A DNA stretch of 64,000 nucleotides from Takakia lepidozioides (GCA_030704615.1 CM060733.1:32550001-32614000), one strand, 5' to 3'. Positions 1-64,000 are shown, counted from the stretch's first letter. Notes: a model not told the origin generated them from the sequence alone. Numbers and translations are program-made.

Positions 1-689
1 CACCGTCATCTAGAGTTGGAATCTTAGGGGCTTAAAAACTAATATTTGTGCTTTGAGTTGTGTTTATATGAGTAGCACCCAAAATCCTGAGATAAGAGGT
101 CCTCCAGTAAGGTAACTAGACAGTAGGTTGAGTACTGTCCAGTTATCTACTTCATTGGAAACTTCAAGATGCCCAATGGGTGACATTTCTTATGATATTA
201 TTAAGTTCCCACTTTCTTCTCCAAAAATGTGCTCAAGAATTCCGTAAACACCAGATGTTCGCGTACTTATTATTCTGTAAGATGGCGGTTAAATTGCATG
301 ACATTATTGTGCTCTTAAAGACTATTTAATCAGTCTCCATCTTTTTGATGTGAAAGCATTGAGATGATGAGTTCTCATGTCCTCTTGGGTTTCCAAAAGT
401 GATGCATGAACAGGAACACAAGCATATGGCCGTATGAGGTCACGATCTCTTTCACCGGGGTATGCTCTTAATTTGGATTTTGAGTTGGTTGTCTTGAAAA
501 TTGGTTACCCTACTCTAAGCCAAATCTAATGTGGGATTTGGCCAATGACTTTGTCTTATGTAAGTTTCCCATTGGGTGTCACTGTGAAGTCCGATTCTAC
601 TTGAATTAGTAATAGGTTTGAAGCAACTATGTTATGTGAATCGAGATGAAAATGTATCTCATATATTTTTGTTTCATGTGTTGCAAAGC

Positions 690-1421
690 CAATCAAAATA
701 AACTGTTATCCTCCATGAAAAGCTTTCAAAATGAATTCATTCGATAGTTGTAATATCTAGCACATATAACTGGATCGGATCTTATAAGTTCAGTAATATC
801 CCTTGGTTCTAATTTGTCAATAAATATATCGACGTTTGGTTTATGGCTTAGTTCACAATTTCTCTTTAGTACTGGTTTTTATTTATTTTCGGCGGTTGTA
901 AATGTTACGAAAAAAAGTTGGTGGACCGAGTTGACATATCATAGCAGACACTTCTTTGCGTAATCGTTCTAAATGGTCTAGCAATGTTTGATGCCTTACA
1001 ATTCTGTATAGCCTCTAAATCAGACCGAAAAATAATAATTTAATTTAATATAGACACCTCCCCAAGGGAGCCTAAATTATGGTGTCTCTTCACCACAAGG
1101 CTACTGTCTTCCAGCAGACAGAAGAATACTATCTAGATTTGGTTCAATAGCTACGTCGGCTGCTTTTAATGTGAGTCTTGAGTGCAAGTTTCCTTTTCTA
1201 ATATGTATCCAAGATGAAGATAAAACATAGTGTATAAGTATTCTTATTGCTTTAAAAAATATGTTTGGAATACGGGATGCAAAATCATGATTTGTATCTA
1301 ATAATTCCCATTTCACTATTTTATAATATGTTGGTTTTATACGTGACGGTCTTGCAGTCCCAAAAAAAAATTTTGGAAAATGGTACTCTTTACAGTTTCG
1401 ATGGAGAAGATTATACCACAC
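690..1421 (-). mobile_element. Helitron Rep/helicase gene remnant (Helitron_like_N region), with stops and frameshifts
   Basis: Minus-strand translation gives KIVKWELLDTNHDFASRIPNIFFK (ORF 1101-1421), then LERLRKEVSAMICQLGPPTFF/VTFTTAE (~890-975) and ITELIRSDPVICARYYNYRMNSF (~725-800). These match the Helitron motifs AMIRQLGxPTFFxTFS and DPVTCARYF. The region is AT-rich. Confidence 0.8.
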
Positions 1422-1836
1422 CCGTCAAGGTAGCAGGATTTGAACCCAGATTCACCTGGGTGGCTCTGAGTGCTCTATCCAACTAAAGATACAGACCGGT
1501 GGTCACGCTATTGTTAAGTTAAAGAAATGACTGTAAAACAAAACATTATGGACCAAATTAGGAATACAAGAGATTTTGACTGAGTGACTTGAAAGGTGCC
1601 ACTTGGCAAGCGGGGGTGCGTGATATATGAAATCAGACCCCACAGTCGATAAGGGTCTAGTCGTGTAGTCGAGGTGCAGGCAGGTCCGAGCTTGCGAGCT
1701 ATGGATTCTCTGCTGCCCTGCTCCTACTAGACCATGCCAGTGGGTGCGAGATAAAGAAAGAAAGGAAGAGGGAGGGGGACAGCAATCGAAGGGGAGAGGG
1801 AGGAGGGATTGGGAAGGGGGCCACAAGAAGTGGCCC

Positions 1837-3738
1837 ATGGATCACAGTGAGGAGCTGGAGTATGGGGGAAACTTGGATGTGGGAGAGTTTATGGGAGATG
1901 AAGGAGATGGGTTGCAGGACGATGAGCTGAGTGATGACGATATTGATGTGGACGAGCTTGAGAAGAGAATATGGCGGGACAGGTTGCGGCTGAAGCGAAT
2001 CAAGGAAGATCAGAAGCAGAAGGAGGTGGATGAGAGACCCAGGCAGAAGCAGTCACAGGAGCAGGCGCGGCGGAAGAAGATGTCGCGCGCACAGGACGGA
2101 ATTTTGAAGTACATGCTGAAAATGATGGAGGTTTGCAAGGCGCAGGGGTTTGTGTACGGGATTATTCCTGAGAAAGGGAAGCCGGTGAGCGGGGCGTCGG
2201 ACAACATCCGGGCATGGTGGAAGGAGAAAGTGAGATTTGACAGAAATGGTCCAGCAGCCATAGCCAAGTATCAGTCAGAGCATGGGCTGCCTGGGAGACC
2301 CAAAGGTAATCCAAGTGCGGCCCCCACCCCCCACACACTTCAGGAACTGCAGGATACCACACTGGGCTCCCTGCTTTCTGCTCTCATGCAGCACTGCGAC
2401 CCACCGCAGCGGCGATATCCCTTAGAGAAAGGAGTTTCCCCGCCGTGGTGGCCCTCGGGCGAGGAAGAATGGTGGCCTCAAGTGGGGTTACCCGCAGGGC
2501 AAAGGGCGCCACCCTACAAGAAGCCCCATGATTTGAAGAAGGCCTGGAAAGTGGGTGTGCTGACCGCTGTTATTAAACATATCTCACCTGACATTGCGAG
2601 AATTCGGAAGCTTGTGCGGCAGTCAAAGTGCTTGCAAGACAAGATGACTGCAAAGGAAAGTGCAACGTGGCTCTCAGTGTTGAATCAAGAGGAGGCCCTT
2701 GCCCGGCTGGAGAATGGTGCAGGGGGGATGGTCAACAGAGTGGGTACGCAAGGAAACAACAATGCAGGGCGCCTGGCTGTGATCAGTGCTAGTGAGTTTG
2801 ATGTGGAAGGTCTGGATGGTTTTCCGAATGGTGTGTCGCAGAGCGATGATGGTCAGGATGGAGACACTGACGATTACGACCCTTTCAGTGGTAGCCGACC
2901 ATCCTGCTTGACGTCGCAGGTTGGCAGCTGGGGAGGCAGGGATGATGATTCACTGGTTGTAGACTACGACCACTTGTCAGTGAGGTTGCAGGATGGTGAT
3001 ATGTTTGAAGTGGGGAGAACCAAACGAGTATTTGGGGAAGCCTTGATTCCAGAGCAGCGAGTGTATAGGTGTCCTTTTACAGATTGTCAACATAATGAGT
3101 GGCGGCAGGCATTTGCGGATCGAGATTTGAGGAATATGCATCAGGAAACGTGTCCTTTCAGACCTGATGCACAAGGTGCAGCTGGGGCCATGTACTCTGG
3201 GATGGTACTAGGACAACCTTCCCCTCTACATGGCCTTGCTGGGATGGGTCATTTTCAGCCAGGGGGCCTTCCTGGAAATCATAGGGTAGTACAAGGTGCT
3301 CCTGGATTTGCTTCTGCTCCTCTACCAGTGCCACAAACCATGGCAATCAGTGGGAACCAGGTGTTCCATGATTTGTTTGTGGGGTTATATGGGACAAATG
3401 GGCTGCAAGGGGAAAGTTCGTTTGCAGCTGGAAATGTGGGTTCATTGGAAGGTCAAGGGCAGGGAAATCTCCATCTAAAGGTCTATGAAGAAAACTTAGT
3501 GTTCGGACAGGGGTCTGGGGATGGTACGAGTGAAAGTGACATGAGTGTTGAGAACAGTGGCTTGCAGACAGACAGAAAAACTTTTGTCCACCATTTTGAA
3601 CACCAGGGCGATGAGATATCACCCGAATATGATTTTAGCTCCTCCTTTGATATGGGCGTGGAGCCCCCTGGTCCACTTGGGGGCACAGTAGAGTTGAGTG
3701 GCATGGAAGAGGATCTCATCTGGTACTTTGGGGCATAG
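1837..3738 (+). CDS. EIL: ETHYLENE INSENSITIVE 3 / EIN3-like transcription factor, intronless
   Basis: EIN3 domain signature sequences: [117 protein letters not shown]. First ATG is at 1837; the ORF-track start at 1744 is a GTG. Confidence 0.96.
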
Positions 3739-4439
3739 GACAGAAAGTGAACTGACAGATTCCGTCTGCATGTTGGAAGTGGGGTTTGGGATTTAGGAGA
3801 CCTCGTGTGGGCACTAGCCAGCTTTCATCATGATCATCAGTGTTGTTTTTCCTAGCAAGATTTTTGAGTATCCTGGGGTCTCACTCCTCATGGGGCAGCC
3901 TATCAAAGTCAAGGATGCGATTAGAAAGAAGGAAGTGGACCTATTCTGGGCCGGGGTTTGTTCGAAGCCATACCTTGAGCATTGCCAGGGAAGGTTGAGG
4001 CTGCCAGAGATCTGCCTTTGATGGAGATATAGCAACTGTATGATAGCAAGTGCGGTCATTCCTGTATATTATACCATCATTGGTATCTAAATGGGGCAGG
4101 AGGGGTCAGCTCAGCTAAGGTGCAGGATAACAACTTGTTTTCCTGCATGGCTGTTACCTCCTGTGAATGTGTGTAGGTCTTCGAGTGGTTGTAATATATG
4201 CTCTTATTGAATGCCAGTGAGTGCACCCCTTAAGCCAAGATTTTGTTGTGCTATATGTGCTGACCTCTCAGGGGTGTGTAAACGCATGTGAACTCGTTGT
4301 CCAACATTTTTTTAGCTGTTAGTATGCGCCAGTCATGGTAGTAGAGGTAAAATGATGTGCACAACAGTATCTCTTCCTACCAAAATAGATCTCCCAACCT
4401 GCACCTCTTCGCCTCCCTCTCTACCTTGCCTCTCACGTC

Positions 4440-4957
4440 TAAGACTGCCGAAACTTAATGCCAGTAGAGCTTTTCACATTTGAGGGTTTGTACCCAGAAG
4501 ACAATATTATATGATCCTTGTGCCATCATTTGAAACATGCCTTCTTGGAGTGAACTGGGCACACCCCCAATCCAGCTCCAGCATTTGTCAGCCAAGTTGT
4601 ACTTGCTTCAAACTGCCGTGCATTCTCGTCCGCATGTCTTGCCTCCCACTGCACTATGCAAAGGGGGTGTTCTCCAATACAAACTCATGTGCTTGCTCCA
4701 ACACGGTGCATGATAGCTTCACCCTCTTGGAATATTTTGGCAAAACCATGTCCTTGTTCCGCACATGATCTCTTCCTTCCACATTGGAGGGGCCTCTTTG
4801 TCCACCCTTCTCATGTACTCACATAACACCATAGCCTCTTGCAATGTGTACCCCTCCAACATGCTACATGCTACCCTTGGGATGTGCCCTTTGCCGCACG
4901 TGTGCCTTGAGGTCCTTCATGTAACGCTCAAGAAAGTACATCCACCGAGCATTCACT
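4440..4957 (-). mobile_element. CACTA (En/Spm) TnpD transposase fragment (DUF4218 region)
   Basis: ARWMYFLERYMKDLKAHVRQRAHPKGSM*..EGY..QEAMVLCEYM matches the CACTA motif WMYPxERxxxxLKxxVxNxAxPEGSIxExY. Contains stops. Left boundary is approximate. Confidence 0.8.
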
Positions 4958-5010
4958 GAACGATTTACAAAAAGACTGGAGTTCCCTATTTGAGGAAAAT
5001 ATTGGGTCCA

Positions 5011-5122
5011 ACATTGACTGAGATCACCATCCCCAAAGACATCATGGCTGGGAGGACTGTTAGAGGACATTGACTGAGATCACCATCCCCAAAGACATCA
5101 TGGCTGGGAGGACTGTTAGAGG
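5011..5122. repeat. Perfect 56-bp tandem duplication
   Basis: ACATTGACTGAGATCACCATCCCCAAAGACATCATGGCTGGGAGGACTGTTAGAGG occurs at 5011 and again at 5067. Confidence 0.9.
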
Positions 5123-5138
5123 ATGAGCACAGAGCACA

Positions 5139-5529
5139 CCTCATGGTTTTAGTCATGGTTAACGAGAATTACCTACTTTTAGTTAACTAGAACATTTTGG
5201 ATATATATATGTGTATTTTGTGCCCATGAGCCTCTCTCAACTCCATAGCTCTAGGTATTGAGAGGGAGTGTGGTGAGGGCTTTGTAGGGGTGGATTTCCT
5301 TAGCAAGGGTGCCCTTGGCTTGACTTAGTTTATGTGATTGAGTGGATTCATGAGTGAAGTGTTTCCATTGTGTTCGCTTGCTTTATCACTACAAGAAGAT
5401 GACCTTATGCTTGTGAATGCTAAGTGTAAGGGTTAGTATTGCACTTGTGGCATAACTTTCTAGGACTGTGTGCTTAGAATGTGTGTGGACAGCGATGTAT
5501 GTTTTGGCACGATGCTTAGGTGCACGACA
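5139..5529 (+). mobile_element. Diverged solo terminal-repeat unit (A-then-B order) related to the Gypsy family at 8152/20525
   Basis: TGGATTTCC..GGGTGCCCTTGGCTTGACTT and GCTTTATCA resemble repeat A. The unit ends in GCACGACA (5529), the same terminus as repeat B. The left boundary is uncertain. Confidence 0.5.
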
Positions 5530-6225
5530 CACAGTTAGCAATCAACAAACTCAGCAGGTCACTAATTTCAACCTGTCTTCTAGAGAAGCAGAAGGTTAGC
5601 CTTGGCTAAGATGACAAAACCTACATGAAAGTGAGCGTATATCTAGAAGTGAAGTCTTGCCTCCAAATGTCCGCACTGTCCATCGACACAAATCCCCAAA
5701 CAAACTGCCATGCACTCTGATAACGGCTAAGCTACAAGGGCCAGCGAGGGTCACGACGGGACCACATTCTAGAAGCATCACATTAGATAAGCAAACTAGT
5801 AGTGCTAAGCAAACTGGTTGGGTATGCACTAGTGGAGCACTGTTGTTATATGCTAGAAAGGGGGGCCGTGATGACAATTGAGAGTCCAAAAAGTCGCTTG
5901 ATGGGGAGCATATTGGTGCCGTGATGCATTCTCGGTTGGCGTAGGGGTGAGCTGCAGTTGAGTGTATGTTCATTAGCTGTGACAGCATTGCGCTTGAGCT
6001 TGCTGGGATAGCTCTCCCTTCAAGTGTGAGGAGATGAAGGGGCCTATCATTGTTTTGAAACTACAAAAGTTATATACATACTGACTAGCGTATCATTTAC
6101 TTCTCTCAAGCAGACTCCCTTGGAAACAGTAGCTTTACAGAGCCTGCATACACATGACACAGTCTTTCCTTACTGTAGCTGGCTACACTCGCTATGGACT
6201 AGATAGTGGCTGCGAGGAGCCCTGC

Positions 6226-6298
6226 TACCGCTAATAGTAGGGGCTCCGTATATACGGAGCGCGACGAGGTATATACGAAGCCCCTACTATTAACGGTA
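6226..6298. repeat. 30-bp inverted repeat (hairpin) with a nested palindrome
   Basis: TACCGCTAATAGTAGGGGCTCCGTATATAC (6226-6255) pairs with 6269-6298 at 28/30 positions. Nested palindrome GCTCCGTATATACGGAGC at 6243-6260. Confidence 0.8.
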
Positions 6299-7619
6299 CA
6301 CGCAGGCACTATCTGACGTAGCAGTAGAGGGCAGCTTGCAAGCTGCTACCGACCTACCCATTTTCAACCTACTTGATAAACTTTTAGGGTTTCTACCAGG
6401 TTCTTACCATTCATTTGCACTAGTTTTGTGTTTCGCTCAGCTTGTTTCCCACTTGTCTATTTGTGGTTGTGTACGTATGCGATGGATGTGCCATTGAGCA
6501 CTGAACATCTGTCTATACTTCACGCAGTTCTCATTGCTGAATTCCCTGACCTTGTAAAACCTCCTCTTTGTTCTCTTCGCAATGTTCCCAGCTTTGATCT
6601 GATTGCTGATTGTGTTAAGGAGAATGAGGGTGTCATTCTTAGAAAGAAGAGAAAGAATGAGAGTGGTGAATCAATTTGCTGCCTTTGTGGGGAAGATTTG
6701 TTTGATGACACACTCATGAAAGGATAAGGGAAGGACCATATCGCATCTTTACATAAGACACACAACTGTGCTTTAAATCTACATCTAGAATATTCATCTA
6801 GCTATGAGGGTAAATCACTCTCACCTTGGCCCAATTATAGGCCGATTGCCCAATGTAGTTATAGCCACGGGATGCAAAGAAGGGAAGCGAGAAAATTGCC
6901 CAACACCAGGCCGCATGATACCTGCCGTGGACCATTTACCTGCAAGGTACCTCGTTCTAATACCACCTAGAAGGTAGGTATAAGTAACAACAGGTTGGTC
7001 GTAAATCATAACCGCATTGGTCCTGCATTGTCCCATATCGATTGCCCGTAGTCTAGACATCACGCAGGATTAGCAGATGGGGTCTACGGGAGGTAAGTCG
7101 GGGTGGTGGAGGCCTATAGTAGGGCTCAACCCTATTTTAAGTAATTCCGGACTTTTGGCTTAAATCCGGACCAAACTTAATATATAACATAATTAAAACT
7201 AATTCAGGTATTAATAATAATATCGTGGAATATTGAGTCATTTAACTTGTGAAGTTGCACAATCCCATTCATGTAACATCGAATGGTAAGTCAAATGACG
7301 TACTTTACATCAGAAAATTATAAAGGGAAGATCGATTGAATGAAGTTATTAATAAATTGATAGATGTATAACATAAACAGATGATTCAAGAAGATAATAT
7401 ACAAATGAAATGTAAACATCCATACCATGCTTACAGTATAGTAGTACCATAAACCAATGTATTGCAAGTTTTCAATTGATGGATTAAAACGTTGAATGGA
7501 ATAAGGTTGGATTTCAATGAAACATGTGAATTATGTTTCAAAATATTTAGGGATCATTCCGATGTTCATATGACATCCAAATATTGTGGAAGAGTGTCAT
7601 GTAGATTCAACTATAAAGT

Positions 7620-8151
7620 CATTGAACCAAGCTGGAATTAGGTTTTAGGTTATAGAGTTTTCTAGGGTATATTGAAACATAGTATTCGGTATGAATGGAA
7701 AAGAAAATATGGGAAAGTGTACAGATGACTTGGCACCTATGAAACTTTGTTAATGAAATATCCCAACCACATATTGTATCCAAATTTATATGAGGAATGT
7801 GAATCAAATAGTGGAGTTTGGTTTAGGGTTTAGGGTTTTAGAAAACTGTAAATGGACAAACAATTATGGAGTTTGAGTCTTTACCCATACGTAGATTAAT
7901 TCATGAAATATTATCCCCACCACTTCGACCGTACCCAAAATTGGAAGTAATAAATAAATAAGCATCAAACATTGAAATTAGGTTTTAGGGTATAGAGTTT
8001 GCGAGGGTACTAACCATAATACTCGGTATGAATGGAAAAGAAAATATTGGGAAGGGTACAGATGACTTGTCACCTATGATTTAGGGTAGGGAATAAAATT
8101 TCCCAACCACAGATTGTATCTAATCTATGAAGAATGCGCATCAAACAATGG
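7620..8151. repeat. AT-rich degenerate tandem repeat (~340-bp unit) with TTTAGGG telomere-like motifs; resumes at 19219-~19600 after the Gypsy insertion
   Basis: The blocks GAATTAGGTTTTAGG, ATGAATGGAAAAGAAAATAT, CCCAACCAC and AAATGGACAAACAATTATGGA recur at ~7630, ~7975 and ~19260-19600. Confidence 0.7.
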
Positions 8152-8468
8152 TGTCAAGTTATCTTACCACTAGTGTGAAACTAGCTAGGAAATAACTAGC
8201 TTTTACATATTGACATTTGGGATTGGCCCAAGTGTCAATCCAGGGGTCAAGGCATATTTAGGCACTGGAGTGGTTATCTTCACGGCAAGCGCGGGAGGCT
8301 CATCTTTCTCGAGTTGAGCCTCACCGCGCCTAGCTATGGCGCCGTAGTGTGGATTCCCCATGGCGTGGGGTGCACTTAGCTTGACTTGTATTTGAGTGAT
8401 GAGGTTATATATGCATGAGTTTATGCTTCAGCTTTGTGAGCTCGTGCTTGTATTCTTCTTCTTTATCA
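8152..8468 (+). repeat. Terminal repeat segment A1
   Basis: TGTCAAGTT...TTCTTTATCA. Near-identical to 18722-19041 and 20525-20850. Confidence 0.9.
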
Positions 8469-8484
8469 CTCGAGAAAGACGAGC
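8469..8484 (+). promoter_or_regulatory. Primer-binding site complementary to LTR sequence 8298-8313 (putative self-priming)
   Basis: CTCGAGAAAGACGAGC pairs with GCTCATCTTTCTCGAG at 15/16 here and 16/16 in copy 2. There is no TGG tRNA-type PBS. Confidence 0.7.
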
Positions 8485-9919
8485 TCGTATTTGTGAGTGC
8501 CAGATACGAGTTAGTTATAGCACTTGTGGTTTTTGCTTGAGAATGAAAGAAACCAGGTTATTATGCAATGAGCACCGTGGAGCTCTTGGTTGTTAGAAGC
8601 GGAGGCGATGTGGGTTACGAGGTAGTAGACCTTGGCATTCAATCTTCAGCTTCAGAGATAAAAGCACCATGCTGCAGGTAATTCTAGAGCACCTTGATGG
8701 TTTCAGATTGTGTACATGCATGAGCAAGCACGATTGGGAAGAGGACCAGTCAAGAGCATGTTAGAGTGGCTTTGGTGACAAAGCTGAGAACTGGACTTGG
8801 GAATGCGAGTTTTCATCGTGTGAAGGATTACAAGACCAAGCAAAAGGGCTGATTTGGCTTGGGGCAAATCAGTGCACTTTGTGGAATATGTTGAGATTGG
8901 GTTTCAATCTCGAGCTTCAGCATTGAGAGGGCTCTTGTCATGGCAAGAGGAGGGCTGGAATAGGAGCTAAGAGGTGCGGCAAGGCCATGGAATGTGCACC
9001 TAGGGTTTTAGAGCTTGGAAAAAGAGCTCTTGCACCACAAGAGGAGTGTCTTATGGCTGGAAATGTAAGCCTTAGGGTTTCAGGAGCTTGGCAAGGGCTG
9101 TGGAGTGCTTAGTCTTGTCTTAGAGAGCATCAAGGAGCCAAAGAGCCAAGATAGGGGGCTGATATTACCTCTTGTGTGAAGAGGATGCATGTGTGGAGCA
9201 TGCATGCAGCCCATTGAAGCTTCCATCTTCAAGCTTGGAGGGCAAGCAAGGAAGAGGGAAGGGCTGACTTCTCTTATGTGAGGGCAACGCATGTGTGGAG
9301 CATGCTTTCAGCCCATCGAAGGCTTGTACTTTCAGGTTTGGGAGTGCAAGAAAGAAAGCAAAGGGGCTGATTCTCTTGTGGTGAGAGTGGGGTATGTGTG
9401 GAGCATGCCTTCAGTCCATTGGGCTTTTGTTTTCAAGCTTTAGAGAGCTAGAATGGAAGGGCTAGGGCTGGTTCCCACTTGGGTGAAAGAAAAACACTTG
9501 TAGGGCATATGTGAGGTGGGGTTTCAACCTCAAGCCTAGATAGAACATGGCTCTTGAAGTGGCAGGTGTAGGGGGCTGGAATAGGCTCTAAGACAGATGC
9601 TATGGCCAAGGAAAAAGGAAAAATGAATGAGTGCTCACAAGGGCTGGAAACCAGCAAGGCTTGGTTGTTTGTCATTGAGTTTAGTGGCGTGTTTGGGGAG
9701 TCTAAGTGAGAAAGAAGGCTTGGTTTGTGGCAACCATCTTCCTCATGGCTTAGGGCTACTATTGGTGGTGTGTGGGAGCCGAAAGAGCAAGAATACCTTG
9801 CTGATTTCTTCATAGCCGCCATAGCTCGGTGCAAAGAAGCCTAGAGTCCAAGAGACACAAACCCTAGCTTGGCGTGGCTAAACCCTTGGAGAAATGGCTA
9901 AACTGCCATGAGTGGCCAT

Positions 9920-10400
9920 GGATGGGGCTGTGACGGGCTGTGGCATGTAGGGCCGTGATCCTGTGACTTGTGTAGGGTTGTGATGGGCTGTGATAGGTGG
10001 CCTGTGGGGCTGTGACGGGCTGTGATGGGCTGTGAGGGGCTGTGACAGGGTGTGCCCTGTGGGCTGTGGGGCTGTGAGGAGTTGTGATGGGCTGTGAGGG
10101 GCTGTGACAAGCTATGCCATGTGGCCTGTGGGGCTGTGACAGGATGTGCCATGTGGCCTGTGGGGTTGTGAGGGGCTGTGACAGGCTGTGGCCTTTGGGG
10201 CTGTGACCCCTATGACCTTTATAAGGCTGTGACAGGCTGTGCCTGTGGCCTTTGGGGTTGTGATGGGCTGTGACAGGCTGTGACCTGTGGCCTTGGGGGC
10301 TGTGACAAGTTGTGACCTGTGGCTTTTGGGGCTGTGACGGGCTGTGGCTTGTGTGGGGCTGTGACGGATGATCTGTGTGGGCCTGTGCTGGTCTGTGGTG
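9920..10400 (+). repeat. GGGCTGTGAC-type minisatellite in the retrotransposon 5' leader (copy 1)
   Basis: Dozens of degenerate GGGCTGTGA(C/G/T) units. The homologous, longer array is at ~22385-23180. Confidence 0.9.
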
Positions 10401-11316
10401 GCCCGTGTTGACCTGTGGACGGCCTGTGCTGACTCGTGGAGGCACTGGTGGACTGCCTAAGGACTGGCATGTGGTCTTGAAGGCCAAATTTTGAAGCTCG
10501 TGGAGGGCGGTTTGAGGAGTATCTTCATGATATTCTCATGGTCATGCAAATGAGGGAAGAGATGAGAAAAAGAGTGTTGGGATGAGGGCATGTTGGGGTT
10601 AGGCATTGCTTTAGCTTCTCTTCCTCATAGTTTTCCACCCTCTCATTAGGCCAAGACCTTTCCGTAGGTGGAGGCAAGAGTCAGTCCGGGTTTGGGCTAG
10701 GGTGTCCTTGCAGAAGCAACACCATGGAGTTGTTTTTGGTGTGGGGGAGTTGTCGTTCTGATTTCTTGTGTTTGGATCCTCTCCATACCTGCATGCTTGA
10801 CTGTGCGTCATGTTAGTTTTGTGTGGGCGCTTGTTTTTATAGGTGATTGGTCCGGATTTGATCACCCGCCAGTCCAAGAGCATGTTGTCGATGGTGAGGC
10901 TGGGGTGATGACCAGTCATACCATCATTGTTTCTCCTATGGTGAGGTTGGAGGTAATGACCAGCCAACCATAGGAGTGCTTGCGGTGGATGCAGGTGCAT
11001 GTGTAGGCTATGTTAGGAACCTAGTATTCCAAACCATAAGCCGCAACAGGTTCTCTACCTGGTTACCTTGTGGAGAGGGGGTTAGGGACATGTTCATGAC
11101 CGGTTGAGTGACAGTTTGTCAACACGGAGGTGCCACTAGTTGCTGGGGACAGTGCCGGTTCGAGCACTACCGATACTAGTGGATACGCGAGACGAGGTGT
11201 GCGGTTTAGGCCACCTTCACCTCCTGTGTCTTCTACGGAAGGTTCTGATTCGGATTGTGAATCAGGAGGACTCACACCGGCGGTGCAAGTTGTTTCCTTG
11301 CCATTGTTGTGGGACA

Positions 11317-12500
11317 CAATGGAGGAGATGTATGGTGCTACCAAGGGGCCACGAAGGTACTCTGGGGCGGTAGGCACCATCAAGTTGGATGATTTTATCC
11401 AAGAGTTTGATAGTTGGTGTGATTTGCAGCAAATGCGCAATCCACAACTATTTACGCATTTCATGGCATGGAAGGGGCTGTTTCAGCACCTTGAGGGGCC
11501 GCCTATGGATGATTACCATGAGTTCAGGCGGGGGCATGAGGTTGAGATCGAGGAGTGGAGGATGTACTAGTCACCCAACTATGTCTCCATCACTAGGGGC
11601 ATTAGAGTCACGAGGGCAGTGGCTACACCTGCCGCTACACCGGCAGCAGTGGGACTGGTGGTACCATAGCTACGACATCCACCCAAGCCACTACCGCACC
11701 AGCACCAGTACTCCTGCCTGCCTTCAACCCTGTTGTGGAGTTCTTCGAAGAGTTGAGAGGGAACTACCAAGGGGTGATGACAGAGAAGTTGCAGAGCTTA
11801 CAAGAGTTCCAATGGAAGCCGACTGAGAGCTTGAGGGAGGCTTTCACTCACATGAGGTGCTTGATAAATATAACCCAAGGAGTTACGAAAGCTCAGGCAG
11901 TCCAATTTTGGTATGGGATATTGGACAAGGAGCTGAGGAGAAGGGTGGGGGATGCAACTCTCCTACAAGCGGCCCAACCCACCTTAGCAAATGTGTTTTT
12001 GCTGGCAGAACGGATAGAGCTCAACATGGTGGAGGAACGAGTGGTCATGGTGGAATTTGCTAAGGAGACACCACGGGGTAGTGGTGCTCCTAGCCAACCA
12101 CTACCTCAACGTGCTCAAGGCAACAAAGGGGCTCAGGTGAAGCTCAGGGAAGGGCAGAGAGGACCTCAGATGCAAGGGTCTCTCCCTTCATTTGCTGGCC
12201 AACAACGGGCGGATGTGGTGTGCTGGACATGTGGAGGACCCCATGTCAAGAAGGATTGCCCAGAGGGAGCCAAAGGGCCGGCACATGCATAGCCTGCACA
12301 GTTGCAGTGTAGGCCTTGTGGCAAGCACGGGCATGGAGAGGCCCAGTGTTATGGTTTGCATCCTAAGTTGCGCCCAGGCCAGTTCCAAGGGAACAATGGT
12401 GGCCGGGGGCGAGGTGGAGCAGCCCAGAGAGGACGAGGTGGCCAGGCACGAGGTGCATGCCAAGGGCAAGCTCAACATGGCCAAGGACGCGGAGGTCAGG
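11317..12500 (+). pseudogene. gag: Gypsy gag (copy 1), disrupted
   Basis: KLDDFIQEFDSWCD; FQWKPTESLREAF; zinc knuckles CWTCGGPHVKKDC and CRPCGKHGHGEAQC. Contains stops and frameshifts. Confidence 0.85.
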
Positions 12501-13415
12501 TCCCAGAGACGTCTGTATCTGGAAATGACAAGGCTCCATATCCGCCTTTGTGAGGCCCAAGCCTGCAATAACAGCTCTGCCTAGCATCAATGGCTGAGCT
12601 CCCGAGTCCAACAAGACCCACAGTGGCCGGTACCTCTTGCCTGCCGGTCCACTCAAATATAAAATGTCATCCTGGTTGTCTAACATGACAACTCCAGGTG
12701 TCACCATGGCGCGCTCAATGGCTGGCCTAGCTGGCAGCTCCATCAACCTGGCAACTGCAGCTTACCATGGTACCGCCGTGGCAGTCTTGACCCTCAAATC
12801 TGAGGATCCCTTCGGCACTACACCTCCCACTATCTCCGCAGAGGATGAAATAACCTCCCCACTCTCACAGAGTGTAGCTGTCAGCCTGAACACCTCAGTT
12901 GGTCTTACCCCCAGTGTCGCAATCATGGTAGCCGAGAACAATGGAGCCCGGCACATAGATGTGGCCGCCCCCGGCAGCACACTAGCTGCCGTAGCCTTGG
13001 CAACACTAGGTAGTGGTACTACCCGTGTAGCTCTCCCCAATGGCATAGTAACCTCCGCCTCGGTAACAGTCGGGCGAGAACTAGGTGCCATGGATGGCGT
13101 CGACATTGTCTCCGCCAATGTGAATGACTGAGGAAGCCTAGCCTGACGGCTTGCCTCCCCACATTGTGGATCCAACTCCACCTCCGCACCTCGTGGCTCA
13201 GGAACTCGTGCTGCTCCTCGGGTCACGGCTGCAGCAGACTCCACCTGCACTAATGGTAGTGTTGCTCCGCACATGAATCCCATGCCTCCCATATCTCCTC
13301 CCTCAGGAGCAGGAGGTGGACCATCCGGCCTTGGAGCCGGTACCACTTGAGCTGTAGCCATGGCAGCGAGCCTCTGCTCTAGCTGCTGAAGACGGTTGGC
13401 CATGCCTTGGTCAAC
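12501..13415 (-). pseudogene. Inverted gag-protease segment of copy 1
   Basis: Reverse complement of copy-2 ~25298-26209. Aspartic protease motif VLLDSGAQPL reads on the minus strand. Confidence 0.9.
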
Positions 13416-13849
13416 ACTTCACTCTGGATTTTTGGGAGCAGTCAGCTTCCTATAGGCTTGGATGGCAGTCAGGGGAGGGCCGGCGTGTACAGCTCCCTGT
13501 GACGTTCAAAGGAGGAGTTGCAGTTGCCCAACAGGCAAGATGCCGACACTAGCAGCATTCACAGCTGTAGTGACTTGGCCTGGAGAGTTGCTAGAGGGCA
13601 ACGCTCATTCAAAGGATGACACACCTCCAAGAGAGCAGGATGACATGTATGGTATGGCGGAGTTGCCTGCCATGGTTGCTTAGACTCCATTGTGGGGCAC
13701 GAGCAAGGATTTGTAGTGGGTTGCTGATCGACGGGTGCAACAAGCCTGAGTAGAGGCTTTTGTACCATCAGGAGAGGAGGAGAGTGTGGGGATTGCACCA
13801 GAACCACCTCAGTTGTCACCATTGGATTCCACACCTATTGTGTGGCAGT

Positions 13850-14800
13850 ATCCGGATGAAGACATTTGTCTTCTGGACTTGTTTGGCGGGATCAGCACCG
13901 AATTGGCTATTGTGTTACAGGCAGGTGTACGAGTTCGGCGTTACCTAAATGTGGAGAGGGATGAGACTGCACAACGCGTTTCACTTTGCTATGTTGCTCA
14001 GTTCGTGCAGCAGTACCCTGAGTTGTTGCCGGTGTCTGCAGTTCGTGGATATCAGCAGGCCTTGCCAACAGACATTTCGTTGCTGGGGGCGCAGGATTTG
14101 GAGCGGGTTGGCTCCATTGATCTGGTAGTGGCAGGTTGGCCCTGCCAAGTGTATTCATCAGCCGGGCATGGCAATGGATTACGAGACTCGAGGTCGGGTC
14201 TGTTTTGGGAGATGGTGCGGGTTTTGCGCCACTTGCAGCTTCATCAAGCTGTATCTCCAGCATATATCTTGGAAAACGTGCCACTGATGGGCGATTCTCG
14301 GGCCAGGGTGATGGCCAGTGTGCATCAAGTCTGGTCGTGGTTCGGGTCAGCAGTGTTGCTAGATGCAGCTATAGTGGGGTCACGGGCTCATCGTCCACGG
14401 CTATGGTGGACTAACTTGATGTCACCCGCACTGCTCAAGCGTGCATTTGATGGGGTGCGGTGGCCAGCACACCTCACAGTGGATAGCATTTTGGACACGA
14501 GGAGGGAGTCTCAGCGTATGAGACACGATGACCGTTCGCCGTTGGCAGTGGTCAACAAGGTGGGTCAACCACGAGCAGCATTATCTACACTGCTCAGCTT
14601 CCCAGGATCGCATGCTTTCCGGAATAGTGGACCTGGCCTCCTGTGGGATGCTCAGTTACAGCAGTTAGTGGAGCCTAATGCTGACGAGCGTGAGCGCACA
14701 ATGGGTTTTACCACTGGTACCATGGCGGTGCCGTCTCTTTCTGAGGCATCACGTCGTCAGGTGTTGGGGCAAGCAATGGATCTCAATTGCTTGACCTGTT
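13850..14800 (+). CDS. C5-cytosine DNA methyltransferase domain (DNMT3-like), retrotransposon-encoded, copy 1
   Basis: Motif I LLDLFGGIS, II YLNVERD, IV AGWPCQ (catalytic PC), VI YILENV, VIII RAHRPRLWWTN, IX ERERTMGF, X VLGQAMD, in canonical order and in one open frame within ORF 13786-14880. Confidence 0.92.
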
Positions 14801-15101
14801 GGCTATGGCTGAGCAATGCAGAGTGCGGAGTAAACTTCCCTCGCTGGTCTCTCTGCCTACCGAGACGGTACAGGCAGTGAGTGGAGACGAGCATGTGAGG
14901 ACCACGGGGTGCAGGCATCCATAGCACACGTGGGAGGTGCTCGAAGTTCAGAGGGAGTTGGCAGCCAAGGTGGTGGTGATGGATGAGGCTAGGGATTTTT
15001 CTCAGGTTGAGGAAGTCCTCGAGGATGAGATGATGGGCCAAGATGAGGCCTTGTCATTGACTGAGCAGGTAGGGAGTACTGCTCAAGAGATTGCAACATA
15101 A

Positions 15102-16600
15102 CAACTACTGGACGCATCCTCTACCTCTAAGCCCACCGGACTTAAGGTTGCAGTTACGGAGGACAATTGGGAGCCTGACATTGGACCCATTGTCACCGGA
15201 GGAGAGAGACGACGTATACGGCGGTTCCTGAGGGCTTACAGGAATTGCTTTGCCTTCAGTTTGAAGGACTTGGGAGCACTGAAGGGTCAAGAGATCCGTA
15301 TTGAGTTGGCCACTGATACGCCAATCTTTCGGAGACCCTATAGATACAGTGACATGGAGAGGTCTTTGATTCAGATGAGGACTCAAGATCTCTGGGAGGC
15401 AGGTTTGGTGGAGCTCTCGGGTGGAGAGTATGCTTCAGCCACAGTGATGCCAGCCAAGAAGGATGTCTATGGCAATTGGACGGAGAGACGTATGCGCGGT
15501 GATTACCGGCCTGTAAATCGTCAGACCAAGTCCGATAAGTATGCCATGCCAACACCAGAGGAGATCATTGATGCCATCAGGCATGCTAAGGTCTTTAGCA
15601 CTTTGGATTTACGATCCGGATATCACCAGTTGCCGATCAAGGAGGCGGACAAGCAGAAGACGGCATTCTGGGGGATCAATGAGCATAGCAAAGATTGCCT
15701 ATATCAGTGGCGGTTCTTACCATTTGGGCTTAAGAATGCTCCTGCAGAGTTTCAGAGAGTCATGGATAGGATTCTAGCAGGGGTGGACTTTGTTCGGTGT
15801 TACATAGATGACATCATCATCTTTAGTACTACGGTGGAGGACCATGAGAGACACCTTCAGGTGGTATTGGAGCGCTTGAGAGCGCACGGATTGAAGTTGC
15901 ATCCGAGGAAATGCAAGTTTTTCCACAACCAGATTGAGTATCTGGGTCATATGATATATCCTGGAGGATTGGGGGTACAACAGACTAAGGTAGAGGCCAT
16001 TGCACAAATTCCATGCCCCACGGATGTGAGCCGAGTTCGAGCTTTCATGGGGTTGGCAAACTATTATAGACGGTTTGTCAAGGGATTTAGTACCATTGCA
16101 AAGGCTCTAACAAAGCTGACCAAGGTGGACCAGGAGTGGCAATGGAAGATGAGCAGGAATGAGCTTTTCAAGAGCTCAAGGCAAGGTTGACTTCGGCGCC
16201 TATCCTGAGACGACATATCAGGGGGCATCCCTTTCAGCTGCATACGGATTGGAGCATGCTGGGGCTTGGAGCGGTGCTCATACAGGTGAATGATGAGGGA
16301 AGAGAGTTCGTAGTGGCTAATGCTAGCCGCTGGAACAATGCTGCAGAGGCTAAGTATAGCTTATATGAGGGAGAGTGCTTAGCTACAATGTGGGCCGTGG
16401 CACACTTCAGGTGCTATCTATACGTCAATCTCTTCACCCTTATCACGGATCACCAGCCACTCAAGATGGAGTCAGACAAGCTTACGGGGAAGCTTGCACG
16501 GTGGGCACTCATACTCTAGGAGTATGACTTTCAGGTTGTGCATCGACCGGGTTTGGTCAATCGGGATGCGGATGGATTGAGTCGCAATCCATGCACGAGC
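15102..16600 (+). pseudogene. pol: Gypsy reverse transcriptase and RNase H (copy 1), frameshifted
   Basis: DYRPVN, FSTLDLRSGYHQ, PFGLKNAPAEFQ, YIDDIII, YLGH, FMGLANYYRRFV. RNase H: LHTDWS..GLGAVL, YEGECLA, LITDHQPL. Confidence 0.93.
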
Positions 16601-16899
16601 CAGCAAAATGACACTGGAGCTCGTGGCATGGTGAGACGGACGAGGAGATGGTGCCGGGATGGCATGCATCTGCCTTTTTGTGTATCTTGGCATCAGGAGG
16701 TCAGGTTGGACCTACAACAGGGATGACTGTAGACGGAGTGTCTGAGGACCCTGAGGCTAGTGATGAGCTAGGTGGTACCAAAGATATACATGAGGATTCG
16801 GCTGTGCTGGACTACCTCCGTACTAGAGATAGGGCAGCCACTGTGACTGCCAAGGAGAGGGATCGGATCCTGCAACGAGCCAAGAGGTTCAAGTGGGAG

Positions 16900-17620
16900 G
16901 GGACACACCTGCTCCGAGTATGGGAGGATGGTCGGGTGAGGACTGTGCCTCACCCCACACAGCGTGCACGGTTAGTACGGCATGCCCATGAGGAGTTGGG
17001 GCATTTTGGAGTGCGACGCACTCACAGTTTACTGCAGGGGCAGTATTGGTGGCGTGGTATGCATACAGAGGTGCAACAGTTCGTGGCTAGGTGCATGGTG
17101 TATAACAGGGTGCGTGCTTCATTCAACGCCTCTATACCACAGTTGCATCATTTACCAATCATGGGATTGGGCTACAGGTGGAGTCTTGACTTCGCAGGAC
17201 CATTGCCACTGACTATGCGCCACCACAGATATGTGTTGGTGATGGTGGAACACTTCTCCAAGTGGATTGAGTTGGTTCCGTTGCCTGACAAAGCTAGTGA
17301 GGGGGCTGCGTATGCATTCTTGGATCGTGTGCTTAGCCGATTCGGTGCTCCAGCTGAGGTACTCACGGACCAAGGTAGAGAGTTATTGAGGGAGTTTCAG
17401 GCTTTGTGTGATAAAGTCTTGATAGATCACCGCACCACTTCTCGGGATCATCCTGAGGCCGATGGCTTGGCAGAGAGAGTTGTTCGCACGGTGAAGAGGG
17501 GTTTGCGCAAGTACGGCTTGCAGAAGGGACACCTAGGAGATTGGGATCTTCAGGTACCTTGGTTAGCCATGGGCTACCGGTTCAGCAAGCAAACCTCACT
17601 TGCCTCCTCTCACCATATTT
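16900..17620 (+). CDS. Gypsy DDE integrase (copy 1), C-terminus degraded
   Basis: HEELGHFG..YWWRGM..CMV zinc-binding region; WSLDFAGPLP, VLTDQG and DGLAERVVRTVK supply the D,D,E triad. Confidence 0.92.
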
Positions 17621-18138
17621 TCTTCTTCTCTTTGGCCGAGAGCCAAATTTGCCTGCAGGCATTCGTAGGGACAAACTGCCCAGTCCTTAACCTGAAATTA
17701 GACGATTCTGGGACGGTGTTGGGTCAGCGTTGCAGGTGATAGTCGTGGCGGTGCAGAGTTGTTCAATGAAGTCGCTAAGTGCATGCCCATTGCTTTGAGA
17801 TTGACCGAACCTTGTCATTGCCACAGCACGACCAGTGTATACGTTGAGGTATTCCACTACTCACGCTGGTGCGGATATATCGTCCTAGGGTTCGAGAGTT
17901 TATGCCCTGGTCTACCTATGTTTATCTTGCAGCAGACTGCTCCTACGACCCTGGATGTGACTGTGCAAGGCGTGTTATTCTGAGGATTCGAGAGGTGTTG
18001 CCCTCAGGAGTCCTGATCTTGGAGGGTCGGATGGCATGACTTGGAAGGATCATGTGCGTAATTGTGCGTCATATCACCTTCCAATGTTGATGGCCAAGTT
18101 GACCCAAACTTGGCACTTGGCTACTGCAGGTTTTGAGG

Positions 18139-18268
18139 TGCATGCTCTGTGGTCTGCCCAAAGAGGCAGCCACCATGCTGGTGTGTGATCAATGCTCAAG
18201 AGGTTGGCTATGGGATGCTTGACACCACTCCTGAGAGGTTCCTGACGAGATTGGTTGTGTCCACATTC
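18139..18268 (+). pseudogene. PHD finger at the integrase C-terminus (frameshifted)
   Basis: CMLCGLPKEAATMLVCDQCSRGW[fs]MGCLTPLL[fs]VPD[fs]DWLCPH fits the C4HC3 PHD consensus CxxC..LxCDxCxxxxHxxCLxPPLxxVPxxxWxCPxC. Confidence 0.8.
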
Positions 18269-18521
18269 TTTGGATAGTGGCAGTGGACATGACTGGAGGC
18301 AGCTAACAAGACATGGGAGGCCCACTCATAGGAGTAACACGAGATCCCAGGCTCAATTCACAGGTTGCAATACGAGCGACTAACGATGGGGCAACTCTTG
18401 CACCCGGCCTCTTGATCTATCGAGTTTTAGTGTAGTAGGGATAGTGGTGGAGAACTTAGTGAGGCTATGGTCACTATCGCATCTTGTGGCACTTGGACTT
18501 AGAGGGACCTAAGCACTAGCT

Positions 18522-18531
18522 AGGGGGGCGA
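18522..18531 (+). promoter_or_regulatory. Polypurine tract
   Basis: AGGGGGGCGA lies immediately before repeat B1. Confidence 0.7.
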
Positions 18532-19218
18532 TTGTGTGGACTAGTGACTACCATAGTGGGCAGCATAGTGGCAGCCTAGTGACTGACTAGTTGTAGCCTA
18601 GTGGTTGGACTAGTGGCTGGACTAGTGGTGGACTAGTGGTATACTAGTGTGTGGTGTGCACATGTGTTGTGTGGTTTTGGACACGTGGTAGTTGTGTAGC
18701 GATATATTGCGGCACGACAGCTGTCAAGTTATTTTTACCACTAGTATGAAACTAGCTAAGAAATAGCTAGCTTTTACATATTGACATTTGGGATTGGCCC
18801 ATTGTCCACCAGGGGTCAAGCGCAGATTTAGGACTGCCCTGAAAAGTGGTTATCTTCACGACAAGCTAGTGAGGCTCATCTTTCTCGAGTTGAGCCTCAC
18901 CTCCTAGCTATGGCGCCGTAGTGTGGATTCCCCATGGCGTGGGGTGCATTTGGCTTGACTTGTATTTGAGTGATGAGGTTATATATGCATGAGTTTATGC
19001 TTCAGCTTTGTGAGCTCGTACTTGTATTCTTCTTCTTTTCATTATGTGGACTAGTGACTGCCATAGTGGGCAGCATAGTGGCAGCCTAGTGACCTGACTA
19101 GTTGTAGCCTAGTGGTGGACTAGTGGTTGACTAGTGTTATACTAGTGTGTGGTATGCACTGTATTGTGTGGTTTTGGACAGTGATGTAGTTATTGTATCG
19201 ATATGTATGCGCACGACA
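18532..19218 (+). repeat. 3' terminal repeat block B1 (18532-18719) - GC - A2 (18722-19041) - B2 (19042-19218)
   Basis: B1 and B2 both begin TT(G/A)TGTGGACTAGTGACT, contain ACTAGTGG repeats and end GCACGACA. A2 matches A1. Confidence 0.88.
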
Positions 19219-22200
19219 ATGGAGTTACATTTAAGGGCTTAGGGTTTAGGGTTTAGAGAACTATAAATGGACAAACAATTATGGAATATGACTCTTTACG
19301 TGGAGGTCGTACAACAATTCAGGAAATATCCCCTCCACTTCGACCGCACCCAAAACTGGAAGCACTAAATTAAATAGGCATCAAACCATTGGAATTAGGT
19401 TTTAGGGTACGGATTAGTTAGTCGTAGTAAGACATACTACTGTATGTATGGCGACCAAAAAATCTGGGAAAGTGTACATTGACTTGTCACCCTAAGAAAT
19501 TAGACTTGATGAAAGATCCCAAGGGCCATTCTATTATGCCCAACCTTGTAACCCTTGAAGAATGTGCATCAAACATTCGAATTAGGTTTGGGTTATATGG
19601 TTTTAAGGTGATGACAATGTAAGGACTGAAGGTCCCCAAAGTATTGTCTTTAAAGGTTCTAATAAGATAAACAGACCCAGATAAATTGACTTGAGATGAC
19701 ATGGAATAACGGGTGCAAGCAGTATGTTCATTGAATGATTGTACTGACAAGAAAAACGATAGTCTCGAAATAAGTAAATGCCACGCGGTTTATACTCAAG
19801 ACATTTTTAGACCAATTATATTGAGCCCAACAATACGACCATGTGGACCGAGAATGAATGAGATGGGCGAATCTGTTGAGGAGAAGACACTTTGGTGAGA
19901 ACCAGAGAACCAAAAGAATGGATGTAATGTGAGTGAGGAACTGCAAAGAGAAGGAAGCAGTGACATCAGGAAAACTAGGAACTCCGGATGATCACTCGAG
20001 TTTCCTGAAACGTTACAAAGATGAGGTCCGGAAAAAGCTGGTGGTTGGCAAAGAAGGTAGATTAATATTTGAGCACTGAAGAAGAACAAATGGAGAGTGG
20101 AGGTAAAACATTAGTTTTATTCTTGAAAACAAGCCGAAGAGTGAACCTCCAATATGTCCTTGTCAACCTTGTTCTCCGTCCGAGGTTGCATTGTCTTCAT
20201 TGTCTTACTGTTGATTGGCCTCATCCAAATTTGCTCGTGCTTCTCCGCCTCCACCGTGTAATTTTCTTAAGCTATTACGTGTCGTGTTTTTTTTGGCGGG
20301 CATTGTCTAAATGACAGAGTTAATGTCAATCCACTGAGGGGGATAATCTGGATTGAACTCCCAAACTTTGGACCAACAATCTCTGTACCTATCGAAATCG
20401 AGGGTACCTCCTTTCTTGGGTCTCCACCATTCGACGTGAACCTTCTTAAAATTCATGTCTGTCGCGGACTACATCTGATGATCCGGATATCAGTGAGGAG
20501 CTTGATGGTACTAAGGATGTGCATTGTCAAGTTATTTTACCACTAGTGTGAAACTAGCTAGGAAATAGCTAGCTTTTACATATTGACATTTGGGATTGGC
20601 CCAAGTGTCAATCCAGGGTCAAGGCAGATTTAGGCCCTGGAGTGGTTATCTTCACGGCAAGCGCGGGAGGCTCATCTTTCTCGAGTTGAGCCTCACCGCG
20701 CCTAGCTATGGCGCCGTAGTGTGGATTCCCCATGGCGTGGGGTGCACTTGGCTTGACTTGTATTTGAGTGATGAGGTTATATATGCATGAGTTTATGCTT
20801 CAGCTTTGTGAGCTCGCATGAGCTTGTGCTTGTATTCTTCTTCTTTATCACTCGAGAAAGATGAGCTCGTATCTGTGAGTGCCAGATACGAGTTAGTTGT
20901 AGCACTTGTGGTTTTTGCTTGAGAATGAGAGAAACCAAGTTGTTATGCAAGGAGCACCGTGGAGCTCTTGGTTGTTAGAAGCGGAGGCGATGTGGGTTAC
21001 GAGGTGGTAGACCTTGGCATTCGATCTTCAGCTTCAGAGATGAAAGCACCATGCTGCAGGTAATTCCAGAGCACCTTGATGGTTTCAGATTGTGTACATG
21101 CATGAGCAAGCACGATTGGGAAGAGGACCAGTCAAGAGCAGGTTATAGTGGCTTTGGTGGCAAAGCTGAGAACTGGACTTGGGAATGCGAGCTTTCATTG
21201 TGTGAAGGATTGCAAGACCAAGCGAAAGGGCTGATTTGGCTTGGGGCAAATCAGTGCACTTTGTGGAGTATGTTGAGATTGGGTTTCAATCTCGAGCTTC
21301 AGCATTGAGAGGGCTCTTGTCATGGCAAGAGCAGGGCTGGAACAGGAGCTAAGAGGTGCGGCAAGGCCATGGAATGTGCACCTAGGGTTTCAGAGCTTGG
21401 AAGAAGAGCTCTTGCACCACAAGAGAAGTGTCTTGTGGCTGGAAATGTAAGCCTTAGGGTTTCAGGAGCTTGGCAAAGGCTGTGGAGTGCTTAGTCTTGT
21501 CTTAGAGAGCATCAAGGAGCCAAGGAGCCAAGATAGGGGGCTGATATCTCTTGTGTGAAGAGGTTGCATGTGTGGAGCATGTATTCAGCTCATTGAAGCT
21601 TCCATCTTCAAGCTTGGAGGGCAAGCAAGGAAGAGGGAAGGGCTGACTTCCCTTATGTGAGGGCAATGCATGTGTGGAGCATGCTATCAGCCTGGTGAAG
21701 GCTTGCACTTTCAGGTGTGGGAGTGCAAGAAAGGAAGGAAGGGGCTGGTTTCCCTGTAGGGCATGTGGAGCATGCTTTCAGCCTGCTGAAGCTTGTATTT
21801 TCAGGTTTGTGGGTGCAAGAAATGAAGCAAAGGAGCTGATTCTCTTATGGTGAGAGTGGGGCATGTGTGGAGCATGCCTTCAGCCCATTGAGGCTCTTGT
21901 TTTCAAGCTTTAGAGAGCTAGAACGGAAGGTCTAGGGCTGGTTTCCACTTGGAGTGAAAGAAAAGCACTTGTAGGGCCTATGTGAGTTGGGGTTTCAACT
22001 TCAAGCTTGAAGGGAGCGCAACTCTTGAAGCAGCAGGTGTAGGGGGCTGGAATAGGCTCTAAGACAGATGCTATGGCCAAGGAGAGTGCTTGAATGAGTG
22101 CTCACAAGGGCTGGGAACCAGCAGGGCTTGGTTGTTTGCCATTGAGTTTAGTGGCGTGTTTGGGGAGGCTAAGTGAGAAAGAAGGCTTGGTTTGTGGCAA

Positions 22201-22384
22201 CCACCTCATGGCTTAGGGCTACTATGGTGGTGTGTGGGAGCCGAAAGAGCAAGAATACCTTGCTGATTTCCTCACAGCCGCCATAGCTCGGTGGAAAGAA
22301 GCCTAGAGTCCAAGAGACACAAACCCTAGCTTGGCGTGGCTAAACCCCTTGGAGAAATGGCTAAACTGCCAGAGCGGCCATGGA

Positions 22385-23180
22385 TGGGGCTGTGACGGGC
22401 TGTCTGTGGCTTGGGGTTTTGACGGCTGTGCCGATGGCCTTTTGGTTGTGACGGGCTGTGAGGGGCTGTACAGGCCGTGCCTGAGGCCTTTGGGGCTGTG
22501 AGGGGCTGCGCCGGTGCCTTCAGGGCTGTGACAGGCTGTGCCGGGCTACGGCCGTTGGCCTGGGGCTGTGACGGGCTGTGAGGGCCTGTGAGGGCCTATG
22601 CCGGTGGCCTTCGGGTCGCGACGGGCTGTGAGGGCCTGTGACGGGCTACGCCGGTGGCCTTGGGGGCTGTGATGGGCTGTGGGGCTGTGCCCGTGGCCTT
22701 TTGGGCTGTGATGGGCTTGAGGGGCTGTGACAGGCCGTGCCTGAGGCCCTTTGGGGCTGTGACGGGCTGTGAGGGCTGTGTCAGCCGTGCCTGAGCCTTT
22801 GGGGCTGTGGCAGCTGTGAGGGCTGTGAGGGGCTGTGACCGGCTGTGCCCAGTGGCCTGCGGGGCTGTGACGGGGCTGTGCCCAGTGCCTGTGGGCTGTG
22901 ACGGCTGTGGCTGGGCTGTGACAGGCTGTGCCAGTGGCCTGTGGGGCTGTGATGGGCTGTGACGGCTGTGATAGGCTGTGCCCTGGCCTTTGTGGCTGTG
23001 AGGGGCTGTGAGCTGTCCCAGTGGCCTGTGGGGCTGTGAGGGGCTGTGACAGGCTGTGGCGGCTGTGCCTGTGGCCGTGGGGCGTGATGGCTGTGACAGG
23101 CTGTGAGGGGCTGTGACAGGCTGTGCCTAGTGGGCCTGTGGGACTGTGACGGCTGTGACCAGTGAGCTGTGTGGGCCTGT
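22385..23180 (+). repeat. GGGCTGTGAC-type minisatellite in the leader of copy 2
   Basis: Same motif as 9920-10400 but expanded. Confidence 0.9.
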
Positions 23181-24105
23181 GCTGGTCTGTGGTGGCCCGT
23201 GTTGACCTGTGGACGGCCTGTGCTGACTCGTGGAGGCACTGGTGGACTGCCTAAGGACTGGCATGTGGTCTTGAAGGCCGAATTTTGAAGCTCGTGGAGG
23301 GCGGTTTGAGGAGTATCTTCATGATATTCCCATGGTCATGCAAGTGAGGGAAGAGAGGAGAGGAAGAGTGTTGGGATGAGGGCATGCTGGGGTTAGGCAT
23401 TGCTTTAGCTTCTCTTCCTCGTAGTTTCCACCCTCTCATTAGGCCAAGACCTTTCCGTAGGTGGAGGCAAGAGTCAGTCCGGGTTTGGGCTGGGGTGTCC
23501 TTGCAGGAGCAACACCGTGGAGTTGTTTTTTTGGTGTGGGGGAGTTGTCGTTCTGATTTCTTGTGTTTGGATCCCCTCCATACCTGCATGCTTGACTGTG
23601 CGCCATGCTAGTTTTGTGTGGGCGCTTGTTTTTATAGGTGATTGGTCCGGATTTGATCACCGGCCAGTCCTAGAGCATGCTGTCGATGGTGAGGCTGGGG
23701 TGATGACCAGCCAGACCATCATTGTTTCTCCTGTGGTGAGGTTGGAGGTGATGACCAGCCAACCATAGGAGTGCTTGCGGTGGATGCAGGTACAGGTGTA
23801 GGCTATGTTAGGAACTTAGTATTCCAAACCATAAGCCGCAACAGGTTCTCTACCCGGTTACCTTGTGGAGAGGGGGTTAGGGACATGTTCATGACCGGTT
23901 GAGTGTCAACACGGAGGTGCCACTAGTTGCTGGGGACAGTGCCGGTTCGAGCACTAGCGATACTAGTGGGTACACGAGACGAGGTGTGCGGTTTAGGCCA
24001 CCTTCACCTCCTGTGTCTTCTACGGAAGGTTCTGATTCGGATTGTGAATCAGGAGGACTCATACCGGCGGTGCAAGTTGTTTCTTTGCCATTGTTGTGGG
24101 ACACA

Positions 24106-26800
24106 ATGGAGGAGATGTATGGAGCTACCAAGGGGCCACGAAGGTACTCTGGGGCGGTGGGCACCATCGAGTTGGATGATTTTATCCAAGAGTTTGATAG
24201 TTGGTGTGATTTGCAGCAAATGCGCAATCCACAACTATTTACGCCTTTCATGGCATGGAAGGGGCTGTTTCAGCACCTTGAGGGGCCGCCTATGGATGAT
24301 TACCATGAGTTCAGGCGGGGGCATGAGGTTGAGATCGAGGAGTGGAGGATGTACTGGTCACCCACTATGTCTCCATCACTAGGGGCACTAGAGCACGAGG
24401 GCAGTGGCTACACCTGCCGCTGCACCGGCAGCTTCAGCAAGTAGCAGTGGGACTAGTGGGACTGGTGGTACAGTAGCTACGACGTCCACCCAAGCCACTA
24501 CCGCACCAGCACTAGCAGCCGTGCCTGCCTTCAACCCTGTTGTGGAGTTCTTCGAAGAGTTGAGAGGGAACTACCAAGGGGTGAGGACAGAGAAGTTGCG
24601 GAGCTTGCAAGAGTTCCAACGGAAGCCGACCGAGAGCTTGAGGGAGGCTTTCACTCGCATGAGGCGCTTGATAAATGTAAGCCAAGGGGTTACGGAAGCT
24701 CAGGCAGTCCAATTCTGGTATGGGATATTGGACAAGGAGCTGAGGAGAAGGGTGCGGGATGCAACTCTCCTACAAGCGGCCCAACCCACCTTAGCAAATG
24801 TGTTTTTGCTGGCAGAGCGGATAGAGCTCAACATGGTGGAGGAACGAGTGGTCATGGTGGGATTTGCTAAGGAGACACCACGGGGTAGTGGTGCTCCTAG
24901 CCAACCACTACCTCAACGTGCTCAAGGCAACAAGGGGGCTCAGGTGAAGCTCAGGGAAGGGCAGAGAGGACCTCAGATGCAGGGGTCTCTCCCTTCATTT
25001 GCTGGCCAACAACGGGCGGATGTGGTGTGCTGGACATGTGGAGGACCCCATGTCAAGAAGGATTGCCCAGAGGGAGGCAAAGGGCCGGCACATGCACAGT
25101 TGCAGTGTGGGCATTGTGGCAAGCACGGGCATGGAGAGGCCCAGTGTTATGGTTTGCATCCTGAGTTGCGCCCAGGCCAGTTCCAAGGGAACAATGGTGG
25201 CCGGGGCGAGGTGGAGCAGCCCAGAGAGGACGAGGTGGCCAGCCACGAGGTGCAGGCAAGGGCAAGCTCAACATGGCCAAGGACGCGGAGGTCAGGGGTT
25301 GACCAAGGCATGGCCAACCGGCTTCAGCAGCTAGAGCAGAGGCTCGCTGCCATGGCTACAGCTCAGGTGGTACCGGCTCTAAGGCCGGATGGTCCACCTC
25401 CTGCTCCTGAGGGAGGAGATATGGGAGGCATGGGATTCATGTGTGGAGCAGCACTACCACTAGTGCAGGTGGAGTCTGCTGCAGCCGTGACTCGAGGAGC
25501 AGCACGAGTTCCTGAGCCACGAGGTGCAGAGGTGGAGTTGGATCCACAGCGTGGGGAGGCAAGCCGTCAGGCTAGGCTTCCTCAGTCATTCACATTGGCG
25601 GAGACAGTGTCGACGCCATCCATGGCACCTAGTTCTCGCCCGACTGTTACCGAGGCGGAGGTTACTATGCCATTGGGGAGAGCTACACGGGTAGCACCAC
25701 TACCTAGTGTTGCCAAGGCTACGGCAGCTAGTGTGCTGCTAGGAGCGGCCACATCTGTGTGCCAGGCTCCATTGTTCTCGGCTACCATGATTGCGACGCC
25801 GGGGGTAAGACCAGCTGAGGTGTTCAGGCTGGCAGCTACACTCTGTGAGAGTGGAGGTTACTTCATCTTCTGCGGAGATAGTGGGAGGTGTAGTGCCGGA
25901 GGGATCCTCGGATTTGAGGGTCAAGACTGCCACGGCGGCGCCATGGCAAGCTGCAGCTGCCAGGTTGATGGAGCTGCAGCTAGGCCAGCCATTGAGCGCG
26001 CCATGGTGACACCTGGAGTTGTCATGTTAGACAACCAGGATGGCATTTTCTGTTTGAGTGGACCGGCAGGCAAGAGGTACCGGCCACTGCGGGTCTTGTT
26101 GGACTCGGGAGCTCAGCCATTGATGCTGGGCAGAGCTGCTATTGCAGGCTTAGGCCTCACGGAGGCGGATATGGAGCCTTGTCCTTTCCAGATACAGACG
26201 TCTCTGGGAGGATCGGAGCAGGCTCGGGGCATGACACGGCGTGAGTTGGCTATCAGACTACGGCCGGATCACCCTACAGATGGCTCAGTGATGCGAGCCA
26301 AGGCCATTGTGACAGACGCGGTCTCATACGATGTCCTGGTTGGTGGGGCAGTGTTGTACCCCATGGGCTTCACCCTGGATTTTTGGGAGGAGTCAGCTTC
26401 CTATAGGCCTGCATGGCAGTCAGGGGAGGGCCGGCGTGTGCAGCTCCCTGTGACGTTCATAGGAGGAGTTGCGGTTGCCCAGCGAGGCAAGATGCCAACA
26501 CTAGCAGCATTCATATCGGCAGTGAGTTGGCCTAAAGAGTTGCTTGAGGGCAACACTCATTCAGAGGATGTGCCACCTCCGGGAGAGCAAGATGATATGT
26601 ATGGTATGGCGGAGTTGCCTACCATGGTTGCTCAAACTCCATTGTGGGGCACGAGCAAGGATTTGCAGCGGGATGCTGATCAACGGGTGCAACAAGCCTG
26701 GGTGGAGGCTTTTGTACCGTCAGGAGAGGAGGAGAGTGCGGGGATTGCACCAGGACCACCTGAGTTGTCTTCATTGGACACCACACCTATTGTGTGGTAG
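24106..26800 (+). pseudogene. gag: gag-protease of copy 2
   Basis: Two CCHC knuckles (CWTCGGPHVKKDC, CGHCGKHGHGEAQC). Protease motifs VLLDSGAQ and YDVLVGGAVL. Local frameshifts; TAG at 26798 corresponds to CAG in copy 1. Confidence 0.88.
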
Positions 26801-27728
26801 TATCCGGATGAAGGCATTTGTCTTCTGGACTTGTCTGGCAGCACCGGATTGGCTGCTGTGTTACAGGCAGGTGTATGAGTTCGGCGTTACCTGTATGTGG
26901 AGAGGGATGAGACTGCACGACGTGTTTCACTTCGCCATGTTGCTCAGTTGGTGCAGCGGTACCCTGAGTTGTTGTCGGTGTCTGCAATTCGTGGATATCA
27001 GCAGGCTTTGCCAACAGACATTTCGTTGCTGGGGGCGCAGGATTTGGAGCGGGTTGGCTCCATTGATCTGGTAGTGGCAGGTTGGCCCTGCCAAGGGCAT
27101 TCATCAGCCGGGCATGGCAATGGATTGCGAGACTCGAGGTCGGGTCTGTTTTGGGAGATGGTGCGGGTTTTGCGCCACTTGCAGCTTCATCAAGCTGTAT
27201 CTCCAGCATACACTGATGGGCGATTCTCGGGCCAGGGTGATGGCCAGTGTGCATCAAGTCCGGTCCTGGCTTGGGTCAGCAGTGTTGCTAGATGCAGCTA
27301 CAGTGGGGTCACGGGCTCATCGTCCACGGCTATGGTGGACTAACTTGATGCCACCCGCACTGCTCAAGCGTGCATTTGATGGGGTGCAGCGGCCAGCACA
27401 TCTCACAGTGGATAACATTCTGGACACAGGGAGGCAGTCTCAGCATGTGAGACACGACGACCGTTCGCCTTTGGCAGTGGTCAACAAGGTGGGTCAACCA
27501 CGAGCAGCATTACCTACACTGCTCAGCTTCCCAGGATCGCATGCTTTCCGGGATAGTGGACCTGGCCTCCTGTGGGATGCTCAGTTGCAGCAGTTAGTGG
27601 AGCCTAATGCTGACGAGCGTGAGCGGGCAATGGGTTTTACCACTGGTACCACGGCGGTGTCATCTCTTTCTGAGGCATCACGTCGTCAAGTGTTGGGGCA
27701 AGCAATGGATCTCAATTGCTTGACCTAG
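26801..27728 (+). pseudogene. C5-cytosine methyltransferase domain of copy 2 (small deletions in motifs I and VI)
   Basis: AGWPCQGHS, RAHRPRLWWTN, ERERAMGF, VLGQAMD. Confidence 0.9.
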
Positions 27729-28890
27729 ATTATCAGCTTCGCTCTGGCTGAGCAACGCAGAGTGTGGAGTACACTTCTCTCAATGGTCTCTCTACCTACC
27801 AAGACGGTACAGGCAGTGAGTGGGAGCGAGCATGTGAGGACCACGGGGTGCATGCATCCATGGCACACGTGGGAGGTGCTCGAGGTTCAGAGGGAGTTGG
27901 CAGCCAAGGCGGCTGTGATGGATGAGGTTGGGGATTCTTCTCGGGTTGAGGAGGTCCTCAAGGATGAGATGATGGGGCAGGATGAGGCCTTGTCATTGAC
28001 TGAGCAGGCAGGGAGTACTGCTCAAGAGGTTGCAACATAGCAACCACTGGACACGTCCTCTACCTCTAAGCCCACTGGACTTAAGGTTGCAGTTACGGAG
28101 GACAATTGGGAGCCTGACATTGGACCCATTGTCACCAGAGGAGAGAGACGACGTATACGGCGGTTCCTGAGGGCTTACAGGAATTGCTTTGCCTTCAGTT
28201 TGAAGGACTTGGGAGCACTGAAGGGTCAAGAGATCCATATTGAGTTGGCCATTGACACGCCAATCTTTCAGAGACCCTATAGATACAGTGACATGGAGAG
28301 GTCTTTGATTCAGATGAGGACTCAAGATCTCTGGGAGGCAGGTTTGGTGGAGCTCTCGGGTGGAGAGTATGCTTCAGCCACAGTGATGCCAACCAAGAGG
28401 ATGTCTATGGCAATTGGACGGAGAGACGTATGTGCGGTGATTACCGGCCTGTAAATCCTCAGACTATGCCATGCCAACACCAGAGGAGATCTTTGATGCC
28501 ATCGGGCATGCTAAGGTCTTTAGCACTTTGGATTTACGATTCGGATATCACCAGTTGCCAATCAAGGAGGCGGACAAGCTGAAGACGACATTCTGGGGGA
28601 TCAATGAGTACGGCAAGGATTGCCTATATCAGTGGCGGTTCTTACCATTTGGGCTTACGAATGCTCCTGCAGAGTTTCAGAGAGTCATGGATAGGATTCT
28701 AGCAGGGGTGGACCTTGTTCGGTGCTACATAGATGACATCATCATCTTTAGTGTTACGATGGAGGAGCATGAGAGACACCTTCAGGTGGTATTGGAGCGC
28801 TTGAGAGCGCACGGATTGAAGTTGCATCCGGGGAAGTGCAAGTTTTTCCACAACCAAATTGAGTATCTGGGTCACATGATATATCCTGGA

Positions 28891-29181
28891 ACCATGACAG
28901 AAAAGAACACTTGGGATGCCTTGTGCTTGTTAGTGGGGCTGCTCGACGCTTCGTCTCCAAGCCAGGGAGAATTGAAATTCACATGGTCGAACAACAGGGA
29001 CCCCCCTCACTTGTGCCAGGCTCGGCTGGACAGATTTTATTGCTCCTACACTCTGAAGTCTTGGTCAACCAGCGTCCCGCTGCAACCTATCCTCCCGGAG
29101 TTTGACCATGCCATGGTGCAATTGATGCTCAACACCATTAGGAAGGAGCAAACTGGCTTTCTCAAAGATCGCATGATCTTA
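28891..29181 (+). mobile_element. L1-type LINE APE endonuclease fragment
   Basis: KFTWSNNR..QARLDRFYCS..FDHAMV matches the APE motifs FTW, RLDRF and SDH. Confidence 0.8.
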
Positions 29182-30057
29182 CACTACTACATTTGGGGGG
29201 GGGTAGCGACGCCTCAGCGACCTCCAAACGCCGCGCCTAGCGACGGAAATACACTACAGCACCCGGGGCGCGCCGGGGACAAATTGCGACGTCGGGAAGT
29301 CGCCGCCACGTCGGTCCCACGTTGCTCCCGGAACGTCACAGATTAGCGACCTAAGGGAATCGCTAATCCCCCAGGTCCACCTAGCCATGACCAGCGACGG
29401 CGGAAAGACGCCGCAATATGGCGACTCCTAGGAGTCGCAACAAAGGGCAGGGAGGGGGGTCCATCCCTTCCCCTGCGTCATGGGGCAGTCGCAAGGACGT
29501 CGCCCATTCCCAGAAATAGCCACGCGCTGGCGTCGCCGGCACGTTGCAGCCTGGCGACGCCCGGGAATCGCCATGACGTCGCCGCCATTTGGGGGCGTCG
29601 CTAGACCCCCATGGGTAGGGAGGTTCTATAGCGACGCCCGGGAATCGCACGGACATCGCAGCCCCCGGGGGCCGTCGCTAGCTCCATGGGAGGGCACGTT
29701 CGTGTGCGACTCCCTAGAGTCGCAACAACGTCGCAGCCCTGCGTGGCGTCGCTAGCTCCACGTTGGCGTGGTTCTGTTGCGACGGCTGGGAATCGCAATA
29801 GCGTTGCTGGTCGCACCCGGCCGTCGCGCCGGCGTCGCTGGGTGGGAGGGTAGCCAGCTGGTATTTGGGGTGGGGTTTGGGGTTTTTTTTTCGTTTGGGG
29901 GGGGGGGGGGTTCTTGGGGTTGGGGTGTGCCTCGTGCTTGCATGAAATGCATGCATTCTAATCTATAGGTTAGATTAGAATCCACATGTCCATTAAGGTT
30001 AGAATGAGGATCGAAATGGCAACTGAAGAAATATATACATAAAGCGAGTACTACCTT

Positions 30058-32279
30058 TACATGTCTCTAATTGGGAACCATCCCTCACTCCTCATCACCT
30101 GAGTCATAGGTGTACTCGTCCGAGGAATGCAAGCTACACTGGGCCTCCAATTTGGAGGATGATGAGGCCGAGTCCGAGATTACATCATCCTTCGAACCAC
30201 CCCCTACTACTGGCTCTCCCCCATCCGGCCGACCACTGAACTACCCATCCCCACCCCTACAGATGCACTATCCTCCGTCAATTGTGGCGTCTTGGCCATT
30301 GAGGCCACAAAGGCCTTCCAACCCTGAGTCTTGCAAAAGTTGTGCTCGATGGCGGAGGGAGGCCTCTCAAACTTCTTTTTCTGCACATGACATACAAATG
30401 CAATGACAGGTCATAATTTATAATGGAAGGGAGAAGCTAAAAAGAAGAATGGGTATGACAAGAGAAAGAACACTTACGAATCGGGTGACAAAACTCTTGC
30501 TTCCGCCGGGGCCCCACTTGTGTGTTGATTCCGCACACTTCTCGAGGCGGGCTGCAGTTGCCGCACGTCCCCTTGCGAAGATCTCCGCCTTCAGCTCTTC
30601 CCTCTCCCCTGCGATGAGAGCCTCCCAAGATTCCTGTCCAGCCCCAACAAAGACACTATAAATGTTAATGAACTCCATACCGCAATGAACATGCATTCAA
30701 AGACACCAATGACAAGTGAAGTGCGTCTTACCTTGGTTATTCCATGTGGCATGGTCGTTGGTTCGACCCCTGCCTTGAGTGCCTTGCGAATGGTTTATCG
30801 CGCACGGTACCTCTTGTTCTTGAGGTTCTTTCCCACCAGCTCCAAGAGCTTCCCCTCATTCCACTCACCCGGAAATGTGCCCTCAAGTGCTTGCACAAAT
30901 GCTCGCCTATGGCAATGTGATTGGCGTGGCCAATCAATATGCCAAGGGAACCACCTCGCCGCCAAGTCGAAGGCTACTTTTTTCATGGCCTCCCAATACT
31001 CACCAATGGGGTCACCGACCTTATTGGTCTCTAAGGGGGACACCTTCATCTTTAGCAAATCAAGGTTGCGGGGACCCGAGGTCTTTACCTCGTCCACGCT
31101 CTTCTGAACTACCTCTCCCTTGTCTTTTGTTGCCCCGCTAATGCCCTCCACCGGCTGCACACTCATATGAACTAGCTCCCCCTTGTCTTTTGTTCCCCCA
31201 CTAGTGCCCTCCCCCGGCTGCACCTCTCTCCTTCTACGCCTCTTTCTCTTACGCTCCCTCTCCTGGGCCTGTCCTTTCCCCTTCCCCTCCACTACTTCCC
31301 TACCCTCCTTGATGATTAGGGGAACCTCGAGGACACGACGTCTTTTCCTCTTCCTCTTATTGTCCCTACGGGTAGGCACCACCACTGTCCCTGCTTTGTC
31401 GGTGGCAATCCCACTGCTTGCCACAAGCTTAGCCACGAATGCGCCAAGCTCCTGAACACAAAACCCACAAAAGTAGAAACAAACCAGAAACAAAATGAAA
31501 GGCAAAGGAAAGAAAAAAAGGTGAAGGAAAGAGGCTCACCTTTGCGTCCATGACCTCAATGTTGCCCTCGGTCCCCGCTTGTGCCTCCATAACGCCCTCT
31601 CGGAATAAGGGTGGAAGCCTATCCCATGCACCCAATAGGCTCGCAGGCGGCGCCCCAAAGTCCAGGGTCTTCTTCATTGACCGTTCAGGCGACGGACTTT
31701 GCAAGGGGCCCTCCGTAGCCAGTGTCACCCTCTCCTCTTCCCCCTCCCTTTCCCGTGCCCCCTTATTTCCCTCTTCCCTCTTCTTGTCTTCCTCCCTCTT
31801 CCTTTCCTCCTTCCTCCTCCTTCCTCCTTTGAAGCCTCCCTCTTCTCCCAAGGTGAGGAGGAACCCACCCCCTTCTGAGCCCCCCCCTTATGAGCCCTCT
31901 TGGCTGCAGAAGAAGGGGAAAAAGCATTGGCGGTGGGGCTAAGATCAAGTTGCCCATACCTGGCGGCAGATCTGAGAATGCTCTTCCCCATGTAAAAGTC
32001 AGGGCCCTCCATCAGCCCGTGGGGTGGCATCCCAGCCTGAACATTAGGTGCACCACCCTCAAGTGGAGGCTCATCCCCAGCTTCAACCTTCGAGGGCGTG
32101 GAGGCCTCAACGGCCTTATGGCTTGGTCCTCTCACATAGCCGCCTATAGGGCTGGTGAGTTTGGACCAAGTGGACCGTGTGACACGGCCGTCAATGACGG
32201 GAGCGTTGTCAGGCTTCCCTACCTTAGCGGCAGGCGATTTTTGCTCCTTCGGCGGCCCCTTCTCCTTGTCCTTCGCCAT
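30058..32279 (-). pseudogene. CACTA TnpA-like (Transposase_24-type) multi-exon gene, disrupted
   Basis: Exons approximately 32279-31540, 31452-30731, 30634-30475 and 30382-30058 with GT-AG borders. Sequence NLKNKRYRAR*..MPHGITK|ESWEALI..ARL..STHKWGPGG resembles Transposase_24. Basic/acidic low-complexity N-terminus. Confidence 0.6.
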
Positions 32280-34563
32280 ACTACCAGCTTATCCCTGCAC
32301 CCACAACACTACTACCGTGTGATTTCACATGCCAAAAACCAACAAGGCCTGACCCTCCCCCTTCCCCTCTCTTCCTCTCCCTCTATCTTTATGTCTCTAT
32401 ATCTTTGTCTCCCCCTTTCTCTCTCTACTGATAAGCAAAAAATGAAAAGAGGGGTGGGGGGGGGGGGGGGGGTGGGTGCTGAGAGCACCAGCACTTGCTG
32501 CTGGTGTCAGCCCCCCACCATTCCTCAAAAAAAAAAAAAAATGTGGGGGGGACTGAGAGCAGTAACAACAAGTACTTGCTGCTGCAGCTCTCAGCACCCC
32601 CACCATTGCCAAAACCAAAAAATGAAAGGTTGGGGGGGGCTAAGACCAGCAACAGCAAGCTGCTTTCAGCACCCCCCACCATTCCACAAACAAAAAACAA
32701 AAAGATGGGGGGGGGAAGTGACTCAGCAGCAGCAGCTGCTGAGTCACTTCCCCCCCCCCCAACCTTCTTTTTTATTTTTCTTCCCTCTCTCTCCCTCTCT
32801 CTCCCTCCCTCCATGGATTTGGCTGGTTCTTTTAAACCCGATGGTTTAAACCCAGCGATATGTTAATTAATCCCTAATTAACTTCCTTGATATTTCATCC
32901 ATACCGGATGATTTGTTGATGATGAAGTCATCTGATGGTGGATTTACCTTTAACAGAATTCAGCCATACCGGCTGATTTTTTACTTTACGGATGAAGTCC
33001 GAATCTGGTTAATTTCGGTTAACTACCCTACTTGGATTTTTGGTTTATAAGGTCATGAGGTTTCTATCCTAATGAATGCCAAATGATTTTCATCCCTATC
33101 TAGATGTCATCCCTGGCGGATCACATAGGGATGGAAAATCGGGATTTTTTCAACCGTTTGTTGGTGGATTTCATCCCGTGCGGATGAAATCGCAGGGAAA
33201 TAGCTTCATCTCCTCCCTGCCCTAATTTTCTGCACGACAATCGTGCTTAAGGTTTGTTGGAACTGAGGGATGGTGGCGGAGTGCGCATTGAGCCCGATTC
33301 AAGGCCTTTGATTACTATGGTGCTGCGTAATTAAGGTCTGCAGGGTTTTTGGCAAGATTCCAGTACTTTCTTCCTCTCTTGGGGTACACAATGGCGGCAG
33401 TGCCTTCAATTTCCCTATGGCGGTTGTCTCTCATGTTGGCGGGCGATCTACCCAGGTTGCGATCGTTCTTTGTGCCCTTCATTGATCATTAAGATACAGC
33501 GACGCATCTTAAGACCTCAGGGAAGTGAATGAACGTGTTAAAATGCTTGGGCAATCCACTCTTTTTGTGATTTGTTGTTTGTTGGTCTTGGGAGCCATTT
33601 CGCAGGCTTCTCTTCAGCAAACCATCAAGGTGATGGCTTGTTTATGCTCTGATTTCTTTCTGCCCCTGCTTTGGAATGCATGTTGTACAGCGATAACAAG
33701 CGTGAGACCTGTGATTCACCTGGGGTTCCACAATCCTTACTAACCTGTTGGTTTTTGTGGGGGCTTGTGATGGGACCAGGTGAGGGTCCTCACTCAATAT
33801 GAATTTCAAAGCTTGAAGGTGATTGGAATCGAGTTGAAGAAGCGACGCCATGACATCTGTATCTTTGGGGGAGAATAAACCTTCCTTCCTCTTTCCCTTG
33901 ATCTTGATGGCTCTTGTTCTTAACCTGGTATGGTGGACACTCAGTCATTTGGGTGCTTCTCTCTTGTTCCCTGTGGCATCTTGTTGTGACGGTGGAGCAT
34001 TTGTGTGACAAGCTGGTGGCTTTAAGATATCTGGTGCCAAATAGCAAAGTGGGGCAGATCTATTTTTTTTTTACCAGACAGTGTCCTTTATTGTAAACAC
34101 TGGTAAGCCTGGTCTCTTTTTACGAGCAGGCTGGTTTAGGATATCTGGTGCCATGTAATCTTGTAGGATGGCTCTTCTTTGGCCAGATAATATCCTTGGT
34201 TACAAGCCCTTGGTTACTCGGCTTTTGTAATGGACAATGTCCATGATGGTAAGCCTTTGTTGTTTGTTAAGAAGCTGATTCAGACCCGGATGTTCAGGTT
34301 GCCTTAGGATAAATGATACCATGGCGACTTATGGACCTGTTGGAATGAACAATTCAGACCCTGTGTGTTTTCTATGAATGGGTTGATGGCCTATAAATTT
34401 GATCACAACCTATTATGGTAATGATATCATTGCCCCAGACCTTGAACCTGGTCTTGGGGCTGATAGCATGATGTGGGAGCACCACCAATGCACTTACACA
34501 CCCGCCCCAGATCTGAACCAGATCATAGGGCAAAAAGCATGGTGTCAAGAACTGACTTGATGT

Positions 34564-35069
34564 TTATTTTAGGGCAGACTGGTTATACTCTGATCGATCT
34601 TCAATGGCTGTGGCCGCCCATAGTAGTTTGTAAAGTACTGCCCCTACTCTCATAGGTACAGATAAGCTCTTTCGATACTTGGTATCCTGCATCTTTATAA
34701 CTAGTGCAAGAGTATTGCACAACCACTCAAACGTGCCTGAGCTCATCTTCATGATATCTAGCCATCTTTCATTGTCATACTGTAGTCCTCAAACCACGTT
34801 CTCGACCTATGCTTGACCCACATCCCTGAAGATGGACGAGCTCTTGGCTTGAATTTCATAATTGTGAGAAGCCGCTGCAAAGAGCTCCTACATGCAATGA
34901 GGTTGATATTTGGATCCTCCTCCTCGAATAGGCCAACATCATGCAAGAATGATGGTAAAGCCTCTTGTGAGTATGTCTTGATCCCAAACAGCTCTGGAGC
35001 CTCCATAAGCATGAATTGCAAAAATAGCATGATCTCTCCCATGGCGGACAACATTTTGTCACTTGTCAT
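34564..35069 (-). mobile_element. PIF/Harbinger transposase (DDE_Tnp_4) N-terminal remnant
   Basis: MWVKHRSRTWFE..KMSSGTFEWLCNTLALVIKMQDTKYRKSLSVPMRVGAVLYKL matches FRMSxxTFxxLC..DTxxRxAIxVxxRVAxxLxxL. Further degraded similarity at ~33550-33800. Confidence 0.8.
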
Positions 35070-36039
35070 CGTTCAAATCACCCCCTTGATTGGGCAAAAA
35101 GGAATAGTAAGACAGCCCAAAAAACACTGCCACTATAAAACCTGTAATAGGCCTTTTTCAGATTGATTCCTCACAAAACTAAAAGGCAGGCATGACTTGG
35201 CTAAAGGGATCAGATATTGCCTAAGTGGCAGCTCACTCCAAGACTGGAACATCTAAACTGTGAGGTCAACCTTTCCTTGTTGACAGCAAAAACAAACCTC
35301 CCCCAGGTAAAATGCTTTGTACTGGCGTATAGCGAACCTGTAGTGAACCCCTACATTAGCAATCAGAGACACTCATGGAGTCTAGGGGAAAAACCCCATT
35401 ATCAACCAAAAAAGAGAACTCTCTCTCCCTCCCTCCTTTATGATAAAATGTTGATGCCAGCCACGGACAACACTGAATCAATATCACATCTACAAGAAGA
35501 AATTAGAGTTGGGAGTTACCTTGCGGCGCAGACCAGCCAAGCTGAACAAATATTTCTTGCTATGAAAAGTGGTCAATGGTTCCTTATTTGGACATGGACA
35601 CTTGCTGATCAATCACCCTGATATGGCATTATACAAAGAACCCAAAGCCGAACTAGGTTATGGGCCAAAAAAGTATGGTGGATCTGGTTAAGACACGGTG
35701 TGTAAGATGCCAATATAAACAGGTTGTAGCATTGAAGTGGTGATGATGATAAACAAAGGAAAATTGGAATCTGGCTTCCAGACCCTCTTTTTAATCATAT
35801 GTGGCACATTTTAGCAACTTGAAACAAAATTTTCTTGCTATGTGCAGTGGTAAATGGATATCTATATGTTCCCACCCCCCACCCTGAGATTTCATTGACT
35901 TTGAAGTCTGGGATTTGTCATAAAGCTGACTTGTGAATGAAGAATGGTTGATAATGCCTTGTTATGAGGCTGATTTGTCGTTAATTTTACAATGACCTTG
36001 TCAGGTCTTTGTCCATGTCTCAACAAGACATAAGTATCT

Positions 36040-37210
36040 TCCCTCTGTCCCTCTGTCTCCCTCTGTCCCATCAGGATGTGGAGAGAGAGGGACTGTTGAG
36101 GGGGAAAAAAAAAAAAAAACGATGGGGTGGTGGAGCAGCTGGCACCCCCCCACATTTTTATTTTTATTTTTCCCCCTCAACAGTCCATCTCTCTCCCGCT
36201 CTGCCTTGCTGCCTCTCTCCCTCTCTCTCCCTCTGTCCCATCACGATGTGGAGAGAGAGGGAGAGAGAGGGAGCAGCTGCTCAATCACTCCCCCCCCGGC
36301 CATTTTTTTATTTTTTTATTTTTTTATTTTTTTATTTTTTTCCCCCCTCATCTCTCCCTCTGTCTCCCTCTCTCTCTCCCTCTCTCGCTCTGTCACCCCC
36401 CCCCCACCATTTTTTTTTGTTTTTCATCTTCTTCTTTTTTTCATCTCCCTCTGTCCCTTTGTCCCTCTCTGTTTCTCTTTTCCCTCTGCTGGGGAGAGAT
36501 GAGGGAAAGAAAAAGAAAAAGAAAATGGGGGGGGGGGGGGGGTGACTGAGCAGCATGAGCTGCTGCTGCTCAGTCACCCCCCCCCCCCCCCCCCACCTGC
36601 TTTTTTTTTGTTTTTTCCGTCATCACTCCCTCTCTCCCTCTCTCTCCACATCCTGATGGGACAGAGGGAGAGATGCGGGAAAAGAGGGAGAGAGAGGGAG
36701 AGAAGGAGAGAGGGACTGTTGAGGGGGAAAAAAAAATAAAAAAATGGGGGGGGAGGGAGCGTCGCATGAAGATGTCGAGAGAGAGAGAGGGAGGGAGAAA
36801 GAGGGAGTGAGGAGGGAAAAAAAAACTAAAAAAGAAGGTGGGGGGGGGGGGAGTGACTGAGCAGCTGCTCAGATGCTGGTGCTGCTCAGTCACTCCCCCC
36901 CCCCCACCTTCTTTTTTATTTTATTTTTCCCTCATTTCTCCATCTCTTTCCTCCATCTGTCCCTGTCCCTCTGCTGCTCACAAAAGAAAAAAACCAGAGA
37001 GGGGCTGAGCTGCTGCTGCTCAGTCACACCCCCCCCCCCCCCCCACTTTTTATTTTATTTTCTTGGCCCCCTCTATCCCTCTCCCTCCCTCTCTCCCGTC
37101 TATCCCTGTCCCTCTCTCTCCCTCGTTCTCCCTCTCTCTCCTTCTCCTTTGTGCAGGTCCCCAAAAAAAAAAAAAAAACTCTCCCTCTCTTTCTCTCTCT
37201 CCCTCTATCT
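36040..37210. repeat. Low-complexity array with G-run/C-run-flanked hairpins and GA/CT tracts; related units at 32400-32810
   Basis: Units of the form G(n)TGACTGAGCAGC..GCTGCTCAGTCAC(n) at 36527-36594 and 36840-36906; G(n)AAGTGACTCAGCAGC..GCTGCTGAGTCACTTC(n) at 32707-32760. Confidence 0.85.
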
Positions 37211-38249
37211 CCATGAAATTGAAACTGAAGAACACTTCTTCTATTGTCCTATATACTATAAGATCCGTGGGGATTCCACTGTCTACTCCGTGGAACCCAA
37301 ACTCTCATTGAAATCTCTCATTATGAAGATCAGAAATGCATGGCTGCTTACCTGCAGTTGGGCGCCTCACGCAGCAACTCCTTCATGTTGGCGTTCCGCT
37401 GGCGCTCCGCCACCAGGTCGCGTGGGCACACTCCCTCGCTCAAACAACAAAAAAGGGAGAAGACGGAGAGAGAGAGCAAGGGACAGAGATAAGGGCGAAA
37501 GGGAGAGTGAGAGCTAAGAGGGAGAATGAGAGAGAGAGAAGGAGAGGGAGGGCAACTCCCTCACGCGGCAGCTCCTTCACGCTGGCGGTCCCTCCCGCGG
37601 CGCTAGCGTTCAGCTGGCGCTCCACCAGCAGGTCACGGGGGCGCGCTCCCAGCTCGCTCAAACAACAAAAAACAACAAAATGACATAGAAGAGGGAGAGA
37701 GAGTGTGAGGGAGAGGGATTAGGACGAGAGGGAGAGTGAGAGAGAGGGCGCGCGTGGGTTTGAACGCCGTGGCACGTCAGTGTTGCATCACCGCCACCGG
37801 AAAACGCCTCGGCACGCGGGGGTAGTTGCGCCCGGGAGAGCTCGAGAGCAAAAAAAACAAAGCAGGGATGGAGGGAGGGGAGGGAGGAAGAGTGAGAGGA
37901 GGAGGGTGAGGGAGAGAGAGATCAGATAGAGAGATTGAGAGGGGGAGTGAGAGGCGGTCGGTGCAGCCGCGGTGCGCCAGTGTGGCGACCCCACCGGAAA
38001 ACCTCAGCGGCGATCAGGCGCCTTCGCGAAGGGGGGAGAGAAGGGGAGAGAAGGGTGGCCACCTTGGCAGGAGGAGGATCCGCTGCGACGTTGGGGAATC
38101 GCACGAGCGTCGCTGCCTCAGGGGGACGTCGCACGGCAGTCGCAGCAATCTGGCTGTTAGAGTCTGGCACTTTGTTCTTGGTTTCTACTCCCGTTGGAAT
38201 AGCTTCCCCTCTCCCCCCCCCACCTTCTTTGTTGCTTCTGAATTTCACA

Positions 38250-39090
38250 GTGGGTCAAGTGCAGACTGTCTGCCCGGTTTGGGCTGCTCTTAGAGCGCTT
38301 ACCTTGTGGAAATTATGGAAAACAAGATGTGCTTGGGTTTATGAGGGAAAACCCCCCAGGGGCAGATCGGTATTATTCAATACTTACCAAGATCTGTTGA
38401 CTGAGGGGCGAAAGGCTTGGTTAACTGTCTGTGCAGCTGTTTCCAGAACTTCAGAGCAGCGAGGGAGGAAATTGCTTCAAGACTTCCATGACACCTTGGG
38501 CAAAAGCAGCATGCTCGACGCCGGTTTTTCCAACTCTAAATTCACTTTGGCAACATTCCATCCACTCTCAATGGGAGGTCCCCTGGTGAAGGTGATGAGG
38601 GAGATTGCAACTGGCGCCATAAATGTGCTAGAGCCCCCAAATTCCGCGCGCAGCTACAGTTCTAGAAGTCTGGCATCTGCATTCGTCTCTGCGATGGTTT
38701 CGAGTTGCATCACCCTCAAATCTACTTCCACCATCCCCACGCATCCCTTGCCGGTTTCAAGTCTCTTTCAAGACTTAGCTCATTGCTTTTTCCTGACATT
38801 GTCTAATTCCCTTCAGTGAATCCTTGCTTCTGATCCCCCCCCCCCACATCCCTACCACATCTCTCTCGGCCCCCACACCGCTCTCTCGACCCTTCCTTCT
38901 CAAAGTCATCTCTTTGGGTTTCCTTGCTCCTTTCCCTTAGCATGTTCGCTATGGTTCCGGGGAAGTTCCCCCTCGGCAAGCCTCACGCCCCGGGTGGTTA
39001 TTTTTTCCACCCGTGTGTAGCTCCTTCTTATTTAATTTGATCAACATGGCTTCTGTCCCTTAAAGAAAATAAAAATAAAATAAAATAAAA
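38250..39090 (+). mobile_element. 3' end of an L1-type LINE (ORF2 C-terminus, 3' UTR, A-rich tail)
   Basis: VWAALRALTLWKLWKTRCAWVYEG matches the L1 C-terminal motif LWxIWKxRNxxxF. A-rich tail AAAGAAAATAAAAATAAAATAAAATAAAA at ~39062-39090. Confidence 0.65.
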
Positions 39091-40703
39091 ACCGATTTTC
39101 CTTAAGTAAAACATATATTTAAAAAAAGAAAAGAAAAAGGAAGACTCTGCTGGACTTGCTCTAAGTTCTCTGTCTCGCAAGTCTCGCAGCGGAGCGATTG
39201 CGATCGCGGGTGAGCGAGGTGCAAGCTCATTCTTCGATTTTTGGTTTTGCGGTTTCATGAGTAGATCTGTCTCTTCTCCTCAGATTTTCCTGTTCGGTTT
39301 CTCTCTCTTGTTTTGAATTGAGTATTCTCGTCCCCTCTGTCTCTTCTTTGTTTGTGCCCTAGCAAGTTCTACTTTGAGGGAGTTTGCATAGTATGTGCAC
39401 TCGTTTATAGCTTTTGGTCGAACGCCATCATTTTGCACCAGGAGATTGGTCTGCATTTTAGGTTTCTTTGGGGTAGTCTGTCTCTTCGTCATCCGCCGTG
39501 TCGTGGCTTGCTTACACTGACCCTGTTATATATGCCAGCTTACTCATTCTTTTAGTACTTCTTATCTACTTCCCGATCCACTGCACTGTCGATTAATTTC
39601 TGCCAATGACCAGTAATCGTATTTGTTGGGTTTGGGGGTTTGCAGATGATTACTGATACGGATCTTGGGTTCTTTGCTAACTTTTTGGGGATTTGCATAT
39701 TTGTGTTGGTGATCGCGTACCATTATGTGGTAGCGGATCCCAAGTATGAGACAGTGTGACAGACGAGCACTGCATGCAGGAGAGTTCTGAAGTCTACTAC
39801 CATGAAATGAAAGAAGTGGCACCTTTTCCTTAGTGTCAAATGAATTGGAAAGAGTAGACTTACATCAGTTAATGTTCTCTAGTTACAGGAAAGGGCATGA
39901 GCTTGTGATGGGCTTGTCAGATCATGGATGTCATCTCCAAATGTTTTGGGGCACTGAGGTTTCAATCTGTCCTTAAGACTGTGTTGTGAGAAGGGTAGAC
40001 ATCCCTGAAACAGAGGAAGTTTTTGTCTTTTGACTCCACGTTTCCATCTGTTTCTTCTGGTCAAAATTGGGTCTGTTCGAGTATGCATGCAGTTCACAGT
40101 GGTTTATTTACCCCTACATGATTAGGTAGAGAAGTGAAAGAGTCATGGAGTTGCAGGCCTGGGGCAGATGTATGGAATTGAGTCGCTGGTTGCACTTCTG
40201 CCTTGGTGATTGCAAAGTTGGTTCATTACATGTTGTGTGCTCTGAAAGAAAGACAGTCTTGGAAGAACCGGTCAATGTTCCTTTCTAGAGCTCACTGCTA
40301 GAGGAAAAAAAGGCTTCCATAGTAACAATTGATTTCATCAGTGCTGTTGGTAAGTTAATGAGGATAGCAGAGGGCTGTACTCGCACATCCAATAGGTATG
40401 TTTAAGGGGATCTGGGGCGCCACTATAGGGTCTCTTATTGTTCCTGTGTGTGAGTGTTATACAATCTGTATTTTAGTTGTGTGTCGAACTCGATGCTTCT
40501 TTGTGTCATCCTCCTTAGCATGTGCTGACATGCCAAAAACTACTGTTTGGTCTCAGTTGAAAGCGGGTGATTTCGCAACAGTCCTCCAGTTTGTTGAACT
40601 TCACAAAAGAAGTCCATATTCTAGCCCTTAGGTTTTGCCAATTGAACATTTCATGGATTCTCAATTTGCTTTTGTTGCCACAAGTGACAGGTCTCACACC
40701 ATG

Positions 40704-41432
40704 TCATGAAGCTTCAGTTGTTGGATTGTTGCTACCACTAAAATGGACATGGCTGCGGGGTGTGCTAGTCCCTGAGTTTAAGTCCTCTCCTTTCCAAGCT
40801 CTTCTTGCCCGAGAGACCTGGGCAATCAACCCTTGGGCCTGCTGTGTCACCCCTGGAGCTTGGCCCTTCGCATGCAAAGACAAGTTATGGTAGATGAGGT
40901 ATGAGATTACACCGATCACAACCACCCAGCTTGCAGTCCAACCCCTCATATCAGGTTCTGTACCCCTGGCTCCGTCATCTCGACCACTACCATATGGTGA
41001 CCATCCAACATGGACCAGGCTAAACTGAAGCCCACAGCTTCCTTCCAAGATGTTCTCGTCTGCGGCAGATAGGAAGCCCTCACAATTGATCACAGGTTCA
41101 TCAAAGCGCAGGTCTCTTGGCAAATCTGTCTCACACCGCCATCTTGAGTTTTGACCGTCTGCTTTTATGTTGTGGCACCTCACCATCTCTGGCTCAAATT
41201 CACATCCTGCCAAACACCGAAGCTGTGGAATGGGCGCTGACCTTCGGTAGGTGGTGGCACGACCTTTAAGAAATAGTAGAGGTGTTGAGGCCTCTACAGT
41301 TGTGGACGTGCCGTGGGGAGGTCCACTGTTGGGTGGTATTGCATAACTTCTTACCACTTCCATCAGCACTGTTGATACAACTAATGTGTACAAAACCCTC
41401 TTCCATAGGGAATCTTGTTTGGTAAAATTCAT
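40704..41432 (-). CDS. SARAF: SARAF/TMEM66-like (DUF1183) single-pass membrane protein, intronless
   Basis: N-terminal hydrophobic signal; luminal domain GRATTYRRSAPIPQLRC..PEMVRCHN..WRCETDL..VINCEGF..ILEGSCGLQFSL with six Cys; TM segment WVVVIGVISYLIY. First ATG at 41432. Confidence 0.85.
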   Translation of the reverse strand: MNFTKQDSLWKRVLYTLVVSTVLMEVVRSYAIPPNSGPPHGTSTTVEASTPLLFLKGRATTYRRSAPIPQLRCLAGCEFEPEMVRCHNIKADGQNSRWRCETDLPRDLRFDEPVINCEGFLSAADENILEGSCGLQFSLVHVGWSPYGSGRDDGARGTEPDMRGWTASWVVVIGVISYLIYHNLSLHAKGQAPGVTQQAQGLIAQVSRARRAWKGEDLNSGTSTPRSHVHFSGSNNPTTEAS

Positions 41433-42984
41433 GGAGAGTGGAATTCTACCACCGGTCACCAGATCGATTGATCATTTTCTTCCTCTTAATTGGGGTGGAC
41501 ACAATTTGTGCCCCTGTAATTTCAAACTGCCTCTGCCTCTGTAGACCAACATCCTCACGAAAAGAGAAGCGACACAAACCTGACTGTGACAAGAATGAAG
41601 AGCTCAAAACCACAGATCCAAGCAAAAAAATGTCCCTGTGAAATTGATGTGCTCCAAATGTTCGTGTGGAGCTCGAGACATAAAATGATAAGATAGGTAG
41701 AGAAGAGGGTGAGAGAGCTACGGATCTGCACTCAAAAGACACTCCCTTTAAGAGACATACCCTTTGGGATGTACCTTTAACTTCTACCACCCTAAAGAAG
41801 GTGCCACTTCATGTATTCAGCCCAATTTCCATAAACCCTAGTTAGGGTTATTCAAAGTCCATTGGGAAGAAGATTTTCAGAGATTTGACCCTTCCAATAT
41901 GGTGGTGGACCATAACAATATACAAATTGTACAAAGCCATGCAAGCACACTGCAGACAACGACATGTAGACCAGGCGTACATGGAAGGGATATGGGCTGA
42001 TGTGGGATGATCAAGCAAAGGTGAGAATAGTTATGAGGGGGGTCCACAGAAGGTTGGTTCCATGCTTAGAAGGTCAGGGGCTGCTCTGATGCGCAACAGG
42101 TTCCACTAAGTGCAGACTGACATAACACAAACAGGAGGAGAACTAAGTCTGCGAGACTGGGTGGCTTGCTTGCAAGGACATCCTTCACATTGTAGAGATT
42201 GGAGCAAGGAACCTTGAAGGGTATGGATTAAAGTCAGAGCTACACCCTATTGTCTCCGCGATGGTCTCCGTTGAAGCACGGGGTACTTGCAATTTTGTAG
42301 GGGGGCTGAGGTTGAGTTTCCACCTCCTGTGGTGCAACCAGCACATGGAGGAACCAGCTAATTTTGGGACCACTGCATAGCAGTCTTTATTGGGTACAGT
42401 CTATGAAATTGACATGTCCCCATATGATAAGAGTCTAGTCATGAACAGGTGATCTAGAGCATGCCAGGAAACTAAATGTGCATATTTGCAGGGTCACTTC
42501 AGCTATTTGGACAAATTTTTTACATTCCCTGGATCGGGGCCGGTGAGTGTCTTGTGCAGGGGCTGATCTTCACATTCTACAACCTAAGAAAGACAGGTAT
42601 GTGTGGATTGTTGACTAGCCACCCCTTTCTTTCCCAATCTTAACATTATCTCTAGCCATATTATCCATCCATCCAGTATCATCGACATAACTCCTTCGAC
42701 TACTTCGCTGCTTATAAATGATCTCTCTTTCTTTTGTTCCCCCCACACATGCCTCATGCTGCTTCTGTCCTCTCATCTCTTCCCTATCAATGGCGCAGGC
42801 ACATAAGTATATTTATGTACACTAGGTTTTGCTTGACAGTGGGGTTGTATTTTGTTGCTAGCCACCTATAGGAAGCCCCTGGTAATGTATCTCCTCATAA
42901 ATGCCTCTTGTATATGTGATGCCGCACAGAGGTGGGTTAGGCCAGGCTTTAATGTATGAAGCAAGACACTTGCACCATACAAAA

Positions 42985-45900
42985 TCACCAATACTCCCCA
43001 CAAGAACAGACCCCGGCTTCAAAGTGGTGAAAGCGGTTGGCATCCCGTACAGTAATAGCTCGCCCAACTATCTTTGAGATGAACTTGATGGCCGTGTGAC
43101 AGTCACCACACACCCGAAGGTTCTTGATGATACAAAGAGGCGTCCCAGGGGCTGTACTGATCAGCCCAAAAGCAATGGCCAGCTTCTCACTATGGTGGCA
43201 AAGAGAAAATTGCTTTATCTCCTCCTCCACATCATGCAATACAAAGCGCGTGTCAGGCACATAGCCTGCCTCCTTCATCTGCCCAGACAATCTTCTCAGC
43301 TCAGCATGGATTTCCTCAATTCGTGGATGCAATTCATCATCCGCAACAAAGGTGTGCACCCCATTGCCAACCTCAATGCAGCAGCGACCTGGCTCCTTTC
43401 TGATACCTCTGACCTTCATCATTTTTCTCACCTTTGTAGTATCATCCCACCTGCCAGCTGCAGCATAGATGTTTGATAGCAACACATAAGTTGCAGCGTC
43501 TTGTGGATCCCTCTTGAGGATAGATTTTGCTGCACGCTCTGCTATGTCCACATTGCCATGACTTCTACAGGCGCCAAGTAAGGCTCCCCACACCACAACA
43601 TCTGTTGCAATTGGCATTTTGTAGATGAAGTCTTCTGCCTCCTCCAATTGCCCTGCACGGCCAAGAAGGTCGACAATACATCCAAAGTGCTCCACTCTAG
43701 GAGTGAGGCCATGATCTTGACTCAGGGAATCAAAGTAGTGTCTGCCTTCATCCACTAGGCCAACATGGCTACATGCAGAGAGAACAGATACAAAGGTGAT
43801 ACTATTTGGCTTCAAACCGTCCCTTTGCATTCCTTCAAGTAATTGTAGGGCCTCCCTATGACAACCATGCTGGGCATATCCTGCAATCATCACATTCCAT
43901 GACACCACATCTCGTTCAGCCATACTGTTGAACACTCCCTTTGCATCCTCAATGCTCCCACATTTGGCATACATGTCTACAAGGGTATTGTGCAGAATGA
44001 TATTTGGTACAATCCCAGCTTTCATGATGTCACCATGGACCTCTTTGCCCTTTTCCAGGGCTGCAAGGGTGGCACATGCATTGCAAACAGAAACGAATGT
44101 GACCTGGTCGGGCGTCACCCCTTCCCGCATCATTTGCTCATAGGTCTCCAAAGCCTCCATCCTGAACCCATGCTGGGCATATCCTGCAATCATGATATTC
44201 CATGAAACCACATTTCGTTCAGCCATATTGTCAAACACTCCTTTTGCATCCCTGATGTTTCCACATTTGGCATACATGTCCACAAGGGTACTGTCCAGAA
44301 TCATATTTGGTACAATTCGAGCTTTGAAGATGTCATCATGGACCTTTTTGCCCTTTCCTAGGTCTGCAAGGATGGCACATGCATTGCAAACACAAACGAA
44401 TGTGACCTGGTTGGGCGTCACTCCTTCCAGCATCATTTGCTCGTAGGTCTCCAAAGCCTCCATCACACACCCATGCTGGGCATATCCTGCGATCATTGCA
44501 TTCCATGAGACCACATTTCGTTCAGCCATATCGTCAAACATTGCCTTTGCATTGTGAATGCTCCCGCATTTGGCATACATGTCCACAAGGGCTGTGTCCA
44601 GAATGACATCTGTTACAATTCCAGCTTTCATGATGTCACCATGGATCTCTTTGCCCTTTTCCAAGTCTGTAAGGCTGGCACATGCATTGCAAACACAAAC
44701 GAACGTAACCTGGTTGGGCTTTACCCCTTCCCGCATCATTTGCTCATAAGTCTCCAATGCCTCCCTCCCACTCCCATGTTGGGTATATCCTGCAATCATC
44801 GTACTCCATGACACCACATCTCGTTCAGCCATATTGTCAAACACTCCCTTTGCATCTCGAATGCTCCCGCATTTGGCATACATGTCCACGAGTGTATTGT
44901 CCAGACTGACATCTGGTACAATACCAGCTTTCTTGATGTCACTATGGACCTGTTTGCCCTTTTCCAGGGCTGCCAGGCTGGCGCACGCACTGCAAACACA
45001 TACAAACATGACCTGGTCGGGTGTCAACCCTTCCTGTTTCATTTGCTCATAAGTCTCCCATGCCTCCATCCCATACCCCTGCTGGGTATATCCTGCAATC
45101 ATTGCATTCCATGACACCACATCTCGTTCAGGCATATTGGAGAACACTACCTTTGCATCCTCAATGCTCCCGCATTTGGCATACATGTCCACGAGCGTGG
45201 TGTCTAAAGTGATACTTGGCACAATTCCAGCTTTCATGATGTCACCATGGACCTCTTTGCCTTTTTCCAGGGCTGCCAGACTGGCACACGCCTTGATAAC
45301 ACAAATGAAGGTCACTTGGTTGGGTGTCACCCCTTCCTGCATCATTTGCTCATAGGTCTCCAAAGCCTCTATCCCGCAACCATGCTGGGCGTATCCTGCG
45401 ACCATCGCACTCCATGACACCACATTTCGTTCTGCCATATTATCAAACACCCCTTTTGCATCCTCAATGCTCCCACATTTGGCGTACATGTCCACGAGGG
45501 TAGTATTCAGAATGACATCTGGTACAATTCCAGCTTTCATGATGTCACCATGGACCTCTTTTCCCTTTTCCAGTGCTGCCAGGCAGGCACACGCCTTGAG
45601 AACGCAAACGAACGTGACATGGTCAGGTGTCACTGCTTCTTGCATCATTTGCTCGTAGGTTTCGAAGGCTTTTTTGCCATAGCCATGCTTGGTATATCCT
45701 GCAATCATTATGTTAAACGAAAACATATTTCGTTCAGGCATGTTGTCAAACACTCGGTGTGCGTCAATGATGCTCCCACACTTGACATACATGTTGACAA
45801 GGGTGTTGTGTAGGAACACATTTGGCTTGAATCCACTTTGGATAATGTGGGCATGCACCTGCTTTCCAACCGCTAGGCATTTCATCTTGATGCACTTATG

Positions 45901-46206
45901 TAAGAGACAAACATAACTATTGGAGTCTGCCAAAAAACCTCCTTGGTTCAAAATGTGCAGAGCGTCTTTCAGTTGTCCTGCCTCACACAGTGTCCTCACA
46001 TGCCAACAACTCGCAGAAGAGATCTTGAGGACTCCATCTCTTGGTCCTCTTTCAGAAGCAGTGGTCATGGTGAAGTTGAACGAATTTATCAAATGTGATG
46101 CTGCTGATTCCAGTTGAGCATCTACCCATGCAGGTTTCTTGTAGCTATTGATCCACAAGGGCTCATTGGTATTCTTGTGCTTGAACTCTGGTCCTCTGGG
46201 ATGGAT
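42985..46206 (-). CDS. PLS-class PPR protein with E1/E2 and DYW cytidine deaminase domain (organellar C-to-U editing factor); long terminal exon
   Basis: About seven 101-aa L-S-P triplets (303-bp period), P2-L2-S2, E motifs, PG box (KEPGRCCIEV), HSEKLA, CGDCH and terminal EYW. Candidate acceptor TGCAG before 46206; first in-frame ATG at 46068. Confidence 0.95.
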   Translation of the reverse strand: MHPRGPEFKHKNTNEPLWINSYKKPAWVDAQLESAASHLINSFNFTMTTASERGPRDGVLKISSASCWHVRTLCEAGQLKDALHILNQGGFLADSNSYVCLLHKCIKMKCLAVGKQVHAHIIQSGFKPNVFLHNTLVNMYVKCGSIIDAHRVFDNMPERNMFSFNIMIAGYTKHGYGKKAFETYEQMMQEAVTPDHVTFVCVLKACACLAALEKGKEVHGDIMKAGIVPDVILNTTLVDMYAKCGSIEDAKGVFDNMAERNVVSWSAMVAGYAQHGCGIEALETYEQMMQEGVTPNQVTFICVIKACASLAALEKGKEVHGDIMKAGIVPSITLDTTLVDMYAKCGSIEDAKVVFSNMPERDVVSWNAMIAGYTQQGYGMEAWETYEQMKQEGLTPDQVMFVCVCSACASLAALEKGKQVHSDIKKAGIVPDVSLDNTLVDMYAKCGSIRDAKGVFDNMAERDVVSWSTMIAGYTQHGSGREALETYEQMMREGVKPNQVTFVCVCNACASLTDLEKGKEIHGDIMKAGIVTDVILDTALVDMYAKCGSIHNAKAMFDDMAERNVVSWNAMIAGYAQHGCVMEALETYEQMMLEGVTPNQVTFVCVCNACAILADLGKGKKVHDDIFKARIVPNMILDSTLVDMYAKCGNIRDAKGVFDNMAERNVVSWNIMIAGYAQHGFRMEALETYEQMMREGVTPDQVTFVSVCNACATLAALEKGKEVHGDIMKAGIVPNIILHNTLVDMYAKCGSIEDAKGVFNSMAERDVVSWNVMIAGYAQHGCHREALQLLEGMQRDGLKPNSITFVSVLSACSHVGLVDEGRHYFDSLSQDHGLTPRVEHFGCIVDLLGRAGQLEEAEDFIYKMPIATDVVVWGALLGACRSHGNVDIAERAAKSILKRDPQDAATYVLLSNIYAAAGRWDDTTKVRKMMKVRGIRKEPGRCCIEVGNGVHTFVADDELHPRIEEIHAELRRLSGQMKEAGYVPDTRFVLHDVEEEIKQFSLCHHSEKLAIAFGLISTAPGTPLCIIKNLRVCGDCHTAIKFISKIVGRAITVRDANRFHHFEAGVCSCGEYW

Positions 46207-48250
46207 CTGCACCCACACTCCATCCTTGCCTCCTTCAGCTACCCCTGTTCCGACAACAAGAATGCATCAAACCTCTCTTTTGCTGCTAGTAGCTGATGAT
46301 GACAATGTAAACTTTATCTGGTAAAACACCCCAATCCCACTTCCAACAGACTAGTTCTTATGCTGAGTTGCTGACAAGACTTTAAAGACGTGTTAGGAAG
46401 GGAGGGAGGAGAATATTTGCGAGAAAGTTTTTCAATGCACCTTATCTGCTGTAAAAGAACAGTCATACATCTTTCTGCCTCGATTATCCCATTGTCCTGC
46501 AACCCCATTGGCAATAACATATCAAAAACACTTGGAACCACCAAAGATCCACCTGACAAGCTAACTTACAAGACACATGATGCAAAAGTAGGGACGGATC
46601 TGATGAAAGCCTGAAAGTGTTGAAGAAGAAAGTGGCCTCACCAGATTGTGCTTGATCTTTTGTCATAGGAGCAGCTAGCTTTTCTTTCACCCAAGGAGGA
46701 TTCAACCAACCACCAATGTGAAGGACGTCTTGTGTATGTCCATGGTCCGATGATCTTGGATTGGTCTGTGAAAACCACCAGGGTGCAGCTGGGCTGCCAT
46801 AGTTTTTAACACAAACTCACCCTCCATGGAGTTTGTAAGCACTAGGAAAACTCTTTGGAAATACACTCTCATGGCTACTTGGGAAGTAAAAGCTATACTA
46901 CCTGCAACATGTGCCACTTTTGTAGAACAGACACATCATACAGGAGGAAGCAAACCCACCCACACCCCCTCCTCCCTGACAGTTGTCCAACCGCTGTGAA
47001 GGAATTTTAAGAACCCCGACCAGTGCTGTTCCATAGTTGACCTTTGTGCTAGAACGTCCACGAGCATCAAAACCTTGACAGGTTCCCTTACAGAGGAAGT
47101 GCTTGTGAGACTTCCGACAACATTTATTCAAGTTATCCTGGGCTATCCAACACAACACACTGAATAAACATGTCCAAAATTAAAAATGCGATGCAAAGAT
47201 TGTGCCTCATACTCACTTTCATCTTCCAATTTTGAAGGAGCTCCACAATCCACAGGAGAGTTGGATCTGCAATCTGATATCCTTCCAACATTACCACGAT
47301 CTAGTGACATGGCAATTAGCTTTTCTTTCACCCAGCGAGGATTCAACCAACCTTCAATCCGGACCTCTTGTGTGCGCTGATTATGCCAGTAGTCTGGAGA
47401 ATTTGGATTCGTCTGTGAAAACCACCAGGTGCAGCTCAGAAGCCAGACTTTTAACCCCATTTCCCTTAGACCAAGCCACGACCATCAAACCTCCCAAGTA
47501 CATTGCACACTCCAGGGGAAAAACTTGGGCATCCTGCCTGAACAACATACGATACTGACACTACAGCTGGTTTTGCAGAAAAAACAGATATTCTAACTCA
47601 ACTCCATGACCAGGGGTAGACGAGTCCACAAAACAATTGTCATACCAGAGTCATCAAAATCCCTCCTTGACATATTTCTTCGCATTCGCTGTAGTCCAAC
47701 CATTGTGAAGGATCGTGAAAGAACTCCCGCCAGCGCTGTCCCATGCTCCAGCGTTGGCCTACGTGCCAGATTTACCAACATTTTCAAGAAGGTAAAGGGC
47801 GTCGACTATGGCCCTTATGTAACCATCCTATGTCTGCTAGTTCGATCAAATTAAATAAGTTTCTGCTAGACTGGTCAAACGACGCCTGCATCCCACTGTG
47901 CGTACAACACAGCGACCCCACAACAAGAAACTGCAAAGTATTTCGTTTTATCACCTAAATTCATTGGAATCCCTGAAGGCTTGTGAGGCGCCATAGCCAC
48001 CATTGGCAGGGGACTCGGCCCTTGGAGCATTGCCAAGGGGGATGCCGCTTTCAGCTCCACAGCCCAGCCCTTTAATCTGGTGCATGATGTGAGGCCTGTG
48101 GCATAACCGAAACGACAAGATAGGGCACTGGTTATGGAGTCTACATGCGGGCTCACGAGAATGCCGCAGCACTCCCCTGAGCGAAAGAATTTGCTTTGGT
48201 AGAACCCGTCCTGTGCACTTCGATGCGATGCAAGAAAGACCTCCTCATCC
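46207..48250 (-). pseudogene. Degenerate upstream exons encoding OSB/PTAC9-type PDF motifs and a possible transit-peptide exon, 5' of the DYW-PPR exon
   Basis: WREFFHDPSQWLDY (~47690-47735); TNPNSPDYWH..IEGWLNPRWVKEKL (47217-47412); HWSGFLK/PSQRLDN (~46985-47030); TNPRSSD..GGWLNPPWVKEKL (46642-46765); QWDNRGRK (~46471-46494). Several frameshifts. Confidence 0.6.
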
Positions 48251-49466
48251 AGCTTCAGCGATCACACAGCAGTTTTGGTATAAATGGTGGCAGTTACGAA
48301 TTTGCAGCCGCATGGGTTGGCAGACTAAGTTATCAATCGGAAGTCATGCAAGCGAGCTTCTCTTGCGGTCACGAATGTGACTTGGCTAGCAGTATTGCAT
48401 TTCGGAGTTCTCAAAAGCTCAATCGCATCTGGGGGAGAGGCAGCTGCAGATGTGATTGGTGTGCTGGCTTTTACTTTGGAGGCAATAGGCTGCAAGGAGA
48501 GAGGCTCTTATTCTGGGTTGGCATCATACTTCTCATTGTTTTGTAGCAGATTTACCACATGATTCTAGGGACAAACACATGCACTCTGCTATCTATTTCC
48601 TTGACCTTCAAGATTTCCCCAAACAGTTCTTGGGTACTTGTGTATGAGCAGCCACATGGCTGGTATGATTACCATGGCAATACCAATCCAGCTTCTAGTT
48701 TATCCCTGTCCATAGATGAAAAAAGACATGCTTCTATTGAGAGCCCTGAGGGATAGTTGCTTTATTCTTTATAAATATTCTAATACAATGGAACCAGATG
48801 GTAATACTAAGTAGAAACATTTCAATATGAAGACCCGGCCGCCCAACACTCACACTAATCTACTCAAACTAAAAGGCCTACCAGATGAGTGAAGAAAATC
48901 CTGCTATCCTCCAGAAAAGGCCCCACTGAGTGATCATCTAATTCAGGTTTTCTTTCATTGTCCATGATCCTTAGACTAGAGCTCAACACCTGAAGGTTTG
49001 GGCTACACACAAAGCTGCGAAACCCAATTCGTGAGCCTGATCCTGCCTTCAGCATACATTAGTCCTTGGAAACTTTCAAGCTATTGGTTCCAAGGGTCCA
49101 CACTCCACACTGATGAGAAATTCAGCACACCCTCTCCCCTCTTCGTACTAGGCCTATGCCGGTCTGGCTCTTGTCGTTGCTGCTTGCATCTCCATCTCTG
49201 TTGGTTTCTCCTCATCCATCCAACATTGACAATATCTGGGCACAAGGAGGCAAGGAAGGGGCATCACTCTTCCTCTGTTTGGCCTCCAAACAGTGGCAAC
49301 AAGTGCAAATATATCGGTAACTCTTGAAGCACATCAGCCTCCCTTATCTATTTCCAAGCTATGTGTGAGGTTGATACAGTTTCAGGAGATATACACATGT
49401 GAGCTCTACCTTGGAAGGATGGAAATTCAATAGTTCCGAACTTCTTGACATGTAGACAGCAGAATA

Positions 49467-52400
49467 TCACAACAAGATGTCAGTCCCAGGTATCAGATTG
49501 CCACCCATCAACTCATCTACCCTTTTCCGGATCCTTGGCAATGTTTCAGGGGCCTGTGCTGATTCTGGTGAGTCAGCTGCTGCCACATAGTGTGGCTGCA
49601 GAGTCCGAAGAACGAGGACCCGCACATCAGGGTCTTGCAAGTCAGAGGCTGGCATCTTCTCCAGCAGTTCTAGCCCTCTCTCTTCATCTTCCCCAGCTAC
49701 AAATGCACGGAATAATCTGCAATCCAAAACAGAGGTGAAGCCACCCATAAGAGAAGACTCCCCTTTTCCTTTTCTTCAAGCTTAGATATGATTAAAGCAC
49801 GAGGGACAACTTTTTTGTTCTACAGTTTACAGGACACATATCTGTCAAGGTGACTTGCTTTAGACCAAATTACTCGTAGCACTAACATTGCCAGAATTTC
49901 CAAGGTAATCGTTACCTAATCATGGAGAAGATATTCAGAGGAAGACCCTCATGCTCCATCTCACGGACCACCCGCTGTGCTTGCTCGGAGTCGTTCATGG
50001 CTGCGGCAGCATCAAGAAGAGCTTCCAGAGCCATGCGTGACGGCCGCAAGCCCAACTTCTGCATGGCCTCAACCACCGCAAAACCATCTTCCACATCCAG
50101 CCAGCACATCTCATTCTCATCTATTCCTCCATTTGATATGTGCAGAAATATCTGATAGAACAAAACCATTTCTCAGTTTATGCTACTATAAAAGCTTAGT
50201 AGAATATTATACACTATACATGTTTATCCATGTATAATTTGAGTAGAATGACTCCAACATACAAAACTGGCACTGAATGACACTGTAAGAGATGTTTGTT
50301 TGAATGTTGGTAATAATATACCTTGAGGGCTTCTCATGGGAAACTGTTATTCCCGAGGCCAACAATAGGGTTTAAATCCATGAGACCGGAAATAGCATAG
50401 CAAGTGTGCCAGTGATCCTCTTAATGACCATCTTGATACTGTTGTCCTAGATAGAAAAGAGGCACACCACTACCAGGCGGGGCAAGGGTGATAAAACAAC
50501 AGCAACCATGTGGACCATGAATGCTGTCTCAAGCAAAGAAAATCCACCTTGTCAAAGAGCACACCCTCATCAGCGATCCCCTCCTCCTTAACTTTTTGCA
50601 GAAAATTTACTGCCCTCCTGTTCTCACATCCCCAGACAACATTCAGATCAGTCACCCCAAGGGGAAGGAAACCAAACCCTATGGTGTATGACATTACACC
50701 TGATTGTTTCAAGTGGATTAAATGTGTTTTGCTCAGGTCTTACAATAGCTTACAATAATCTTATAGTTACTGCTGTACACAAAAACCTTTGATCTCGTTA
50801 GTGACTCCAAGGACTTCACTATTGGAGTCAGCAGCTACAGAATCGATACCATTCAAGGCCGATCCTCACATGGAGGACATGGCTGTGCTAGCACACTCAT
50901 GGGTACTGTGTCCGATGCACGACTATGGTCCCTCTTAATTTTTAATCAAAGGTCCTTCTCCCTTTCCAAAGGAGAAAGATATGAGACCAGGAGGGACATA
51001 CGCAAGCTGGTTATGGCGGATGCAGCCAAGCACCACATTAATGCAGCGAATATTTAGGTGCTCAGCACGCTGCCGTTGGTTCATACTGGGCCACTGATCA
51101 TCATGGCGACACTCCTCAAAAACTGTGAACATACGTTCCAAATCCCCTGCCTTCCCTAGAGCTGCCTGCAATACATCCCTCTCAAAGATCATTAACAATA
51201 ATTGTGCATGTGCAAACATGGGTACATAGCTTGTTGGTTGAGGAACACCTAATTTCAATACTGAGAAGGAACAATCCTCTCTTCACAATGCAATGTGCAT
51301 ATGTAGAAAATGGTGTCTTTATATGCCAGTACAACACATGTAAGGCTGCCATACCCCTATTATGACAAGCATCGTTAAGATGAGACTGTCACTGCCAAGA
51401 TTGAGGCAAGATTACACAACGTTGAAAGCAAAACTAATGCAATGAGCTGCCAATCCAATACCTCTGTTACCATGTCTAGACATTTAGGACCGAGGTGGAC
51501 CAGGAGCCCCTAGGCAAAACAAAAACATGATAATTGAGGACTCCATACCACCAGTGAGCCAATGGCATATGCCTGTGGAAGTACACCTTCCCTCTTGATT
51601 TCGTCATACAAAGAAAAAGCATCATCAAGGCGGCCAGCCAGAGCTAGTCCTGCTAAGATAGAACTCTTAGCCTCCATCCCCACCGCCTCTCCATTCCTTT
51701 CTATATCCCGCACCATCTGCTTATTGGACATTTATAAACCCCAATTGCAGTTCAGAGATGGCAGGAGGCAGGGTGGAATGGAAGAACCAGAAGGGAGGAA
51801 GATGTGGTGAACAAACCACAGAAATTACGAACATCTATAGGGGTTTAAGGGCAGAAAAAGGAAAACGTTAATCACATCACCAACAGAGAGGCATCACTAT
51901 ATCAAGGCCCTTGATCTGTTTCAAAAGTAAATTTGCAACAACTTGACTGGACTTTAACCTGATGATCAAATCTCAAGCTCAGTACTTGTGATTAAGAGGT
52001 TCCTCTTTACATACTTACACTCACGTCAGAGGGGGAGAAAAAACAACTAACCTCAATACCACGATCAAGATTGCCACACTTTGCAAAGACTGTCGACATG
52101 ACTGTGAAGATGGACTGATTGGGCTTTATCCCACGCTCCTGCATCTGATCAAACAACTGCACTTCCAAGAAACATTTGTAGCTTCACAAAAGGGAGGGAG
52201 GAAAAGTCTTGCACTATACCCTACACCCCAACCCACTGACACACCTTGACCAACTTTGCCCACCATGTATAAATATTGGCTCTCAAGTATATATGGGTGG
52301 GTGTCATTCTCCTCCCTCCACCCTTTCTCACTTGGATCCTCTCCATCTAGCCACGAGGCTTCGGCAAACGTAGTCTTATGAGTACATTCTATCTACAAAT

Positions 52401-55400
52401 AATAACCCTGGTGAGTGTGAACCGCACAAAGCTCCAGGTGAGTTAGTTTCCTGCGGGATCAATGGCCGTAAGGCTATGCCAAGCCAACGTTACTACGGAA
52501 CCGCATCATACATTCCATCTACACATAATTTGAAACCCAGAATGCAATAATGCATAAGTCTAGGACAAAAGGCCATACCTCTGATGCCCTTCAAAATTAC
52601 CTTTTACTCTCTACTTAGGACGTAAATTTGGTATGTACCTGGACAGCCTTGTCCTGATTTCTGGTGAGGGAGCATGCAAATATGAGGAGGCGATAGGTGG
52701 TCAAATCAGGCTTCACTCCTGTTGTCTCCATCTCATTCAACACAGCCATAGCTCGATCAAACCGTCCCTGCTCCCCACATTAGCACCCTTTTAACAATGA
52801 AGGGAGCAGGAGACGAAGCATAGGAGAGATGAGGAACAGATAGACATAGACATATGGTCCTCACAGGAGTCAGTAGTACAGGAGAGAATAAGAGACACAG
52901 CACAAATACTGTATGTGGAGGATCTCACTTAAGTGCATAGTGGCAGCAGCAAGGGATCGGACATGATTAAAGCACCAATGAGAAAGCAACCATACATCCA
53001 TGAGTCAGCCTACTCTTGCTACGGCTTTGATACAGTCAGTGCCGATATCTCTGCCGAAGACACTAGTTTTAAACCAAAGGACTGACGATTAAGCAACCAC
53101 CACCAAAAGAGATGTTCATGCAACCCTTCAGATAATAGCCTCTCCAGAGGCGCAGTGGTAGGTTTGCCTTACACATGTACATCATAGTAACCAAAACAGC
53201 TCCACCTGATACCACACAAACTAAAGGAGAAAGTAAAAGTGCTCACTCCAGAGCCAAACAAGGCCAAACAAGTACTTACACAATGACATGCCAACAACCT
53301 GGGAGAGAATTACCAGGAGAGAATTACCTGGGTGGCAAATCCCAAGATGAGGGGATTGTAACAATGACTGTTGGGCTGCACACCAAGCTCCTTCATTTCT
53401 ACGAACATGCCATATGCCTTCTCCATCTGGTCCGTCCACAATGCAGAGATGGAATCTGTAAGAATTTGCGATCAAATGCTCATATAGGACCCGCTTTAAC
53501 TTTCAGATTGCATGAGCAGCTGCAGTACACAAAGCAGAGATTGCTGTTGGGGGTGGGAGCAAAGGGGTTTATGAGAGAGAGAACGTTGTTTTTCTTGTTC
53601 CGAGTGGTAAAAGAAAAAGGGTAGAGGCAGCAAACTAACGTCACCAAGCTTGACACAAGCGCTGACAAGAGAGTTGTAGGTCACCACAGATGGCTGCACC
53701 CCCAGCCTGCACATGGCCGCCTTCATCTCCAATGCCTGCCCCCAACCAGATAATCCACTGTTTGAGAGGCGCTTCATCTCCACATTGTCCCATGGATTCT
53801 CGGCCTCCTGGACATTATCAAGTTTCTTGCCTTCTTTCTCTCTCTTCTTGCTCGTGGCAAGAAAAGCAGGACACCGAACATCAAAATCTCCATGTAATTT
53901 TCCCTGTTGTGCTACCTTGCCCCCTTGGCCCTGTGTTGAAATTCTAAAGTATTTTCTTTCTTTGTCCCTACCAATGTTCAAGTTCCCTACTTTATCTCTT
54001 CTGATGCACCTTTGAACTACAAGAAACATCACTCTCCCTCACGCAACAGCATGCTTTCTTAGATCATGTCAATACTAGTCCTACACGCAAAATTCCCTAT
54101 AAGAGATTCTTCGAACGAGCGTTGGGGCCATTGGAGGGTTCAAAACCCTCAGGGAAGTATGCTTTCAAGGATACACACATTTCAGCAGGAAAATTCTCAC
54201 CCTCTCTTATAGGTTTGTAACATTCAAACACGCACCTCTTCGAGCATGGTCCAACGAGCAAACTCACGAATAAAAGGATTGAAAGAGAATGGCGATAGCT
54301 CCAACTTTCTCCTCTGCATCTCATCTAAGAAATCCAGACCTTGAGAAACCTACAACCATTTAGGATATAGAAACTGTTCAAAAATCTGGACTCTCACAAA
54401 GCATAAGAGCAATAAACACCTTTCTTTTCTGTAACACAACCCTTGACCTTGGGTTCTGCTTCATCAGCCTGGAAAGAAAGAGCATATGAGATTGTCCTTG
54501 CTTATGGACTACTCACCGTCATGGCCAGTTTGTGAATTATTCATCCTCAGGAGAGAAAACCTTACCTCACCCTGTCTGCAGGAAAAATCAATGAGGATGT
54601 TGAAAACACAGGCTGCCCCCTTCACATTGAACCGCTCCTCCACATCTCTAAAGGCACTTACTGCTTCATCCAGCTACAAAGCCAGTCCACAGTGAACGCA
54701 CAATAGGTACTTGTAACCGAGGTTTTCTTGTACCAAACTTCCACTCAATGCTGATTGTAACCTGTAAATACTTTAAGCTTTCCCTTCACCCTCCCTTCAC
54801 CTTTCTCAACCTCCCTCTCTAAAATCTTGAAAGGCAAACTTTCACAGAAGAACCAAAACGCAGTTTAATTCCATACCTTGTGGCTTTTAGCATACCCAAG
54901 AATAAAGGTGTTCAAGTAGTAACCCATCTGCTCCTCACTTGTACCTGTGCCATCCATTCACACACTAAGACACTCTTGTATTCAGCATCTGACTAGGCTC
55001 CACATACTGCCCTGTATCAGTAGGCATTATACACAACTTTGTTGGTAGGGCAGAGCAAGAAGACAGAGGGAGTGCTCTGCTGTAGAGTTGCATTGAACTT
55101 CCACAACAACAAGTATCTGCCAGCAGTTGCTTACCCTTCTCTTTCAGTATAGAAAAACTATGTAAAGCAGCCTCCCGTTGGCCATGCTTGCCAAGACACT
55201 GAAACGCACTGGTCACACTAGCACTGGAGTTTATTGTGGGCAGCACTTTGGGAAGTAACTCCAGCAGCTCTGGAATTTTTTCGTCCTTTGAAAATACTGT
55301 CAAGAACCAGGCTACCCTGACCATGTACGCCATGTCCCCCCATGCCATCGGATCATGCCTGCCCCGTCAGTCTGCCTCCTTTTCAACCATTCAACCCTCT

Positions 55401-57907
55401 CTGTTTCTTACCTTGCAAACAGCGTCTAATGATACATTCTCTTTTGTTGTTTTTTCTCTTCCAATTGCTGCTCTGAAAAGTTGTGCTACCCATTTCTTCT
55501 TCCAAAATATTTCCCTGGATTGGTCGTCTTGAGTCTCTCTTTGTCTCTCACACACCACGGAGAAACTCTAAAAACCTCCGAACCATCCCCTGGTACTGCA
55601 TTCAAAATACAGCTCCAGGAGTAGCTCAATTTCAGGAACACAGGTTGAAGTGGAGTAAGGTTAGTCACCATCTAGCGAAGCAGCCATCTTCACGTTTTCA
55701 CTCTTGGATTCAAGGTAGAGCGTCTTAGCCCTATCAAAGTTACACAGTCTCAGTGCTAGCTGGATTTCATGGTACTTGAAGACTCCATCAAACGGGACTC
55801 CATCCTCCTCCATGTACTTCGTAAGCTCTTCGAACTCGGCAAGCTTTCCCTTTGCAGCCAGCCATGCCATGATTGGCTTGTAGGTCAGGATATTAGGTAG
55901 AATACCCTTCTCCCGCATCTCTCGCAAAGTCTCAATGGCTCTTGAGGCCCACACCTCCCGCTTAGCGGGTTCGGGACGGGCAGTGGAGCCTGGTTCCTCC
56001 TCCTTCACCCACAATTGCAAGAAATCAACATATCGGCAGGGATATTTGCAGGTCACATGCAATCTGTACCTACAACCATGGAATGGACCAGCAGTGCTAA
56101 CACAACAAACCTATGATGCCATTGTAAAGCTAGGGAGGCCTCAAGTTTGCCATGGTTTCCAGACTATCTAGAGAAAAGGCCACACACATCCACAAGTATA
56201 TAAAAAAGGACAGTGTCATGCAGTCGAATAAAAACAATTAAGGTGGTTACATTCCTCCCTTCTGCAATGAGAAATTGCTCTAATATGAGAGAGGAATGTG
56301 AACTATGGAAAACCTATGATAAACAAGGTTCTAACTTTCTGTGATCAGCTTCACAACACTTGGCTGACTTTACCTTCACCACCATATCCATAAATGCTCT
56401 AATCAAAATTGTGTAGGGGACCACATTGGGAGCCACCCCAGCCTGTAACATGCGTTTGAACACTGGGAGGACAGACTCAGGCCCCAGCTCTCGCACACAC
56501 TGTGTCATTAACCGAGAGTACATGATAACATTCATGTCCTCCCCTGTGGACCCTCCTTTCTCCGCCAGATCGTCATGAACCACCAACATCTCCTCAAACC
56601 TCCTTTGCTTCACAAGGTTAAAGAGCCTTCGTATGCTCAGCACTCGAGGGACATCACTCATGATGTCAGACTGCTTGTGCGCAGACATTCGCGGCCACCC
56701 ACTTTTAGTTACCTTTGGGGCTGTTTGATAAAAGCCAACCTCATTTGCATCGTCATCCCCAATATCTGGTGATGCAATAACGGCAGTATCACCATGTGTG
56801 TTTTCAGATTCTGCAAATATTTCAAAACAAAACTGTCAATGTGAGAGCCTTGTAAACTCTGAGGTCACATTTGAGTGGGGTAACCTGAGATTAAAGAAGA
56901 GCTTTCAAAGATGAAAACAAATGAACCAGAACAAACCTTCAATACAAAGACAAACAGAATTCATGGGAAGCCCGCATATCTGTGGTCACGTTTTACAACC
57001 CCTCTGAAGCTTCTATCATTTGATATAGTGCCCTTTAATGCACAGGAGTGACATAAATCTGAGAGCATTTTGTCAAGAAAGTTGAGCACACACTGTGGTG
57101 CCAGTACTTCTTGACTGTTTCTGATTGGTGCAAAGTTCAGAGCATCAACCTGTCTTGTCTACACTTGAAAGAAAACGATCTGCTGAACAGCTCCGGTGAT
57201 AGTTTTTGAGGAAAAAATCACGATCTCTGATAGAAGGATGTGGTTGATTTGTCTCATAGTCAATTGATTCTCTGAGTTATGAGACAGCATCCCAATTTCC
57301 ATGTGTGTGACTCTTGGCCTCTACAACCGTCACCAGGCAAGTCAGAATTTTCTTGCCAAAATTAGAAAATGGTCATATGTGACCACGTGGGTATGGCCTC
57401 CAGCTGATGCATTAGGCTGTAAGCATCGGTTCTGCTTCGAGTTGGATTTGGACCTCTTGCAGCAGACAGGGCAGGTTTGGCAGACCCAACTTGTCGGTGG
57501 CTCTAAATTAACCATTACTCATAGATGTTCTATGATGGAAAACCTAGTTAGTGAATTAGCCATAATTGTAATCTCAGTACAGAGCACGTATCTTTACTGC
57601 CAGAGCAAAGCGATTAGGTGTGTTACAGTGGAATGCAGCTATAATGTGCCCAATCATGATTGATTGCTGTGACAAACAGAGTTCTCTCAGACGTTCCAAG
57701 GTCATGTAATAAGAAATTTACGTGATGCCCCCAAGGACATAGAAAGCTTTGGTACCAGAAATGTCCATTACATTTGATGATCAGTCCAAAACACATACCA
57801 GAAGGCCATGAATTCTGAGCCAGAGCGAGAGAGAGAGTCCGAGACGACGTCGACAATAGGCGCTCAAACACAGAGGGACGACGCATCGTACGCACGACGC
57901 GCGCCAT
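49467..57907 (-). CDS. Multi-exon P-class PPR protein, likely mitochondrial (resembles the At4g04790/At4g21880 family)
   Basis: R/S-rich presequence MARVVRTMRRPSVFERLLSTSS at 57907. PPR exons include MLQAGVAPNVVPYTILI, MREKGILPNILTYKPIM, LGVQPSVVTYNSLVSAC and IKREGVLPQAYAIGSL. C-terminal LGLRPSRMALEALLDA..GLPLNIFSMIR|LFRAFVAG with consistent splice phase; stop at 49467. Internal exon borders are not all resolved. Confidence 0.85.
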
Positions 57908-58806
57908 AGCTTCACCACGCTTTCCACTCCTTGCATCCGCCTATTTGTCTCTTTCTCTCCACCGCCCACACAGATCTAAATCTTGCAGTTACAGCGGCAA
58001 AAACCTGTGTAATGTAGAGCTATAAACAGCACCTCCATTTGCATCCACCCCAATGTGTCACATTCTGGCCCCCGTCTCTCTCTCTCTCTCCCTCTCTCTC
58101 CTTCTCCCTCTCCGTTCCAAGCCTCCCCCAAGGAGCTGGGGGAGATAAACCCTGACCTTTCTCCTCCAACACTCTTGTGACCTTTTGTCGGGCGGACTCT
58201 TCGTTCGTCCAAACCACCGTTCCCCTCAAACGAAGTGGAATTTCGTCCACTTAAGTTTCCTTCAAAGACGCGCCTCGTCCGTCCATCTTCGTTCACATTC
58301 CCTTCAGGTGTCCTCCACATTAGGCTTTATTGGCTGTCTTGTAGAGAGAGACTTTGCGGAGACATGCAAGTCAATGGAACTGATTGGTGTGTTGTGCTGA
58401 GTCATGCTCCCTAGTCTTCCCTTCCTCTTATGTTGTGCCAAAGCAAAGCAAGAGAGCCAATTGCTGTTTGAGGCTTGTTATCACATGGGGTTTGTTATCA
58501 AGAAAAGTGATGGAGGTCTATATACTCTAACAACATGAATGATTTTTCTTGTATTTATATTAAAAATTGCTGCTATGTATTCTGCACTATTGTGTGAAAA
58601 TGTTTGATGGATGATAATGATGTAATATTGTCATACAATATCATTGTACGGCATGACTACCATGTACAGGTATATATGACTTGCAATTGATATATTTGTG
58701 CAAAAAGCTATTCTCGGAGCCAATAATCTTTCTTCTAATCCATTGATTTTTTCAGACGATGATGTTTTTATTTAGTGCAATTGTAGTAGGCACAATATAG
58801 GAAGAT

Positions 58807-59356
58807 AATAAGAATAATGTAAGAACTTAATGCACACGTGCAACCTCTGACAGGATGGTACATCGGTTTCCGGCATGTCAAATCCTCCCCACCCTCTCTT
58901 TAGAGTGACATGGAACTGAAGGAGTGTAAACTCGAGTCGGGGTTACACTGGGTTACACGACGAGGTGTGTAACTCCACTTGGGGTTACACAGAATCGATG
59001 TAACTCACACTTGGTCTCGAAATTTGTCCAAATTTGGTTAAGTATAAAATGGACTAACAAGAGTTACATGAGAAAACGGGATTATAGAGGGTTACACCGA
59101 CCAAGGTTACACACAAGTGCCACCCATCAAGAATTGAACGCTGAATCATGCCGCCTGCAATGCTACCACCTTTCCATCATGCTACCCACCGCAGCTTGAA
59201 ACCCACTTGGATTATGAAGTATTTAATAGTGAAACCGAGGTAAGAAGAGGTGGGGAGGATTTGACAGGGGGCCGCCGGAGGAGCCCAGGCTGCCGGAACC
59301 CGGCGAAAGTACCATCAGATCACAAGCGTCCATTAAGTTCATACATTATTCTTATT
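58807..59356. mobile_element. MITE/foldback-like element with long imperfect terminal inverted repeats
   Basis: AATAAGAATAATGTAAGAACTTAATG..GATGGTA..TGTCAAATCCTCCCCACC pairs with GGTGGGGAGGATTTGACA..TACCATC..CATTAAGTTCATACATTATTCTTATT. Internal GGTTACAC/GTAACTC repeats. No TSD identified. Confidence 0.7.
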
Positions 59357-59983
59357 GACTTCACACAATATATTTAGAACATTTATTTATTTCAACTTTG
59401 ACAGAAGAATAGTGGATTATCATTTATTGATAATACTTGCATTATAGATGGAATACTTTTCCACAAGGTAAGCTAGCCCGCCGTATTCTCTCCTAGTGTG
59501 ATGAGACAACAAATTGCAGCAGAACATTCACTGCGTCGAAGAGCAGCTCTCCCTTCATGGAGAGAGCTGGTCCACTTTAACACAAGATTCAATGCTCATT
59601 GTTGGTACAGTGGGTGCCATTGTTATAAGAGGGGAAAAGGATGGAGGAGCACTTGCAAACCAGCACCATGCGGCAGTAATGAAAAGTTTGGATCCCCACT
59701 TCATCTCCTCCCTCTACTAGAATTGAACTGCAAGTGAACCTGCTTCCTCAAGTAGCCACTAGAGGCTTTGGTAGCTTTGAACCAACCAGAAACGGGGTGA
59801 TTATTCCCCAACATTGATCCAACCATTATATAAACCATCACTAAAGTAACATGTCCTCAAGTAGCATGCTGAAAATACATTGGCATACAATGAATAATCT
59901 TTCAACTCTCCAAAAAGATTTGAGTGTTGATGTGTCCAATACTAGTTTACAACCAAGCCCAGATCAAAAGATGAGCGACATAC

Positions 59984-62900
59984 TCAAAATCGGGCATTGT
60001 TGGGTATCCGTGTCATGCCTGAAGCACTCACATTATGTCTTCGCCGATAGTATACAAGGGGCGAACACAAAGCCAGTGACGCTATGACAATGCCCTGTCA
60101 AACAAAGGAAAAACAAGTCAATCCCTTACTTCATAAGTGGTTTTCATTTTAGTATCAGACTGCTGGAAGCTAGATAGAAAAGATCCTAAAATTATGTAAT
60201 ATCAACCCAGCCATATATCTTGACACAGGGTCTCAAGAGCCAGATTTTGCACTAAGTCGCTGAATGATGGGTCTGGGTCATTCCTTGTTACTGAGTCAAC
60301 ATACAACAGATGGCCCAGTGCTTAGGGCACAAGGTAGCCTTACAAGCGACCCGTGACCTCCTCTCCCTATGTGCAGGACCATTGCCTCCCCCTTTTAAGA
60401 TGGGCAACTGGAGGCTTAGAACACAAAAGGTCAGCTCCATATGAGGGGCACAATCTGCCAAGCCTGAAGAAAATCGTATTCCTACTTGACTGTCCATTTC
60501 CAAGCACCTGAGGGTCAAATCCCTCCAATGGAATTTGCTGTTCATCGCCACTGGAAACTACTCTAAAAGACTGCACAAGATCTGTCCTCAATGCTATTCC
60601 AGGCACCCCTACTGAGATTTTCCCACAACCAGTGCTTGTCCACTGGAGGAGGGCTTAATGTAGGGCAGGGAAAACGGCTCTTGTAGACAAATATAATAGC
60701 TGAATTTGGTTGATAACATGCCAACAGACAGATCTCCCCTTTCGTAAGTACTACCCCAAGCTCACATACATACTAGGAAGACAGATAGCTCCATCACGAG
60801 TGAGGCTTGTAGCTGAAAGCCCAAAGTACTGCATAAGCATCTTTCACATATCAATTTTATCCAAAAATGAAACCGGGGTAATTATTAAGAGGCACACCTT
60901 TACTCCCAAACCCATGCCCACACTTTGTTTTGATAGAGTACTACATCAACTTCCACAACAGGAAATAAGAGAGCAAAAGGACATAATACATCCTCACAGC
61001 TTTTCTACATTATAGAGTTGCCATGCCAAAGGTAGACTTTATCTTGCTCTTTCCTAGAGTGCCCCCAATATTGTGTTGACAGTTTGTTCTGGTGAAGTAC
61101 TGCGCCCCTCCCACTCACAGAGCTATTCCTCTCCCCTTCTTTTTCATCTAGCATCCCTCAGATCACCATTGGTATGCATAATACTGCTCTTCAATATCTC
61201 AAGTCCAATAAATGTATATGACTCGACAGCTCACCTCAAATTGCAACACAGTGAATTTATCTTCCTTTGGCTCTGCAGGTCTGCAGACCTTATAGGTATG
61301 GTAGACACGCAACCCAGATTCGAGTGTAAAGTTTGGAACCTCCAAATGTGTATCTCCCTCCCTTGACTGCAGCCGTCGACGTTCATGCAACTCTTCAACT
61401 ACTTTATCAACGTCCTCCATCTCTTTCTTTTGTCTGGCCTCACTTTCGCTCGTCCTTATCTCTGTTGAGGCATCTCCTTTGCCAGCTTTATTGACACCCA
61501 GAATGAACCCAAATGTAAGGCACTGGCACAACATTTGTAGGACCAATGCATATGAAACAAGCATACACACAGCAACCACAGCCAGCCAGAACAGGTGAAG
61601 ATGTCAATGATGCAAAGGGAAATGCATAGATTTCCATCTGATGGATCATGGGTCACCTAAGGCTGGCAAGGAGATTAACTAAAATAGCATCACTGACTCT
61701 GAGATGCTACACCCGACCACAATAGTTATGAGATTTTTTTACAGAACACTGTGCGGAAGAGGCAGAACACCAACTGACCTGAACAAGATCTAACATGGCT
61801 GCTACATAAACCTGTAAATATCTGCAAAACTACTAAAACCCTAATGAATTTCAAGTCAAAAGCCAAGTTCCAAAAATTACATGGTTTTCTGTCTGGTCCT
61901 GTGTGCGGTCAGCACGGATCATTTGCCCATGCAGTGCAGCTGGAGGAACTCAGTCTGCAAGGCAGTTGCGGGGAAAAAGACTCGTACACTTAAGCAACCC
62001 TTCCTACCATGGTACATGCTAATAGAGAAAATCATCTTCTAACACTGACCACTGAATTCTTCGGTTTCAGTGCCTTCATGCGTGGATAGGTCCACCTTCT
62101 CCTCAATCTTCGTTTTCATCTCCACACATTTGTACGGCTGATGGTAGCCCGATGTCTTGCAGGAATACTTGTCTGCTTGCTGCCATTCAGTGGAAAACAC
62201 AACATTAGAAAAGGATAGTCCCTGGTGTAGGGCCAACGACTCAGCTCGGACACTTCAGTATCAGAATATACTCATGCCGTTCCCTGCGAATGTTGGCTTG
62301 CCATAGCCTTACAGCCATTGACCTCTTAGGTGTCAGAGAGGGTAGGGACGAGAGAGGGAGTGAGAAGAAAGAAGCGTGTCCAAGGGAGGCTGAAGGGCAA
62401 CCAGAGAGGAAGATAAGTAGGGAGGGATATCAAACAATCATTTGATTGCAAATGACAAACGTGACTGGAAAAAGAGCTAGTGCAGCAATCCCACATCTGT
62501 GAGTTTGAGGAATATGTGATCACCTTCTCAAAGTGGGAGCAGGGCATACAAGGGCCTGATGGCTTGCACATGAAACTGCTGTTTCCTTGGCTCTCCTTGT
62601 AAATGGTCTCATGCTCTTCATTCCTACACCAGAACAGTGTTATCATAGAGTAGCTTAAAGGTACACAGGACTCCAGCAGTAAGCTAATAATAAGCTTAAG
62701 TTGAATAAAGAGCTCGCTCCTTACCTCTCAAACTAAGATTGCCCCTCCTACACAAAGGAAACAATTTACCACACATAATGCTTTTGTGAACAAAAATCTG
62801 AGCGATAGGTCTTCATTTGCATACTTGTGACTGCTTCTGCAACTTTCAGATTCAGTCTGTCAAGCAGGATTAGAGTCTACTAAAATTGCCCAGAGCACTC

Positions 62901-63986
62901 TGCAAACGTGGCTTGCCTAGGTTGGATGCCATGAGGGTACCATGATGTTGAGAGAGTCATCAGGAGTTAAAGTTTGGTGTGGGCTCACCCCCAACCAAGC
63001 TTCTTCACCCGGTTGCTGCCTACAATTAGGTACAGTAGGTTCAATCCTCTGAAGAGATTGTCACCAGGTTGTGACCAAACACTGTGAGGTCTGTTCCTGC
63101 CTTCTCAGAAAGTCTTGCTGAATGCAGAATGATACTCACTTCCCTTCCTGATTTGATGAGCTCAGTGCACTAAACACCCCAGTGACTGACAACGTGCAGA
63201 GCAAACATTATGCCAATTTCAAAACCCCAAACATCAACAATGTGGATATGTCACCCAAACAAGGAATAGCCATTTCTATGCCTTCCACTTCTATACTTGC
63301 AAGTTTAGATCTATTGGCCTCGTTCTCCTCCAGCATTCGTACTTTTACACTGGGAAAGTGATCAAAATAAGATAAAGATCGCTACAGAGCCTCACAATAT
63401 TGCAATTGAGCATTTGCAGACTCCATGCCAAGGGCTGGGAATGATAATCTGACGTATTGCCTCAGGGGCATTCAATGACAACAACCCAGAGGTCTTTTAA
63501 GTATCATCGATTCTATAGACCGTGTTTACTTAAATGATCATCACTCCATCTACAGATAACCTCCCATGCAGAGACCTTCTTATTGTATCTTTATTGGAAT
63601 TCGAACTAATGTTGTTTCCCATTTGCATGAAGTTCATGATAAATTCTGTTGATGAAGTGCCATGTAATTAAAAAGAGTCCCTACAGCGGTCAAGAAAGCT
63701 GCTTTTGGCCTAGCTTCTATGTGTTCAGAGCAACAGCCATGTGGATCACGACTTAGAAGTAATAGAAATAGCCCGTACAAGAACCTCCAGGAGACTTCAA
63801 AACGCTACTATGATTCCTGACAAATGCCTGAGGACTTCACAACCCACGGCATCTGGCAGGGAAGAGGGAGTACCAGGCAAGGAAGAGAGCAGAACAAGTC
63901 CAAGGACTTAGGCACAGCATAGCCAGCATGCACAGCAACACCACCAGCGCCAGGCCAAACCGATTGCGACTCCATATCTGGGCCAT
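59984..63986 (-). CDS. JTB-like (jumping translocation breakpoint-type) Cys-rich single-pass membrane protein, multi-exon
   Basis: Exon 1 is a signal peptide, MAQIWSRNRFGLALVVLLCMLAMLCLSPWTCSALFLAW (ATG 63986). Later exons: CKPSGPCMPCSHFEK, DKYSCKTSGYHQPYKCVE, VYHTYKVCRPAEPKEDKFTVLQFE, and last exon 60094-59984 GIVIASLALCSPLVYYRRR..RIPNNARF*. Confidence 0.75.
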
Positions 63987-64000
63987 CTTCTTCCACCCCT

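Follow-up and report, generated by a model that had tools for sequence, protein, structure and literature searches.

Why would a transposon carry an enzyme of the kind that silences transposons? The question dates from 2018 and has stood in part because the known hosts are difficult experimental subjects; it is raised here by a locus of Takakia lepidozioides. In the 64,000-nucleotide stretch of DNA that we analyzed (the window), two copies of one retrotransposon are found (8152-19218 and 20525 to ~28890; ~90-95% alike). The window element belongs to a Ty3/gypsy family that is high-copy in an early-branching moss; it is present here in decayed form and encodes a DNMT3-like cytosine methyltransferase. 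It has the Ty3/gypsy domain order protease–reverse transcriptase (RT)–RNase H–integrase, and the order across the family is Gag–protease–DNMT–stop–RT–RNase H–integrase–PHD; the original prediction, which placed the methyltransferase between the protease and RT of an LTR retrotransposon polyprotein, holds in this respect. The coding features are as follows.

11319-12500, plus strand: gag with two zinc knuckles; stops and a frameshift break the frame
12501-13415, minus strand: inverted 915-bp segment holding the gag-protease spacer and protease start; 95% inverted match to 25298-26209
13840-14790, plus strand: domain of a DNMT3-like C5 cytosine methyltransferase; motifs I-X follow the canonical order
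13873-14781: copy 1 DNMT motifs: I 13873-13908; II 13951; IV GWPCQ 14134; VI LENV 14269; VIII AHRPRLWWTN within 14362-14415; IX 14686; X 14764
15099-15107, plus strand: in-frame stop with CARYYA readthrough-type context between ORF1 and RT (TAA CAACTA in copy 1)
15258-16517, plus strand: reverse transcriptase and RNase H with a frameshift and stops (PF00078, E=8e-35)
16612-17739, plus strand: DDE integrase, H2C2 and rve (PF17921 and PF00665)
18139-18270, plus strand: C-terminal PHD finger, frameshifted (PF00628, E=0.0016 over the first 23 aa, under the Pfam cut-off)
20525-28890, plus strand: copy 2, with A repeat, leader, gag-protease ORF 24392-26800, broken DNMT ~26790-27725, TAG at 28038, and RT cut off near 28890

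The genes that share the window identify the host.

1669-3738, plus strand: EIN3 transcription factor, intronless
40704-41471, minus strand: SARAF-family ORF
42985-46266, minus strand: PPR-DYW RNA-editing factor with ~6.4 near-tandem 303-bp PLS repeats at 83% identity
53496-56835, minus strand: exons of a further PPR gene

The EIN3 protein is placed, with support 99/98 in a 27-row tree, as sister to the remaining nine rows of the Physcomitrium-containing clade, and its best named matches spanning most of the protein come from Physcomitrium, Riccia, and Marchantia. The host is an early-branching moss; the land-plant origin that had been predicted is confirmed by the EIN3 placement and the PPR-DYW gene, and an assembly contaminant was rejected on the same two genes. 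The near-tandem repeats of the PPR-DYW gene indicate recent internal duplication. Two plus-strand segments (28891-29346 and 37896-38819), which resemble LINE endonuclease and C-terminal regions, have no Pfam match; the first starts where copy 2 breaks off. A search for tRNA genes found none in the window. Copy 1 sits within a ~340-bp host repeat with TTAGGGT telomere-like motifs (7633-8151 and 19219-19605), other contigs span the site, and this repeat may be a preferred insertion target. The leaders of both copies are 2.8 kb or longer and contain long, degenerate GGGCTGTGAC tandem arrays of differing length (9900-10370 and 22385-23200).

From one sequencing run (X1), 103,190 contigs align to copy 1, a figure that is not a copy number. 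Summed depth over the DNMT is about equal to that over RT in these contigs.

The presence of the domain is well above chance expectation. A stop-free frame (13750-14880) matches PF00145 (E=2.3e-13) in the HMM search that had been proposed as a check. Against PDB entries, phmmer ranks DNMT3A/3B/3C best (E=2e-8), ahead of HhaI (7e-5) and DRM (0.015-0.14), and a profile of 18 homologs gives the same leader (DNMT3 1e-25; DRM 3e-13; HhaI 3e-7). An AlphaFold model built on a 99-row alignment has a pLDDT of 91, and all 34 Foldseek matches listed for it are DNMT3 entries (top E=4e-18, TM ~0.7), at about 20% identity to human DNMT3. The predicted DNMT3-like C5-methyltransferase is borne out by the phmmer, profile, and fold matches, and so is its canonical motif order (I, II, IV, VI, VIII, IX, X), unlike that of the permuted DRMs; DRM identity was rejected because the domain is not circularly permuted. 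The domain, which is intronless and lies within the polyprotein region, is on motif, profile, and modeled-fold evidence a DNMT3-like, unpermuted, predicted methyltransferase. Host plant DNMT3s (PpDNMT3a/b, as described in PMC6453930) and animal DNMT3A/B share its canonical order, FGGI/FDGI-type motif I, AHR-R-W-N motif VIII, and fold, whereas the window DNMT is embedded in a polyprotein and has no DUF3444, PWWP, or ADD. Pfam finds just PF00145, and no DUF3444, on the window ORF and on the homolog P0124; a captured host DNMT3 was rejected on the missing DUF3444.

Neither copy in the window is intact. Motifs I, IV, VI, VIII, IX, and X had been predicted in both copies; copy 1 has the full set, but in copy 2 a 6-bp gap falls in motif I and a 17-bp gap deletes motif VI. 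The further claim that the DNMT is in frame with gag-protease in both copies fails for copy 1, where 12501-13415 is inverted relative to copy 2, the protease is in minus orientation, and the DNMT frame contains four stops upstream of the domain. This inversion is a derived lesion, because family contigs connect 12500 with 13417 on opposite strands. In copy 2 the claim stands in part: gag, protease, and the N-terminal half of the DNMT share one frame, but stops at 26798, 26876, and 27726 lie in or just ahead of the DNMT, and RT is incomplete. Copy 1 also has private changes in motif I and beside the catalytic Cys, with E at a position that is G in 27 of 29 bryophyte homologs and V at one that is G in all 30 of 30. 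Read as they stand, both window copies are broken and neither can itself be active.

Divergence between the two copies is as expected for such remains. Copy 1 versus copy 2 gives dN/dS of 0.73 for the DNMT and 0.48-0.64 for the other domains (four domains, two dead copies), against a Ka/Ks <0.2 among copies taken as the mark of purifying selection on the DNMT in the Gypsy-Dnmt3 kind. These ratios would reflect postinsertion decay, with no selection visible at that depth, and are uninformative on function. Substitutions of C that distinguish the copies are elevated at CG and CHG sites, a pattern that host MET1/CMT silencing would give equally and that makes no element-specific methylation signature; the CpG observed/expected ratio of the element (0.50) shows no special depletion relative to host genes (0.39-0.48). 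Frameshifts in copy 1 are dense from ~17580 to the 3′ end, and its left A repeat (A1, 8152-8468) is nearer to the A of copy 2 (20525-20850; 98%) than to its own second A repeat (A2, 18722-19041; 95%), which hints at intercopy recombination or at poorer sequence quality there.

Constraint is visible at greater depth. The catalytic Cys is kept in 30/31 bryophyte-group, 41/46 other protease-DNMT, and 143/143 chlorophyte-type rows, and the motif VI Glu in 34/37, 46/46, and 143/143, respectively; both motif VIII Args are retained to a degree similar to the catalytic Cys. Marchantia Mp4g09160 shares 76% identity in the gag core (copy 2), 57% in the protease, and 69% in the DNMT, versus 37-42% in the linkers. 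High DNMT identity against low linker identity is the pattern of long purifying selection and argues that the DNMT is a maintained part of the element. In 83 of 143 chlorophyte-type DNMTs (P0149, P0151, and others), motif IV reads GWECQ in place of GWPCQ, with the Cys kept.

Relatives extend from algae to bryophytes. A search with the DNMT returned 136 near-length and 51 longer proteins; the named homologs belong to Marchantia polymorpha (where gene models are numerous), M. paleacea, Riccia, Calypogeia, and Sphagnum, most of them at ~55-72% identity, and Spirogloea is also represented. No vascular plant is named among the matches listed, an absence made weak by masking of transposable elements. 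A profile search gave 582 clusters at E up to 1e-30; the named entries among the 20 looked up are Klebsormidium nitens GAQ93235.1, four Closterium clusters, and a Scenedesmus pol. The K. nitens protein has the knuckle–protease–DNMT order of the window family. Sorting 332 proteins by architecture, we found 38 that stop after protease-DNMT, 18 with the DNMT before RT in one ORF, 88 with the DNMT after RT/RNase H, 28 with the DNMT before integrase, and 150 with the DNMT alone.

An unrooted DNMT tree separates, at a 97/91 split, a protease-DNMT type from an RT-RH-DNMT-IN-PHD type (Scenedesmus). The former side comprises the window, bryophytes, Spirogloea, Closterium, and Klebsormidium, with the bryophyte rows at 100/100. 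When the tree is rooted on 11 prokaryotic/viral methyltransferases, all retrotransposon DNMTs form one group (SH-aLRT 99), and Klebsormidium falls outside a branch uniting the other streptophyte rows with the chlorophyte type. Under this rooting, the proteins of protease-DNMT architecture do not form one clade, and the support of its branch in the RT tree is just 32. A phylogeny with charophyte retrotransposon DNMTs had been proposed as a check: These DNMTs do fall in one group, but Klebsormidium is no nearer to the window family than the chlorophyte type once the tree is prokaryote-rooted. The RT tree joins the window with Marchantia (95) and L017, a relative found on a genome contig (99), then with Closterium (89), in agreement with the DNMT tree. 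Tree subsets were 229 DNMT rows, 74 RT rows, 49 rows (23/62 chlorophyte-type), and 51 rows (18/62), with host DNMT3 sequences absent from all DNMT trees. On these trees, the window DNMT is related by descent to that of the K. nitens element. A lineage held in common with that element and lasting into embryophytes had been predicted, and it proves wider than envisaged, taking in mosses, liverworts, Spirogloea, Closterium, and Scenedesmus.

Scans of other collections added few members. Among 17 loci from genome contigs, two are true relatives, L017 (1-9285) and L018 (1-10362); each is a whole DNMT-gypsy element within a bacterial bin, likely as eukaryotic (plant or algal) contamination. The L017 DNMT is 49% identical to that of the window, and L018 is a chlorophyte-type element with a DNMT 37% identical. 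The PHD finger is whole in L017 and in Marchantia P0156; L018 has a weak Tudor-like match after its PHD. Scanning metagenomes with the window protein alone turned up 15 loci, every one an unrelated methyltransferase (28-46%); three viral-contig scans yielded a single locus, itself unrelated; and the ESM Atlas gave generic methylase clusters only. Bacteroidota methyltransferases with DNMT3-like motifs I and VIII were also seen (L019-L028 and L030-L032; 22-28% identity), and these may possibly be relatives of the DNMT3 ancestor.

What distinguishes the window family is the boundary between DNMT and RT. The original prediction had the DNMT within a single polyprotein; the frame is indeed shared with RT, but an in-frame stop separates the two in both copies (15099 and 28038), ~105-110 codons past motif X. 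The copy 2 stop reads TAG CAACCA, and the wider family agrees: In run X1, G at 15101 accounts for 148,038 of 150,589 summed depth, runs X2, X5, and X12 are alike, and in all four runs no alternative letter reaches 2% at 15099-15100, 15102-15105, or 15107 and no indel is listed, so that almost all aligned depth is TAG CAACCA. In L017, where both ORFs are whole, ORF1 ends TAG CAATCA, in frame with RT-RH-IN-PHD. Stop-CARYYA is a readthrough consensus (PMC5397192), and among 2,677 stop-like triplets on the plus strand of the window, just 6 have this context. ORF1-like ends, 85-110 aa past motif X, occur in 27 of the 90 homologs with a recognizable motif X. Five liverwort and Sphagnum gene models (P0073, P0127, P0128, P0132, and P0145) continue from DNMT into RT with the linker missing, and are likely spliced predictions.

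The UAG-CARYYA stop is likely read through. With a readthrough-type stop after it, the DNMT would be made at the level of Gag, and RT and integrase would follow by occasional readthrough. Some algal relatives (P0146, P0458, and P0461) hold DNMT and RT in a single ORF, and in the chlorophyte-type group the DNMT lies between RNase H and integrase; Gag-level dosage is therefore unnecessary for the lineage overall.

The ends of the element depart from expectation as well. The features that define them in copy 1 are listed below.

8148-8151, plus strand: left target-site duplication ATGG, 4 bp, identical to 19219-19222; the adjoining host repeat unit resembles the empty site
8152-8468, plus strand: repeat A1, left end, begins TGTC; 95% to A2 and 98% to the A of copy 2 (gaps excluded)
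8298-8314, plus strand: predicted self-primer arm at the RNA 5′ end, complementary to 8468-8484
8468-8484, plus strand: primer-binding arm directly after A1, with no tRNA-type TGG start
18522-18531, plus strand: G run, polypurine-tract-like, directly upstream of B1; equal position in L017 and L018
18531-18719, plus strand: repeat B1, internal; 95% to B2 (gaps excluded)
18716-18725, strandless: palindrome GACAGCTGTC at the B1-A2 joint, formed by right terminus, GC, and left terminus
18722-19041, plus strand: repeat A2
19041-19218, plus strand: repeat B2, right end, last bases GACA
19219-19222, plus strand: right target-site duplication ATGG

The element had been called an LTR retrotransposon; the gypsy polyprotein supports that name, but the ends are not ordinary LTRs and follow instead the layout A-coding-B-A-B. 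Copy 1 reads A-coding-B-GC-A-B, starts with TGTC, finishes with GACA, and is flanked by the 4-bp ATGG duplication. An ordinary paired-LTR element was rejected on its split repeats, self-complementary primer arm, and lack of a tRNA primer site, and DIRS identity on the presence of rve and H2C2, the 4-bp duplication, and the lack of a tyrosine recombinase match. The B1-A2 joint recurs in family contigs and in L017, and L018 matches it at 8 of 10 positions where its contig ends; a G-rich purine tract upstream of B is common to the window family, L017, and L018. The self-primer pairing is perfect over 12 nt in copy 1 and extends over 17 nt in copy 2 and 13 nt in L017; the gap between the arms is 163 nt in both copy 2 and L017, with two compensatory changes, and 0 of 300 shuffles matched the pairing length for copy 2 or L017. 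Self-priming is known from Tf1/Sushi and plant Tcn1 elements (PMC6317226), which likewise have no tRNA primer site and an arm complementary to LTR-internal sequence. Compared by features, the window family differs from these in its PHD in place of a chromodomain, its DNMT, and its permuted ends; the chromodomain looked for as a mark of the REXdb lineages Chromovirus Tcn1/Chlamyvir or Phygy was not found in L017 ORF2, which has a PHD instead.

Because the purine tract precedes B1 and the primer site follows A1, the LTR made by reverse transcription would be B-GC-A. We infer that the inserted form is this product with the permutation point lying in the left LTR. Most simply, a 2-LTR circle would likely close, and integrase would then make staggered cuts at one palindrome, behind the CA of each strand. 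Foamy virus offers the precedent: Its integrase cleaves the palindromic joint of 2-LTR circles to give integration-ready ends (PMC1180852). The foamy virus palindrome is the LTR-LTR joint itself, whereas that of the window family lies inside the RT-defined LTR, so that cutting would permute the ends. L017 assembled as a circle, the outcome of any collapsed repeat and no evidence for a real one.

A different origin of the split ends, independent of what the DNMT does, has some precedent and strikes us as unlikely: a DIRS/PAT-like route, with RNA running from A1 into B2 and the inner B-A joint as template, or else a recombinant, with integrase trimming linear DNA in the ordinary way. A-coding-B-A-B is a known layout of Ngaro/PAT-like elements (PMC6681497), and the closer match of A1 to the A of copy 2 (98%) than to its own A2 (95%) hints at recombination or at poorer 3′-end sequence. 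Against this origin stand the DDE integrase and 4-bp duplication, with no tyrosine recombinase found, and the purine tract and primer site that define B-GC-A as an ordinary RT-made LTR. The joints also recur in family contigs and the layout is reported for the Klebsormidium element (DIRS-like, A-coding-B-A-B; PMC5890265), so A-coding-B-A-B is not private to copy 1. We retain circle closure and palindrome cutting as the working route.

The kind of element is known. KnitGypsy-Dnmt3 of Klebsormidium nitens (de Mendoza et al. 2018, PMC5890265), for which that paper describes DNMT acquisition in the K. nitens lineage, was later named under "streptophytes (Gypsy-DNMT3)" (bioRxiv 10.64898/2026.05.21.726589), and two later papers refer to the kind as "streptophyte." It shares with the window family the gypsy domains, an intronless unpermuted DNMT3-like domain, and DIRS-like repeats. 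It differs in its host, that of the window being a land plant in which the family is very abundant, and in its ORFs: The K. nitens DNMT is reported in a Pol ORF shared with RT (PMC5890265), whereas that of the window family ends ORF1 before a readthrough-type stop. The available text of PMC5890265 makes no mention of a self-primer or palindrome, and "PHD" has no match in its main text. On these comparisons, we class the window family as a variant of the Gypsy-Dnmt3 kind, marked by a fixed stop between DNMT and RT.

Other retrotransposons that carry methyltransferases are more distant. SymbioDIRS-Dnmt3 has a DNMT3 and A-coding-B-A-B repeats but a tyrosine recombinase rather than a DDE integrase, dinoflagellate hosts, and a separate capture; its enzyme methylates CG in yeast (PMC5890265). 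EpiLTRs of Cymbomonas and Euglena likewise combine a DNMT with a chromatin reader in an LTR element, but the DNMT is near DNMT4, DAM and a chromodomain are present, and the authors call them distinct from Gypsy-DNMT3 (bioRxiv 10.64898/2026.05.21.726589).

What, then, would the enzyme do for the element? We lean toward the view that the DNMT is packaged in bulk at the level of Gag and methylates the new DNA of the element before insertion, with insertion likely from a palindrome-cut circle. The RNA would start inside A1 and self-prime, Tf1-style, on the arm right after A1. The UAG-CARYYA stop would be read through occasionally, leaving RT, integrase, and PHD scarce and the DNMT as abundant as Gag; protease would free the DNMT, which would then be packaged. 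Reverse transcription would yield an LTR from purine tract to primer site (B-GC-A), and the linear copy would close into a 2-LTR circle, creating the A-B joint. If one GACA-GC-TGTC site were then cut in staggered fashion, behind the CA of each strand, the outcome would be the usual processed ends together with the A-coding-B-A-B layout. The packaged DNMT would meanwhile methylate the new DNA, probably at CG or CH as DNMT3s do, so that it arrives premarked, and the PHD finger would likely steer the choice of insertion site. The cDNA methylation idea originates with PMC5890265, and the dosage argument is added here: Self-methylation of cDNA is plausible, and the Gag-linked position of the DNMT, upstream of a leaky-type stop, speaks for it. 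When the Klebsormidium enzyme was put into yeast, no DNA methylation was seen, a result its authors call inconclusive (PMC5890265).

A fuller version of this scheme we hold only tentatively: an ancient gypsy lineage, running from algae to mosses and liverworts, that would load hundreds of DNMT3s per particle via a leaky stop, methylate its cDNA before insertion, prime without tRNA, and, with its integrase site moved to an internal palindrome, depend on the 2-LTR circle as obligatory substrate. For most LTR elements, that circle is a dead end.

The DNMT may instead act after insertion or in trans, methylating integrated copies, flanks, or rival elements and so damping transposition or marking the site rather than the cDNA in the particle. 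The readthrough layout, which would yield far more DNMT than integrase, speaks for this; de novo methylation of heterochromatin by the moss host DNMT3b (PMC6453930) and the listing of slowed transposition as an option in PMC5890265 also favor it. A domain that sits in the polyprotein between protease and RT is nonetheless expected inside the particle, and the RNase H-DNMT-integrase fusion of the chlorophyte type suits a role on preintegration DNA; we regard action after insertion as improbable.

Somewhat more doubtful is that the DNMT is kept for binding or regulation over bulk methylation; covering or methylating the palindrome, which holds CAG/CTG, might for instance time integrase or block autointegration. 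Palindrome and DNMT do co-occur in both architectural groups among the DNMT-bearing relatives compared, and no activity was seen for the Klebsormidium enzyme in yeast (PMC5890265), but SAM-binding and catalytic residues are all kept. That the domain is a neutral passenger (a recently captured host DNMT3 fragment, a nested insertion, or a contaminant contig) is scarcely credible: In its favor, neither copy is intact and dN/dS between them is close to neutral, but position and motifs are alike from algae to liverworts and mosses, which largely refutes the reading, the DUF3444 carried by host plant DNMT3s (PMC6453930) is missing, moss EIN3 and PPR-DYW genes lie in the window, and RT and DNMT trees concur for the window, Marchantia, L017, and Closterium. 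Methylation of cDNA by a packaged DNMT is the reading that we carry forward.

The kind being known from Klebsormidium, what appears to be new here is the land-plant family, the readthrough-type stop, the self-primer, and the palindrome. The literature that we consulted holds no land-plant report of the family, nor of six Marchantia gene ids, readthrough, self-primer, or palindrome; earlier supplements and figures may list bryophyte members. A distribution that takes in mosses, liverworts, zygnematophytes, Klebsormidium, and chlorophytes favors a single old capture over a Klebsormidium oddity. Counts of bryophyte DNMTs may be inflated by element copies annotated as host genes. If circles are the true substrate, they would be a second insertion mode for an LTR element with a DDE integrase, and finders of paired LTRs would be expected to miss such elements. 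Marchantia polymorpha, a model for which methylation mutants exist, has uninterrupted Gag-protease-DNMT frames of the family (e.g., Mp4g09160, P0124), and the question of why a transposon carries a transposon-silencing enzyme is therefore directly testable.
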